A stretch of DNA of 64,000 nt from Phoronis australis (Eukaryota; Animalia; Phoronida), in NCBI GenBank assembly GCA_002633005.1, contig NMRA01000459.1, forward strand, positions 233,047 through 297,046, read 5' to 3'. Shown here piece by piece: positions 1 through 64,000 of the stretch. Within the stretch, counting starts at the first letter, position 1. Each line of letters begins with the position of its first letter. The translations under genes and the position numbers were made by a program. The notes under the pieces were generated by a model that saw nothing but the letters and a program-made list of their open reading frames with translations, made no database searches and was not told where the DNA came from.

Positions 1-896
1 TGGATTGTCTTCTTTGGTCAGAAGTTGTTCAAAACAGTTTTTGTCTTTCATTTTTCATCATTGTTACAGTATTTAGTTACCTATTGTACACTGTCCCTTG
101 GTAGAGGGGGCAGTGTGGCCTAGTGGAATAAATGTGCGTCTCCTTTACTGAGGCCATCTGGTAGACTGTTGAGTAAGGTCTCTAACTCCTCAGTTCAGTT
201 TTATCTAATAATATAGCATAAAAATTGCGTTACAATGGAACACCTGTGTGACCTGTACAGTGTACATGTACAACGTGTACCAGGCCTCCTGCAAGTTTTT
301 TATGCCCATGTTGTTATTCATAATTACGGCAAATAGCAAATTCTAGTTTAAGCTACCTTTACTACAGAAAGAATCGGTTAGTTTCAAATTGGATAATTAA
401 CTTTCTTGTAAGGGTGCATTTTACTCTGTTTAGCTGGCTAAGAAAATCGAATTAGGTCAGACTCTTGTAAAATCAGTCTCAAAATATTCCGTGCCATGAT
501 AGGATTCTATTTCATTGCCAACAAGAATATCAAGACCATCAGAGACCCAAGAAAACACTTCAGAGTTTATTGTGTTTGACCAACTATGAAACTCTAAATT
601 CAAAAATGGGACAAGATGTGCCTATTGCCTGTCACTTGTGTTGTAAGCTCATATTCAGCAACCATTCAAGATTGGATGAGCATTAATTGTAATGTTTTTA
701 AACTCCAAAGTGCTTTGGTTAAAAAATATTATACAACTTTGACAGCTAAGCAGGGGGAAAATGCAGCTTTAATAATTTTTGTCTATGAGATCATTGGTCT
801 GACAATGGCTGTGGCTCTTTTGTGCACCATTAATTGTGACCAAACATTTAAGTGAATCTCAGAAAGAGCCTGATCTGCATTACTTGTTGTTTTCAG

Positions 897-1334
897 GTGA
901 GTGGGTCTAGATTTTGGGGATTTTGGAAGAAGATGTGTGGAAGTCCTGAGAACTTCTTCCGTTGTTGCTTTGTTCACAACATCTGTCCACTCGTTTTCAT
1001 GTCGCTGTCGGGCAAAAACGTTACCCCTCCTCAGATACCCATAGCCACACGGCGGCAGATCAACTCCATCAGTGATCAGGCACTGCGTGATGTCGTGAGA
1101 ATTCTAGGTGTGAAAGTGGTTGTTGGTATTGGGAAATTTGCCGAAGAAAGAGCCAGGTATGCACTGGGCAGTTTGGATGAATCTGTAAGTGTACGGGTGG
1201 AGGTTATTATGCATCCGAGTCCCTGCAATCCCATGGCGAATAAAGGCTGGGAAGCAATTGTCATGAAGCAGTTGGATGAACGTGGATTGTTGGATTGCAT
1301 TGGAAGTGACTTGTTTATGAATAAGTTGGTTTAG
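897..1334 (+). CDS. SMUG1: Single-strand-selective monofunctional uracil-DNA glycosylase, last coding exon (earlier exons upstream of window)
   Basis: Acceptor ttttcag ends at 896. Exon reads VSGSRFWGFWKKMCGSPENFFRCCFVHNICPLVFMSLSGKNVTP...VVVGIGKFAEERA...IMHPSPCNPMANKGWE, matching the SMUG1 motifs EVSGxRFW, FVHNxCPL and HPSPxNPxANKGW. Stop TAG at 1332-1334. Confidence 0.95.
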   Translation: MSGSRFWGFWKKMCGSPENFFRCCFVHNICPLVFMSLSGKNVTPPQIPIATRRQINSISDQALRDVVRILGVKVVVGIGKFAEERARYALGSLDESVSVRVEVIMHPSPCNPMANKGWEAIVMKQLDERGLLDCIGSDLFMNKLV

Positions 1335-2854
1335 ACCTGTATGGCATTTCATATCCAGACTGTGGGTGTGTCGTTAAGCAATACAGTCATGTACCTGCTG
1401 TGTCCATCAAAAATGCTACCCCATTTTTTTGTTTTGTAGACTTGAGGACAATGTAACATGCATTGACATTAAAGGATCATGTTGTATCTGAGGTACGAGT
1501 GTCTGCAATATGTAGTCTCACCTCACCAGATCTTCCAATAACTACTCTTCAGTTTGGCTCGATGAACTTCAAAAAATGCCCAAGTCTGAACTAAGCTTTG
1601 CTGTATGGTTTAATTCATCTACTTGATCATTCAGATAATTAAATTTCACCTTACTGGCTAGATAAAATCTCCCGTACCTGTTGGATCTGACTGATGCAAG
1701 TTTATGTGCGTTTAGTACAACAATGTGTGTCATCTCTGTACAAAGCAAGACTTCAAGTATCGGTGTGGAGACTGGTCACATGGGACTGGATAATAGTGAC
1801 CTCTAGAGGTTGGGGAAGCAATTTTATTTTTTGATCAAAACACATCATGTCCAATCACATATTAAATTGTGAAAGGATTTTTTCTCAAAGTCAGACATGT
1901 TCCTCGGCCACCCGCTGTGCAGAAGTACCTTCTGGTGCAGTCAGGTGGTGTCAGAGCTGCTAGTCCCATGTTGTTAGTCCAGATTGTTTCCTGAAAGTTT
2001 GAGAAAAGTGTTACTTGTCTTTGTGCCATTGTTGTTGGAATAACACCCATGTCAAATTAGAGGATCCCACTACAGGCTGAAGAATGGTGTTCTTGGCAGA
2101 ATTATGGATGGTAGTTTATCTCTCAGGGGAGGTACTAATTGTGCAATAAAGATAGTAAGTGAACGACCCAATTTGGGTGAAATCAGTACAGTTCCAAGCT
2201 TGCGGGCTCATTCCAGGTGGTGTACTTCACACTTCTGGTGCTTGACCAGTGTCATTTAACAAAGGGAACTTGTCAACAATATGTTAATGGCATAGATTTT
2301 CTAAGGGAACACATGGCTTGGCCAAAATATGTGCAACTTTTATTACATTAGACCTATGTCTCGAGTAAGATTTGTTTGAAGTCTGTCTCATCAGTATTTG
2401 GCTGACAAATTCAGTGGAATATTCAATGTACGCTCAAAGAAAATTTTCCCCAGTATAAGCCCAGGGCAAAAAACTTTGCATGGTTGAACTTCCCAAATGT
2501 ATATTTGGGGTTGATTTTTGTTCTGCATAAAATGTTGTCTTTGGAATATATGATTGGGGTTTTCTACAGATAAGTGGTAACAAACTGAAGTAGAAGTCTC
2601 CTTGTTTGGAGGTTCATTGAAACCACTTTGACTGCAAACGACAAAATGAATATCAACTTGTCAACCTGGTTGAATTATTTTGAGCAGCATGGCTGTTTTG
2701 GCAGCTGTATTAAATTCTGTGTAAATTTATTTGAAAAACTTACTGGCAGCCATTAAAAAATAAGATTGATATACTGTATGTACAACAAAGACTTAATGAA
2801 GTTTAGATAGAAACTCAATATCTTAATTACACATGTTGGAACACGAAATAATAT

Positions 2855-4083
2855 AAGAGTAACGCGGAACGTTGAAATGCTCCCACGAATGCATTGCAAA
2901 TGGTGTGCTTTTAGGGTTGTGTATTTGTATCATTAAAATGGCCACTAGATGGCGCACAATATGTCGAATCTGTCTGAAAACCAAAAATGCCATCCTTTCT
3001 TTAAAAGAAAGCCATTTACCAACTTAAATTAAAATTCTTCGAGGAACTTCAGAGAAACAGAGGAAAACAAAAAAATGAAATTGCCACTAGGGACAGTGTT
3101 CATCGGATACATCTAAAAGTCGTCATCTTCTCTTGTTAACTTCATATATATACACATGCTAAATTTAATAAAGATCCTGCTGAGGGCTTAGGAGACACAA
3201 CTATGGAAGCAAAACAAAACCGCCACTAGGAGGTGCCACAGTAGTCGAAGTCATCAGAAAATCATCAGCAACCATCCCCTTCAAAGAAAGAACATACATG
3301 CCAACTTTCACAATCGTCCTTAAAGTGGTTTGGTTGACAGAGGGACAAATGCCACAAAACACTCAAAAAACAGCAAAAAAAGCCACTAGGTAGCGCAAAA
3401 AACTTGAATCAATCCGAAGATGAATGGCTAGGGTCACCTCACTAATGGATGCCAATGTGCCAAAGTTTGTGGAAATCCGTTGAGTACCTTTGAAGATACA
3501 GTGATAAACGTAAAAAACTGAAATTGCCATTAGGGGGCACACCGTTAGACCCATCTGTCCGAAAGTCGTCGTCTATTGTCACATTCACTAAATTTAATAA
3601 AGTTGCTGAAGAGCATTCAGGAGATACAGCCATGGGCGCAAAAACAAACAAAACTGCTACTAGGAGGCGCCACAGTAGTCAAAGAAATCGGAAAATCATC
3701 GTCAACTGTCTTCTTCAAAGTAAGAATATCCATGCAAATTTCCACAATCGTCCTTAGAGTGGTTTGGTTGTTAGAAGCAATCCGAAAACGAGAGGATAGC
3801 GTCAACTCATGTATAGATGCCTATGTACCAAATTTCATGAAAATCAGTTGAAGACCTTTGAAGATACAGAGGCAAACGTAAAAAACTAAAATTGTCACTA
3901 GGTGGCACAGGGGTATCTGGGTTGGTCCGAAACTCATCGTCCTCTGTCGTAGACGGCATCGGAACACACCTGCCAAATTTCATACAATCCTGCAAGGGGT
4001 TTAGGAGATACAGCCGCAGACGCCCAGACAGACATGACGGCAGTATGCGACCACATACAAATAATATGTGGGAGCATAAAAAT
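2855..4083 (-). mobile_element. Helentron-associated non-autonomous element (HINE/DINE-1-like), copy A
   Basis: Subterminal ATGCTCCCAC near 2878 and GTGGGAGCATAAAAAT near 4068; internal degenerate repeats built on GCCACTAGG; homologous to copies at 27.8 kb and 43 kb. Confidence 0.75.
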
Positions 4084-5019
4084 GAAGGTAGGTTATTGTA
4101 AGGGACCCCCCCCCTCCCCGAGCCAACTTCAGTCATTTGGTTGGATAACAGAAACTTCAAAATAAAACTCTAGAAATGGTTTATTACAAAAATAGAAACG
4201 ATATAAAATGACACTGTAAAAATGAAAATTTTAAAACCAACCTGACCATGATTATAATCCAGGCAACTTTTTGACTTAACAGTACACACATGTATTAATG
4301 GTTAATATGGAAACATCAGGTGTGTGAATGAGACCGATATACATGTCAACTGCTACTATTTTTTGCTAAACAATCTTCATTGTTCGTCACTTTATGTTAC
4401 TGAAGCGATCGGCGATTATAAAATACTTAAAAAACTAAGAAGGAAAGCTTTACCTAAGTAAATTTTAAAAAAAGCATTGTGTCCGGGTGTGACAATACAA
4501 CCCAATGAAAATAATACCGCACCGCAGTAAGAACAGATTACAGGAATTCCTACACTTAAGCTACATTAAATTTAACTGTCTTAACTACATAATACCCACT
4601 ACCCAGTTGCTACACGAGCTAACAATGATATTGCTTCACATATAATATTGCATTAAAACACTAGAATAGCAGGTCAAGACTAGATTTCTAGAAGCAAGAC
4701 GAACAAGTTTCTTGCAAACATGTTGAAAAAACATTAAAAAGTACCTGTGGAATGCTAACATAACCACACAGCTACTTCGAATAATAAAAAAACAAAAAGG
4801 CTGACTAGAATTTATACAATGACCAAAGCTACCTACAAAGAGGAAGTTTACAAAACCAGTATGGCACCAGTTGATACACCTGACAGAAGAACAATAATTT
4901 GTTTGACTTCCAACAAAATTAATAGAAAAAAAGATATAAAATTAAAATGGACCCTTGTAAAACAAACACAGCGGTTTCTTTGCTAATACTGTCACTTCAA
5001 GTTCAGCGATTATCTCCCA

Positions 5020-5190
5020 TTACTCCCTGTCAACAGCCGACATGTCACCATTACTCTTGTTGTCCCTCTTTGTTGTCAGCAGACATGTCAGCATTACTCC
5101 AGTAATCTTTCCTTGTTTACAGCCGACACATCAGCGTTACTCTAGCTATCCCTCTTAGTTGTCAGCTGACATGTCAGCATCTCCATTATC
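5020..5190 (-). repeat. Degenerate repeat, about 43-bp unit x4, spanning the SRA gene stop codon
   Basis: Minus-strand unit about AGTAATGCTGACATGTCTGCTGACAACAAAGAGGGACAACAAG. Confidence 0.7.
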
Positions 5191-8100
5191 AGATTCTTCA
5201 CTCGCCACACATTCGTTTCCCTCCTCAAGCTGTTCAGTAACCATCTCTTCTTGGTCACCAGAGGGAGTCTGTTCATTGCCTGGTGACAGGGGAGGCGACT
5301 CCCCCAATTCAGATGGTGGCTTGGACAGTGCATCTATTTCTGACCCAAGCTCTGAAGATGGTGTGTCACTGCTGTGTTCCCCTTCACTGCCGAGACCAGA
5401 ATCTTGACTACTGCATGTGTCGTCCATTTCTTCCTATATTTAAAGGAAAGTTACGGTCTTCTAAATAAACACATTAATGATGTCTAAGTGTGTAGTCAAC
5501 GCATACAGTCAGTAACAAATTTTTGAGTCATTACGTTACTGGCATTTACTAGTAATTGAATCAATACTTTCTGAGGAAGCCAAAGTACTAGGTACATACC
5601 AGGTTTCAAATGGCTAATTAAAAATGCCAAGATGGTACATATTTAATGGGAAATATCACATTCCCAAAATATACATAAAGTTTTGCATGATCGTTTCTTT
5701 TTGTTGAATTTAACTCATCTTTTATGGGCCAGTAACTTAATATTGTTTTCCCACTATTACTGAAAAAGTAATAAATAGACCTACAGAACAACTGGAAGTG
5801 CCAAACAGATTATACAAATGATATAATGAGCATGAAGTTTATTAGTAATTTTAGAAACCTTTTTAATGTTGTGAGATACAGTTTCCGGTTTTAAACTCTG
5901 AGGAGTGAATTGAGAACATTGATTGCACATATGACAAGAATCACACACTTGAAGTATCCTTCTCAGGTATTGGTTATTTGAGCTTATGGCTCTTAGTACC
6001 GTGGGGACATCTGTTGCAAAAGTCAACAATTATATTTTTTGTTCTTATGGAACATAATTAATAACATTCTGGAACATGAATCATGCGATACCAAACCTTT
6101 TATGAAGGAAAATGATAAGAACTCGATTAGCTTACCTTGGGTTTGCACTCCCAGGGTGGAGGCGCCTGATTCGTCAGTCGCTTCATGGCAAACTTCCAAA
6201 CACCAAACCCTTCAACGCCAGTGGTAAACCAAGCCTTCTCCACAGAATACAAACCTAAATGATGTCATAAAAACGGTCAAAATCTTAACAAAAATAGCAA
6301 GTAAAAACCTCAAGGGTTTGCCACACCATCTGTCCAAAAATCTACGTCAGTCGTGGTTTTCTCATCAGGAACACGTCTGCCAACCAAATTGTCATAATAA
6401 TCCTTTCAGCGGTTTGGTATTTAAAAAGGCTGATGACAAAAACAATCTAAAACATAATAAAAAGGGTGCAAAATACACCAAATCGGTCTGAAACTGGAAA
6501 GGTATGGTCTGATGGTCACCTTCTTAATAGAAACCTATTTGCCAAATAACGTGAAAATCCATTAACTCTGAAGATACAGAGGCAAACACAAAAATAGCCT
6601 GACGCTATTAGGCACAGTGGTAGTCTGACTGACCTGAAACTTGTATTAACCTACATGAGCTCTATAGGCACACACCTGCCAAATTTCACAAAGCTCCTCC
6701 AAAGGATGAAGGAGATGGCCGCAAATGCAAAAAAACAAAATTGCCTTCTAGGGGATGCCCGTCAAAAATCATTGCCAGCTGTTGTCTTCTCATCAGGAAC
6801 ATGTCTACCAATTTTCATAAAGATTGATTGAGCGGTTCAGCAGATAGAATGGAAAACGCCAGAAAACGAACTCGAAAAGAACAAAAATGGACACCAATGG
6901 AGGCAAGATGAGTCGAATCTGTTCAAAACTGGAATTGTACTGTCGCCTCCTTAATACAAACCTATTTGCCAAGAACATCCATCAAGGAACTCCAAAGTTA
7001 AAAAGGCAAATGTAGAAAGGTGAAATTGCCACCAGGGGGCACAGCCAAAGCTGGATCGGTCAGAAACTGGAAGCCATTTTTCCACAACTTCATAGGAACA
7101 CAACTGCCAAATCTCATTAAGATGCTTCAAGGGGTTAATGAGACACAGCAGCATACGCCGGAAAGATATGATAACACTCACCAACATAAGCACCCCTAAA
7201 AATGGCAGACGACGGAACAGATTTCACTTACACATTCTATTAGCAATATCGTTGAAACAGAAGCTGCTTTTGCTAAATTTCAAAAAATTATAGAATGAGG
7301 AAATCCTTAAACTTTTTAAAAGTGCGCAAGACTGAAAATTTCGTATCTAAAATTTCAGACCACCAAATCCCTAAAATATCCAAGTTTCCTATTCATAAAA
7401 TCTTTCTTCCCGTCTTACCATCATATCTGTAGCCACTCTCGGGAGCAAAGGGGCTCCTTAGTTTGTACCCTCGTATGACCCGCACTGGATTACCCGTCTC
7501 AACGTTCCTGCTCAGAGCAAGGTTGCCCCTTGTGAGGGTCTGGTCTTTCGACTGGGGGGCAGTACGTAGATTCTGAAATATTTGTTCAATAAACTGTAAA
7601 ATTTCAGTTAGCGCTAAGGGCTAGGAGAACAATCAAACGTCGACGAACGATGGACACTTTTGGACACCAAATTTTAAATTTGACTTGAAGCTGGGGATGC
7701 GCTCTTTCCAAGACTTGGGCTTTAACCTGGGTTAATTTGCTATTAAGGCATAAGTACAACTGAGAAGATGAAGTTTAACTGAGGGAGAATGGCCAGGCTG
7801 GATTTCATAGTTTTATTTACTCGTTCAGGAACCGACTGTGAGGCATGAAAAAACAGACTCAACTTCTCAATAGCTACAGCAACATCAGTAGTTCTTGAAA
7901 AGTTGAGGAAAGCTTTAATATCATTTTCCCTTTGGTTCTTTGCAAAAGGTGAAAAAATAACGTAATGTAAAAAACAATGACTAGAAAATTACCCAACCAT
8001 TGAATTTTTGAAATAACAGAAATTTTTGAAAACTACTGATCCTGTATTTTGACAGTCACCTTTGGCTTGTTTGGAGTTCCTTTAAGATCACGCCCACCCT

Positions 8101-11100
8101 CCCCAGTGTAGGTGAAGTATTCGCCCATGTCTACATCATCCGCATAGCCACCTGACAAGGCGATAGAGTATGCCCCTTCGTGGCCACCATGAATACCCGA
8201 CACCGGCGGCCTGCAACACATAAGAATGAAGACGCATGAAGCCCAGAGTTATACTAAATCAGTACCTTGGGCTTGTTGGGTGTTCCTTTCAGATCTCGAC
8301 CACCTTCCCCAGTATAGGTAAAGTAGTCGCCCATATCGACGTCATCTGCGTACCCGCCAGAGAGGGCAATAGAGTATGCACCGTCATGACCTCCATGTAT
8401 GCCTGCAACAGTCGGCCTGCAATACCCCCCAAAGACTGTTTAGATTACAATAAACAACTTGGAACGAGTAAATATTGCAGCGTCAAGTGACTGAAATTTA
8501 AACTAATTGGGTGGTTATGGCAGAGTTGATTAAGAGATCAGTCCTACACTTGCAACCTTATGAATTAAAAACCCATTCCTTCATTCTCTTGGAGGGAATG
8601 GAGTTTAATCTCAGTTCTCGATAAGATCACCACCTCCACACTGACTGCTCTCGGCTATAACAATTGAGAAATGTTAGTTCTGGAAATGTGAGAAAAAATT
8701 TAGAAACAGACAAAATTATTGTCATAGCAAACTCCAATTTATCTTGGTTACCAGAGCAAAACAATGGGTTTAGTGTATTATACTGCAGTTCAATTTGTAG
8801 AGTGACCAACAGACAGTATGCAAGAAACGGAGTGTCATCTTCGACCTTTTCAAAGTACTTATTTCTACACTAAAAAACTTTCAGCTATCTGACTGGCAAT
8901 TGCAGGAGACACACATATGTTGCAATTGTACAGCATTAGGCAAATACAGATCTAGGATATTAAAATCCCTGAATGCAATAGAGTTGTAACCAAATGAAAA
9001 GGTGAGCTTTGCTTTTTAATAGTTCATTACCCACAGAGACTTCTAGCCACGTTTTGAGTTTCATTCATATAAATCTAGCGGCCAATAGCGGGCACCAGTC
9101 ATAGGCAGCTACAATGAAGAAATTTTCTAAAAACTCTGGAGTACTTCAACCATCCAAGTTTTAGTTTCAAAGTGGAGGACTAATTAAAAAGCAAATTTGC
9201 TGAGAAGTTAGTCTGTTCTAACGCCTTTTGCTCATTCTTCAAACACTTCAGCCGTTCAAAACAAATGTAGCACTTAAAATATTCACATTACAAACAATTT
9301 TTACCTGTGAACGCCTGCTGCGCAGGCTTCCATTCTCATCAGCCAATATGTGCCCACGTCAACGCCATCTACTGGGCCATAGAAATTTTCTCGAAATTTG
9401 GGAACACGAATTCTTGGTGAGTCATCATGTGCTAGGTCATACTCTACTTGTTCTTGTATGTCACTGACATCAAGTGCAGCCTAAAAAGATAAAGTTATTA
9501 TTATGTAACGCTCGCCACTTCCAATCAGCTACAGCAACGTTATGGTAGTTATTAAAAAAGTTGAAAATTTTTTCAGAATTTGCCTCGATTGCCTGAACTA
9601 CGAAACATGAATGCGAAGACAGGAACCATTAGAAAATTCAGCGACCTCTTTGAGTATTCAAATTTTAAACAATTGTAAAACAAATTTAGGTCAATATGTC
9701 ATATGTCAGTCACAAAAATTGTACTAAAATCTGAGAAAATTTTCGAAAACTCAGTGCAAAGTTGCAAAAATCATGTTAAAAGACCCGAGTGTATAGTAAA
9801 CTGTAACCATCAGAATTCCCACAAAATATATTTCAAGAGCATATGTAAATTTTTATCAAACCTTTCCCTGCAGCCGGGAAGACCTCCTTGCTGGTCCTGA
9901 TCGGATTGACCCGTAATTCTCATCTTTTATCTGTTGTTTTGCTTTCTTTTCAGGCTGCCACTCCTTAGCATCACTCTTTCTTTTGAAGACAGCAGGTTTC
10001 TTGATTACTTTGAAAGGGAGTAGGAAGTCTTTCTGCAATAATATGAAAAAGTAGGAATCGTGAATTTACATTGTGTTGTGAACTGTAATGCAACCGCCAC
10101 ATCACCTGCCTTAGCCTTAGAACAGTTAAGGCGGCAAATCTCAATCTTGTCAACATGGTCAGGGCAGATTAGTTGCAATCAAGTTGACGATCATGGATCA
10201 TGACAGGGTCACTCACCTCAACGTCCCTGACACTGTTCTCCACAGCGCCTCCATTGCAGTGCAAATGCCAAAAGCTCATGGGACTTCTTGTCCTATGATA
10301 GTGGATGCCTCTGACACTGGTGAATATGAACACCAGTTTGTTACCCAACATGATGTATAGTGTTAATGAAATGCATGATAAACATTTTGGTGTACTGGTA
10401 ACACTAACTTAAATCTTAATTGGGGTCCCACGTTTTGAGAAACAATTTCAGTTACCCACAACAGAATAAACAATTATCCATTAAACCAGGGTTTGTATGT
10501 AATGCCTTGCAATCATGCAGTATTGTGATAATTAAACAACTTGTTTACTTTAGAAAAGTTCTGAGTTCAAACTTGTTCTTAAACACTCCGCAGCTCATCG
10601 TGAGCCAGGCTTATCTCACAGGCGCTTGGGTTTATCGCAAATGACGTCACTCAATAATATATATAAGAAAACATGAAGGTTGGACACTCGAAATCTGTTT
10701 GCTGAAAATTTTCCACTCAAATGTGCATGGAACTCTATGAAACTAGCATCGAACAACTATTAGAATGCCTTCTTTCATTCGATCTCTTCAAATTGCCTTC
10801 GAGTGGCGATTTGGCGACAAAAATGCCAAAAGAATGCCAAAATCACAAATTCAAGGACCTGATTCCGTGATATCATGGCAGACGGTCTTCGCACATCCGG
10901 GTTTTTGACGGACGCTCCCCGAGCTAAATCCGAAGGTCTAATTTCGCGCGGCTTTCATCGTCAATCCCTCGACTACTTGATCATGAAAACTGAGCAGAGA
11001 GCACTTTATTGCCAAATAAATGTAATTACTCACATATTTGTGTCAAATATAAATTATCCTGATACTGTATTGATATGCGAAGTTTTTGTGTACTGTGATT

Positions 11101-12352
11101 TCATATGAAGGTTTTACTTTTGGCCAAAACCATTGAGTTAACTCGTCGGCCACGCGCATTGTAATACTTGCACGGACAGCGTTTCCTGGACGAGTGTGTT
11201 GTGCTTCAATCAAAAAAGTGCGTTATGTCAAGATGAGAACCAAGATACACCAGTTTATGTAATAAATTTCTAAGTTAAGGGCGAAAATGAGCCGTCAGTG
11301 GAATAAAGTTACAAATAATCATTAAAATACTAACTTTAACATTCTCAATTAGTTGAGTTTCGGATTAGAATTATTGAATTTGAAATATTGGTTGCTTGCT
11401 CAAACTCGAAGTTTCATCTACGTCAGGCGTACAAGTTGAAGCACAACTGAAATCCGCCATGTTTACTATTTCAGGTCCTTGAATTCAGAGTTTTGAGATT
11501 GTTTTGGAAATTCCATCGCCACTTCACCACTCACGAAGACAGTTAATGGGATCTAGGAAAGATAAGGCTTTGTTTATGCAATACCAGGCTAAGGGAGGTG
11601 CACGCAGATTTTATTTGGATTTTGGACGGTTGAAGTTGGGAGCCTCGGCTAAACAGATTTCGAGTGTCCAACCTTTATGTTTTCTTATATATATATATAT
11701 TGTGACGTCATTTGCGATAAACCCATGCGCCTGTGGCTTATCTCAACAAAGTCTAAGCTCCATTCCTGCGACGAAACAAATCCTGCTGTGGAGATTTGAA
11801 TGATATGCATGGCACTGGTGGTTCTGAAAATTTGGGACCCCTGTCACTGTCACGGGTCCATTTAGGCACAGAAGATGCGATTATAATTTGAAGGTCCAAA
11901 ATGAACTGGGCGCATTAAGTTAGTGTAAAACTTTCAATGTAAGGATATAGTGAACCACGACTGTCAAGTTTATTGTCGGTGTCGAGTTGATTGTGCGGTG
12001 ACCACCCTGCCTGCCTGTAGGCAATGACCATCGCCTCTGTTGGCCCGAGGTGGTTGGTGCGAGGCATAATTCGCCGAAAAGCTTCCTGCGTACAGAGCGC
12101 CTATAGCCTCTACATCGCCTCTGGTTCGGGCCAACAGAGGCGATGGTCATTGCCTAGCCTGCCTGATAACCACGAGGCACGACCACGCCAACAGCTGACT
12201 GACTTAGCCCAGCCCTAACCCGGACACACAACCCGACTCACTGGGATTGTACGTTCAAAACTTACTGTCAATCCTATCTGCGACAGTATTTTCCTATTGT
12301 CTTCTAGATTTTTCAGCCTTCGTTTCTCATATTCTGATAATCCTGCAGGCAT
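5155..12352 (-). CDS. Standalone SRA/YDG-domain protein, about 378 aa: N-terminal helix, basic linker, SRA domain, acidic tail
   Basis: Hand-spliced GT-AG exons with consistent phases: 12352-12266, 10032-9862, 9480-9305, [8416-8266 or 8210-8060], 7572-7419, 6254-6136, 5433-5155 (TAA). SRA motifs: [16 protein letters not shown]...[65 protein letters not shown]. No UBL, Tudor, PHD, RING or SET region, so no UHRF1 symbol is given. Confidence 0.9.
6270..7203 (-). mobile_element. Degenerate HINE-family copy in SRA gene intron 5
   Basis: Shares blocks such as gaagatacagaggcaaac, cacacctgccaaatttca and aaattgccaccagggggcac with copy A; boundaries approximate. Confidence 0.6.
8060..8210 (-). CDS. 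SRA gene exon 4b (one of two mutually exclusive duplicate exons)
   Basis: 151 nt, ttgcag acceptor, gtgact donor, phase 2 to 0. Encodes (R)[50 protein letters not shown]. Confidence 0.88.
8266..8416 (-). CDS. SRA gene exon 4a (one of two mutually exclusive duplicate exons)
   Basis: 151 nt, ttgcag acceptor, gtactg donor, phase 2 to 0. Encodes (R)[50 protein letters not shown]. Confidence 0.88.
10617..11735. mobile_element. Non-autonomous DNA transposon with about 84-bp terminal inverted repeats and 8-bp TSD (P- or hAT-type), SRA gene intron 1
   Basis: Termini CACAGGCGC(T/A)TGGGTTTATCGCAAATGACGTCAC...GGTTGGACACTCGAAATCTGTTT are inverted at both ends. GCTTATCT is duplicated at 10609-10616 and 11736-11743. 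Confidence 0.88.
12018..12156. mobile_element. 139-bp MITE with perfect 31-bp inverted termini and 9-bp TSD
   Basis: TAGGCAATGACCATCGCCTCTGTTGGCCCGA and its reverse complement; GCCTGCCTG at 12009-12017 and 12157-12165. Confidence 0.85.
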
Positions 12353-12753
12353 TCTGAAATCCGTGAGCTGCAAACCCGGGATACGCAAACGGAACACAAC
12401 ACCGGTTTTACAATTAGGTCATTAAAATCCACGCTACTATTTCGCGCCAAATTGTCACATGACTTCTTACTAAGATGTCAAAGCCCAACACATTAATGAA
12501 AGACTAAACTGTACTTCGGTTATAAATAAAATGGGTAGGATAGAATTTTCATAGCTGCGGTTATCATTGTTTGTGTCACCTCTGCTAAAGAGGAATGTGT
12601 GGACAAAGACGTAATAATAAAGTTTTGATTGGCGGCTTTAGATTTTAGAATAACTCATAACTCCGCATAAAACAGTTTCCGGTTTCCGGTTTTGTTCTTT
12701 TTCTTGTCGGTCTGTTTGTGCTGAGTGATAACTTAACGCTTTGAGGCTCAGTC
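12353..12753. promoter_or_regulatory. Probable bidirectional promoter between the SRA gene and GATAD1
   Basis: 401 nt between divergent ATGs. Contains TTTCGCGCC (E2F-type, 12440-12448), ATTGG (reverse CCAAT, 12628-12632) and tandem TTCCGG (ETS-type, 12677-12689). Confidence 0.65.
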
Positions 12754-15700
12754 ATGCCTTTTGGTGTGAGGCCAGTTTGTGCGACATGTAAAACCACCAC
12801 TTCAACAATGTGGCGAAAGGGAGCCAGGTGCGAAGTGTTGTGCAATTCCTGTGGATTGAAACAGCTTGGCGGGAACGTTCGACCGATATCCCCGGCCATG
12901 TCAACAGACGGGACAAGTTCAAATTCAAGTGGAAAATCGGAGAATAAAAGTAATAGCAAAGCAACGGATAGTTCATCAATTGACAAAACAGTAGCCTTAC
13001 GAAAAAGTGCTAGAATCAAGCCATCGAGAAGCAAATCTCAGACAAATACAAAGACTTTGTCAACAAAAGGAAAAAGCAGAAGGATTATATTCAAGAAAAA
13101 TGTATGTTTGAACAGAGGCGTCCTCAACTTCTGACCGTCCCAACATATTATATAGAATACTACAAGGTATGACATTCCGGACTAGAAATTCCACCGGTGC
13201 TTCACTTCAGCTGTCCATAGCAAACACAAAACTCTGTTGTATTACTGCAGGTTCACTAGCTAGGCCTCTAGAAGTACTCACCAGTTAAAACACAGCTATT
13301 CCAGCTCCAATAAAACCCAATCCAGGTACCCATCCCTGACATATAAATTTACTCAAAATAGGGGTTCAACAAACCACAAGGAGTTGTTCTTTCTCCCAAT
13401 ACCAATTACAGTGTCCTTGTCCTCTGAGTTAATTACAAATTCGCAGTCAAAGCACAAAAATCTTCCCAAAAAGTCGCTGGGTACTATCGGTATGCTTCAT
13501 GTGAGTTGGGTCAAGGTCATGTAGGGTACGTAATAATCCGATGAGTTATGAATGTACGTCAATTGCCAGTACATCACAGAAGATTTACGAAATGGTCTGA
13601 CTTAATGTGGAGGGTGATTTTTGTGCTTTGACCGCGAATTTATTGCGAACTCAATGGAGCAGGACACCATAAATGGTTTTGGGAGAAAGAACAATTCCTC
13701 ATGGTTTGTTGAACCCCTGTTTTGTGTAAATTTATTGAGTTTGGTGTTTGCTATGGACTGCTGAAATGAAGCACCCGTGGAATTTCTAGTGTCATACCTT
13801 GTACTATACATATAGTGTATTGGGGATGATCAGAAGCTTAAAACACCCGTGTGTTTGAAAAGAAAAGTGTAAGAAGATGACTTTGGCCAGTGTTGATTTG
13901 AAATCTTTGGTCACTAACTTCAATTTTTGATATTTGTTGTGAGTGCTGACATTTTAGTATCTGGCTGTGCCGACATTGCCATGGTGACAACTATTACTAA
14001 GTCTCCCGGCTACGGTGGAAGCTTTTCAGTGAATTATGCCTCACACTGATTAAACCATCAAAGCCGCGTTGCTATGAGCACCCTTTGTGCATAGAGGGAC
14101 ACCTTAGGAGGCCATTGATGTCTTTGATTCCTTCCAACTGAAGAAATTATTTTGTAATCAATCTTTTTTCAAGCAGTCCTACATTCAGTTGCCGATTTGG
14201 GCTATTTTTACATTGCTCGTGCCATGAGATATGATGTCCTTCTATGGACATAGCAATGTGACTTCGATGGTTTGAATAGTGTGAGGCAGAATTCGTGGAA
14301 AAGCTATCAACTTAATAATGAAGGGCCTACTGCTAGTGGAGCTGGTGGCACTGTCATGCTCAAGAGATTCAGAAGTGTCTATTTTATGTACATATATTTG
14401 ACAATGTCCATATACATACACTCGCTTGTGTAGCCTTTGTGCAAGGGGACATGAGAAATACCTAGCTTTGAATGATTCTGATAAAAGTGAGCAAAGCAAA
14501 TTCTTACACAAAGTACTAAATTCGGTTATCAGCGTGAAAATAATACCTTTAGTCTGTTATTCTGCAGTTTGCGGAACCATCATATATATCAACCTTGAGC
14601 ACCAGTGAAATTAGGTACTTTCTTTTCGCCAGTCTCTGTTTTTGCCAATTGTGTTTGCTTTTTAGAAGGTGGCGTAGCAATTGCCGAGATTACCCAACCT
14701 GGGATTGGAAGCAGCAACCACCAATTAAACCAGCGAGCACGTTAAAGGGTCACGTGATTCGCTGGAAGCACGTCTACAACAATTACACACAGTTTACGAC
14801 AAACTGTCAGAAGTGGTTTTACTTAAGTTTGTAGTTTGAATTAATTTATTTGTTACCACTGAGCCAAAGTTCTTTTACAAAGTTGTTACCATCGTCCACA
14901 ATTACCATACGAAACCATTATTAAATCGACGTTTGACTTTTCTTTGTATTACACTGGAGGGAGAGAGACAAGGTGTGAATGTCTCAGTTGCAAAAAGGCA
15001 TGGTTGGATGTGTTAGATATGTTGGACTTCTTGCCAGTAATGGTTTAGTGCCAAAGATTGAGGTGCGGGGTGCCTGACTTTCTTCTGCATCAGTACAATC
15101 AGGTTTCAAAAAAAATGACACCTTTTGACAGGAAATTGTTTTGCAGGCTGTAATAAAAAGTAAACCTCACTTTTCAGTCACATCATTTTAAGCTACCGAT
15201 TAGTATTCCTGATATTTTAAGTATTCATTCATGTTTTCTCTGTCATTTTAGCCAATCAAGTCACTGACATCTGTTGCGACTGTTACCACATCAGATTATG
15301 TGTACTATCAGGTGAGTTCAGTGTTCTGTTTTGACTCATTACTGTGTCGAGTTTAAATGTCATCGTGACTATTTTTGGCTTACTTGCATCAAGTTTGAGG
15401 TATTGGGAATGAATGGTTTATTAAACAAATTTTGGTAATATTCTAAAACTTAACACACAATCTCCCCACAGCATGGACATGGGGTATCTGACATGTACAT
15501 GAAATTTGTTATTCGATTTGAGTTTATATTTTGTGTTGTGAAGAACCCTGAAATTATGTGCACATTTTCTATTGTTTCTTGGTCAATTTTGAATTAACCA
15601 ATGTCCATGATTAGGCAAAAATGCCAGTATGGGAAATATTTGAGTAAAGCCGAGGTGCACAGAACAGTGAATCATTTGAAATTTAAACAAAAATATTTTT

Positions 15701-18700
15701 GCTGCAAACTTCTGATTTTGACAATAAGAAAATTTTTGATAACTACAATTTTGCAAATCGACCAATTGCTGCAAACTAAATTAATTGGATGCATTTTTTC
15801 TTTGTGCACGTGTTAATTAGTTATTTACTTTTAGGGTATCTACTACCAAGTTGGAGACATTGTATCCTTGCTTGATGACAACGGCCTGCTTTACTACGCG
15901 CAGATACGTGGCTTCCTTCAAGATCAGTTCACAGAGAAGAGTGCAGTGATCACTTGGCTGCTACCGACCAATCAAACAAAGAACGTTCATGAGTTTGATC
16001 CTTCCACATTCATTCTGGGTAAGTGCAGAGCTCCGCAATCAATGGCACAACTGTTTGTAAACTGGTTCAGCTTTCCAGAACAATTTCTGCCACAGGAATC
16101 TAATTGCACAAGATATTGGTTTCTGTAAAGCAAGTGCGTCGTATTGTTCATACATCACTGTACAATATCTCGTGCACTGATGAGTGATATCATGCATTAG
16201 CTGTTCCAATATATTACATCCCAACCAGTGTTCACCCAAGGCTCCGTTTTTTTTTTTGGCACCTTGCGATGCTACCAAACTAACAACACCCATTTGACAC
16301 TTTGAATGCTGCTTTTAGATCATAAGTTCTAGTTCTAAGAATTCAAAGAAAAAAGTGGTGGCAATAACCCAGTTTTGCTGAAAACCTGGATTGCTACAAA
16401 GATCTTATCTAGTAGTTAGAGGTTTACTGAATGCTGCTTCAGTAATATCACTGTTATCTTGGGACATCCCATTGTAACAGATAAAGTCTCCACTGAACAT
16501 CAAAAATGTGTATTTCACATCATCAGGCATACGTTTCAGTTTAGTTACACATGATAACGATCAATTTCATGTAGACAAAGGAAGGAAACACCCTTCTCCT
16601 AAGCCTGTCTCTAGCGAAGTGCCAAACACATACTATCACGCCCGCATGTCCACGTAACAAAGGCGCACTGAGACGCAACAAAAACATTAACATAAGAATG
16701 AATGAACAACAACTAAATAAGCATAACAATAAATGTTCCGTTGCTAATGTCCTGTCACACCATTTTGATGGCTAGTATCAAATGTTTCGATTTGATTTTG
16801 TGGCAGATGGCAAATTAAAATTCTGTGAAAAGGTCAACCTCGAGACAAAAAATTAAAATTGTGGCTACACTAATATTTCTGGTCTCATCTGAGAGCCCAT
16901 TCTCTCTAGTTTCAGGACACATATTTGACTGTCCTATATTTGGCTAAATGGACCCATTTTTGGAGGTCACTTCACCCTAAAAAATTAGCTTGATTTTCAT
17001 GTGTGTTACTAATTATTGTCATAAAAAGCTAATAATGGGGTTTTCACTATACTATCAAATTTGTGCAATCACATGAACCCCAAACTTTATAAAAAATAAC
17101 ATTTCAACTTTGGCACATCACTGACCTCTTGGGGTCAAAGGTCAACTCCTGGATATCATGGTGCCGTACGTCCAGCACAAAAAAGTTTTTAAAATTTTAG
17201 TTACGTTAAAAATTTTTAATCAAAATTAAAATAATTTCAGATTCTCTTGTAACTTGTTACTCAATACTATTGACCAAGATTTTGGATCCCAGTTATTATT
17301 CGTTTTGTCAGAAATTGTGTGACAAACATGTAACAAATTTGTACGTCCGTCACATACGGCCGTCACACCCATGAAATTGCAATTTTTCCGCCAATAAAAA
17401 TAGCCTTAGGTCATATTTTTACTTTCTAAACTTGCATGTTGATAAAATGTACCTCACACGCAAAAACTTTAAAACGATAAAATATTACAAAGGCAGCTTT
17501 AAAATTAAGTGAAGAAGTTGTTACAAGTTTTAAGTAAATGCATTGATTTTTTCAATTTCAAATGTATTTGCAGAAAAGTTAAAGTTTACAATGTCATCTA
17601 GTTATTCTTAGTAGAATACAACTTATGAAAATCAAACCGTTGGACCACATAATAAAATGTAAATAAAACAAAGTGTTAATTAAATTGGTGCCCCTTATTA
17701 GTAAAGAAAGGCTTAGCTTTTGGGAAATTCAAGATGCAAAAATATTCATACAAAAGAAATCCTAAGGTGTTCTAGAGTATACGAAAATAACAAGAAACTT
17801 AAAAGAATACATGTCAAGTTGCTACTGCACATGAATCAACATGTTATTTCTGCTCCGACCTGCTATGCTGTGTTTTGTGTTGAAAAAGCCGATATCGGGA
17901 ATTTTCCAGTGGTAAGAATGTCACCTACTTTATTGAAAATTTTTGTCACATCCTCACTGGCTGTAGGCACACTTTTTGAGTTTTTCAATGTATTGGGTCA
18001 TTGGGTGGCTTGTATGAAATTATTTCATAGCAAATGATTATATTGTCTCATCTTACATGTTTTTGATCCTTCAATCTTTTTGAGGAATTAGTCGACTAAT
18101 TTTTTTTCTGCTGAGTTCCGAGGAGATTAAACCACATTTAGAAAGGATAGAGGAAATTGTTGAAGACCATGTGGAGAACAGACGCAACCGGGAGAAGACT
18201 AAATATCTTCTGGAATATTCTCTGAAACTCAAAAAATGCCCTCGTGTATCAAGAAATTCATAATTACTGTACTTGCGCGTACTGTGATGTGGCATTATAT
18301 AAAGCATATCTTTGAATTTGAAAAGAAGGCATGAGTTAAGGAGCTGGATGAAAACCTAATCATTTTAATCACTAAATAGAAACCAGCATCTGATAAGTTA
18401 GCTCTACATATTCCTAAATCATAATCCTAAATGCAATTAATTTAAAATGTGGTGTTTTCATACTGGAAGACAGCACGGGTGATTTGAATCAAAACATGAA
18501 TGCCAAAAGTCGATGATGTCTTCTAAACCATATGCTTCACACTTTGTTTTAATAAGACACTGAAGTCCTGTTACTAATACTTTAAAAACATCACAGTTAT
18601 TACTTACATGGGCATGCATCACAACCATCGACAGCATGGACCAGAGAAAAATTTTATACAACTGCTAAGGGCGAGTTCTAATTTAAAAAAAAACAATTAA

Positions 18701-20644
18701 TTAAAATACATTTTTATGACAGTGATTAGTAATGTTTTAAACTTAATTTCACTTTTTATATTTGACGGTCATATTTACTGATTAGTTTTAAATTAGTGTT
18801 CTATTTAACGCTTAAAAACAGATTTTCCTGATAACTAACAGCTGTCAAATACAAAATGATTATCACTCTCATTCCCATCAATAATGCTTACCCTCTTCAA
18901 AAGGAAGTGAAGATTTTAGGTGATTGTTTTATATCTTTAATCAAATGTATTGAAAAGTTAAAATCCTAGAGTGTATATTCCTAGTATAGCCTTACCTCTG
19001 ATGATTTCGTGCAAAGGGTCAATCGGTGCATTTTATTTAAAAAACATTGAATTAGTGTCAAAAGACCAAAATAGCTTAAATGCTGCAAAAGTTTGAATCA
19101 TTCTGAATTGATATCTTAGTCAAAACAAACAATTTAGTACTAGGATATCAGAGCGTACGTCCATCACGCATGTCCGTCACACTAACTCAACTTATATCGA
19201 GCTTTTTGACAAAAATTTCTTAGCAGATATCATCAAAAAAATTAGTGTGTAGTACTTTGCAAACATTCCTTTAAATCATCATGTAAAACATAAAATTGTA
19301 AATTAATGCAACTCACAGAAAATTAACGTTAAATTTTTTTAAAAAAATTCAAATTCTCACCTCTTTAAAGACAATTTTCTCAGTCATATTAAAAGATAGG
19401 GGAAAAGTTGATACATGCTTTGAAAGCTATCAATGAGACCTATCCATTGATATGTTAATTATTTTCCTTGGGTGAACATTTTTTCACAATTGATGTTCTC
19501 TGATTGTACGTCCGTCACAAATGGAATTGCCCTTCTCGTTTTCTATTTTACTATTGTGCTTTGAATTTGGCCATTTTTACCTCAGTAGCTTTAAAGATAA
19601 AACTTTGTTTCATATACTGTGAGCCCATGTTTATATTTCAAAAAGCATAAAACATACAACGCTTTCCTATCATTAGTTCAAACATGCATACAGATTTTGA
19701 ATGTTCATACTGTTTGGCTGATTGCTTCATTTTAAGAATTAACATACTACTCCACCGATTGTGATCATTTGTCATTTTTCAACACTATTCTGTATGTTCA
19801 GCAACGCTTTGTCTCTGAAAATCTTCTAAGGACAATGTTGCTGGAATTAGAAATCATGTTTCCTCAAGATCAGTTAAAAGGATTCCAAACCTGGTTTTGG
19901 CCAATTAACAGATACTACAATCAATTTTCCCATCCAGTTCCCTCAAACAAAATAATGCTTTGTAACCCTTGACAACCCTCGACAACTCTCAAAAGTTTGG
20001 AGGAAAATTAATAGCTTCTTTCAAAGTTTGCTAAACGGGCAAGCGTGACCTACGCATTTGGCGAATTACACGGCAACTGTGGGAAAAGACCACACACCAA
20101 GGACCATAATGTCCAATCTGTGGTGCAGGGAGCATGAGCTTTTGGCTGATGCTTATCTTTAACTCGGAAGATTGACACCAATTATACATTAGCAGGTGAC
20201 AGAATGAGGATTGGTGGAAATCATCAAAACAGGGTTTAGTATCCTCTTAACACCCGCTATCAGGACTGCAGCAGGCTAACATTTACTTTTATGCTTGCAG
20301 ATGGTGTTGCTTTTTAGCTCAGCGCCTTCAGTATGACTGGCTGCCGACTCAATGTGACCAGTTGGCTGAACACTAGTCACCTGTACTATAATAACATTAA
20401 TTTATATTTTTATTCATTTACAGGACCTGAAGAAGACCTGCCACGGAAGATGGAGTATTTAGACTTTGTTTGTCACGCACCATCGGACTATTACAAACTG
20501 CACAACTCGCCCTATCCCACAATGCCCACGAAACAGGAACTGGGTTATATATGGACAAGCTTAGGAGGCGAGATTCGTGCATTGCCGACAACTGATGAAA
20601 TTTTTGGTTCACGATCTGATAACGTGGCTGATGGGACAGTCTGA
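12754..20644 (+). CDS. GATAD1: GATA zinc finger domain-containing protein 1, about 270 aa
   Basis: Exons 12754-13101, 15252-15311, 15835-16018, 20424-20644, all GT-AG and in phase. N-terminal CxxC..WRKG..LCNxC finger, then KGKSRRIIFK, YYAQIRGFLQDQFTEKSAVITWL and GPEEDLPRKMEYLDFVCHAPSDY, all GATAD1 hallmarks. Confidence 0.96.
13161..13803. mobile_element. Foldback/MITE-like element with long imperfect inverted arms, GATAD1 intron 1
   Basis: Left arm tacaaggtatgac...ctagaaattccac...gtccatagcaaacac...ggggttcaacaaacca...gtcaaagcacaaaaatc is mirrored at about 13617-13803; the left arm carries an extra segment of roughly 100 nt. No clear TSD. Confidence 0.75.
17160..19532. mobile_element. Probable DNA-transposon relic (Sola-like right terminus), GATAD1 intron 3
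   Basis: GTACGTCCRTCAC-type motif recurs at about 17166, 17341, 19155 and 19506; ends TGGAATTGCCC at 19532. Left end not located. Confidence 0.4.
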
Positions 20645-22997
20645 ATGTTGGACATAGACAGTGTTTACATGTTTGTCTCTGTGGCATGAAGGAATAACCA
20701 AACCTAAACATTTACTTTATAAACAATTTTTCAAGCATCACTCATTGCGCATTTCTGTGTTGTCATTGTGAAGACTGTATCATTTAAAGTTGTATTGTGT
20801 GCACTGGTCAGTTATTAACAGTTTTTAAACTCATTGTCTTCCAATCTTGTGAAGAGTATCAGAATAGTGTTTAAAAATTAATATTATTATAATCTGCAGT
20901 TAATTTAGTTTAAAATAAACCAGACAAACTTCAAACTGTGGTGAATTTCCTGACAGAAATATTGGCAAATTTTAGTTGCAATAAAATAGCATCTTTATGC
21001 AAATTTTTCAGTTTAATAGTTATTGCGCCTAGGTGCTAGTTTATTTCAGATGAGACTTCCACAGTGAGTTGTTACTACTTCGACACATTGCTTGAAGAGA
21101 CACCTTTCCCCACTACGTTTACACACTCAGTTTGATGCTCACATTGGATGAAGCCAAGTCCCTCTCTGCTTCGTGTCATCACTCCATTCTGCATGCTAAG
21201 TCATCAACCTTTTATTTGGCTCTTTCACCTGAAGTCCAAGGTCAATGTAAGCTTTTAGGCATTAATACGATTGCGTCCACCCAGACTTCAAAAGCTTTGT
21301 TTTTAAGTGCCCATACTTGTGTTAATGCCCAACTCCTGACATTTTAGTTCCCCAATTTAGGCACAATAGTTGCAGTTTTGTGTTTTAAGTGTCCAATTTT
21401 GACATCCAGTTTCTTTTGAAAACTATAGCGCTGTACTTTGTTATTTGAAAAACTGTTAGGAATTTTGCCAGATCCTTTTTTTCTGAAAATGTATTTTTTC
21501 TGTTTCAAAAGTAGTGCAGGCAATACAGCTGTGTTAGATGGTAGTCATTATTGAACTAGATTTTAATGTTCAACTGTGCAGGGAACTGTCAGCATCTAAG
21601 TTACGGCACCTCGTCTGGATACTTTGTCTTGTGTTTGCGTGACATTTACTCATTTTGGATTGTTTATGTGAATGACTTGTCCGTTACTAAGTGCTAATGG
21701 TAGGTTTGTAGTATTTTTAGTTTTTGTCATTGAATCTTTGTTCCAGAGAAGTGTTAGTTACAACCAAGACATTTTGATCTTTTCCTCACATTCAAACACC
21801 ACTGAATAGTTCAATGAGCCACCCTACGAGTACCTCTGACTGCATTGTAGATAAAACAACCTTACGTTTCAGTTGAAATTAAATTTATTTAATCTGCTCG
21901 TAATAATAATAATATTTGCCTTCTGTCACTCGAATCATGTTCTCACATGGGTGTTATAAAAATAGTGATCATGACATTTTGTAACAAAGTACATCCACTG
22001 AGCCAATGATTAAAATGTTAAAATGACCAATAAGCATTCAATTTTTTATTTTTAACTTCAAGGCAGGTTTAAACACACTTGGAATGCGGTAAAAAGCCAA
22101 CACCGTGTCTTTCAAAATACACATTCCTACATATTAATGTACTTGGCACGTGTTCAGTCATGTTCAACAACTAAGTTAGCCGAGAACATGTGATAAATCA
22201 GTTGACGAAAGCAAATAAACAAAAACTTAGTTCTTGAAACCATTAAAGACAAAAATTTACACAAAACAGGAACATAATATATATTCAATCAACAAAATAT
22301 GAAGTATTAGGCTTTTAAGATTGATATTAAAAAATCAATCTGCATATCTGTTAGATTCATTATGTCATTAAAGATGAAAATAGGAAATCGGCAAGGAAAG
22401 AAATTTACACATAAAAACAAAAAATCAATGTACATCCACAAGTTCTCAATTAAATTTTTCACATTTTCACCCACAATACACCCTAAGACAGAAAGAAAGT
22501 ATGGAAGACCTCAACAGCTACAAAACAAAACAACTGGCGCACTTGGTTGAGGTGTTGAATCTAACACTGCTTCTCTGATACATCCCACAAATATATAAAA
22601 TGCAATAAGGGATGCATGAAGCTTACAGACCAGTTCACCAATATTCAACAATTAATGAGGTATTCTCTTGGGTAATGCACATCACAACACTTATGTAGAA
22701 CAGTTATTAATTTTTTAAAAATTGGAAGTTATCAAATTTGCCAAGCTCATAGAACTTGGACAAAGATTGAGGAGAGAACCAGAAGACAAATAATAGCAAA
22801 TTATTACAGTAACTAGTCAAACTTCTTCCCGAAAATGTTAATAATGAATTTTCGACAAGCATTCAAATTTTTAAAACTAATAACCGTTACAGTACTTTCA
22901 AAAACAAAATCGTCACATGTGATGTCATTCCTGCTCTACTTCTCAACAAACAGCATGATACAATATTACTCTGAGCACTCACTGAACACTAACTAAA

Positions 22998-23748
22998 GAG
23001 GCATGGAACGCGAAAGCTCATCAAAAAAGTCTTTCAAACAATTCCTGACGAAAGTACCATCTCACAACATCTACTACTCCGTTATTCACTTTCCCCAGTG
23101 AGGGAATTTGCACAAAAAATCGCAAAATTCACAATTTTTGAGATACGCAAGAAGGGAAAACTCTTCAGTCGCCACAGACGATAAATGCTTGCATGCAGTC
23201 ACAGTCGTTTGACAGACAGCAGACTGAGAAGATAGATATTAACAAGAGATTATCATGAGTGATCAAACCTCGAATCCAAGGTCGACAGCACAGGACGAGG
23301 CAAACCAATGAAGCAAGCATTTTTCCAAAAAAAAAAAAAGAATTCCAAGTGCATTTTGGAATATATTTCAATACAATACCTTATAACCAATTTTAAACAG
23401 TTAGGACTTACATCAATTTCCTTTTAATGAGACTGGCTGCTGCTTGAAGTCATCATTGGTTATTCACAACAAAGGTCAAACGTAACATTTTCCATATAAG
23501 GGAAATGTGCTATGTTTATGTCTTGTCATACCAAATAAGGAGACGTGCTTTGCCTTGTGGCAGAAAAATCAACTAAGTGACGAGCAGTGAGCTGGCAGAT
23601 CATTTTTTTGAAATTTGAAACTAAAAGAAAAATGCTTTGACATCAACAGAAATTAAAAAATATCTGATGAACACATAGACTTTAGTTTCAGTGGCAGAGA
23701 ATTAATTTTAATAATGCAATTTAGTCTGTTTTTCGCGTTCCCGGCCTC
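22998..23748. mobile_element. 751-bp MITE with GAGGC..GGAACGCGAAA inverted termini at a TTAA-like site
   Basis: Left GAGGCATGGAACGCGAAA; right TTTCGCGTTCCCGGCCTC followed by TTAA. Related fragments at about 52080-52245 (same orientation) and about 53200-53360 (opposite orientation). Confidence 0.7.
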
Positions 23749-24259
23749 TTAAAGCTCCGTCCACTCACTGCACTTAGTTGTGCAGGACTTTTTATCGCTT
23801 CTGTAAGTGACTACTGGGTAAACAGAGGTCTAACAATAGTACATGTACATGAAATCTGAGTAAAATGAAAGTCTCCATTTCAAAACTCCAAGTTGTATAC
23901 AGCATTTTAGATAGAAAAGCAGAGTTACCCCACCACTGATCAGTCATGACACAACAGTCGAGCACTGCCTCATATACCGAAATTCTTAGTGAAATCAGTG
24001 CTTTACTATAAACACATGTTCTGTCCAAGAAGCAGAAGTTTCATTTAGACCACTTATTTACTATAAAATGGCCTCAACTTGTCCCTTCACTTGGAGGGGA
24101 AGTGGTGTCTGAGTTTACAAAGAACTGACAGTTCATTATTCCTTGAGGCCATGCTCAGTGCACAAACTGAGTCGCTGTGACAAATCAACTTGTACGGCGT
24201 GGACTTCACCAATAACCAGCCCCAGAAACTTTGAGGCACTTATTTGTACATATTAACCA

Positions 24260-24560
24260 CACCAGAACCTTCTGGAAAGATATTTATGAATTTGACATCA
24301 GTGATAGCAATGAAACAAAAATGAATGCTAAAAGTTCTTTTTGAAATCAAGAACACATAATACATATTCATCCACAAACTTAATTTTGATTCTAGTGAAA
24401 TGAGACACATAATATCAAAGATTGGGGGAGTGCTTTACCATCTATTAATGCTTTGGTGAATGTTATAAAACAGTATTATCTCACAGAGAAATATATTTTT
24501 AAAAAAATAGACAGTTTGATAGATTTAGAAATAGATGGTTAAAATATGCTCACATTATTG
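24260..24560 (+). mobile_element. Possible 3' fragment of a LINE (L1/Tx1-like) ORF2
   Basis: Broken frames give RTFWKDIYE, YYLTEKYIFK and RFRNRWLKY, resembling the tail after the zf-RVT region; followed by a tandem repeat. Confidence 0.4.
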
Positions 24561-24592
24561 AAAATTAAGTGACCATTGAGTGAGTGCGTGCA

Positions 24593-24742
24593 TGTATGTG
24601 TTCATTGTGATTTACATTGCAATATTACCGTGTATGTGTTCATTGTGATTTACATTGCAATATTACCGTGTATGTGCTCATTGTGATTTATATAGCAATA
24701 TTACCGTGTATGTGTTCATTGTGATTTACATTGTAATATTAC
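24593..24742. repeat. Minisatellite, 38-bp unit, about 4 copies
   Basis: GTGTATGTGTTCATTGTGATTTACATTGCAATATTACC repeated with period 38. Confidence 0.92.
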
Positions 24743-24881
24743 TTGATAGTAAATGTCAGTTTTTTAAAACCCTGATAGCACCTCTATTTAGGTCAATTTT
24801 ATAACAAGCACTCTAAATCAAGGTTTATAGTCACTTTAACATTCCTTACAAGAATATTGAGTAAATCTTGAACAGGCACAG

Positions 24882-25151
24882 AAATTTTAACGTAAGGAAA
24901 TGTATAACAAAATCTTTTAAGTCTGGTCTGCGCGCCACCTGTTGGCCACATAGAGTTACCTAATAGAAATATTTCTGCCCCGTCCAGGACTCGAACACGG
25001 GACTACATTGTCTACAGGTCCCAGGTTCAAGTCCCCGACAGGGGAAAAATCGTTTCACATTAATGTTCATTAGGTCATGTGATGTGGTCAATAGGTTGTG
25101 TGCAGACCACACTTAAAAATGTTTGCGATACATTTCCTTACGTCAAAATTT
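24882..25151. repeat. Inverted pair of repeats with tRNA B-box-like heads at the centre
   Basis: Outer arms aaattttaacgtaaggaaatgtat and atacatttccttacgtcaaaattt; inner GTTCGAGTCC on the minus strand (about 24987-24996) and GGTTCAAGTCC on the plus strand (about 25024-25034). Confidence 0.75.
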
Positions 25152-25259
25152 CGAAGTAACAGACACTAAGACATCAGCTGACCATGACGACTTTTACAAA
25201 AGTAAGTTTTAGTCAGTAGTCACATGTGTAAGCACCACAGAAACAGCACATAAATCCTC

Positions 25260-28200
25260 TCACTCGATCACTGTTTCAGCAACCAAAACATGTGGCATGA
25301 GTCTATCTCCTCTTTCAATTTGCTTCATGTTGTGTGCTGTGAAGAACTTTTTGGCATATTCGTATGACGATATCATTATTGCACACGCTGGTGCCACCTT
25401 GGCAATCCGAGGAAGTGTCCCTGGAATACGACAAGATTTGTAAGAACCCTGACCTCAACAAAACTTATTAAGAGCTCTAACTTGTGAAAGGGCAAGTTGG
25501 ATCAAGAGGAAACATCACAATTTGACAAAGATTTGATACAAAAAGCGCGACTAAATGTTAATTTCAGTAAGACTGTTTTATATTAAGTAGAATTCTTCTG
25601 CCTGCTAAGCCTAGAAGTAGCAACAGATGTCAATAACACTCAGATAGTCAATACTGGCTAAAGTACCTGTAAAAAGGATCAACCCACTGCAGCAGCAAAA
25701 ATCTTGGATAAGGTATGCCAAATGTTGACAATTAGAAAAATTTGATGTTTGCCCAGTATACTTTGAAAATTGCAGTATCTCTGACATAGGGCAAAACTTA
25801 TTTAAACAGCATACATGTACATGTGATATAGGACAACACTTATTTGCTCACACAGGATATTAAATGCAAGAAGGTTTCAGTGAAGAACATGAATAAAGAT
25901 CAACTAACAAAACAATGTCACGCACACTCTTCAGCTTCTTCACACACAATTTAGTTCCAATTATAATCAGACGTTTATTTGAATTGATGTTCTGTGCTGT
26001 TCACACTCTGTCAGTTTTCTGTTGTCTCATTTAAAACCCTCCCAGAATGTTTTACAACAAGATTGATGAAAGACAATGGCAGTTTTAAGAGATTATGTAA
26101 TGCATTCCTTTCTGCAAAATTAACACCAGGTGAGTTAGTTATTACTATGCAAAAAAATGAAACTAAGTTGAGTTCCCAGTGAACCCTACAATTTTAATCG
26201 GTTCAAATTTAACACAAAAATGCTATCATCCATTTATCAGGATGACTGTAGTCGGGTTATGTAATAGAATTAACAGGCTCAGACAAATCCTGATAACATT
26301 AATAGTTAATCCCCTGCAAAGATCAGAAAACAATGGTTGAGTTGATGAACAATTGGTCAACTCTAAGGGCTAGTGCAAACATAGAGCCGCAGGCATCGAA
26401 CGCAAATAACCTCAACTCATGGGTCAAATCTGCAACAAAATGAACCTGAAGACCTTGCCTCCTTGGGTGGTGAGGCAAATGTTTCACCTGTTGGATTTCT
26501 TTTACCTGGTGAGCATAAATTATCATACTAAGCAGGCTAAGAACCCAGTCAATTACTTTCGATAGCCAATGAAAATCAATTATTGCATCACACAGCAACA
26601 ACAAATATCTCTTACTCGCTGATTGTAACCGTGTGTACTACATATATGGCGATTTCTATCAAATCAGTGAGAAATTTGTCTCGCTATGTGCAGGGAACAA
26701 TAACATGAGATAATTTTTACTTTAGACAGATATCTGAGCTCAAAACTCTCCACCTACGCTGGGCCTAACACTGGCTGATAACAGATGACCAATGTTTTAT
26801 CAGGAACTTCAGAACTCAAAGCACACATCGTCAACCAGATAGCAGTGGTAGTCATAAAAAGACTTCATGGCATAACATCCAGAATTCAGAGACATTTGCT
26901 ATGGGTTTTGAATGTAATTTTGCTTATGGTGCGAAATTTTTTTTCAACAAGACAATAAGGCCCTATGGCATTTCCTGTTCAGTGAACCTAAAAGTCATCA
27001 ATACATGTCACATAAGCCAGGACAATACACAATCACAATTTTCGTAAGTAAACAAACCTGCAAATAGTCCAGCAACACCCCGTTGAGCATGCAGTCTCCT
27101 AATAAGTGACCAGGTAGACTCAATGTTAACATCTGAAAGGGCAAAACTCAGAGGTTATGCAAATGATCAAAACCCAAAACAATTCTATGTACAATAACAA
27201 CCTTCAGGAAGAACAGAAGTTACTGTATTTGAGAAGACTTTTGATGATTTTTTAGTCTTTATTAAACATTTATTAATAATTATGCACATGTATAAATTCA
27301 AATATCATTTCAAATTGAGTAAAATTACTGTTTTATATATTTTGACAAATTCATAAGCATTGAAAGCTTCTAGTCAACTGTTTAGTAAACACTTGTCAGT
27401 ATAATTTGCATTTAAAGTTATTTAGAACCCTAGAAAAATGGCCACATTTGGCTAACTTTGGTGCATCATATCTCAGAAATGGATTGGATTGACATGAAAC
27501 TTTCAAATGCTATGCATTGTGTGCTATTCTCAAAAACACCATTAGGTATGGTTATTAAAATGTTCTACTTTTGAGGGGCTATCAAAAAATAGCATTTTTA
27601 TGAGATTCACAATTTTTAATAAAACTTTCAAGACGCATAAAACCATAATGAAATGATATTTCAGAAAACTGTAACAATGTTTTTGACATCTAATCATCAA
27701 CAAGTAAAATTTAATAACGCTACCGCTGTTTTCCTCACAATGCATCTTTCTTTTATTGCAAAATTTTCCAAATAACAAAATATTGGCAAAAAGTCAAAAA
27801 GAGCAATGCAGAGCATTGAAATGCGCCCACGAATGCACCGCAAACGGTGTGCTTCTACGGTTGTTTGTTTCATAAAAAAGCCACTAGATGGCACAAAAAC
27901 ATCCAATCCAACAGAAAATGATAAAATGCCATCGCTTCTTTAAAAGAAAGTTATTTACCAAATTTCATAAGAATCGGTCTAGGAACTTCAGAGAAACGAA
28001 GGAAAACGGAAAAAGTGAAATTGCCACTATGGGGCATAGCGTTCATTGGATCAGCCTGAAAGACGCCGTCTGTTGTTAGCTTCATATAAATACAATTACT
28101 AAATTTAATAAAAATCATGCAGTGTGCTAAGGAGATGCAGCTATGGGGGCAAAACAAAACAAAACTGTCACTAGACGCCGCCACAGTAGACAAATTCTCT

Positions 28201-31200
28201 ATGTAGTCAACCGCTCTCTTCACACTGAGAACATACACGCCAATTTTCAAAATCATTCCTAGACTGGTTTGGTTGATTGAGGGGTGGACGCCAAAAGCAA
28301 ACTAAAATACAGAAAAAAGGCCACTAGGTGACACAAAGTACCTCCATTCCATCCAAAAATGGGGGAATAGCATCATCTCACCAATGGATGCCTATATTCC
28401 AAATTTTCTGAATATCTGTTGAGGACCTTTGAAGATACAGAGGTAAACCTAAAAACTGAAATTGCCACTAGGGGGCACATCGGTAGTCAGATGCGTCTGA
28501 AAGTCATCGTCATGTATTGTCAACATCACATAAATACACTTGCTAAATTTAGTAAAGATCCTGCCAACTGTTTAGGAGATACAGCCATGGGCGCAAAAAA
28601 ACTGTCACTAGGAGGCGCCACAGTAGACGAAATCGTTGCACAATCACCATCAGCCGTTCTCTTCAAAGTAAAAACATACATTCCAATTTTCACAATCATC
28701 CTTAGAGCAGTTTGGTTGATAGAGGGGTGGACGCTAAAAACAGACTCGAAAACGGCAAAAATGGCCACTAGGTGACGCAAATTTTGTCCAAACCAACCGA
28801 AAACGAAAGGATAGCGTCCTCTCACTAATACATGCCTATATGGCAAATTTTATGAAAATACGTTGAGGACCTTTGAATATATAAAGCATAAACAAATAAA
28901 ATTGCCACAAGGGAGCCACCAGTAGTCGGATCCGTCCAAAATTTCGCTCATGCCGTCCCATCCATGAAGGAACATAATGTGCCACATTTCATGAACATAT
29001 GTAAAAGAGTTTTGGAGATAGAGCATAATGTGTCCAACATATAAATATGTGGGCGCATAAAAATCAAAATTCTACAAGCTTTCTAAAATATAAAGCATTC
29101 TGGATATAAGATGCTTCATAACCTTAACAAACATAATAAGACTCAGACGATCACACCAAAGCATTGTAAGTCACACAACTACCTTTCTTAAAAGCCATAG
29201 TGCCCAGCTCAATCTGTCGGTGTGTTTTAATCACATCAAATGGAACAGTTAAAATGCCAGCAATCTGCAAAGAAATACAAGGCAGTGACATAAACATGCA
29301 ACAATTTCTTTGCTAAGCTGCTGTTTGCTCTAAATATGCGACAGAAATTTTAACACAGTTTGATTCGCCACTGACAGTGAGATTTTACAAAGTATTTTGT
29401 TTTGAATGCTTGCTGCCTATTCTCTGCTGGACATGTAATATGTTACAGGCATCGCCTATTTAGTTTTGACAGCAGATGGAGAAAGGTTTTAAAAACACAG
29501 ATGACAACCTGGTCAATTGTTTAGAATTCTGAGCAGCAGTGTCACACACAGTGATACACAATCCAATTATCTGCCAGGCTTTGAAATTGAAGTCATAACA
29601 GATGTGATAATTGCTCTGCTTCACATTCAAAGAACTTAATAAACTAGAATTCATGATAACGTCTAGTAGGTTGATGCTGATGGTTATTTCACATAATTAT
29701 GTACTGAAAAAGTACAAGATACTGTAGAAGGGGGGCGTTTTTTTAAAGATCAGATATGTGTAGCTTGTTGTAAACATGTAAGTGAAAGAGCGCCCCTTTC
29801 AGGAAACAATCCAAGACTTACTGTTCCAGATATGGAGCCGGCTAAGAACGTCTGGTAGAAGGTGGGCTTGGTCTGCTCCGACCAGCGCAGCTGGTAAGCC
29901 TTGAGCCACTCGTAGTTAAGCCAATAGATGGCTGAGAATGGAACGTCTCGTAGTAGAGTGGGACCCAGTCCACGCCAGAGAGACAGTATACCATCGCTGC
30001 TTATAGCCGCCCGAACTGCCACACAGATCTCCTTGTAGCTGTGCCGGTTAGACTGCAACTTGGTTCGGATCAGCTCTAAAGGGCTAATCACCGTCACCGC
30101 ACCAACTGAAAGTAGAAACAGATGCTTTAAGTTTCAAAGTTGTGCGTTAGTGTTTGAACGTGCCCACAATGTACATGAACTTACAGTAATAATAATGTTG
30201 AGAAAATTCAGTCTGTATTTGCAGAACAAGGAGAATTTGAACCCAAAAGAAAATTTATACTTCACAATTTTTTCACATAACAAAATTAATTGCAAAAATA
30301 AAACAAAGAACAACCACTGGCGCCACCTGTCATGAGTACACTGTGTCTGACAACCTGTGAGCTATTAACGGCACTCCGTAGACCAACTTATTGTGTGATA
30401 TTGACAAACTTCCATGGAAATCAAAATGATCCAAGCTCTATCCACAAGCACATCTCTTCTCAAATAACTAACAACCTATTACCTCCACCCTTATTTGATT
30501 GATTGACTTACTGCGTGCTATAGACCCTGCTGCCATCACAATGTACAGGGTGTCCCGTCTTTCCTCGCGGTACCCCATAGCATACTTTATCTTGTCGTAG
30601 GCAGTAAAGTAAATCATAGTGGCAGGCACTGCCATGATTCTAAAATGGAAGAAACATGTGATGAGTTGAAACTCGTCAACAACCATTTGATACGTCTCCA
30701 TTTTGGTCAATATGAATTCATATTAGATCAATGACCATCACTCTAATATCAGTCTGATCACCATTCATGGACCACCTATTTTAATCATTCGTCATCGTTC
30801 AGTAAGAAATCATATTTATTATCATAATGTGATGATAAGCCTTGAATGAAAACTTATATCAATCATTAATAGGAACTGTCATACCATACCATTCACAGGA
30901 ATCAATAGAAATGGTTGAAATAAATTCCTCCGAAGATCTTTCATGACAAATTAAAGTTAAGACTAAATTTCTTGCATAACAACCATAATCTTTGTAGGAA
31001 GACACACTGGCCAATCACAGGCAATATGATCATAGGTCAATCCCAGGGACTAAGACCATAAATACAATGGCCAATCACAGGAAACATGACAATAAAATAA
31101 ATGTTTCTGAAGGACCCAGTCATGCATAGTCTGTCAGTCCCTAAGAAACAAACTAGATTTTCCACAATGTAACCAACAAAGTACCAATGTCCTAAGATTT

Positions 31201-33916
31201 GGTAATTACAACAGTCAGAATTTGGATGCACAGCTGATCAAAGCTGATTGGCCAGAGTGTATATGAGTCTGCTCACAGGATTGACTTGAAAGAGCAACCA
31301 ACCTAAAATGCTGGCATCAGTAGTTTTGTTAAACGAAATCATGTGATCATCGACATTCGATATCTGGTAAATACTCACAACGTGGGAGGGAGGCCACTCC
31401 ACAGGGAACGGATTCCTTCATTCCTTGCTATCTTGACAAATGCATCCTAAAATAATTAAAACACAAGTAGTTTTGTGCAAAACAAGCTACTGGTGATCAA
31501 AATTGAATTAGAAAGCAATCTAAAAATTTCCCAATGTTTGACAATATTTTTTTCAAGTTCTCGGTATTGTCTGTATACTGAGTGATAAGTAAATTTTCAG
31601 AAGTCTAGTCTTCTAGAAAAGAACTTCAGGGAAAGATCAAAACACATTTTCATATAAAATGAAATTTCTCCATTCAGTTGAAAGATGGTGCAAAATAAAA
31701 TGTTACAGAGATTTGATTTCAGTAAAGACGAGACAAAATAGCATTTCTCAAATGGAACCTTGCATTTTCAATTAGAACATTGCCTTTTCACATGTGATAT
31801 TTCTGAAATTGTGCCATGTCCTAACACTAATGGCAAATAGAAAAAGAGAAATATATGTGATAGGTGTTTTCCCTACCATGTGAATTTCATTGGAACTTTT
31901 AACAAGTAGCTTGACACAAATTAAAGTTATGGTTTTGGTGAATAGTAAATAGGTTTAAAGCAAGTGTTTAGTTTGATTTGTTATAATAATAATAAAAATG
32001 AAATATTCATGAATGATACATTTGCTACTTATCCTCCACACTGTGTACGATATTGGTGACTTGCAAAATCATATTAGTATAAAAATAAATTGTATCATAA
32101 TCTCAAGTTGTATAAATCCACTTTAGCTCAGGCCAGGTTTCAGTACACAACAGCCATCAAAGCAATGCAAAGCATTGAAATTCATCTATGACTGCACCAC
32201 AAAGAATGTGCTTCAAGGGATGTTTATTAGTATCTACAAGGCACAGAATATGTCGACCCTGTCTGAAAATGGAAAAGCCTCAACGTCACAAGAGCACAAA
32301 CTTATTTGCAAAATTTCATGAAAATACGTCCAGGAACTCGGAACATACAGACTGAGATAGATGTAAAAAAATAATGTACAAAAATAATTGCCATTAGGAG
32401 GCACAATGGTAGTCTGATACGTCAACAAGAAGTTGTCATCTGTTGACATGTTTATAGAAATGCCAGATCCTACAAGGGTTTTCAGAAATACAAAGTTCTG
32501 TAAATATGGAAATAATTGCCATAAGGGAGTACCACAATACATGGACCATCCCAAAATCACCATCAGTCGCGCCGTCGTCAGCAGGAAAACATCAGCCAAT
32601 TTTCCAGTTTGACCGATAGAGAGGCGGACGCCAAAAACAATTGAAATTGCCACTAAATGACACAAACAATATCAAATCCTGCCAAAAAAATTAATGAAAA
32701 TCTATAAAGGAATCCCGAAGAAACAGAGGCAAAAGTGAAAAATGTAAATTGTCACTAGGGGCACTGCAGGAGTCGGATCAGTCTGAAGCTAGTTGTCCTC
32801 TGTCATCAGCTTCATAAGAACACATCCACCAAATCTAATAAGAATCCTTCAATGAGTTTAGGGGATACATCAGTGGACGCACGACACCCAGACAGGGATG
32901 ACGGTAATATGCACACAAATATGTCCACATGTGGGAGCATGGAAAACAAATTCTATACTTTCTACTCTCAGAGTTTTACTGAGTTGAATTGTACATTGTT
33001 GGAGATACTTTGCTGAGACGCGCAGAGTTATCAATAAGGTTGTACATAGCCTTGATTTCAAATGTTTTGCAGTATTTACACCAACCTCATCCCCATTTAA
33101 ATTGCCACGACACTCAGGTCACACAATTGTACAACAAACATCAAGCTTAAACTACTGGATATGTATCATCACTTGTATCGTAGGAAAAATTCAACATTGG
33201 CAATGAAATGAGAGATGCCAATTGTTGTTATGCAGCATGCAATGTATTTACCATGGTGCCATTAAAGTGCCCAGATAGTTTATACCAAGGCTTTAGCTTT
33301 GCACCATTGTTGCCGTTGAGACATTGACAGACATGTTCCATCAAGCCATTACAGTAGACAAAGCAATCGCCACGGTGGAAGGGCTTCTGTTGGGCTTGAA
33401 GTCTGATCTTCACAACATCCAGGGGTGTCACTGAAATAGACAGTAATTAAAGACTTAAATAATGACAGGTTCCTTCAAACCATTACATAAGAGTCATAAG
33501 ACAAAACTTGTTCCCCTGGTGAAAGGGTCAGTCACAACCCAGTTTTCAACGACTTTTTCCTGATCTCATCCGAAAAGGCCAATCTCTCTAGTATCAGGAC
33601 CATTTTTTGATATTATTATTACTTTTTGGTGGGCCAGCTCCCTCTAAACATGACCTAATTTTTACATGTTTGTAATTACGTATGATACGAACGGGTACAA
33701 ATTTGACACTACAATACAAAGTAAGAATGTCAACTATAGGTTGCGGAAAAGATACCCCACTTTGTCGAAAATGAAACTTGAGTCTCGGAGAGGTGCACAC
33801 TTACTGAACAAAGACGTTAACAGGGCCCCGGAGCACGAAGCGATCATCTGCTGTCCGGTCGTGATCATCTTCGGGTCGTAGTACACGAGATGATCTTCTT
33901 CTTTTCGTTCACTCAT
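25260..33916 (-). CDS. SLC25A40: Mitochondrial carrier SLC25A39/SLC25A40 (glutathione importer family), about 362 aa
   Basis: Exons 33916-33805, 33430-33252, 31446-31379, 30639-30512, 30105-29822, 29264-29183, 27132-27058, 25420-25260 (TGA); 1089 nt, phases consistent. Carrier motifs [20 protein letters not shown] and [10 protein letters not shown]; family loop [15 protein letters not shown]; C-terminal [18 protein letters not shown]. Probably co-orthologous to both vertebrate paralogs. Confidence 0.94.
27797..29063 (-). mobile_element. HINE-family element, near-intact copy in an SLC25A40 intron
   Basis: One end AAAAAGAGCAATGCAGAGCATTGAAATGCGCCCAC (short stem-loop plus subterminal repeat); other end GTGGGCGCATAAAAAT; internal GCCACTAGG tandem units. 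Confidence 0.8.
32159..32947 (-). mobile_element. HINE-family element, shorter diverged copy in SLC25A40 intron 2
   Basis: AAAGCAATGCAAAGCATTGAAAT at left and ATGTGGGAGCATGGAAAA at right; same internal blocks as the other copies. Confidence 0.7.
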
Positions 33917-34524
33917 AGCAACCCTCCAACGAACACCATCATCTGGTACCAACTGTTGGATTAGCCCATCGGATCATCAAACCATGATCAGTTGTAGTTC
34001 TAGCTCAGTCAAGGTACTCATGCTCTCTGTGTTCTGCGTGACTTCGATGCCCAGCTGCAGACGGCCACGAGCAAGATAACATTGCATAATGAAATACTAT
34101 CAATTTATAATACAACTTTGAACTTTTTGAGCCTAAAAAGTAATTAAATATGCACGAATGAAAAACTAGGTGTCTCTTGGTGGATTTAAATAGCAACTCA
34201 TGAGTATTTTGAATCAAATTGATGTGGCTGTTGATTAATTTTAATGCTTGGCTGCGGATCATTTGTTAGGTTTCGTACTTTTACGCAATAAGCATTTAAG
34301 TTATTAGTTTAACAGTTTTTAAAGAATTGAATAAATAGTTAAACATTGTACTTGTTTGTTTTTTTGCTTAATATATTTATTCTTTGGTAGCTTTTGTATC
34401 CTTTTTTCCGTCATGAGTTGCAATCACGTGATCTCAGTTGTGATATATCGTCGTCGTTGTTCTGCAAACGTGTGGCAAAATAACAGAAATCCTCCGGTAC
34501 TGTTGAGTTGTGAGAACCTCAAGC
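33917..34524. promoter_or_regulatory. Probable bidirectional promoter between SLC25A40 and the tetraspanin
   Basis: 608 nt between divergent ATGs; TCACGTGA E-box at 34424-34431. Confidence 0.5.
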
Positions 34525-37500
34525 ATGTGCGGGGGTTATGGATGTTCAAGAAATGCCCTAGCGGCGCTGAATATTCTCTATATTGTGAGTATTATTAACA
34601 CTTTTGTGTTCGTTTTTGTCGAAACGCCGTAGCGGACACCGCGACGGCGTTAACTAACTAAAGCCGTTATTTCATTAATTATACTGCTTTTGTTTCGTGA
34701 CATGTTATTTTTTTGTACCATCCTTATGCCGAGAAAGCATTATGATAACGTATAGCAACATGCCATCCACATTTTTAAGGTAACGCGTCTATGGTAGATG
34801 AGTTTGGCCGTTTTTTGTTAAAAAACTCACTGCCAGGGATCGTGTCGTCCACTTCCGCATACGTGGAATGACAACGGAACTTACTGACCTGCCATGAGTG
34901 AGGATAAATAAACTCGTCCAGTTTTATATGTAATGCTCTTCAAATGTCTCAATAAATTTGATGATTTTCTGGAGATTGAATTTAATGATGCAAAACTTTT
35001 TTCCATTACAAGCTTTTTTCTACTCCCGCTTTCATTTTCTGTAAAAACTTGGCCGATTTTGGAAGCTATTTCTGAAGTTCTCTTTAGGGTCAATTCTATT
35101 CTATCCTCATCACATGGGTGACGCACCACTTTTTTCAGTGTTACATGTATGCCGCACATGGTCTAGGCAGTGCACCACGGGGACTGAGCCTTTAGCCCCC
35201 CCCCCCACTATTTTCAGTGCTGCGCTGCCCATGCATCACCTATGTAAGGATGTTGGATAGAAACCAGTTAACTGATATAGCAACTGCAATGCAGTTCACT
35301 CTTCCGTTGAATCATTGAGCATGTGTTAGCCACTTGCTAACTTACAATTGCCTATTATCTGAATGGTTAGCCTGTTTACTGGTTTTATTTAGGTTGCTCG
35401 TTCTGTTTCAGAGTCCGGTAATCTTGGCAATTTTTACACAACTACATGTCGACATTTAAGTACACTCATCAAAGTGACTAAAGACAGGTTTATTTATAGA
35501 CAATGATTGTTAGAGATCATTCACCAGACGCAATCAACAGTCAAACTCATGAATAGGTGGCATGTGGAGACTCAATACACAACACTTCCCTTAAATGTTT
35601 CCACACTTGAAGTGGCATTTAACACATATCTTATGTTGAAAAGTACTTAGTTTTGATTTAGACCATGTACTTATATATGAAATTGGAGATTAGGATGTAG
35701 TTAGAGAACTGACAGTTTTGTTACTTATTCATAATAACAAGCAATCAGTTGTTTGCAAGCTCAGAAGTCACGTATAAAACTAAATGAGGAATAAAACAGA
35801 CCACATTGTTTTCATTCGACTTCACCTTTATGCTCATACATGTTGATGTGTTCATTTTTTGGAACTGACCAAACACTTGTACAAGAATTTGACCTGCTCT
35901 GTTTGACTTTAGAGATTGCATACGTATACATCTATTTATCACTTCCTGACCATAGTATGTGTACTCTTTCTAGCACTTCCCGGCCATAGTATGAACAGTA
36001 AATTAATATTCGTCTTCTTTCAGATAGTGGCAATCATCATCATAGGAGTCGCCTCTTATGCTAAGGCCATCTCCGCCTTCACCAACCTGACCGTTATTGG
36101 TGGCATCATTGCCTGCGGCATTTTCCTGCTCCTAGTCGCCCTGATTGGTCTCATCGGTGCCGTCAAACACCACCAAGTGTGCCTGTTCTTTGTATCCTTA
36201 TTACCATGACTACACAGCCTCTGGAAATGCATTCCCACTAAATGTTCCAGTGTTTGGAGCAAGTCAGCATGTGCAAAAAAGTGGAAGTTTGAGTTAATGC
36301 TTAGCAATTGGTCAATACGAATGCAAAATACCCGTAGCTCCATTAATTACATGGCGTAATATGATTGTTACCACCATGTTTATCATCGCCACCATCATCA
36401 TCATATCCATCATTGTTGTCGTCATCACCATTGTCGTCTTTTCAGCCAATTTCACCAAGTGTCACTCCTTGGAGCGCTTTCATTTTTTTATATTTCTCAG
36501 TCAGCTTTTGTATCTTTGAAGTTTATGAACGGACTTTCGTAAAATTTGACATAGAATGGTATTAGAGAAACAATGAGATCCTCCTTTTTCTTATGGTTTG
36601 ACATATTTTACAATAATTAGTGGCAATTTAAATCGCTTAGCATCTCATCCTTAATAAAATTGATGGTGATTTCTGGGCACTGAAAGAATCAACAGGTCAT
36701 TATTGCTTGAGAGTCGGCCATCTTGTCATTGCGTGTCACTTTATGTACTTAGCTTGAGACTTGGCCATCTTGTCATGACGTGTCACTTTATGTGCTTAGC
36801 TTGAGACTTGGCCTTCTTGTCATGACATGTCACTTTATGTGCTTAGCTTGAGACTTGGCCATCTTGTCATAACGTGTCACTTTATGTGCTTAGCTTGATC
36901 TCAAGGAAAAGTGAACCGTTGTTAGTTGTTTGCAAACCCAGAAATCACCTATCATCTGTGTCAGGAACCAGATGTTAACTAAATTATGTGGTAAGTTGTC
37001 GAAATCATACGTTCACTTCTTGAACAGAGCGTGTTGATATCCACTTTAAGTGTTTAAAATTGTTGCTCAGAGACACAGTCACGCTTGTAAATCTCAGGTA
37101 GGTTGAGTGTGGTCGCTTGGCAGGAGAAGATGACTCATAGCTTTATTCATTTTGGACTACTGACAGTACTTGATGACTAATATTTCTTTTGTCTTCCTTG
37201 ACCCAGCCAGTTCATGACAGTAGCTGATGACCAATATTTCTTTTCTCTTCCTTGACTCAGCCATTACATCACAGTAGTTGATGACCAATATTTCGCATGT
37301 CTTCCTTGACTCGGCTAGTACATGATTATATTGTTCTTGCTGTTCATACTACAGTTTGCGTTGGCCTGCGCTTGCTTGGCTTTGAATAAAGAGCAGCAAA
37401 CAGATCTGGCAGTAATTGCCTGGAAGAAAATGAAGACAAGTGACCGTGCAGATGTACAGCGTTTCTTCGATTGCTGCGGATGGCAGGACGTAGACCTCGT

Positions 37501-40500
37501 CAACGTCTCTGCACCTCTAGGTCACCCAAAGTGTTCGGATCTGGTAAGTTACTCCGCCATGGATCACCCAGCTGTGCCAATTACCCAGTCCCTGAATTCC
37601 TGCTCATCTCTCCGACAAACCGAGTGTAGTGAAAGTCGGTGGTACAGCGCTGTATTTGTATAGTACAGAAAACTGTTGAAAGTGATTCGAAACGGTCAAA
37701 TAGACTTGGAATGTTTCAAAAACTGCTTGGAAAAAAGTTATGTTTTCAAAATGAAATGGTCAGAGACTAGCAGTCATGAAGAGAATTCTACGGTGACACA
37801 CTCACCTTTTGAGATTGAGCAACTCTACTGGTTTGCGTACCTCGGAATTTGCCAACATTGATCAAATGAACCATTTTGCCATAGTTAATTTCGTCACTGT
37901 AGGCCGCTGATGCTATCGTTCTCTATATACACAGACCCATCATATACACACTGAGGGCGGCAACTCAGTATTTTTAAGTTTTCATTTTAAAAATTAAATA
38001 GCATAGTTGAGTAGTTTGTGACAAGGACACGTAGTTAGGTTTTTTAATAAATCGTTCAAGAAATGACTTTTATGGCCTAAAATGATTGTATAATGTTTCC
38101 TCTATTATTCCTGATGAACTCTGCTGGTTGTGCAAAATAATTGGGCCAGTTACCAAACCACCATGCAGCAGTTGAATTTTAAGGTAAGCCAAATGTCACC
38201 ATACAATTCTTGACATGAATAACCTACGGTGAAAACATTTTCTTTTTCATATTTTTATTTTTCTCTAGCATGATAATTACATGTCACATCAAACAATACA
38301 GTATACATCGTTTACAAAGAATAACATTAAATCATTAGTCAGCAAGTATCATATTTCCTTCAGAATGTAATTTAATAAAGTTAATGAACAATTGGAAATT
38401 AATTTTTTTAACAAACTTTTGGCTAAATATAAGTAATTTTTTGCTATTATGATCAACTGATTAATGTTACAATTTTCCGACTGAATGTTTTCCAAAAAAC
38501 CAAAAAACACTGCTATCTTGTCCACATGAAAATTCATGATGATATGTTTGTTTTATCCACTCAGCAAATAGGAGCCAGAAACCGGAGACAAGACGACATT
38601 CCCAAAAGAGATGGGGAAACGTTTCACTGTGTTTACCACAGAAAGAGCATAGATCACTTGTTTTTATTTTAATTTTATGTAAATAATTATTAGTTGGTAA
38701 TATTCTGTGAAGTAAGCGGTATTGAAACCAATGCAATTTTGTATCTTTTGTACAATTGAAGGGGAGTTTATTTAATTTTCCCCACCATGTATCAGAGTCA
38801 CTGAAATTTACATTATTTATAACACCGTTTATATCTATCTCAGATGACCAGTTGTTTTTTTTTTATTCTGTTGTTAGTTCCTGTAAAATCCATGGAAATT
38901 ACGTATTTGTCCATATGATGGTGTCATTGAGAGTGAGCTTTGGCCCGTTCAACGTTTTTTGAAACAGGTTAATGCTCCTATATCAATGGAGTCTATTAAT
39001 GCTCCTATATCAATGGAGTCTATTAATGCTCCTATATCAATGGAGTCTATTAATGCTCCTATATCAATGGAGTCTATTAATGCTCCTATATCAATGGAGT
39101 CTATTAATGCTCCTATATCAATGGAGTTTATTAATGCTCCTATATCAATGGAGTCTATTAAAATGCTAGGCAATAAGTAGTTTGTGAGTCATTGCTTTGC
39201 ATTTTGGGAGCTGATTCTCTGTAGATTGACTTTTTCTTTTTAAATGCGTTTTCTACCAACCCATGTTTTTTTAAGATATAAAGTGTGTTCACAGGAAATT
39301 AACTTTTTTGTGAAACTACACTTTTAAGTCCCGTTTAGACATTAACTTTTGACGTGGCGCAACTGACACAGCGCAAGATGATCTGTGTCAAGCGGCCGTT
39401 TACACACACACAACTCAGAAACGGTGGCAAGGCTGATGTTGTAGGCGTCACTGTGGAGTGCTCGTGTGCAAAGATTCAAATTTTGGAAGTCACCATTCAT
39501 TATTATTGTTGTTGTTGTTGTTGATGTTGTTATGGTGCTTCTAATTCGCCCAAGTGTACGTAATTTGTGAGATTAAGTTTTTCTTCAATGATTTTTTTGA
39601 TCAGCTAGCTGGTTAACGCTTTCATCAGTAGGCCTACTGTACAGAACCGAGTATTCGAATTCAACCCAGTCTTGACTGTTAACTTTGTGTAGTATTCTGA
39701 CAGTTTCCAAACAAAATAGATGGTGGTCAGGGTTAAAGTTAGAAGACAAGGCACTGAACCAGCAAATTGTAAAAATTGTGCGAAAATGATCACCTGTCTA
39801 CCTGTGTTTCTTGCACAAACGCAATAGAGATGATCCCTACCGTCCTACCCCAGTTTGGTGTTTAGACATATAGTTGACACGGAGCAAGATGATCGGGCGC
39901 AAGTTGTTCTACCTCACAAATGGGGGACAAAAGATGTCACCCTATGGTGTCAGTTTGCTCCTTGTCAATCTTGTTTACACACATAATTGCACTTTATCAT
40001 CACATGACAGCTGATACCCAACATCTTCTGTAGTGTAAACAGTCAGAAGATCTGTGTGGGTCATGAGGAAGGAACACTGAATACCTGTACAATTTCTAAA
40101 TTGATGAAATAACCTTTGACCTGTTAAATGTAACATTGATAGTTGGCTTGTGGCAATATTCGTCTTTGAGTGTAATGCTTGTCTCCAATTCCTTCGTTGC
40201 AGTCATGCTGCAAAGATTCAACAGCCAAGTGTTGTACAGGCGTTGAGACGGACATGACATCATGCCCGTGTAACAACACATGTTTTGTCAAGTTTGTCAA
40301 CAACAGTAACAGTGCGCTCAAGATCTCCGGTGGTGTCGGCCTCTTCTTCAGTTTTACCGAGGTGAGCTCGTAGTGGCTGGTTGAGGTTACTATAATGGTA
40401 ACTTGGGTTTCCTCACTATGGTACTTGAAAATGTTTTGATCCTCATCCGTCAAGTTCTCGTTTTATTTCCCAGGGTTGCTGACCAGAGTATAAAAACCAG

Positions 40501-41414
40501 TTTAGTGCCAAGCGTTGGTTATGCAAGTAGTAACAGTGATGACTCTCCCTAGCTGAGCGGTTTTACAAGACAATCAGAAAGCCTTTATTTTGCAAGTCTT
40601 CGCCAGGTCATGCTCGGCAACAGTCCGTATCAAAATTTACCGAATAATTGCCTAAATTATTAATTTTTGAGGGAAAATAAATTAAATTGAAAATGAAATG
40701 TTAATCCTGGAAAACTTGCAAGTTATGAAAACACATTATGCAAGTGAGTGATATCAACTTGTTTTTTTCCTACACAACAGTTAGCTGAGTACTAGTAGGT
40801 GGTATTGTTTAAATTACGTCTTGTTGGACATGTCATGATGTATGATTTTCAGTCTGCAAATCGTCAGCAAATTGCCTGAAGATGGTCGCTTGCTGTGGCA
40901 CAGACATGTTTTCTCAAGGCCACAGATTGAAGTAACCATAACTGGTCAGACATGTATCATTATACTGTATTGCGTCAATGAACCCTTATGTTTCACCGTT
41001 ACTTCCAACTCATTACAGCGCCCCTGGTGTTTCACAGTGCGCACGCAGGTTTGCTGTTCTTCGATAATAATGTGTTTTAATTTTTTTTCAGACCCCTGAC
41101 CTATTGAGTCAGCGACATTGAACTGGTTTCAATAACCTTTGTTGTTTTGTCAGAGTAACTTGTGTAGTGTAGTCGATTGCCTGCTGCCCACCTCATCTCT
41201 TGTAGCAACAATTTCCGAGGCTAGTTAAAACTTAGTGCCATTTGAACATGCATCAGATTGATAAAAAGACATCACCCTGTTATTAGAAAGTGCTGTAATT
41301 GTACTGTTGGCTGAACCGTGTATGCTGTTTCGTTTTCAGTTCTTTGGCGTTCTATTGACGGTGCGCTACAGAAACCAGCGCGACCCCAAATCTAATCCCA
41401 GTGCCTTCCTATAG
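34525..41414 (+). CDS. TSPAN13: Tetraspanin of the TSPAN13/TSPAN31 family, isoform with proximal last exon, about 228 aa
   Basis: Exons 34525-34584, 36024-36191, 37319-37543, 40203-40361, 41340-41414. Motifs MCGGYGCSRNALAALN, GLIGAVKHHQVCLFF|YMIIL, ACACLALN, CCG, GGVGLFFSFTE and RYRNQRDPKSNPSAFL* match TSPAN13/31. Confidence 0.93.
35113..35233. mobile_element. MITE, CATGGG...CCCATG termini, 5-bp TSD
   Basis: CATCA at 35108-35112 and 35234-35238; homologous to 61717-61842. Confidence 0.8.
36192..37318 (+). other. U12-type (minor spliceosome) GT-AG intron in the tetraspanin
   Basis: 5' end GTATCCTTA. Branch site TTCCTTGAC at 37302-37310, 8 nt before the exon, with no polypyrimidine tract. Joins LFF to YMII in frame. 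Confidence 0.9.
36705..36898. repeat. Minisatellite, 47-bp unit x4, inside the U12 intron
   Basis: GCTTGAGACTTGGCCATCTTGTCATGACGTGTCACTTTATGTGCTTA repeated four times. Confidence 0.92.
37161..37322 (+). repeat. 54-bp unit x3 containing the U12 branch site and 3' splice junction
   Basis: TTCCTTGAC at 37194, 37248 and 37302, spaced exactly 54 nt apart. Confidence 0.9.
38330..38870 (-). mobile_element. LINE (L1/Tx1-like) 3' fragment with zf-RVT domain, tetraspanin intron 3
   Basis: KLHWFQYRLLHRILPTNNYLHKIKIKTSDLCSFCGKHSETFPHLFWECRLVSGFW, then frameshifted INQLIIIAKNYLY. Confidence 0.85.
38969..39161. repeat. Minisatellite, 27-bp unit x7
   Basis: TTAATGCTCCTATATCAATGGAGTCTA x7, near-perfect; it explains the repetitive ORFs in the track. 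Confidence 0.95.
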
Positions 41415-42673
41415 TGCACACCAGGTTATCAGTAGGTGACTGGCCATAGCTAGGCATAGGCTTAACCTCAGTGATCTCCATAATTCTGTTCTGTTTCACT
41501 GTCTAACATAACTGGATAGGGCTGCATGGGTGGTGCCTCAATGGTTGCTATGGTGACTGCTTTTTGTCAACAATTCCAAAGGATATTGGTTGATGCTGCC
41601 GGTAACTGGTTTGAGAATCTTAAGGTTAATTCCAGGTAACATAACATCAGTTGCGTAATGACTTTCTGAGAACACACGTCAGGTGCCGAATAATTTGTGC
41701 TTCAGCCAATAACCTTCAGTTGATTACGGATAGTTCCAACATCGCAGTCAGGCTGTAACTTCCAACCAATCAGGGTGGGGTCATATATAAACTCTGCGGC
41801 CATTCACCATCTTGTCCCACCACATTTGATGCTAAATGAAAGCCTGAAGATGTTTTTTGGTGAGTTTGAGATAATTTCAGTGCAGGTCAATGATTTATGG
41901 AAAAAGTGCTTGCGGGATATAGAAAATATGTGGTAGACCTCACAGTCAGCTGAACATGCGCCCGGCAATATATGTCATAATAAAATATAATTTTTATCAC
42001 AACACCATGTTACGTGGCTCCATGCCAGTAACATCTTCAGTGAAAAATCGTTGAGAACACACAGAGAAGAATCTGATGTTGTAGTACGTCCGCAGGACAC
42101 ATAGCCATATTTGATTTCCGTTTGTCACACTGGACAATGAAGCTATGGTGGGTGTGGCCTAACTGGGTACTTTGGAACTATCCATTATCTACAGAAACTA
42201 TTGATCTTCATCTCTTTTTCATGTTACGGGTTTTGTAGCTTACTTCCAGCTGTTTTGTCTTCTTTTTTGTGACGACTTTGTGGCAAGACTTATTTCCCCA
42301 ACGTGGTACAGTTTGCTTGGCTTTGTTGTATTTTTTCTCCCATAATTCATCTGTAGTCAAGAACCATCTCTTCTGCCCAGAGGTTTGGCCATGCTAGTGC
42401 TTCTTGTGAACTGCTTTTCCCAGTTTAAGCGGAATACTGTTTTTCTCTGAGTGGGTGCTTTTACTTGGCTTGGCCCATATATTTCTGCACATAAATCATA
42501 GAAGGTTCTTGCAAGTCAACAAACTACACTGAGTCATAATACCGGGGTTTGTTTCATGAAAACTGACGAATATTTGATCTTTTGCTCCAAATATTGATTT
42601 CTGAAAAATAATTAAATCTCACATGATCAAAAGTGCAAGGTATTTGAGAATATACAGTTTACACAACAGACAA

Positions 42674-44690
42674 TTTTTATGCGCCCACATATTTTATATG
42701 TGGACGTATCATGCCGTCATCTCCGTTTGTCTGGCCGGTGTCCACTGCTTTATCTCCAAAATCCTTCGACGTACGCTCATGAAATTTTGCACTTATGTTC
42801 CTTTCATGGATGGGACAGCATGAGGGAACTTTCGGACGGATCTGACTACCGGTGTGTCCCCTAGTGGCAATTTTAGTTTTTTACAGCTACCTCTGTACAT
42901 GTATCTTCAAATGTCCTCAACGTATTTTCATGAAATTTAGCATTTAGGCATCTATGAGTCAGATGACGCTATGCTCCCGTTTTTGGATATATTTGACGTA
43001 GTGTGCACCACCTACTGGCCATTTTTATGCGCCCACATATTTATATGTGGACGCATTATGCCGTCATCTCTGTCCGTCCGTCCGTCCGTCCGTCCGGCGT
43101 CTGGCGTCCGGCGTCCGCTGCTCTATCTCCAAAACCCTTTGACATACGTTCATGAAATTTGGCACATATGTTCCATTCATGAATGGGACGGCATGTGCGA
43201 ACTTTCGGACGGATCCGACTACCGGTGTGCCCCCTAGTGGCAATTTTAGTTTTTTACGCTTACCTTTGTATCTTCAAAAGTCCTCAACGGATTTTCATGA
43301 AATTTGGTATGTAGGCACCTAGTAGTGAGATGACGCTATCCTGCCGTTTTCGGATGGANCTCTGAGTGGGTGCTTTTATTTGGCTTGGCCCATATATTTC
43401 TGCACATAAATCATAGAAGGTTCTTGCAAGTCAACAAACTACACTGAGTCATAATACCGGGGTTTGTTTCATGAAAACTGACTAAGACGAATATTTGATC
43501 TTTTGCTCCAAATAATGATTTCTGAAAAATAATTAAATCTCACATGATCAAAAGTGCAAGGTATATGAGAATATACAGTTTACACGACAGACAATTTTTA
43601 TGCGCTCACATATTTTATATGTGGACGTATCATGCCGTCATCTCCGTTTGTCTGTCCGGTGTCCACTGCTTTATGTCCAAAATCCTTTGACATATACTCA
43701 TGAAATTTTGTACTTATGTTCCTTTTCCTGGATGGGGCAGCATGAGGGAACTTTCGGACGGATCTGACTACCGGTGTTCCCCCTAGTGGCAGTTTTAGTT
43801 TTTAACCGCTACCTCTATCTTCAAAGGTCCTCAACGTATTTTCATGAAATTTAGCATTTAGCCATCTATTAGTCAGATGACGCTATGCTCCCCGTTTTTG
43901 GATATGTTTGACGTAGTTTGCACCACCTACTGGCCATTTTTACTGTGTTTTAGTCTCGTTTTTTGACGACCACCCCTCCATCAACCAAACCGCTCTAAGG
44001 AGGATTTTGAAAATTGGCACGTATGTTGTTATTACGAAGACTTCGACTACTGTGGCACCTCCTAGTGGCAGTTTTTTTTTGCACCCAAGGCTGTATCTCC
44101 TAAAACCGTTTACAGAATCTTTGCTAAATTTAGCAAATGTATTTATGATGTTGACAATGGATGACAACAACTTTCGGATGGATCCGATTGCCAGTGTGCC
44201 CCCTAGGGACAAATTTAGTTTTTTTAGGTTTACCTTTGTATCTTCAAAGGTCCTGAATGGATTTTCAGAAAATTTGAAATATAGGCATCTGTTGATAAGA
44301 TGGTGCTACCCTCTAGTGGCCATTTTTCTTTATTTTCGAGTCTGTTTTTTGGCGTACACCCCCTCGATCAACCAAACCATTCTAAGGATGATTTTGAAAA
44401 TTGGCATGACTATGTTCTCAGTGTGAAGAGGACGGTTGAGGATAAGAAAGTCAACTACAGTGGCGCCTCCTAGTTGTAGTCTTGTTTTGTTTTGCGCCCA
44501 TGGCTGCATCTCCTAAACACACTGCAGGATCTTTATTAAATCTAGTGATTGTATTTATATGAAGCTAACAACAGACGACGATGTCTTTCAGGCAGATCTA
44601 ATGAACGCTGTGCTCCATAGTGGCAATTTCATTTTTTCTGTGTTCCTTTGTTTCTCTGAAGTTCCTTGACAGATTTTTATGAAAGATGTC
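42674..44690 (+). mobile_element. HINE-family copies, including a nested copy starting at about 43022 and a repeated copy after the N at 43359
   Basis: TTTTTATGCGC(C/T)CACAT 5' ends at about 42674, 43022 and 43595; adjacent hairpin arm GTGGACG(C/T)AT; (GTCC)n microsatellite at about 43072-43095; CCCTAGTGGC internal repeats. Confidence 0.8.
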
Positions 44691-45619
44691 TTCGGTTAAT
44701 TATTTGGTGAGCACTTGTTTTCAGTCAATATAACCTAAACATGCCTTAACCACGTTCGGTATTTCACTGTTCACGTGCAATGTCAACTGAATTTGCAGAG
44801 CGTAATTTACTTAATTATCACTTAGTCTGAAATGTTATCTTTTAATTTTGTGGCCTTCTCCAGCCAAGGCAGGGTAAACTGTTGACAGACTTACTTTTAA
44901 GTAAGTCAATACTTCATTGTTATGTACACCACGCGCTGGGAGACTGATCCCAATCCAAGTACGAAATGGACACCAGAAATTAAGCCGGTGGTAAAAGCGC
45001 ATCATGAGCATGAGATCAAAACAGTGAAATGTTAAATTTCCTATCAAATTAATGATTTTGGGTGAGAATTTATTTATTTTCACAACTTGCTGTGTTGGTG
45101 AACACAAAGTCACAGAGTCGAGGGGGCGACTCGGAGTATTTCGTTCTCAACAGATGTATGCATGTAGATGAAAAACTTCCTCAAGATCAAAACTTCATTT
45201 TGTCTTTGTTTTCTCCAGCATCTTTCTTTCATATTTACTCCTCGTTGACTCCATATTATGGCAACTCATTGAATGAAGGATTGAGGATAAGTACGGAACT
45301 GCTCTATGCCTGGCGGGTGATTTGATTTGAGTGACAGCCCTGTAACGTTTTACCTCGGAAAAGTAGTAAACACATTTCCATGTGGTTGTGCAGTTCCAAG
45401 GTGTTTCTGCTAATTTTTTTTCTTGCTTCACGACATGTGTTTGGTATTTGAAGTTCTCCAGGAATGAAGATGATGTATTTTCCTAGGCATATGTGAAATA
45501 TTGTAAGAGCGCCCTCTTTTGTGTACATGTATAAGTTCCACATATCCTTCATGAGATTCACCTGATGTGTTCCTTTAAAGCTGACGACAGATGATGATCA
45601 ATTTTCACCTATTTAACCA

Positions 45620-46460
45620 CCACTACGCCCCCTAGTGGCATTTTGTGTTTGCCTCTCTATCTTTAGTGTTCCTTCAGTTGGTGGATTTTCATAAAGGTTG
45701 GTAAATAGGTGTCTATTAAGGAGAGGATGGTGCCTTCGCATTTTCAAATGGAGTTGTCATATTTTTCACCACTCAGTGGCCATTTTTATATGCCCACATA
45801 GTAAGTGCATTATGCCTTCATACTTGTCCTTGCCTCCGTCTGCTACTGTATCTCCAAAACCCTTGGGTGACTAAAACTTTTGGCTATATCTGGTTACTGC
45901 TGTACCCCCTAGTGGTAGTTTTAATTTTTTATCTTGGCAGGTATGTTCTTATTGAGAGCATTGCTGACTTGCTATGCATCCCCTAGAGGAAATTTTAAGT
46001 TTACCAGCATTGCTCCCTTTAGAAGAAATGTTTGAAATCGGTATGGTAGTCATCTAGTATGTGGGCTTTATGCGATGCACATGGTGGGGCATATGAACAC
46101 TTCTGGTTGCTATTGTTTACTACTTGCGAGTCCATTTTTGTCGTCCGCCTCTCTCTCTTTCTGTCCCTCGCTCTGCTATACTTCTCAAAAGATCAATAAA
46201 AATGTATCCTGCCAAGAAGACTGAAGTTGACGTTGATTTTCGGACTTTCCAGACTGTTGTGGAATCCCTAGTGGAATTTTTTTTTTGCACCTACCTCTGT
46301 ATCTCGTCAACCCCTTGCAGTATCTTTCTAAAATTGGGCAAGAGTTCATATGAATGTGACAACAGATGGATTTTGGCTACGGTTCTCCTAGTATCAAATT
46401 TTTACATTCATCTGAGTCTGTATTTCCAGAATTCCTTGGTGGATTTTCATGATATTTGAC
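45620..46460 (+). mobile_element. Degenerate HINE-family fragments
   Basis: cccctagtggca blocks; tttttatatgcccacat at about 45783; gtggggcatatg at about 46084. Confidence 0.55.
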
Positions 46461-48059
46461 AATACGTTACTGTAGGGGTTACAACGAGACTTTCCCAATT
46501 TATGGACAGGTTCCACACATTCTGGGCTGCCTATTTGTCTTTTTTGATACCAATACACATCGCTACAGGCATAACTTTTGCAATGTAGTCGTGAGCACAT
46601 TTCAAACTATGCGTTACCCTAGGAACAGATCTGAAGTTGTTGGAAATTCACTTCCCACAATTCTTGAGGACAGCAAATTAGCTTTTAGATGTACATATTG
46701 GTCATCAAAACTGTGAAATCACGTTGTTTTTTTTTTCTGATTACTAACACTTAAAGTATATTAACCAAAATTTTTTCATGTTGATCAACCTTTAGCTAAC
46801 TCCCAGTATTGGACATCTCGGAGAATTTGCTGCTGGAATTGGGTGCTGCTCATGTCTCGTGTTGTTTATGGTTGAGGGTTTCTGCAACATTGTATTTCAT
46901 TTGTGGTGTGCTTTATACAGTACAATCTCCAATTTAGGGACTCTGTATGGCAGGCATGTAAAGTTTGACATTTTTCATTTGTTTCCAAAAGATGTATTAT
47001 CATCCACACAATGTTTTGAAAAATTCTTGGCATGCACGCCAATGCCAGATTGAAAATTAGAAAAAGAACAATTTTTGAAATTATTTTTGCTGAAATTGAT
47101 AAGATTTTACCTTTTTTCGGTTTAATTCTCAGATTTTCTTTAAACAAGCATTTTCTGTGAATGTGCATTTGATTCTAATTTGGAGTTCTATGGTTGGATA
47201 CATGCATCAGTATGACTATAATTTGTGTTTGATTAATGACATGTGCCTTTGAAAATGTGTGTAAATTTCTTTAACTGAGCACTTGTTAAGTTATTCTTAT
47301 ACAAAGACACCTAACCTGTGTTGATATGTCAAACATAAACGTGACCTTGACTTTCATCTTTTACTGGACTGTGTTAATTAACATGTAAATTTTTTTGAAA
47401 CCATGCAGTAGAAGTTTTCTACCCAGTTCTGTTGCAGTAGAAACTGTTCAGCCGTGTAGTTAGATAATCTTTAAATGGATTATGCTCATGAGATAAATTC
47501 CCAGCCTGGAGACTTACATCCAAGCTTGTTTTGTTCAACATAAACTGTATTTGTTAGTTCCAGCTTCATTAGGCTGCAAATCATGCTTGACTTGGTTAAA
47601 GCTTCAGTTTTCCTCGTTCAGTTTGCTGAAAAACAGAAATTGAATTGAGCCTTTTACTGTCATAAAATTGGTCTTGTAATATCCCTTACCACAATAGGTG
47701 TTTCTGATAACAGCAATACATGTACTATTAAGAGACCGTTCAGAGTGTATTGGGGTTGGTCAGTCATAAAATTACAAATTCGAAAGTGGTGCATGTAGCC
47801 ATTGCCTGTGACTTGTGTTGCCGGCTAATTTGGGCAACAATTCATGATTGCATGTCAATGTGATAATATTTTTAACCCCCGCTTATGTTAATAATTCCAA
47901 CATTGACAGTTCAACAGCAATGAAATAACCCTTTTATTATCGAAAGCCCCTGCAACAGTGGTGATGTACATATTTGTCTTCAAAATTGTGCACACTGGCA
48001 CTTTTCTTCCTCGAAACCAGTTTTGAAATTGTTATCTAAAGATTTTTTTCTCATTTCAG

Positions 48060-48134
48060 ATTGTAGGTGTGTGGTTAGCGCTGAGATTCCGGAATCAGAA
48101 AAACCCACAAGCAAATCCAAACGCATTCTTATGA
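48060..48134 (+). CDS. TSPAN13: Alternative distal last exon of the tetraspanin
   Basis: Acceptor tttttttctcatttcag, phase 0, 75 nt. Reads [24 protein letters not shown]; same length as exon 41340-41414 and 13/24 identical to it. Confidence 0.85.
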
Positions 48135-51100
48135 GAGCGGCCATTTGTAAATACGCCACCTTAACGGTGTGAAAAAGGCAAGAATTAGCTTCTGTGTTGG
48201 TGTTCCTTGTGAGGACAACTGTTGTTGACATTACCAATGGGAATTAGTAGTGTTACCTTATTGTCCTTTGTATCTATCTGCTCAACTGGACTCATCTTGG
48301 TTTTAAGTTCAGATCACTTTCCAACAATTAACAATCAATATTTTTCATTAGAATATCGTCTCATGTACAACGTAAATTTAGAGTCACTTTGATTGATTGT
48401 CTGTGTTTTGGCAATTACCACGAGACACTCATGGAGTGGAGGGTCCCTGTGGGGGAGTGTTCTTCGCTAAACTGCAGTAGGAATTGTCGTTTGCTGTTAA
48501 ATAAGATAATTGGAAACAACACGACTACGGAACAATTTCAATTTCATTTTGAGCTTAAATTATCTACAATTAAAGTACTGAATTATTAGTTCAGGTTAAC
48601 GACCAGGACGTTTTCATTAAGTCTGGCAAGATTCAAAAGAAACGTGCTTGTATTTTGGGTGCTGAAGTTCTTCGTAGGTTGGTATTGATACAGTTACTGA
48701 TGCTTTTAGGGAACTGAAAGTCCAGACTGTGAATTGGGCAGGGGGTTGTAATCAAAGGCCATCATTTAAAAGTGAAAATTCTAAAAACCTGGTTGACATG
48801 TTGGTGAACTTAATTTGAGCCGAGCTATTATTCTGAGGGTTAGTATCATCACTTCCCGTGGTACATGATATAAATTCCACACACAATCCCTGAAAACATC
48901 ATTGCCAACGGAGTCACCAAAGGCATTGTTTAATGTGGGTAATTTGTCATATGAGTTGGCGTCATATTCCTACTGAACTTTTGGCATGGACACCTTTCCA
49001 CATGGCACAAGGAGCCTCTTGGCACTTGGCTTGGACCTTAATGTTTTCGATTTTCCACTAATGCTGACTCCTCTCTACTTTGCCAGTGATTGCAGTTCCT
49101 TTTCGGAACTAGTGTATGTCATTTACTTTGAAGAATTCAATTTTCGCATTGTCTTCAAAGTGAATAAGCTATTGATGTAATATGGTGTAATATGTCAAAC
49201 ACACAGGCTTGATTTGGTTCATTTTTGTAGGTGGTTGTACATTTTGATTTTAATGTATGTTTGATTATCATTCCTCGATTGGGTTGTGGCTCTACACAGT
49301 AAATATTAAAGCAAAAATTAGGCTGTTGATGTATGTATATATTTTCTGTTGATTGATGTCGTTTTAACTTATTTCCATACTATTAATTAGTAATAGATTT
49401 TGCTTAGGTTCAGTTGGTAGTTACTGCCACTTGGGTGAGCAGCGTTGTATAGGTTTCTGTCTGCAGTACTAGTGGCAATTGCTGCTCTGGAGCACCACAT
49501 AGTTTGTGTACAGAGGCTGGACGATGATCAACAAATAGGCAGCGTAATGCAGTTTCTCATAGACTGCTCGGCTATGCATGCCTGTTCACAGCCTTATGTC
49601 AGCTCTTTGATACTGGTGCATGCCCTTATCAGACACTCAACACATGTCCTCACTGCTGATTTTACTTGCTCTTAAGGAAACCCTCGGTGCATGTTCAAAA
49701 TGTCTTTTTACATGTTCATAAGGAAACACTCTACACATATTCTAAGTCGCTGGTCTACATGTTACTGAGAAAACAATCGTCATTTGCTCAAGGGGCACAT
49801 TCCCCATGAAACAACAACAACCAGGGTATTATCAGATTGTTTGCTCTTTAATATTATGAATGAAAACGTTGGTCTTTTATGCACATAGCTAATAAGATTT
49901 TTTGCACACACTAAGAGTCTGTTCCAGTTGTTGTGTGTCCAGTTGTACCTAGTGTTATGAAAGGATTTACATGCAGACACGGCCTTGGTCTGAATGACAG
50001 GATGTGCTGGCATTGTGTCATGCTCTGACAAGAGCGAATGCTTAGTGTTCGCCAAAAAGTGTTGTTCGAAACCCTGGAATTTTTAGTACTTGCACATTTG
50101 AGTGGACTGAAACCTCCTTTATCATTGTCAGGTTTTTATTTTCTCTGCTAAGTGAAAAGCTAGTGCACCTAATTTTTAAACAGGGTCGGGCTGTGCACAG
50201 GCATTCATCTTGTTAGAATGACGTTTTACAATCTAAAAAGTGTCATTGTGTGGACCTCAGTGTCTTGAGACTGAATCTTAAATCAAGAACAGATAGTGTG
50301 TTTCTTTAGTTATGAGTTTTGAGAATAGTTGCTGGTTAGTAATGTGTCAGTTAATGTGTTATTTGTTGCATTGTTTTAAGGTTTGTATGTTGGTTGGAAT
50401 GTCTCCTCACACCAGGCTCAAGGGGTTCTGAAGAAACTTTTTGGGGATCTTTTGTGGACCTCTGATTAATGTACATTGAGTAAATTGGCGAGGTATTCGC
50501 AGCAAAGAGGCAAAATTAGTGTTTGGTGTTGATTCGTGTTTCAAAACAAATATTGCAACACAAAATGACTCTTCTGGAGGCCTCAGTTGACGACATTTGC
50601 TCCGATAGTGACTTTACCGCGTTTGGTGCACTTAAAATGCCTTGCTTCACAAAAATGTTTACGCCCATGAATTATCTCCCGTGTGGACCATCCCTGTTTT
50701 TTATCAGGTACAGAATACCAATATTCCTCTTGACAGCCTTGGAAACTTTTAGAACGAACAACCAAGTTCTGTGCCAGACCAAAGAACAATTAAAATGCCA
50801 TATTGTACATGTGTGTGCTTGTCTGGGAACATGTGCACGACGTTCGTGTGCGCCCCCTGAACACTACCGAACAGGGACTGCTCTCGTTATGTTAGGTATC
50901 CTTCATATTTAGATCACATGCACGTTAGTGTAGTTTGTGGTCATTGGACCTATTCCCCGACTGCAGTTCAGTTTTTGTACTTCGCGAAATGACAACTCAA
51001 TGTGTAAACAATAATGATGTGTGGATCACTTAATTCGTCGTAGTAATCTCGTCTTCTCTCTAATAACCCAACTTTTGTTGGTCCTTGGGAAGTGAATTTT

Positions 51101-53497
51101 GGCCACGCAAAGAAATGACGTTTCGTTATTGCTGGATACCATGCTCAGCCAATAAGTAAATTTACGCGCCGTCTGGTGGTCAATATGTAGAGCCCTGTCT
51201 TCAATGAGCCATAACGAATTGTCGGAGTTCATCCCAAGCACATCGGATATCGCAAACCTTTGGAACAAATAAGTTCCATAAATGTAAGTGGTCTAAGTCA
51301 AACGTTTTTCGTAATGCTAGGTTGGTGATGGTCACTTTATGTTAGATGGGTTGTAGCCACTTACTAATGTTCTTTACGATCAGATGGCCCAGCGGATCAC
51401 GGCGAAACTTTGAACCTTTATTTGCCTACAGTTGTTGTATGTAGTGTGGAAGTGTGCCGAGATGCTGAGGCGTTCAGTGCTAATGGAGTGCAAACGTCAA
51501 GATTTTCTTATTGCCAACTACTTTTTGTATATTTTGTGTTTTCAAGTTGAATAAATTATGGTTTGGTGCAATTGCATTACGCGTTCTTTGATGCTTAGTG
51601 GGCCAGCCGCCAGGGATGTCGAACAAACTCGTACTGAACAATGCTCTGTAAACAGTATTCTCCAAAGCCCTGAAAAAATACTAGAGAACACTTTTCTAAG
51701 AGCTACTATAAATTTGCATGCTGACCGTGGAAGCGGGGGCCTCACGAACGTTTTTAAAGGATATCTCAAGATTTAGATTTTGTTGATCGCATAGTGTGTA
51801 CCAATTGGGTGTACATGCAACCGATAGTCGATTTGGTGACCTTTACGTCACTTTCAAACCCAACGAACTTTGCCGTATGGACGCGATATCTAAAGAAGTG
51901 GGTTTTAAGTTTTAGCGAGCTGTTTTGGGAGCAGCTGCCCAGTGCCAGTCGGTTCGTTGCAATGTCCAATTGAGTTTGTTTTCAAGAATAGGATCTACAG
52001 TATTTGGAGAGATCTTTTATCCAACGTGACCGTGGTCAGCTGGACCTAAACGACAGAACGCTGTAATGACATTTTTCATACTTCGGAAATGTGCTATGCC
52101 TTGCCATACCGAATACGAGAGAAAAATTGACGAAGTGGCGAGCAGTTGACTGGTAGTTTTTTAAATTTGAAACTGAAAGAAATCGTCTGTTTCAGTGGCA
52201 GAGAGCCATTTTGAATATTGCAATTAGTCTGTTTATCGCATTCCAAATGATTTCTTGTGTGTCTGTAAGCTCTCACTCACTTATCACCACAGCATCGCGT
52301 ACCAACACGATAGGCTTGTTTGCAAAGTTTAATTAGGCGAACGTGATACTAGATCAGAGCGTTATGTTGGAAAATTCTTGATTTTAACGCTACGTAACGA
52401 ACAAAATTTTGCTGAGTAACAAAAATGTAAACCCGATATCTTCGATCGTAATGAGTTCTGCAAAAGTAATTCTCAGATCTTACTTCAAACTGTCACGTGC
52501 AAGTTTTACGAATTTCAATGATCGATAAGTACTACTAACTGTTACTTTACCCCTTTAAATTAGTTACATGTAGGCACATGCGCCTATCTTTTCCAGACGT
52601 GAGTGAGGGGTGGTGAACGTGCGATAACATCTAGTTCTTTTGTTAACTGCCCAGCCCAGTCTTTTGTCCCGTATGATAACAAGCTGGCTAATTATCTCCC
52701 AGGCTTCAAAGGAAATGTATGGTGGTTGCACGCTATTACCGAACGCGTATGAACAGTCAAACCCAGTGCGTTGGTAATCCGTTTGGACACAATAGATTGG
52801 CTTAACTTCTGCTGTAGTTAGATGATTTTGGTGATTCAAAAACGGTACATGATCACCATTTGACGAGGAATTCAGAAATGCTATTGGTTTAAGCTCAAAT
52901 ATGTTATAACTTAACTTTCAGCCCAGTCCAGTCGGGCTACATACGATCTGATCGGAGATTAGAGCAATTATCGAACAAAAGAGCGCAGGCCCTCCAATCA
53001 TAAATGCCAGAATTAAGTTAATCAGTCGTGTAAAATATTAGCTTCGGGGGTAAACTTCCCAACTTCTTGTTGGGCTCTAAAATCGACCAAGTTGGGAGCA
53101 ACGGGATGTCGCCGTCATGTGACCTTTGACTTCAAGAAACTGACTGAGCTCATGCGCGCATTTATTATAAGTGGGAGGGAGATTAGAAACTCTGCGGTAA
53201 CCACTGAGTTTTTTCTTCGCGCGTATTTCAAAAATCGTGAATTTTGTTATTAGTTTGATGGAAATTTCCTCACAGGGAAAGTGTACTACTATGTTGCGAG
53301 ATACTTTCGTCACGGATTGTTTAAAAGATATTCACAATAAGCTTTCGCGTTCCATGCCTTAATTTTGTAGTCTAATTTCTCTGATAGTGTTTCATACAAA
53401 ATACATCAGTTCCTCACGACATTTGTTGAAAGTTCGTCAATAGTATCCGGCGGTTGACGTTATAGCGCTGCTGGATTACTAATAAGTACGCTTATCA

Positions 53498-56313
53498 TAG
53501 TCGGGTTCACTATGTCCAAATTTTGACATTCGTTGGAATTTTTGGGGGAAAGTGGAAACTATACATTTTTCGAAACCTCATGGAATGACGAATCAGAAAA
53601 TAATTGATTCCATTTTTTCGGTGGCCATCTTGGCGGCCATCTTGGATTTTCAAAAATGGCGCCTGTAAAATGGATTTTGCCCATTATATCCGCCCTTGGG
53701 TCACTGAGAATGTTAGTTTTTATGGCTACATCTGCACTTCTGAAGTCAATGAATTGGAAATTTTAATTTTATTCAGTGGCGGCCATATTGATGGCCATCT
53801 TGAAATTTCACAAATGGCGCCCGTAAAATACATTTTGCTCAGTATTTCTGCTCTTGGGTCACTTAGAATGTTAGTTTTATTAAATGGCTGCACCCACATT
53901 TTGTGGGGTAAGGAATTGAAAAACACCATTTCTAAAATGATTCATATAATCTAAATGGTTTTAATAGCAGATACGAACCCCCAGAATATTTAAAGGAATC
54001 ACAGAAACGCAGACTAACCTACATGTATATTTACAGTGTATGATCTATATCTTTTTGAAAAGACATTTGACACATATCTTTTGAAGATTTCGTTGTTACA
54101 TGTATATCCACTGCTCACTTTGGAATCCAGTTCTCCTCTACTCAATGGAAATGCATTTTGCCTTTGACAGTCGGAGGGCAGATAAGCTTGGCAGTAACCA
54201 GGCTGAGGATCAATGGCGAGAACAACTGTTGTAGCCTGCTGGGCAAATCGACCAGAAACCTGCTATCAGCCACTATGAATTCACCCTAATACCAAGACCA
54301 ACCTTTGCTACCAGTGGGGCAATGCTTTAATGCACAGACAAATCGAACCGAATTCCGCACCTCCTGCAGAAACTTTCCGAAGCAAACGTCTTAGAACAGG
54401 ACAGTCCTCAAGCTACAAGAGAGGTTTTAGACCCAGAAAACATGTAACCAAGTAACAACATCCAATGAGTGTGTTCACCCAAGCCACAGAACTGCACGTG
54501 TGGATAGTATGGACGTGATTTTCTTAACTAGAGATTATGACGATGTCATTCTGGTATTTGACACCCACAAAGACAACTCTTTGAAACAAGCCACAAGATA
54601 AAAAAGGAGGCAGAGAAAGGGTCAAGTACAGTACCAGATAAGAGATGAGACTTACATAAAGAGCATCCCAATGAGCCGTTTCCTCTCCCATGACCAAAAA
54701 AGGCTCAACTTACTGAATATCTGTCTGCAAAGACACTTGAATATAACCAAGACTCTGCCAAGATAGCCATTACTTCAGCTTCAGGATGCACAAAGAACAA
54801 CCGACGTGATCTACGCTTAGAAGAAAACGATGACGAAAATGCAGATGTATTGCTAATACACTGTACATCATGCAGTTCTGGCATCACATCAAAAGGTCCG
54901 TGATTCTCAGGTGATGTTTTGTTCACCTGACATAGATTTACTGGTACTCGTCACTGCCTATTATGACAGGCTTCTCAGAAATACTTCAGTCCCCATGTCA
55001 TCTGGGATTGTGGACGTGAATCCATTATGGACAATATTAGGTGTTGTCCGGCCGGGCAAAGGCTTTTCCTGCTTTCCATGCTTTTACATGGACAGACAAC
55101 ACTGGTCCATTCTATAGGTTGAATATATATTTGAAGGCAAACACCGATGATATCAATACACAGCAGACTTTTTGTACTGCTTATGAAGCAACAGGTGAAC
55201 CTCTCCTCACAGTAGCCCCTTTTACATGTGCATACTCACCACAGGGTATAGACACAAATAGCATCCCAGAGCTGAGATGGTACCTCTTCTGTGAACACTT
55301 AGTATGGCTGACAGCGGCAAAGGTCCACCAACCATTGGTGCTTTGAAATAGCATGTGCTGAGGGTGTTTATTAAAGTCAGAGTGTGGGGCCAGGCAGTCA
55401 TTGCTCGCGGGCAGGATTTCCTTGACCCATTGCAGAATGAATTTACAAGGACAAAGATGACCAGCTGAAACACTCACAACTGAGGAGCTTCCGGCGCCAG
55501 AGGCTATCATTGAGATGGTTAGATGCCAATGCAAAAACAATTCCTCTTCCCAAAGATGCTCTCGCCGATCAAAAGACCTATCTTACACAGATCTATGTCC
55601 GTATAGTGCAGAATATCAGAACAGTGATGATGATGTGATTCTGGTGACAATGATGGTTATAGTAATGATCTATAGACTGATTTCAAAGTTTTGAAAGACT
55701 ATTGACACTACAAAAAACATACTTTCGTGTTTTTCAAACGTAAATAAGTTGTTTAGGTACTGGTTTAGTTTTAAGTGTCTTGAAGGAAACAAGCTCCGAA
55801 CAAAATATACAAGAAAGTAAGATAGTGATCATATGTGTCGGATTACATGAAGAATGCATTTAGAAAATGTGGCTGCTCATAAATGGGGTTTTGATTATGT
55901 TTCTCATTTAATAAGTTGCATTTCCAGATATCTTGACCACAAAAATGTGGGTGCAGCCAATAAAACTAACATTCTAAGTGACCCAAGAGCAAAGATACTG
56001 AGGAAAATGTATTTTAGGGGTGCTATTTTTAAAAATCCAAGATGGCCGCCAAGATGGCGCCCAAAAATTAAAATTTCCAATTCCTTGATCTTAGAAATTC
56101 AAGTGTAGCCATAAAAAAACAACATTCTAAGTGACCCATAAGCGGATATATTCGGCAAAATCCATTTTACCGGCGCCACTTTTGAAAATCCAAGATGGCC
56201 GCTAAAAATGGAATCAATTATTTTCTGATTTGTCATTCCATGAGGTTTCCAAAAATGTATAGTTTCCACTTTCCCAAAAAAATTCCAACAAAATTAGACA
56301 ACAAACCTGACTA
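53498..56313 (+). mobile_element. Academ-type DNA transposon, internally deleted, with decayed XPG/PIN-like and Cys-rich coding relic
   Basis: TAG...CTA termini; 3-bp TSD TCA (53495-53497, 56314-56316); inverted repeats of about 400 bp. Disrupted frames at about 54500-55620 give ILVFDTHKDNSLKQATR, DENADVLLIH, SPDIDLLVL, AFPAFHAFTWTD, IPELRWYLF and MVRCQCK..RCS..TDLC. Confidence 0.85.
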
Positions 56314-56938
56314 TCAGACAGATTAACGTAGACAATGAAAAAGCTGGACTATGTAAACATTGGTTTGTCAACTTTCTTCCCTTGCTATCGCTGTCAAGCT
56401 GCTAACGACACGGCTGTATCCCGACTAGCGGATGACGGTGAATTGGGCGGAACACTCATCGTTGGGTGCGTAACCTAAATATCTTTTCAATTCTTTAGCA
56501 ATCAGGCATTCTGATGGCATTCATAGCAAGCTTCAACCGTATCGCCAATCAAGAAATTCACCAAGTGTAGAACCAAAAAGGTGTCGCTTTTCGGCCGAAT
56601 AACGGCCCTTGGCGGACAAGCCCTCAGAAAGTCGCAACGTTTTCGCCAGGGAACTTTATCTTGGTTTCTCGACCATTCGGACTATCGATCAGATGTCCAT
56701 TTATTTTTTCCTTTATCTGTGTGCATAACGTAAAATTGCCGTGGGGACTTGACAGGGACCTCAGGGGACTCACACTCCACTGATTTATCCACATTAATTT
56801 GAAAACGCTTTGCCCAGTCAAACATTGTGTGTCATAAAAGAGATAATCATACCAGCAGCTGACGCAGCAAGTAGAACTACTCTCGTTTATTACATTGGTG
56901 TAGACTCACAGTTGAACTGTGGTTTTCTATAGACCCCA

Positions 56939-57705
56939 CAGTGGCGGATCTAGGATATCACAAGGGGGGGCCCAACATTTTGTCCGGCTGTAAGCATTTA
57001 CGCAAACTGAACCACGATTGTAGATGCGCATAGCACCGAATGGAGGGAGGTCGGGAGGGGGGTTTGCCCAGGAAATTTTTCTGTTTTTACCTCTAAAAAT
57101 CAAGCATTTTCCTTGATTCCTGAAGTATTATTCAAGAAAAAAAAAAAAAAAAAAAAAAACACAGAGAACGNNNNNNNNNNNNNNNNNNNNNNNNNNNNNN
57201 NNNNNNNNNNNNNNNNNNNNNNNNNNNNNNNNNNNNNNNNNNNNNNNNNNNNNNNNNNNNNNNNNNNNNNNNNNNNNNNNNNNNNNNNNNNNNNNNNNNN
57301 NNNNNNNNNNNNNNNNNNNNNNNNNNNNNNNNNNNNNNNNNNNNNNNNNNNNNNNNNNNNNNNNNNNNNNNNNNNNNNNNNNNNNNNNNNNNNNNNNNNN
57401 NNNNNNNNNNNNNNNNNNNNNNNNNNNNNNNNNNNNNNNNNNNNNNNNNNNNNNNNNNNNNNNNNNNNNNNNNNNNNNNNNNNNNNNNNNNNNNNNNNNN
57501 NNNNNNNNNNNNNNNNNNNNNNNNNNNNNNNNNNNNNNNNNNNNNNNNNNNNNNNNNNNNNNNNNNNNNNNNNNNNNNNNNNNNNNNNNNNNNNNNNNNN
57601 NNNNNNNNNNNNNNNNNNNNNCTACGCTCTTACTGTTTTATTTTTTTTGCGGCAGCTAAGGGGGGGGCCCGGGCCCCCTGGGCCCCCCCCCTAAATCCGC
57701 CTATG
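56939..57705. mobile_element. GC-ended MITE spanning the assembly gap, 5-bp TSD
   Basis: CAGTGGCGGATCTAGG at left and CCTAAATCCGCCTATG at right; CCCCA on both flanks. Confidence 0.65.
57171..57621. other. Assembly gap (451 N)
   Basis: Run of N. Confidence 1.
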
Positions 57706-58603
57706 CCCCAAGACCGTCCCGAGTTGCACCATACATGTATACCAACTCCGGACGGTCTCTCACGACGATTAAGCGTTATGTGTGCTAATGGTCCATCTAG
57801 ATTTCGAGAAATGTTTTAAGCCTGGGAACATTCAATGAGTCTAGCTCATGCCATGAAGCGTTGTCTGCCTTATATACGATATTCCCGCAGTGAAATCCGA
57901 AATCATTGCCCATACCGCTTAGCGTGACTGGTGGCGCCGGCCTAGCGAACGATTTACGGACTTCTATCGACAATGTAGGGCCAACTATGTCAATGTTGGC
58001 ATACCACAAAAGTAAGTGGTAACCATGCAGCCAGTAAAAAGACCTTTTTCAGCTAATGTCCATCGCAATCGACTTCGCGCTTGCCAAAAATGCAATCATG
58101 TTTCCTGACTGTATCATTGACTTCCTTATTTGGAAAGTCACGTGACTTGACTGACCCCATAGGGAACGAAATATTCAGTACAATAAATATGCATACCCAG
58201 AAAGAGCCAAGAGGCATTGTATCTGGGTTAAATAAATACAAAGAAACCTATATAAAATTATACACAAATACATAAGTTAATAAACTGATATTAAGATTAC
58301 AATGACATATGATTACAAATATAAATAAATCATTTTAATACACAATAAGTTAGATCGACTCACACACAAAAAAATAAAATTAAAAAGAAATTTTGATAAT
58401 CAGTATTTCGAATAAAATCTTATTTTCATTTAGGTCGAGTTCTTTACTGTCGCATCATTGCCACGGAAGACAACAAACTCACAACAGCTGCGCACTATTC
58501 GGGCGATGAGAGTGCCTATAACTGTATTTCCGCAGCCAGTGGACCTGTTGGCAACATGGAATTAAACCCCAAACACGATTATGTGATCATGAATGGACAA
58601 ACC

Positions 58604-58760
58604 CAGTGGCGGACTTAGGGGGGGAGGCAATGGTGGATATGCTCCCCCTTAAAATTCTTCCAGGCCAATTGACAGTTCGGTGGTGCGAATGTCTGCCGGG
58701 CAAGATCCTGGCTATATTTTGCTCTAGCCCCTCTAAATCAAAGTCCTGGATCCTCCCCTG
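58604..58760. mobile_element. Short GC-ended MITE related to the 56939 element
   Basis: CAGTGGCGGACTTAGG at left and CCTGGATCCTCCCCTG at right; flanks AAACC and AAAAC (one mismatch). Confidence 0.55.
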
Positions 58761-59815
58761 AAAACTGTGCTCTACGTTATTGGAAGTGCAAGCAGCCTTC
58801 GTTGCTAAGTTTCTAGACGTCATTTCTATGACCTATCGTGAGAGCCGTCTAGTCTGATCAGCCGGGTACTGGTCAGCTATGTAAATCATGGGCAAAAGGG
58901 GGCGCTAAATATCTAATACTCATTGATTGCTTCAACGTCAAGATTCATCGCCGCCAACCTACTTATTCCGGTTCGAGGTTTACAATTTCGGCTTGACCTA
59001 CATGTAATTAGAAATGCCGAGGCCTGAGAACTTGAGCTGGGCACAGTAGTTGTGTTGATCGTGGGTTTACTATGTGTGACGCACTTCGCCACATCTCAGT
59101 ACTGGGGTACTGGTGATTGTTTGTGAATGACTTGTACTTGTGGAGTTAAGATCAACGAACAATAACAGCCTTCCCAAGAGTCTTCCTAAAACTAAGTATT
59201 CTTTGTTTTGAGTTGATCTGGAATAAAACGCAGTACCAGCACCGCTACATGTCAATGGTTATAATGAAGACAAATTCACTAACAACAACGTTTCCACAAC
59301 TGATTCAACACTTCTCAAAAGACTACTCTCCTCTTTTAAATTTTGATTCTATTTCTAGAATGAAATATTGGTATTTTTCAACACGAAAAACCTTATATTA
59401 AGCACAAAACTTCATTACTGAAAATTTTGTGGGTGGAAACATTTTCCCACTACCCTATTTACAGCAGCTTTGTTGTGCCAGTATGTTATGGATCCCTTGC
59501 TTCTCGTTTTCTGTCTCTGCCACCATATTTTTTCCCAATAATTCACTTACGTGATTATTGGTGCTGGGCACTGATCACACACATGTCCACCACAGCGAAC
59601 AAGATAACGTGTTTATTGGGAAGCCGGTTTACCCAGTCGCGAATACTAAAATGAGTTGCATGGCATCCAACTACGTCATGCGACCACGTGACGACTCACT
59701 CTGGGAGTGGCAGCAGTGTTGGATAGGTTTGCGCCGAATTGCAGCACCGAATTGAGTCTCGTCCTTTGTGTCGATTTTCTGTCTGTTGACACCTGTCGGA
59801 AGGAACATCTCCAAT

Positions 59816-59903
59816 ATGGGTGAATGGCAAAATGGTCTTTGTGGATGCTTCAACAATTTCGGATTGTGCATCGTGACATATTTCGTGCCATGCTACACAT
59901 TTG
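59816..59903 (+). CDS. First coding exon of a PLAC8/cornifelin-family cysteine-rich protein; later exons not found in window
   Basis: MGEWQNGLCGCFNNFGLCIVTYFVPCYTFG followed by a gtaagt donor; fits the PLAC8 N-terminal pattern W..GLC.CF.D...C....F.PC...G. Confidence 0.85.
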
Positions 59904-61716
59904 GTAAGTCATGTAAAACTAGCTTTGTTGATGGAGCCTTGGAGGCGTGGTCTGGAGTTTCATTTTCACAACTTTGAAAGTTGGCGTTACCTCTCTTAAT
60001 GCTTCCCTTATGAATAAAGACGACCGAAACTGAACGCAGACCATTTTCCAATCACCGGCAAAATAATTCGTATTTTTAGAATGTTGCCATGCCAATTTGG
60101 CGTCTGTTATGGGGTGGGGGCGCAGTGTTTTATTATACATATTCCAAACCTGGAGCTCGCAATATAATTACTGCGGAAAATGGACAGAAATTTGTGATAC
60201 TTGCACCAGCGTTCGCTGGAGGCTACGTTTTAGCGTTGTTTGACTCAAGTATGAAGAGTAAAAGCTGAAACAGTCTCTCGTTAGGTGTCTGAATGCACCA
60301 CTTTGGAGGCTTAAGTTTTTGCCATAGGGCCTACCGAATTTCCATTTCTTGATTATCTTGTAATACTTTCCGTGGGAGCCACATAAGTTCTCACCATATT
60401 CTCCAATATACAGATTGTACATAGTTTTGTGTTCGCATTTACCACTAAGTCATCATTATTGCACTACGCTAACTGTGGTACCTCATGGAACAATTCCACA
60501 GTTCTGATTTCTGGACTGCTTGTCTCCTAAGAATTGGACCCAAATTTTTGGAAGCTGGGTCCACCGGATAACGCTGGAAGTAAAGGGCGCACAGTTTATG
60601 TAGATGACTTTGCCAGCTTGTTGTCAAGCATATTGCATGCATTTTGTGATGAATGCTAAATGCCGCAGTTTCGACACATTCACTTTATCATCATGACGCC
60701 ATTTAGTCGTTTGTCAATGAAGCCAACGTGATTTCTAAAACAAGGTTTTCTGATACACAAGTATAGCCCTCGTACAATGTAACTATGGAGTCAGTTTGGC
60801 GTTTGTCTCGAGGCGTAGCACACACATTGGAGGTCAAATATTTACCGCTGGTTTGATCGAGTAAAGCAAACACAGGCCCGTTTGCATCGAAACGAAAACA
60901 GCTGTGCGAAGAATGCGTTGAATGACTATTGTATAAATAATCTGAACTAGTGCAGTATTGACCATTTTGAATACATGGGAAACAAAAAACTAGTACTTGG
61001 TGAGAAATTGACCTGAAATCCAATCTCATAATTATTGTACGCCTGCTCTAGACTATCAATATACGGTTTCGTGAGCCGACTTAGTTCACCGATGTCCCAG
61101 TAATTTGGAAAACTACCGTAACGTTGCTAACTAAACCGGGAAACTGAGTGCACCAAACCAGTCTTGACTGATGAAACCATTTTCCAAAATTGTAATAGGC
61201 GTTCTAGACCGTGTTCAGTATCACTATTTTGCTTTTTTAACCATTGCGGTCATAAAAGTTATGCTTATCGCTTTCACTGTTTTCGTGTATCATTGGAATT
61301 GATTGACGTGCTAGGTTCTAACAGATCGTTTGAATTACTGCATGTATCTCAAAGCGGCCAATCATTTTGCTGTGCATTAAACTTCGACGAAACGTTCATT
61401 TCTTGATGTGGGAGCTACAGTGTACCACAAAACGTCGCCATGGAAGTGCGTGCGCGCTTCTGAGCACAGATGCATGGAAACGTGGACATGAAGCAACGAA
61501 GCGATACGTACACGTTGCTCATCACCTATGTCACTCTTTGTTTGGTTTTTATTTCCCACAAACTCTATGCCCGCTTGCTAGAGTTCACTCACCCGTAGCC
61601 CGACAATTAGTATTGCGCATGCTCACCATGTCTACAATGAATTGCAAATGAAACGGAATCAAGACTTACCACATGATTCAGTGCTGCTTTAATTCTTGGA
61701 AAAGGTGTGTCTGACG

Positions 61717-61842
61717 CATGGGCGGCGGGCTATAGCCCCCACTTTTTTCAGTGCTATGCTGCACATGGTCTATAGGCGGTGCACCACAGGGGGGTTAAAG
61801 GGGCTTTAGCCCCCACTTATTTTCAGTGCTGCGCTGCCCATG
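61717..61842. mobile_element. MITE, CATGGGC...GCCCATG termini, 5-bp TSD
   Basis: Flanks TGACG and TGATG (one CpG-type change); homologous to 35113-35233. Confidence 0.78.
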
Positions 61843-62559
61843 TGATGGCGCGGCTGTGGTAGATTTTTCTGTAGACGTAGAATACAGTCATGTATTTACA
61901 TATAGCCTGGTCCTATACTAACTGAGACTGGCCTAAGCGAATCCATTCTCACTTGCGATTCTTCGTGCAACATGAAACGGGAGCTGGCCCTCTTGAAAAA
62001 GAACCCGCAAGAGAAGACGAGGAGCGAAGTATGACCTAGAAATTTAATTAGATGCCGTTCGGTTACAGCAGAACCTCTAGGTCATACCCGCCGAGCAGTA
62101 GTGCGTAGCTAGCAAATACGCAGCACTGTCGCAACGGTTTTGACTTACTTATGGTTTATTCTGAAGAAGGTTAGGGCAGTTAAGCAGCTAGACTCCGGTC
62201 TATTGGCTACGTTCATAACTAATCAGCAAACTGTGTTATATGTCCCGTATGTATTTTTCAAGGACGCGAAAGTGCACTCTATAACTGGTTAAGCTATTCA
62301 GTAAGTTTACAAATTTAAAAAATCGATTTATTTCAATCCGAAAATAGGATAGTGCCTTATTCATAATGTCTATATGGGCTGTTAGCCGGCGACCCCAATC
62401 TTGATGGAAGTCGTAAACTGTAAAATAAATTCAAGACTTGCTGACAATTTCTGAACATGGCCGCTAAACGGTCACCTAGAACAGAAGGACACGGTTCCTC
62501 TTACACCAGTCATATATTGCTGACACTCGGCAGTGGCAGCGCCTATGCTCGCTGGAGTC

Positions 62560-62818
62560 CATGCGTGCACCTAGCTCGTAAAAATGAGGGGCTCGAATTT
62601 TTTAGAATGATTTTACTAAGATTCACAGGGTACGTTCAGAGCTATGAATTGTGCATTCGCCGAATTTTGGTAGTTCCTGTCTTTTTAGTGAACATTTGTC
62701 TCGTCTACATTTTTCCGAGTGTTTGTTCCTCTGATGCGGACTTTTTTGCCCACTTCACCAAATGTGGGGGGCTCCTCCCCCGAGCCCCCCCCCCACCCCG
62801 TGCATGGGTGCGCGCATG
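62560..62818. mobile_element. MITE, CATGCG...CGCATG termini, 5-bp TSD
   Basis: CATGCGTGCACC and GGTGCGCGCATG termini; GAGTC at 62555-62559 and 62819-62823. Confidence 0.8.
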
Positions 62819-64000
62819 GAGTCAGTTCAGCGCAGCACTGATAAAAATGTTTCTGCCCTAAATGAATATACATTTACTAACCAAACACGCGAGTGAATCA
62901 TGCACAATAATTATGTAACTCGAAGCATTTTTACGAATTGATCACCGTATTTTGAAGTATTCATCCTAGATGTTCTTTTCATTTTAACTTCACAAGAATT
63001 CGCAGTTCCAAACTAAAGAAACCTGTTCGCGTTGAAAAGAGCATTTCCCCAAAACGCCCCCCTTGTATGCTTTCCCTCCTGATCTCATTGACTGAACCGG
63101 AAGGCTATTCTCGTTTTCGTATATGGATAACATGCCTTTCGCACCGCCCTCGTGTTACCTGGTCGGCGCTGCAAACGCCAATAATTTCTGGTGTGTATGC
63201 AACCCTTGCTGAACAAATAAGTCTGCCGCTCCAAAATAAGGTAGAGTGGACAGCTTACATAGTGACATAAACCCTGTTCCGATTGGACTTCAACTGGTTC
63301 GCGGCATACTTTGGTATCGCTCTGTGGCGGCAAAGCACCGATCACTTCGCCATTTTTTCTCTATTTCGCTGGCGAAAAGACGGCGCTGTTGGGTTCGAGG
63401 TTCATTTCAGAATTTTCCCGGTTTCGTCGGTATTAACGAATAAAAATTTGCTTGGAGTGTGAAGTCGTAGTGTTTTTAATAGGCCTTTCAAAAGCGGCTG
63501 CGCTTTCCTACCATTACTAGTGCATTTGACTAGTGAACTAGTGTTATAAATAATACTAGTGAAAAATAGGCAAAAAAAGTGTGCTGAAAATGACTGCATT
63601 TAATTGGTTCAATTTTGACAATGTTTCTCAAATAGCGACATTTACGTTGCAGCGGATCAAGTTTGCTAGGGAGAGATTCATGAAAAGAATCCTACCTGGA
63701 CACCCTCACCGGTCGAGGTTGGGCAACTCGACCGCTTTTTGTACCCCAGAATCTGCCGGTTTGGACCAAAGACTCCATGCCGTTCTGTTTAATGAAGTCG
63801 CCTGAGACTGCTGATGTTATCGTTCTCTAGATAACGAGATTCGTCATAAAAACTTTGGGGGCGGCAATAATATTTTAAATTTTCGTTTTGAAACTAAATG
63901 TAAATAGCATGTTTGAATAGTTCGTGAAAAGCACACGTGATAATGTTTTTTTGAAAATTGGAACAGAAAACTGACTTCTACAACAAAAAACGTTTGTTTA

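Follow-up and report, generated by a model that had tools for sequence, protein, structure and literature searches.

What does a gene for an SRA-domain protein with a CDCA7-type N-terminal helix do in the phoronid Phoronis australis, and could its product link methylated DNA to the remodeller HELLS independently of UHRF1, as a preliminary description proposed? The gene lies in a 64,000-nucleotide stretch of contig NMRA01000459.1 (hereafter the window). It is real and expressed, as RNA reads connect all of its exons; it occupies the minus strand, with seven exon positions and GT–AG introns, and encodes a protein of 378 residues. Reads across exon joints were summed over three RNA runs from one study with the same species label, taking approximately 18–19% of each run and listing joints from three reads upwards, and every joint read fell on the strand expected of a minus-strand transcript. 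Exon 1 (12266..12352, residues 1–29) contains the start codon and the N-terminal helix and is joined by 51 reads to exon 2 (9862..10032, residues 30–86), which encodes a basic linker. A further 34 reads lead to exon 3 (9305..9480, residues 87–145), comprising the end of the linker and the start of the SRA domain. Exon 5 (7419..7572) provides the finger residues N196 and R198, equivalent to N489 and R491 of UHRF1, and exon 6 (6136..6254) completes the SRA domain and includes the hairpin, with A269, onto which the helix is predicted to dock. Exons 3, 5 and 6 were assigned with Pfam and RNA joints. The coding part of exon 7 (5155..5433) supplies an acidic tail of 92 residues and the stop codon; joints of exon 6 with exons 5 and 7 were covered by 32 and 37 reads, respectively. 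The 3′ untranslated region (4343..5154) has an approximate far end, with strand-specific RNA depth reaching the 4343–4769 bin. There is no coding exon upstream, because in-frame stops directly precede the ATG, no upstream joint from exon 1 was among those listed at the three-read threshold in the three runs, and a GATA-finger gene begins about 400 bp away on the opposite strand.

Between exons 3 and 5, the exon encoding the 5-methylcytosine (5mC) pocket is duplicated, and the two copies are mutually exclusive and both used. Copy 4a (8266..8416; SAD_SRA E-value 3.6e-12, with positions taken from the UHRF1 structure alignment) encodes the thumb T147-V148-A149, the 5mC pocket and the first half of the long finger loop, and copy 4b (8060..8210) the thumb P147-V148-S149, so that the base-flipping thumb differs between isoforms A and B. 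Both are spliced to identical flanking exons, with 18 reads into and 20 out of 4a, and 16 into and 11 out of 4b; no 4a–4b joint was listed at the three-read threshold in these runs. Inclusion of both copies would cause a frameshift and a product of 219 residues. The 55-nt intron separating them (8211..8265) is likely too short for removal, which would sterically prevent double inclusion. The copies differ at 33 of 151 nucleotides, with 26 synonymous against 4 non-synonymous codon changes (pS 0.77, pN 0.044), a pattern indicating purifying selection on both. Alleles or a collapsed assembly were considered as sources of the two copies and ruled out, because the copies diverge by 22% and, in both run X1 and run X2, are joined to the same unique flanking sequence. 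No tandem pocket exon was found in 80 metagenome loci. The preliminary description had overlooked the duplication. The exon pair constitutes a natural two-residue experiment on the SRA thumb and its specificity.

The SRA/YDG domain (PF02182) is complete. Pfam profiles matched exons 3–6 with SAD_SRA alone, spanning profile positions 2–148, whereas exon 2 gave a single match below threshold and exons 1 and 7 gave none; UBL, tandem Tudor, PHD and RING domains were absent from the complete transcript in this exon-wise search. The linker (residues 30–86) contains 17 Lys/Arg against 6 Asp/Glu, and the tail has 27 Asp/Glu. The outline given in the preliminary description, comprising the exon 1 sequence and its joining to the SRA exons, the protein length, the standalone SRA domain, the linker with its arginine-rich ending and the acidic tail, was thus upheld by the exon model, the RNA joints and Pfam. 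The predicted model of an ortholog, P0006, superposed closely on UHRF SRA structures (Foldseek E-value 9e-20; VIA Z 24.9, rmsd 1.4 over 149 aligned residues). The pocket and finger residues Y167, D170, Y179, N196 and R198 and thumb V148 are present in the window protein, which keeps all equivalents of UHRF1 G465, Y466, D469, Y478, N489 and R491. Among 223 pattern-matched family sequences, these were kept in 221, 223, 217, 199 (with Phe in the other 24), 213 and 210, respectively. The family finger is six residues longer than the short NKR finger of UHRF1. The tail also contains a DSGxxS pattern (5386..5403, minus strand, residues 297–302), which we take to be a possible β-TrCP phosphodegron; of the 12 animal orthologs checked, three have it exactly and one more in degenerate form, and none of 111 fungal tails has it. 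Shuffling the window tail 20,000 times produced the pattern in 623 cases.

By sequence, the protein belongs to a family of invertebrates and fungi, including the Uhrf1-like protein of Cryptococcus neoformans, in which an N-terminal helix, an arginine motif and a long-finger SRA domain follow in this order with no other domain. The window protein has this arrangement throughout, and is 40% identical to the C. neoformans UHRF1-like sequence P0283 over 320 columns, from the helix through the end of the SRA domain. Pfam found SAD_SRA in all 46 aligned members and the other UHRF1 domains in none; the zf-4CXXC_R1 finger (HMZF) and the WD40 propeller were likewise absent from the window protein and these 46 orthologs. 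Database names of members are often "UHRF1" or "UHRF1-like". In the tree, a branch with 100/99 support parted 18 family rows from 3 UHRF rows, which were the sole outgroup; with a second outgroup, family support was 63, and in a midpoint-rooted tree of 38 rows, the UHRF rows were nested inside the family, both with few outgroups. This suggests that the family is distinct from UHRF1 and that the fungal "Uhrf1" is nearer to it than to UHRF1. The smut fungi Sporisorium and Pseudozyma carry the family, and their relative Ustilago maydis has no methyltransferase. All six genera common to the family list and the accessible table rows of Funabiki et al. possess HELLS, and four of the six lack CDCA7, two of the six being compared via a congener; since HELLS is common across species, this co-occurrence is weak evidence. 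No relatives were found in viral contigs. An insensitive word-indexed search with exon 3 gave 18 candidates, none significant, and one with the helix region of P0015 retrieved only itself. DUF7923–CCCH fusions in four fungal models were set aside as uninformative, being likely merged neighbours.

The N-terminal helix was retained in 27 of 44 held-out family members and in 109 of 112 fungal matches, as the preliminary description had anticipated for orthologs, and in the P0006 model it spans residues 7–25 with a pLDDT of about 90. The CDCA7 pattern given in that description fitted the published CDCA7 Helix-1 sequences in register. A scoring matrix was built from family sequences alone, and four of the seven published CDCA7 helices were summed on it by hand and without gaps, which is not a profile–profile comparison; in register, the human and Xenopus helices scored 16.5 and 16.4 bits and two from Arabidopsis 20.7 and 21.6 bits. 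Among the controls, the highest score was 6.2 bits for natural windows (n = 89,302), 13.3 bits for shuffled helices (n = 216,000), 9.6 bits for reversed helices (n = 174) and 10.4 bits for six-frame windows (n = 274,271). At the level of sequence, the window helix thus matches the HELLS-binding helix of CDCA7 above every control. Family members scored a median of 49 bits, far above the CDCA7 helices, and the helix of the C. neoformans protein 33.5 bits; E9 and G27 of the family are missing from human CDCA7. The helix of CDCA7 is needed for HELLS binding (PMC11343034; PMC11417364). A helix profile run against the PDB retrieved no meaningful chain, with six chance matches at E-values of 0.3–3.5. 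In an Atlas structure search with residues 1–95, the nearest non-family look-alike was a CMR1 cluster in the third row (TM 0.33, under the Atlas bar), a weak lead for the WDR76 likeness put forward in the preliminary description, and Atlas feature searches gave no usable match.

Downstream of the helix, the linker contains RRSSRL (residues 78–83; 9871..9888, minus strand), a putative nucleosome acidic-patch anchor of the HMGN/Dsup type. R[RK]SxR was found in 170 of 192 family members, compared with 497 of 19,200 shuffles; the R-R-S-x-R-L core of the HMGN/Dsup motif is present and conserved. A Dsup segment bound to the acidic patch has the same six core letters as the window protein (PMC12487698). 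The R-R-S-x-R motif, which the preliminary description had also attributed to CDCA7 and which does occur in Arabidopsis CDCA7, lies 59 residues past the invariant Asn in the window protein; the corresponding distance is 64 as the family median and 44–61 in Arabidopsis CDCA7. The preliminary description had not remarked upon the likeness to acidic-patch anchors.

A second possible partner for the helix emerged from structure prediction, which placed its conserved face against the SRA domain of the same protein. In P0006, helix residues 7–29 were placed on SRA residues 169–179 and 253–272 with a docking score of 0.78, against 0.21 for the best of three controls; runs agreed in at least 93% of contacts and the partner pLDDT was at least 77, with a predictor of unproven performance on peptides and disordered chains that did not take the alignment as input. 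The SRA position beneath L23 (A269 in the window protein) is Ala in 143 of 166 matched members and Leu in UHRF1. For covariation between helix and SRA, 163 sequences were available, a shallow set equivalent to about 31 effective ones; as a group, the 25 predicted contacts ranked slightly above other pairs (p 0.005), the best at 70 of 4104, and known hairpin contacts ranked poorly as well. As SRA docking and HELLS would use one helix face, both partners could not bind simultaneously.

Our preferred reading, to which we assign an even chance, is that of a two-isoform SRA adaptor: a nucleosome anchor and hemimethylated-CpG reader that recruits HELLS via the CDCA7-type helix. By analogy with Dsup and HMGN, RRSSRL would probably bind the H2A–H2B acidic patch, and by analogy with the fungal member, the SRA domain very probably binds hemimethylated CpG in linker DNA. 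The helix may rest on the SRA domain and then pass to the CC2 helix of HELLS, which would lift the autoinhibition of HELLS and let it slide nucleosomes away from methylation sites, a step for which we consider the case evenly poised. The choice of exon 4a or 4b may conceivably tune the thumb and hence DNA preference, although we lean slightly against it. That the window protein recruits HELLS at all is about as probable as its opposite. Counted against such recruitment were the scores of the CDCA7 helices far below the family, the presence of the family in smuts whose relative lacks a methyltransferase, the barely altered 5mC upon loss of the fungal member alone (in the accessible text on it), the block to SRA binding in the nucleosome core and the predicted docking of the helix on its own SRA domain.

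That docking is the mainstay of a rival explanation, which we consider unlikely, namely that the helix serves as an integral lid for the SRA domain, closing over it in cis or by a swap within a homodimer, and does not bind HELLS, and that the protein, as a binder of hemimethylated CpG and nucleosomes, aids the maintenance methyltransferase otherwise. The Ala beneath L23 and the absence from the family of the segment that trails the SRA domain in UHRF1 agree with it; however, CDCA7, which offers no SRA domain for docking, keeps the same residues in its helices, several residues of the SRA face are also kept in UHRF1, which has no such helix, and the predictor is subject to the reservations given above. 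Alternatively, the helix and the arginine motif could form a general chromatin-targeting chassis, and the family would then serve to maintain the genome, alongside HELLS or different remodellers, at bases that are damaged or carry some other modification, independently of 5mC maintenance, as WDR76 and MUS-30 do in Neurospora, where MUS-30 (the LSH protein) binds WDR76 and is needed for survival of DNA damage and not for methylation (PMC4714748). This is in line with the occurrence of the family in smuts, the CMR1 cluster found below the Atlas bar, and the binding of 5hmC DNA by SRA folds (PDB titles), but the residues of the 5mC pocket and of the finger have been preserved, and the fungal member, according to the accessible text, is selective for hemimethylated CpG and adds to 5mC in the absence of Clr4 (10.1101/149385). 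We regard this alternative as quite improbable. It is scarcely credible that the gene has no function of its own, being a piece of UHRF1 that was truncated or wrongly modelled, or else a duplicate created by the assembly: the database names would favour it, but the complete spliced transcript, the domain counts, the branch parting the family from UHRF rows and the selection on both exon copies argue against it.

Extended to the whole family, the adaptor reading becomes a broader proposal, which we judge somewhat short of even: a second ancient HELLS adaptor of animals and fungi, in which an SRA reader is mounted on a chassis of CDCA7 type, made up of a HELLS-binding helix and an acidic-patch anchor. 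At rest the adaptor would be closed, the helix lying against the SRA domain that follows it; hemimethylated linker DNA would open it to turn HELLS on, and in this animal mutually exclusive splicing swaps the thumb. Such an adaptor would explain HELLS and methylation without CDCA7 in, for example, Cryptococcus, Daphnia and Macrostomum. Funabiki et al. noted that some species keep HELLS and lose CDCA7 and suggested CDCA7-independent HELLS functions, and a 2026 review regards as unresolved what the stripped-down UHRF1 homologue does and whether there are analogous adaptors. If the helix binds HELLS, the family would be one testable answer to both, an SRA-guided remodeller route without a ubiquitin ligase; the fungal "Uhrf1" would be kin of an overlooked animal paralog and not of UHRF1; and a second SRA reader would have escaped surveys that list one uhrf gene for most animals. 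In our literature searches, neither the helix nor the HELLS link nor the exon switch turned up as described for this family.

Among known systems, the closest is C. neoformans Uhf1 (CNAG_00677), which we infer to be P0283 from the UniRef name UHRF1_CRYN9 and from the single such protein that the paper gives for this species. In the accessible text of Catania et al. (10.1101/149385), it selectively binds hemimethylated CpG DNA, has a role in methylation parallel to that of Clr4, and its loss alone barely changes 5mC; it is called a UHRF1 ortholog there, and that text mentions neither the helix nor HELLS. The reader itself is therefore not new, contrary to the preliminary description, whose account of the animal architecture stands. 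Uhf1 is likewise SRA-only, with the helix, the arginine motif region, a finger six residues longer and a T-V-A-G-I thumb as in isoform A, whereas the window gene is from an animal, has a mutually exclusive pair of exons for the thumb and encodes a long acidic tail. CDCA7, of the CDCA7–HELLS complex CHIRRC, shares the in-register helix, the downstream R-R-S-x-R-L at similar spacing (clearest in Arabidopsis) and a C-terminal DNA-reading domain; unlike it, the window protein has no zf-4CXXC_R1, and HELLS binding has been shown for CDCA7 only. Reading by the SRA domain involves base flipping and is not possible within the nucleosome core, where CDCA7 can read CpG. UHRF1 and UHRF2 have the SRA fold, the 5mC pocket and the finger N/R in common with the window protein, which differs in its longer finger, the Thr or Pro replacing the thumb His and a separate tree branch; having no UBL, Tudor, PHD or RING domain, it has no histone ubiquitylation route to DNMT1. 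WDR76/Cmr1 is likewise a predicted acidic-patch binder, with a weak, sub-threshold structural likeness of the N-terminus, and has WD40 in place of SRA; it associates with HELLS/LSH in human cells and in Neurospora (PMC4714748 for the latter), an association described as weak in the accessible literature, which leaves HELLS unnamed among partners of the N-terminal half of WDR76. The motif shared with HMGN and Dsup, whose binding here is putative, lies in the window protein between the helix and the folded reader domain. Finally, octopus YDG-OCTBM (PMC9476566), a short SRA-like protein beside UHRF1 in a mollusc, probably belongs to the family, judging from its description; its authors considered it devoid of CpG-recognition residues, whereas in the window protein N and R are still present following the longer loop.

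The SRA gene of the window (5155..12352, minus strand) is genuine and expressed, and belongs to an under-described animal–fungal SRA family. It is a spliced eukaryotic gene, in which seven coding exons (e1–e7) separated by GT–AG introns yield a product of exactly 378 aa. A Pfam search of the exons placed SAD_SRA across exons 3–6 and returned no other domain above noise. RNA was taken from three stranded runs of one study under the label Phoronis australis, with ~18–19% of each run read; the individuals differ from that of the assembly and the reads carry SNPs. Every exon joint was seen with the three runs combined, including, on the minus strand, e1–e2 (26/22/3 reads per run), e2–e3 (12/16/6), e5–e6 (10/16/6) and e6–e7 (13/18/6). 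Stops lie in frame directly upstream of the ATG, and a GATA-finger gene begins on the opposite strand ~400 bp from it; therefore, no UHRF1-type domains are concealed upstream. The full spliced transcript, with SAD_SRA alone above noise, thus bears out the preliminary description of a standalone SRA protein without UHRF1-type domains, and the reads across e1–e2 and e2–e3 confirm that exon 1 is connected to the SRA exons.

A 43-nt tandem repeat (3.4 copies, window 5034–5180) overlaps the final codons, the stop codon and the beginning of the 3′ UTR. Dispersed repeats at 2635–4342, 6478–7331 and 10321–12250 carry heavy RNA coverage from other loci, those of intron 1 (within 10321–12250) with reads on both strands. 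The acidic tail contains a DSGxxS motif (5386–5403, minus strand), found in 3 of the 12 animal orthologs checked but 0 of 111 fungal tails, which we take to be a possible mark of regulated degradation.

The exon encoding the thumb, the pocket and the first half of the finger exists in two copies, 4a and 4b, with 55 nt between them. Each comprises 151 nt; 33 bases are unlike, and 26 of the 50 codons carry synonymous and four non-synonymous changes (pS 0.77, pN 0.044). Both copies are used in RNA, with 8/10/0 reads per run for e3–4a, 2/9/5 for e3–4b, 9/7/4 for 4a–e5 and 4/7/0 for 4b–e5, and neither a 4a–4b nor an e3–e5 joint was found in the three runs at a threshold of at least three reads. Together, the copies shift the frame and give a 219-aa product. 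The residue changes from 4a to 4b are T147P, A149S, D156E and D175E, that at position 156 being reverted by a SNP in the RNA-sequenced animals. T147P and A149S sit either side of the thumb Val, which in UHRF1 occupies the space vacated when the base flips out. The SRA thumb loop is named in the accessible part of PMC9476566. Database family members carry both thumb types (TVA 78, PVS 8, of those tallied), and a second species (P0002 cluster, ENA contigs) likewise has two tandem copies of the pocket exon, with thumb Thr first and Pro second. As these copies resemble each other (35/38 residues) more than those of the window (29–32), they suggest that the pair may have arisen by independent duplication or been homogenised. 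A perfect 13-nt inverted repeat (7814–7826 and 8462–8474) in the introns either side of 4a/4b may be due to chance; two such pairs occur in 2.1 kb.

With exon 4a as query against 1.84 billion representatives, 907 matches were obtained at E up to 0.001; among the best 150, seven were of UHRF type and 90 had the finger six residues longer than that of UHRF1 that distinguishes the helix-SRA family, i.e. the window protein and its invertebrate and fungal relatives. Named members come from Lineus, Mytilus, Batillaria, Ptychodera, Macrostomum, Daphnia, Amphibalanus, Nymphon, Frankliniella, Macrosteles and Xenia, with further ones in chytrids and many basidiomycetes; those nearest to the window protein are from Lineus (P0006; 58% over 325) and Mytilus (P0005; 62% over 285). 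In an alignment of 46 chosen members (A1), most of them with a complete N-terminus, Pfam detected SAD_SRA in all 46, plus three further families in one member each, none a UHRF1 domain. In SRA-domain trees the window protein fell within the invertebrate members, whereas the UHRF rows had a long branch of their own (100/99); the putative grouping of animal and fungal members had a support of 63 once a second outgroup was added, and midpoint rooting of a 38-row tree nested UHRF within the family. Four fungal models (P0038, P0063, P0066 and P0145) join the family protein to DUF7923, three of them with CCCH fingers, and likely reflect a conserved neighbour gene merged by prediction.

Within the SRA domain, the equivalents of the UHRF1 pocket are Y167, D170 and Y179, the thumb Val is V148, and N196 and R198 of the finger are retained after the insertion. 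Across 223 pattern-matched family sequences, the pocket, thumb and finger positions are 94–100% conserved, with Phe at the Y478 site counted. The AlphaFold model of P0006 (mean pLDDT 68.7, pTM 0.56), in which the SRA domain and helix 7–25 are confident and the tail is disordered, resembles the SRA structures of UHRF1 and UHRF2. Given the conserved pocket and finger residues and this ortholog model, the window protein likely binds hemimethyl-CpG.

When a Kwoniella member was used as query, Cryptococcus was reached: cluster P0192 includes P0283, which is UHRF1_CRYN9 of strain H99, and P0185 is XP_024511987, listed as C. neoformans UHRF1 in the accessible part of Funabiki et al. (PMC10538959). 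From the helix through the end of the SRA domain, the window protein and P0283 align at 40% over 320. According to the available text of Catania et al. (10.1101/149385), the C. neoformans protein is selective for hemimethylated DNA, and its loss reduces 5mC chiefly when Clr4 is also missing. Reading of hemimethylation is thus already known for the fungal member, and the methyl-DNA reader earlier proposed as a new candidate is not wholly new. In the portions available, a short YDG protein is noted in octopus (PMC9476566), Funabiki et al. flag SRA-without-RING homologs (PMC10538959), and mention of such an SRA paralog was not found in two annelid surveys (PMC8330077, PMC11292947). The helix, a HELLS link and the exon pair are undescribed for the family in the literature covered, which largely excludes subscription journals; the CDCA7-type helix and acidic-patch motif are new here, as are the predicted self-docking and the mutually exclusive thumb exon.

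A profile of the N-terminal helix (exon 1), built from 30 N-terminal pieces (A2) and counted at 15 bits or more, was matched by 27 of 44 held-out members having at least 100 residues upstream of the pocket, versus 0 of 880 shuffles, and by 109 of 112 additional fungal matches, so the helix is conserved in orthologs. A similar helix with an arginine motif occurs in nuclear proteins of other kinds, some plant B3-domain proteins among them, which limits its specificity. The CDCA7-like pattern ascribed to it holds against the helices printed in the accessible part of Shinkai et al. (PMC11417364): in a gap-free alignment by eye, window Y8, R12, N15, L16, N19, L23 and I26 correspond to human CDCA7 F114, R118, N121, I122, N125, L129 and L132, and Arabidopsis CDCA7 additionally shares S6, E9 and G27. 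Hand sums with the family matrix, covering four of the seven printed helices (mouse, chicken and zebrafish left out), gave 16.5 bits for human, 16.4 for Xenopus, and 20.7 and 21.6 for Arabidopsis. All exceed the control maxima of 6.2 (natural windows, drawn from a limited set of proteins and loci), 13.3 (shuffled helices), 9.6 (reversed helices) and 10.4 bits (six-frame windows); the window helix scores 55 bits, and the median for held-out members is 49.

In the accessible parts of the respective papers, the CDCA7 helix is needed for HELLS binding (PMC11343034), is proposed to push aside an autoinhibitory CC2 contact (PMC12885070) and, in plants, is modelled onto DDM1 CC2 (PMC12718391). The Funabiki table (PMC10538959), as available, records HELLS in C. 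neoformans, K. mangroviensis, C. cinerea, M. lignano, D. pulex and F. occidentalis, and CDCA7 as absent from C. neoformans, M. lignano, D. pulex and F. occidentalis; the family members matched to it are from the same species in four cases, those for Daphnia and Frankliniella belonging to congeners. Ustilago maydis is given as having HELLS, no methyltransferase and no listed UHRF1 (PMC10538959, PMC13297926, in part), and smuts related to it have family members. WDR76 is described in the text available as binding the Neurospora HELLS homolog without a methylation role (PMC4714748) and human HELLS weakly (10.1101/650028). The putative recruitment of HELLS by the window protein has about an even chance.

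Predicted docking of the helix on the SRA domain counts against a simple HELLS model. The helix (1–34) and SRA domain (100–290) of P0006, folded as two chains without an alignment, scored 0.78 compared with 0.21 for the best of three controls, with contact agreement of at least 93% and partner pLDDT of at least 77 across runs. For microbes, 51 of 78 solved complexes reach the folding-score mark, as do 2 of 108 mismatched pairs; for eukaryotes, 39 of 65 solved pairs without a like complex reach it (71 of 105 overall; 12 of 29 where the interface is small), along with 2 of 126 unrelated pairs. This calibration lacks peptides and disordered chains, and here the chains are two parts of one protein. 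The helix is predicted to dock against the SRA strands beside the pocket through its conserved face (Y8, R12, N15, I16, N19, I22, L23 and L26), and 143 of 166 members have Ala as the SRA residue beneath L23, where UHRF1 has Leu. The modelled contact would suit a structural lid or, alternatively, a closed resting state. In a covariation analysis of helix and SRA domain (163 sequences, effective number ~31), the 25 predicted contacts ranked slightly higher than other pairs (p 0.005), but the best stood at rank 70 of 4104 and known hairpin contacts ranked poorly too.

Tail-to-tail with the SRA gene, ~3–4 kb apart, lies an exon of the uracil/5hmU DNA glycosylase SMUG1 (852–1334, plus strand; E 4e-47 to solved SMUG1), and a Tulasnella model (P0232) fuses a family SRA protein to a UDG-superfamily domain, probably by coincidence or through merged neighbours. 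The GATA-finger gene (12754–13104, with more exons near 15835–16128 and 20318–20644, plus strand; Pfam GATA) is presumably GATAD1-like, and the closeness of the opposite-strand starts suggests a promoter shared with the SRA gene. Mitochondrial carrier (Mito_carr) exons (29750–30133, minus strand) and tetraspanin exons (35913–37663, plus strand) are ordinary neighbours, and an assembly gap at about 57170–57620 (452 N in the window) is distant from the SRA gene.

Upstream of the SRA domain, R[RK]SxR occurs in 170 of 192 members versus 497 of 19,200 shuffles. The window form, RRSSRL (aa 78–83, exon 2), is identical in its six letters to a Dsup segment on the nucleosome acidic patch (PMC12487698), and predicted acidic-patch binders include WDR76 and HELLS (10.1101/2024.06.26.600687), both as accessible in extract. 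The same motif follows the invariant Asn by 44–61 residues in Arabidopsis CDCA7 (PMC11417364, printed alignment), by 59 in the window protein and by a median of 64 in the family. The window protein is no member of UHRF1, CDCA7 or WDR76, yet it is built like CDCA7.

Follow-up and report, generated by a model that had tools for sequence, protein, structure and literature searches.

A live, mutually exclusive exon pair swaps the thumb loop of an SRA-domain gene in Phoronis australis

The window analyzed here, a 64,000-nucleotide stretch of a Phoronis australis contig (NMRA01000459.1), carries on its minus strand a gene of 378 codons, a length that is reached with either of two alternative exons and that rests on RNA-supported exons. 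Coding exon 1 (12266..12352, minus strand, as are all exons below) encodes a conserved N-terminal helix (Y-E-x-x-R-x-x-N...N...L-x-x-L-G), with 26/22/3 reads on its junction to 10032, and coding exon 2 (9862..10032), defined by RNA read junctions and AG/GT ends, encodes a basic linker. The SRA domain begins in coding exon 3 (9305..9480), which runs up to the arginine preceding the thumb, matches Pfam SAD_SRA positions 2-26 (E 4e-4), and is the shared upstream exon spliced to both alternative exons, A and B. Coding exon 5 (7419..7572), joined from both A and B, is the shared downstream exon and supplies the N-L-R-T finger tip (SAD_SRA E 5e-11). The domain ends in coding exon 6 (6136..6254; junctions with 10/16/6 and 13/18/6 reads), and the last coding exon (5155..5433) encodes an acidic tail up to the stop codon, past which RNA reads extend beyond 4700 as 3' UTR.

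SRA (PF02182, SAD_SRA) is the single Pfam domain in the tested exons: exon A or exon B alone scores 45-47 bits against a curated cut-off of 30.7, and the structural model of a Patella homologue matches the UHRF1 SRA with a Foldseek E of 2e-17. UBL, Tudor, PHD and RING gave no Pfam match in the tested exons of the window or in five full-length homologues, and the gene thus lacks the UHRF1/UHRF2 layout, in which UBL, tandem Tudor, PHD, SRA and RING share one chain. Judged by domain content, it is a member of a separate SRA-only family and not UHRF1. The fold, as modelled for the Patella homologue, is that of the UHRF1 SRA (PDB 3F8J, 2ZKD, 3CLZ), to whose chains the thumb Val/Gly, the pocket Tyr-Asp-Tyr and the finger Asn/Arg all align, whereas the histidine of the HVAG thumb is replaced by Thr or Pro and the N-L-R-T finger follows a 6-residue insertion. 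The short SRA-only layout is also that of the Octopus 'YDG-OCTBM' protein, which is merely noted in PMC9476566 and said there to lack key CpG-recognition residues; an Octopus bimaculoides member (P0156) is among our homologues, and in octopus records the thumb is always of the T type. Compared by description, Uhrf1 of Cryptococcus neoformans (CNAG_00677) is likewise an SRA protein without Tudor or RING, and exon B matches fungal proteins of this layout, including a tremellomycete 'UHRF1-like' protein. The portion of the Cryptococcus report available to us (bioRxiv 10.1101/149385) describes selective binding of hemimethylated DNA and work with Dnmt5, and describes no exon pair for Uhrf1. The host CpG o/e of 0.64 and an excess of TpG are consistent with a methylated genome, and the SRA-only protein of the window is likely to be a methyl-CpG reader.

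Residues of the N-terminal helix motif are 87-96% conserved among 65 homologues, and the Patella model places a helix at residues 5-23. This helix may resemble the CDCA7-type HELLS-binding helix (HLBH); CDCA7 was not among the matches when the helix was compared with the Atlas (best 0.76), with the representatives (three unrelated or unnamed matches) and with the PDB. In a quick tree of full-length sequences the gene branches close to Lineus and annelids, outside a group of molluscs (support 84), and in a tree of the flanks only it stands beside a chiton (support 83). The source of the gene is an animal distant from limpets and, to judge from these placements, probably a lophotrochozoan. A neighbouring gene has best matches that are at most 64% identical.

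Between exons 3 and 5 lie alternative exon A (8266..8416; SAD_SRA E 4e-12) and alternative exon B (8060..8210; SAD_SRA E 9e-12), each of which encodes the thumb, the pocket and an initial portion of the finger loop, and between them is a spacer intron of 55 nt (8211..8265). By translation and alignment to the UHRF1 thumb, the thumb codons are P-T-V-A-G in A (8401..8415) and P-P-V-S-G in B (8195..8209). The original prediction of two 151-nt exons with intact splice sites and identical phase is borne out: both are 151 nt long with AG/GT ends, in phase 2 on entry and 0 on exit, and inclusion of A and B together, or of neither, produces a frameshift and an early stop. Our recount of the 50 codons also agrees with it, at 20 identical, 26 synonymous and 4 replacements, namely T/P at codon 2, A/S at codon 4, and D/E at codons 11 and 30, which leaves 46 of 50 residues alike. 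It had called both thumb changes non-conservative, which is right for T/P, a drastic change, and less so for A/S, a fairly conservative one. At the nucleotide level 118 of 151 bases are alike and the longest identical run is 11 nt; pS is 0.77, beyond JC correction, and pN is 0.044 (Fisher p ~1e-17), a pattern by which both exon copies are under purifying selection, as had been claimed. The pocket Tyr/Asp/Tyr, originally described as unchanged, and the finger residues are identical in A and B. That the variable residues belong to a UHRF1-type HVAG thumb is upheld by the alignments to UHRF1 and by the naming of the thumb in PMC9476566.

Raw RNA reads from three runs with the same species label (X1-X3) were used to follow the splicing of the pair, a further run (X4) being without cover of the exons, and a junction was listed only if at least 3 reads from 2 starts supported it. 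All four junctions implied by the predicted switch of the thumb were found, with reads per run of 8/10/0 for exon 3 to A, 2/9/5 for exon 3 to B, 9/7/4 for A to exon 5 and 4/7/0 for B to exon 5. Of the 65 junction reads overall, 38 belong to A (18 entry, 20 exit) and 27 to B (16 entry, 11 exit), and X1 and X3 each add 4 short-overhang reads whose loose letters match the B end. No A-to-B joint was listed among the 20 A exits of the three runs and no skipping from exon 3 to exon 5 among the 34 exon-3 exits; because these counts are small and joints with fewer than 3 reads go unlisted, double inclusion in up to ~28% of A exits would be compatible with the listing. Depth over the spacer intron is consistent with zero cover. 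A and B are a live, mutually exclusive tandem duplicated exon pair. Their use in the three runs was 17:6, 17:16 and 4:5 (A:B), differences that are not significant (p 0.16).

The reads also revise the protein difference between the isoforms. At position 8177 all 17 reads give GAT (Asp) for B codon 11, and the isoforms of the RNA-sampled animals therefore differ at three residues; the four originally counted hold for the assembly. The T/P and A/S thumb differences persist in these animals. Where reads differ from the assembly across exons 3-5, 11 of 12 variants are silent, which agrees with the purifying selection seen between the copies: all 4 variants in exon A are synonymous, and the 2 in exon B comprise one synonymous change and one E>D.

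A search for the exon pair in relatives, proposed with the original prediction, recovered the same switch. The isoforms X1 and X2 of Patella vulgata and the two isoforms of P. caerulea, each pair annotated to one gene, do not differ in length, and their only differences, at T/P, at A/S and at one residue of the finger loop, fall within the stretch equivalent to the exon (at the protein level). The DNA of a metagenome contig, L011, contains a predicted third tandem pair, a TVA exon followed across a spacer of 42 nt by a PVM exon, both 113 nt long, with 17 identical, 15 synonymous and 5 replacement codons between the copies, in a gene whose other introns measure 78-334 nt. Five Daphnia species carry T-type and P-type forms as gene paralogues. 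Most annotated relatives show one thumb form only: same-gene thumb isoforms occur in 1 of 30 clusters, the other 29 having none among the members listed (15 each for the four large clusters), and two exon copies occur in 1 of 50 metagenome loci. Most relatives therefore get by with a single thumb, whichever its type; among 158 thumbs, 113 are TVA, 14 PVS and 9 PVA. A coupling of P with a residue other than A runs the same way in 4 of 8 pairs and the opposite way in none, which falls short of significance once kinship is taken into account (p 0.125).

Taken as a whole, the reading we favor, at a probability of about 0.6, is that of a live, exclusive, thumb-swapping pair that arose by its own duplication, recurs convergently elsewhere, and yields isoforms that differ in wedging and flipping. 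Because the exons swap the thumb loop and the switch recurs in other animals, the two versions likely grip DNA differently; from sequence we would expect the difference to lie in the ease of minor-groove wedging and base flipping. The proline before the wedge valine would stiffen the loop at the cost of one side-chain hydroxyl and one backbone NH; the serine, adjoining the pocket-lining glycine, would add a hydroxyl. In SUVH5 the thumb glycine contacts the 5-substituent (PMC4740795). In a published simulation (PMC6816099), thumb insertion is an energy barrier to flipping and base specificity is tied to the finger loop, and the thumb changes are therefore likelier to alter flipping rate, dwell time or affinity than which base is read. 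Selection would then be keeping both thumbs in a genome, through duplicated exons in the window species, limpets and L011, and through duplicated genes in Daphnia. We more tentatively entertain the idea, somewhat less probable than its negation, that a methyl-DNA reader with two thumbs, T-V-A and P-V-S, and two modes of reading has evolved over and over in animals, the exon having been duplicated independently three times or more and the gene once. The two modes might correspond to hemimethylated as against fully methylated CpG, say, or to rapid scanning as against stable flipping; if the idea is true, splice choice switches the mode of the reader.

The isoforms might instead be redundant. On this view the exon would duplicate easily, a short spacer would give instant exclusivity, harmful changes would be purged from both copies simply because roughly every second transcript relies on either one, and T/P and A/S, each a single base away, would be tolerated alternatives invisible to selection. 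Either thumb is the sole form in many species, a tree of 124 rows requires a minimum of 10 changes in T/P state, and both T and P are seen across two assemblies of the amphioxus B. lanceolatum, observations that also fit near-equivalent states; one D/E difference is not fixed, and the runs do not differ significantly in A/B use. Such redundancy does not readily explain why three pairs differ in the same direction at the same two positions, which are only modestly variable (ranks 13 and 16 of 50; the chance of sharing any two differing positions is 0.008 in 200,000 draws), why Daphnia paralogues show the same T/P split, or why silent sites are saturated in both copies with neither decayed. We consider it unlikely, though the strongest of the alternatives to functionally distinct thumbs.

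The history of the pair bears on how much of this is convergence. Seven sites group the copies by species and two by copy, and four residues common to both window copies are found in 0-2% of 61 homologues. A clade of P copies is rejected by the AU test when the thumb columns are dropped (p-AU 3e-6) and is not rejected when they are kept (p-AU 0.195). The duplicated unit of L011, 113 nt against 151 nt in the window, ends at an intron absent from the window's exons and also seen in Mytilus models and at other loci. Because the copies group by species without the thumb columns and the units differ, a single old pair is less likely than several duplications in which the thumb changed convergently: the window pair probably arose by its own duplication, and the same thumb change probably arose convergently in other animals. 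Rather improbably, T and P exons could go back to an early lophotrochozoan or an early bilaterian, conversion having homogenized all but the thumb and most lineages having lost one copy or being annotated with one; the functional reading would stay and the convergence would fall. The T-then-P order in both the window and L011 would follow from such an ancient pair, as would the scatter of single P-type forms among molluscs and a brachiopod (P in Babylonia versus T in Nucella, P in Pomacea versus T in Batillaria, Solemya, Lingula) and the loci L020 and L042, whose thumbs are unlike although the 63 bases that follow directly are identical. Against it, in addition to the unit lengths and the test without thumb columns, RefSeq-type records of most relatives hold no second isoform, and recent gene conversion in the window is rejected by the short longest run of identity between A and B. 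As originally argued, an artefact of assembly, with two alleles placed in tandem, or a dead copy or pseudo-exon, suggested by the tandem layout and nothing else, is ruled out for practical purposes by junction reads and silent read variants from other individuals, near-saturated silent divergence and unrelated flanking introns.

The favored reading, a duplicated and exclusively spliced thumb exon, places the gene in a known class. Hemimethylated DNA is read mainly by SRA domains, and to our knowledge the contribution of residues beside the wedge valine is poorly separated from that of the finger loop. Natural isoforms that differ by two thumb residues (and one D/E) offer a ready two-protein binding comparison. 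The pair resembles tandem duplicated exon substitution, as presented in the parts of PMC5740500 and PMC9741552 that we could draw on, in having homologous exons that match in length and phase, a short spacer, a shift of frame when both are included, few and mostly conservative differences, and a probable history of repeated independent origin in orthologous genes. The cases stressed there are ion channels, transporters and muscle proteins, with UHRF or DNA binding absent from the part of PMC9741552 consulted; unlike them, the window pair encodes the loop through which a chromatin reader contacts DNA, and the same residue change recurs in pairs of its type. The splicing type is thus already known, and our literature search found neither mutually exclusive exons described inside an SRA domain nor such an exon pair for UHRF1. 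The same thumb pair was probably reached several times. This suggests that selection acts on the family of animal methyl-DNA readers, and it would be an instance of mutually exclusive splicing with residue-level convergence beyond channels and muscle proteins.

Exclusion may be enforced by the spacer itself. Every A in it that could serve as a branch point lies less than 50 nt from the donor, the distance given for steric block in the accessible part of PMC5740500, and A-to-B splicing is therefore likely blocked sterically, the branch point being too close to the donor; nonsense-mediated decay could act as a backup. The remaining five introns of the gene measure 381-2233 nt. A candidate stem, a perfect inverted pair of 13 bp on the minus strand (arms 8462..8474 and 7814..7826), brackets A and B; 13 bp is reached by 2% of 2000 Markov shuffles, and the stem is present in both the MFE and centroid folds, the z-score of the whole region being -1.6. 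As a possible competing docking/selector arrangement, positions 9284-9296 pair with both acceptors over 11-12 bp, a match that depends on G-U pairs and on the mutual likeness of the acceptors.

Transcripts of the SRA gene comprise seven coding exons, all on the minus strand: exon 1 (12352-12266), exon 2 (10032-9862), exon 3 (9480-9305), one of two alternative 151-nt exons, A (8416-8266) or B (8210-8060), exon 5 (7572-7419), exon 6 (6254-6136) and a last coding exon (5433-5155). All joints have AG/GT ends, every joint is present in raw RNA reads, and the product is 378 codons long with A or with B. The RNA data are three raw runs (X1, X2, X3; ~18-19% of each read) and one contig set, all with the species label. 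The four junctions proposed for checking in the original prediction were all found in reads: exon 3 to A (8, 10 and 0 in X1, X2 and X3), exon 3 to B (2, 9, 5), A to exon 5 (9, 7, 4) and B to exon 5 (4, 7, 0). X1 and X3 each hold four extra reads with 11-12 loose letters matching the end of B. Exon A takes 38 of 65 junction reads, and the A:B ratio does not differ significantly among the three runs (p 0.16), whose tissue and stage are unstated. Among joints in X1-X3 with at least 3 reads and 2 starts, none joins A to B or skips both, a threshold below which up to ~28% of the exits from A and 17% of those from exon 3 could go unseen (95% confidence). Bin depths over the 55-nt spacer are consistent with zero cover, and the frame shifts into a stop with both exons included, likewise with neither.

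The predicted codon counts were reproduced exactly (20 identical, 26 synonymous and 4 replacement among 50), with pS 0.77 against pN 0.044 (Fisher p ~1e-17). The longest run identical between A and B is 11 nt, and their 40 flanking intron bases match at only 15 and 10 places. That this live exon pair is real, expressed and mutually exclusive is close to certain. Against the assembly, the RNA animals show ~2% divergence in exon bases; 12 differences are listed in exons between 7419 and 9480, 11 of them silent. At position 8177, all 17 reads give Asp for Glu 11 of B, and the D/E difference at that codon is thus not fixed; this Asp is coded GAT, versus GAC in A, which indicates a point change rather than conversion. 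Among the four replacements between copies, T/P and A/S hold in the RNA animals, but the codon-11 D/E does not.

Any branch point in the 55-nt spacer would lie <50 nt from A's donor (other introns of the gene span 381-2233 nt). PMC5740500 gives <50 nt as the criterion for steric interference, and also names frameshift with NMD. Steric interference across the spacer would likely keep A and B from joining, and double or no inclusion would lead to frameshift and stop, possibly with NMD. A perfect 13-bp inverted pair (8474-8462 / 7826-7814) brackets both exons and is a candidate lead in exclusion; it was noticed post hoc, 2% of 2000 shuffles reach 13 bp, and the stem is part of a predicted fold with an overall z of only -1.6. 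Substitution of tandem duplicated exons, convergent origin included, is established (PMC9741552 and PMC5740500, both in part).

Pfam detects SAD_SRA alone in six exon translations (four with hits) and five full-length homologues; this makes it a gene other than UHRF1, belonging to an SRA-only family that has members in sponges, cnidarians, bilaterians and fungi. The protein runs from an N-terminal helix through a basic linker and one SRA domain to an acidic tail. The helix (12266-12352, minus) keeps Y, E, R, N, N, L and G in 87-96% of 65 rows, and we take it to resemble the HELLS-binding helix of CDCA7. Were that likeness real, it would make the protein an SRA-based adaptor for HELLS; searches on the link spoke neither for nor against it. 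The CDCA7 helix is defined, its sequence unprinted, in PMC11343034 (in part). Excerpts of PMC9476566 and its preprint mention an octopus member, YDG-OCTBM, judged to be without key residues; finger Asn and Arg are kept in our alignment. SRA-without-RING homologues are mentioned in PMC10538959 (in part), and in Cryptococcus a Uhrf1 that has only an SRA domain binds hemimethylated DNA (bioRxiv 10.1101/149385, in part).

Alignment to UHRF1 agrees with the original prediction that the duplicated exon encodes the thumb and 5mC pocket, and extends it to the start of the finger loop; pocket residues are the same in A and B, as predicted, and so are finger residues. T/P aligns to His and A/S to Ala of what PMC9476566 (excerpt) calls the 'HVAG thumb loop', with the wedge valine between them. 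The glycine after A/S aligns to human UHRF1 G448, mutation of which abolishes hemimethylated DNA preference (PMC12448856, in part) and whose SUVH5 counterpart touches the 5hmC hydroxyl (PMC4740795, in part). Thumb entry into the minor groove is confirmed (PMC7034832, in part); its insertion is an energy barrier to flipping, with base specificity sitting in the finger loop (PMC6816099, in part). The Patella P-type protein, modeled from a 65-row alignment (mean pLDDT 68, SRA core mostly 76-96), best matches UHRF1 SRA structures (E 2e-17). We infer from all this that the thumb difference would change ease of flipping or affinity between A and B. We favor, at a probability of about 0.6, thumbs that differ in function and arose separately; redundant isoforms are unlikely.

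Patella vulgata (XP_050413862.2 / XP_050413863.2) and P. caerulea (KAK6177055.1 / KAK6177056.1) each have, in the cluster listing, two equal-length isoforms of one gene. Known from annotated proteins, the two isoforms of either species are identical except at T/P, A/S and one finger-loop residue, and every difference falls inside the exon-equivalent stretch. The pair is thus recorded in public annotation; a search of literature listings, largely outside subscription journals, found no paper describing it or any mutually exclusive exons in an SRA domain. One of 50 metagenome loci, L011, has a 113 nt TVA exon, a 42-nt spacer, a 113 nt PVM exon and a shared 38-nt exon (other introns 78-334 nt), with 17/15/5 identical/synonymous/replacement codons from DNA alone. 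Speaking against a widely conserved pair, thumb isoform pairs are absent, among members listed, from 29 of 30 clusters (four partly listed), namely oysters, mussels, abalone, cephalopods, echinoderms, hemichordate, corals, insects and spider; loci L002, L007 and L020 have a single copy between both flanking exons. Five Daphnia species each have one TVA gene and one PVA gene. Thumbs of 158 representatives are TVA (113), PVS (14), PVA (9), others (19) or unparsed (3).

The window protein is 56% identical to Patella and 58% to its best match, Lineus; trees place it apart from limpets, with no phylum firmly supported. Across window and Patella copies, 7 sites group by species and 2, the thumb sites, by copy, and H10, A23, Y31 and P46, which both copies in the window have, are found in 0-2% of 61 homologues. 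One ancient pair combined with gene conversion is less likely still: L020 and L042 share an identical tract after differing thumbs, so homogenizing may happen, but on 27 rows the AU test rejects a clade of the four P-copies once the two thumb columns are dropped (p-AU 3e-6), though not when they are kept (0.195), and the L011 unit stops at an intron absent from the window copies and present in other loci and Mytilus models. Species grouping, rare residues, AU test and L011 unit together argue for at least three duplications. Thumb positions 2 and 4 rank only 13th and 16th of 50 by variability, and in 200,000 variability-weighted draws of 4, 3 and 5 differences, three pairs coincided at any two positions 0.8% of the time (the two limpets as one pair). 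T/P changes state at least 10 times on a 124-row tree (of 158 rows, 27 were dropped on grounds of length or parsing, and another 7 have neither T nor P), versus 18 when shuffled. These comparisons support convergence of the thumb change. Coupling of P with non-Ala may also exist, the evidence being suggestive (4 of 8 independent pairs, 0 the opposite way, p 0.125).

The L020 and L042 copies (L020:1961-2064, L042:2971-3075) come from one assembly, are near-identical (~94% alike outside) and carry PVS and TVA thumbs followed by 63 identical bases; L042 breaks off there, and they could be paralogues, alleles or a collapsed exon pair. Two Branchiostoma lanceolatum assemblies (proteins P0176, P0210) show 10 scattered differences, one of them P/T at the thumb, which may thus be a polymorphic site in this species. 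About 20% of homologues, among them many bivalves, abalone and Lingula, have Asn in place of the pocket Asp (position 185 of P0111 in alignment A2), a replacement that could alter base reading.

Intron 1 holds a fold-back element (10617-11735) with several 34-62-nt inverted arms; its reads, which map to both strands and differ at many places, point to a mobile element present in multiple copies. Dispersed repeats (2900-4050, 6300-7200; ~430-bp spacing, copies 60-90% alike) form a family, and sequence near 28000-28850 and 43900-44400 resembles it. N runs lie at 43359 and 57171-57621, none near the exon pair. A GATA zinc-finger gene, presumably GATAD1 (12757-20644, plus; Pfam GATA E 9e-8), stands head to head with the SRA gene, starts ~400 bp apart, with exon-like frames further on (15835-16128, 20318-20644). 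SLC25A39/40-like carrier exons (best hits <=64% identical) and exons, recognized by eye, of a tetraspanin-like neighbor lie at 29750-30133 (minus) and 35913-37663 (plus), respectively.
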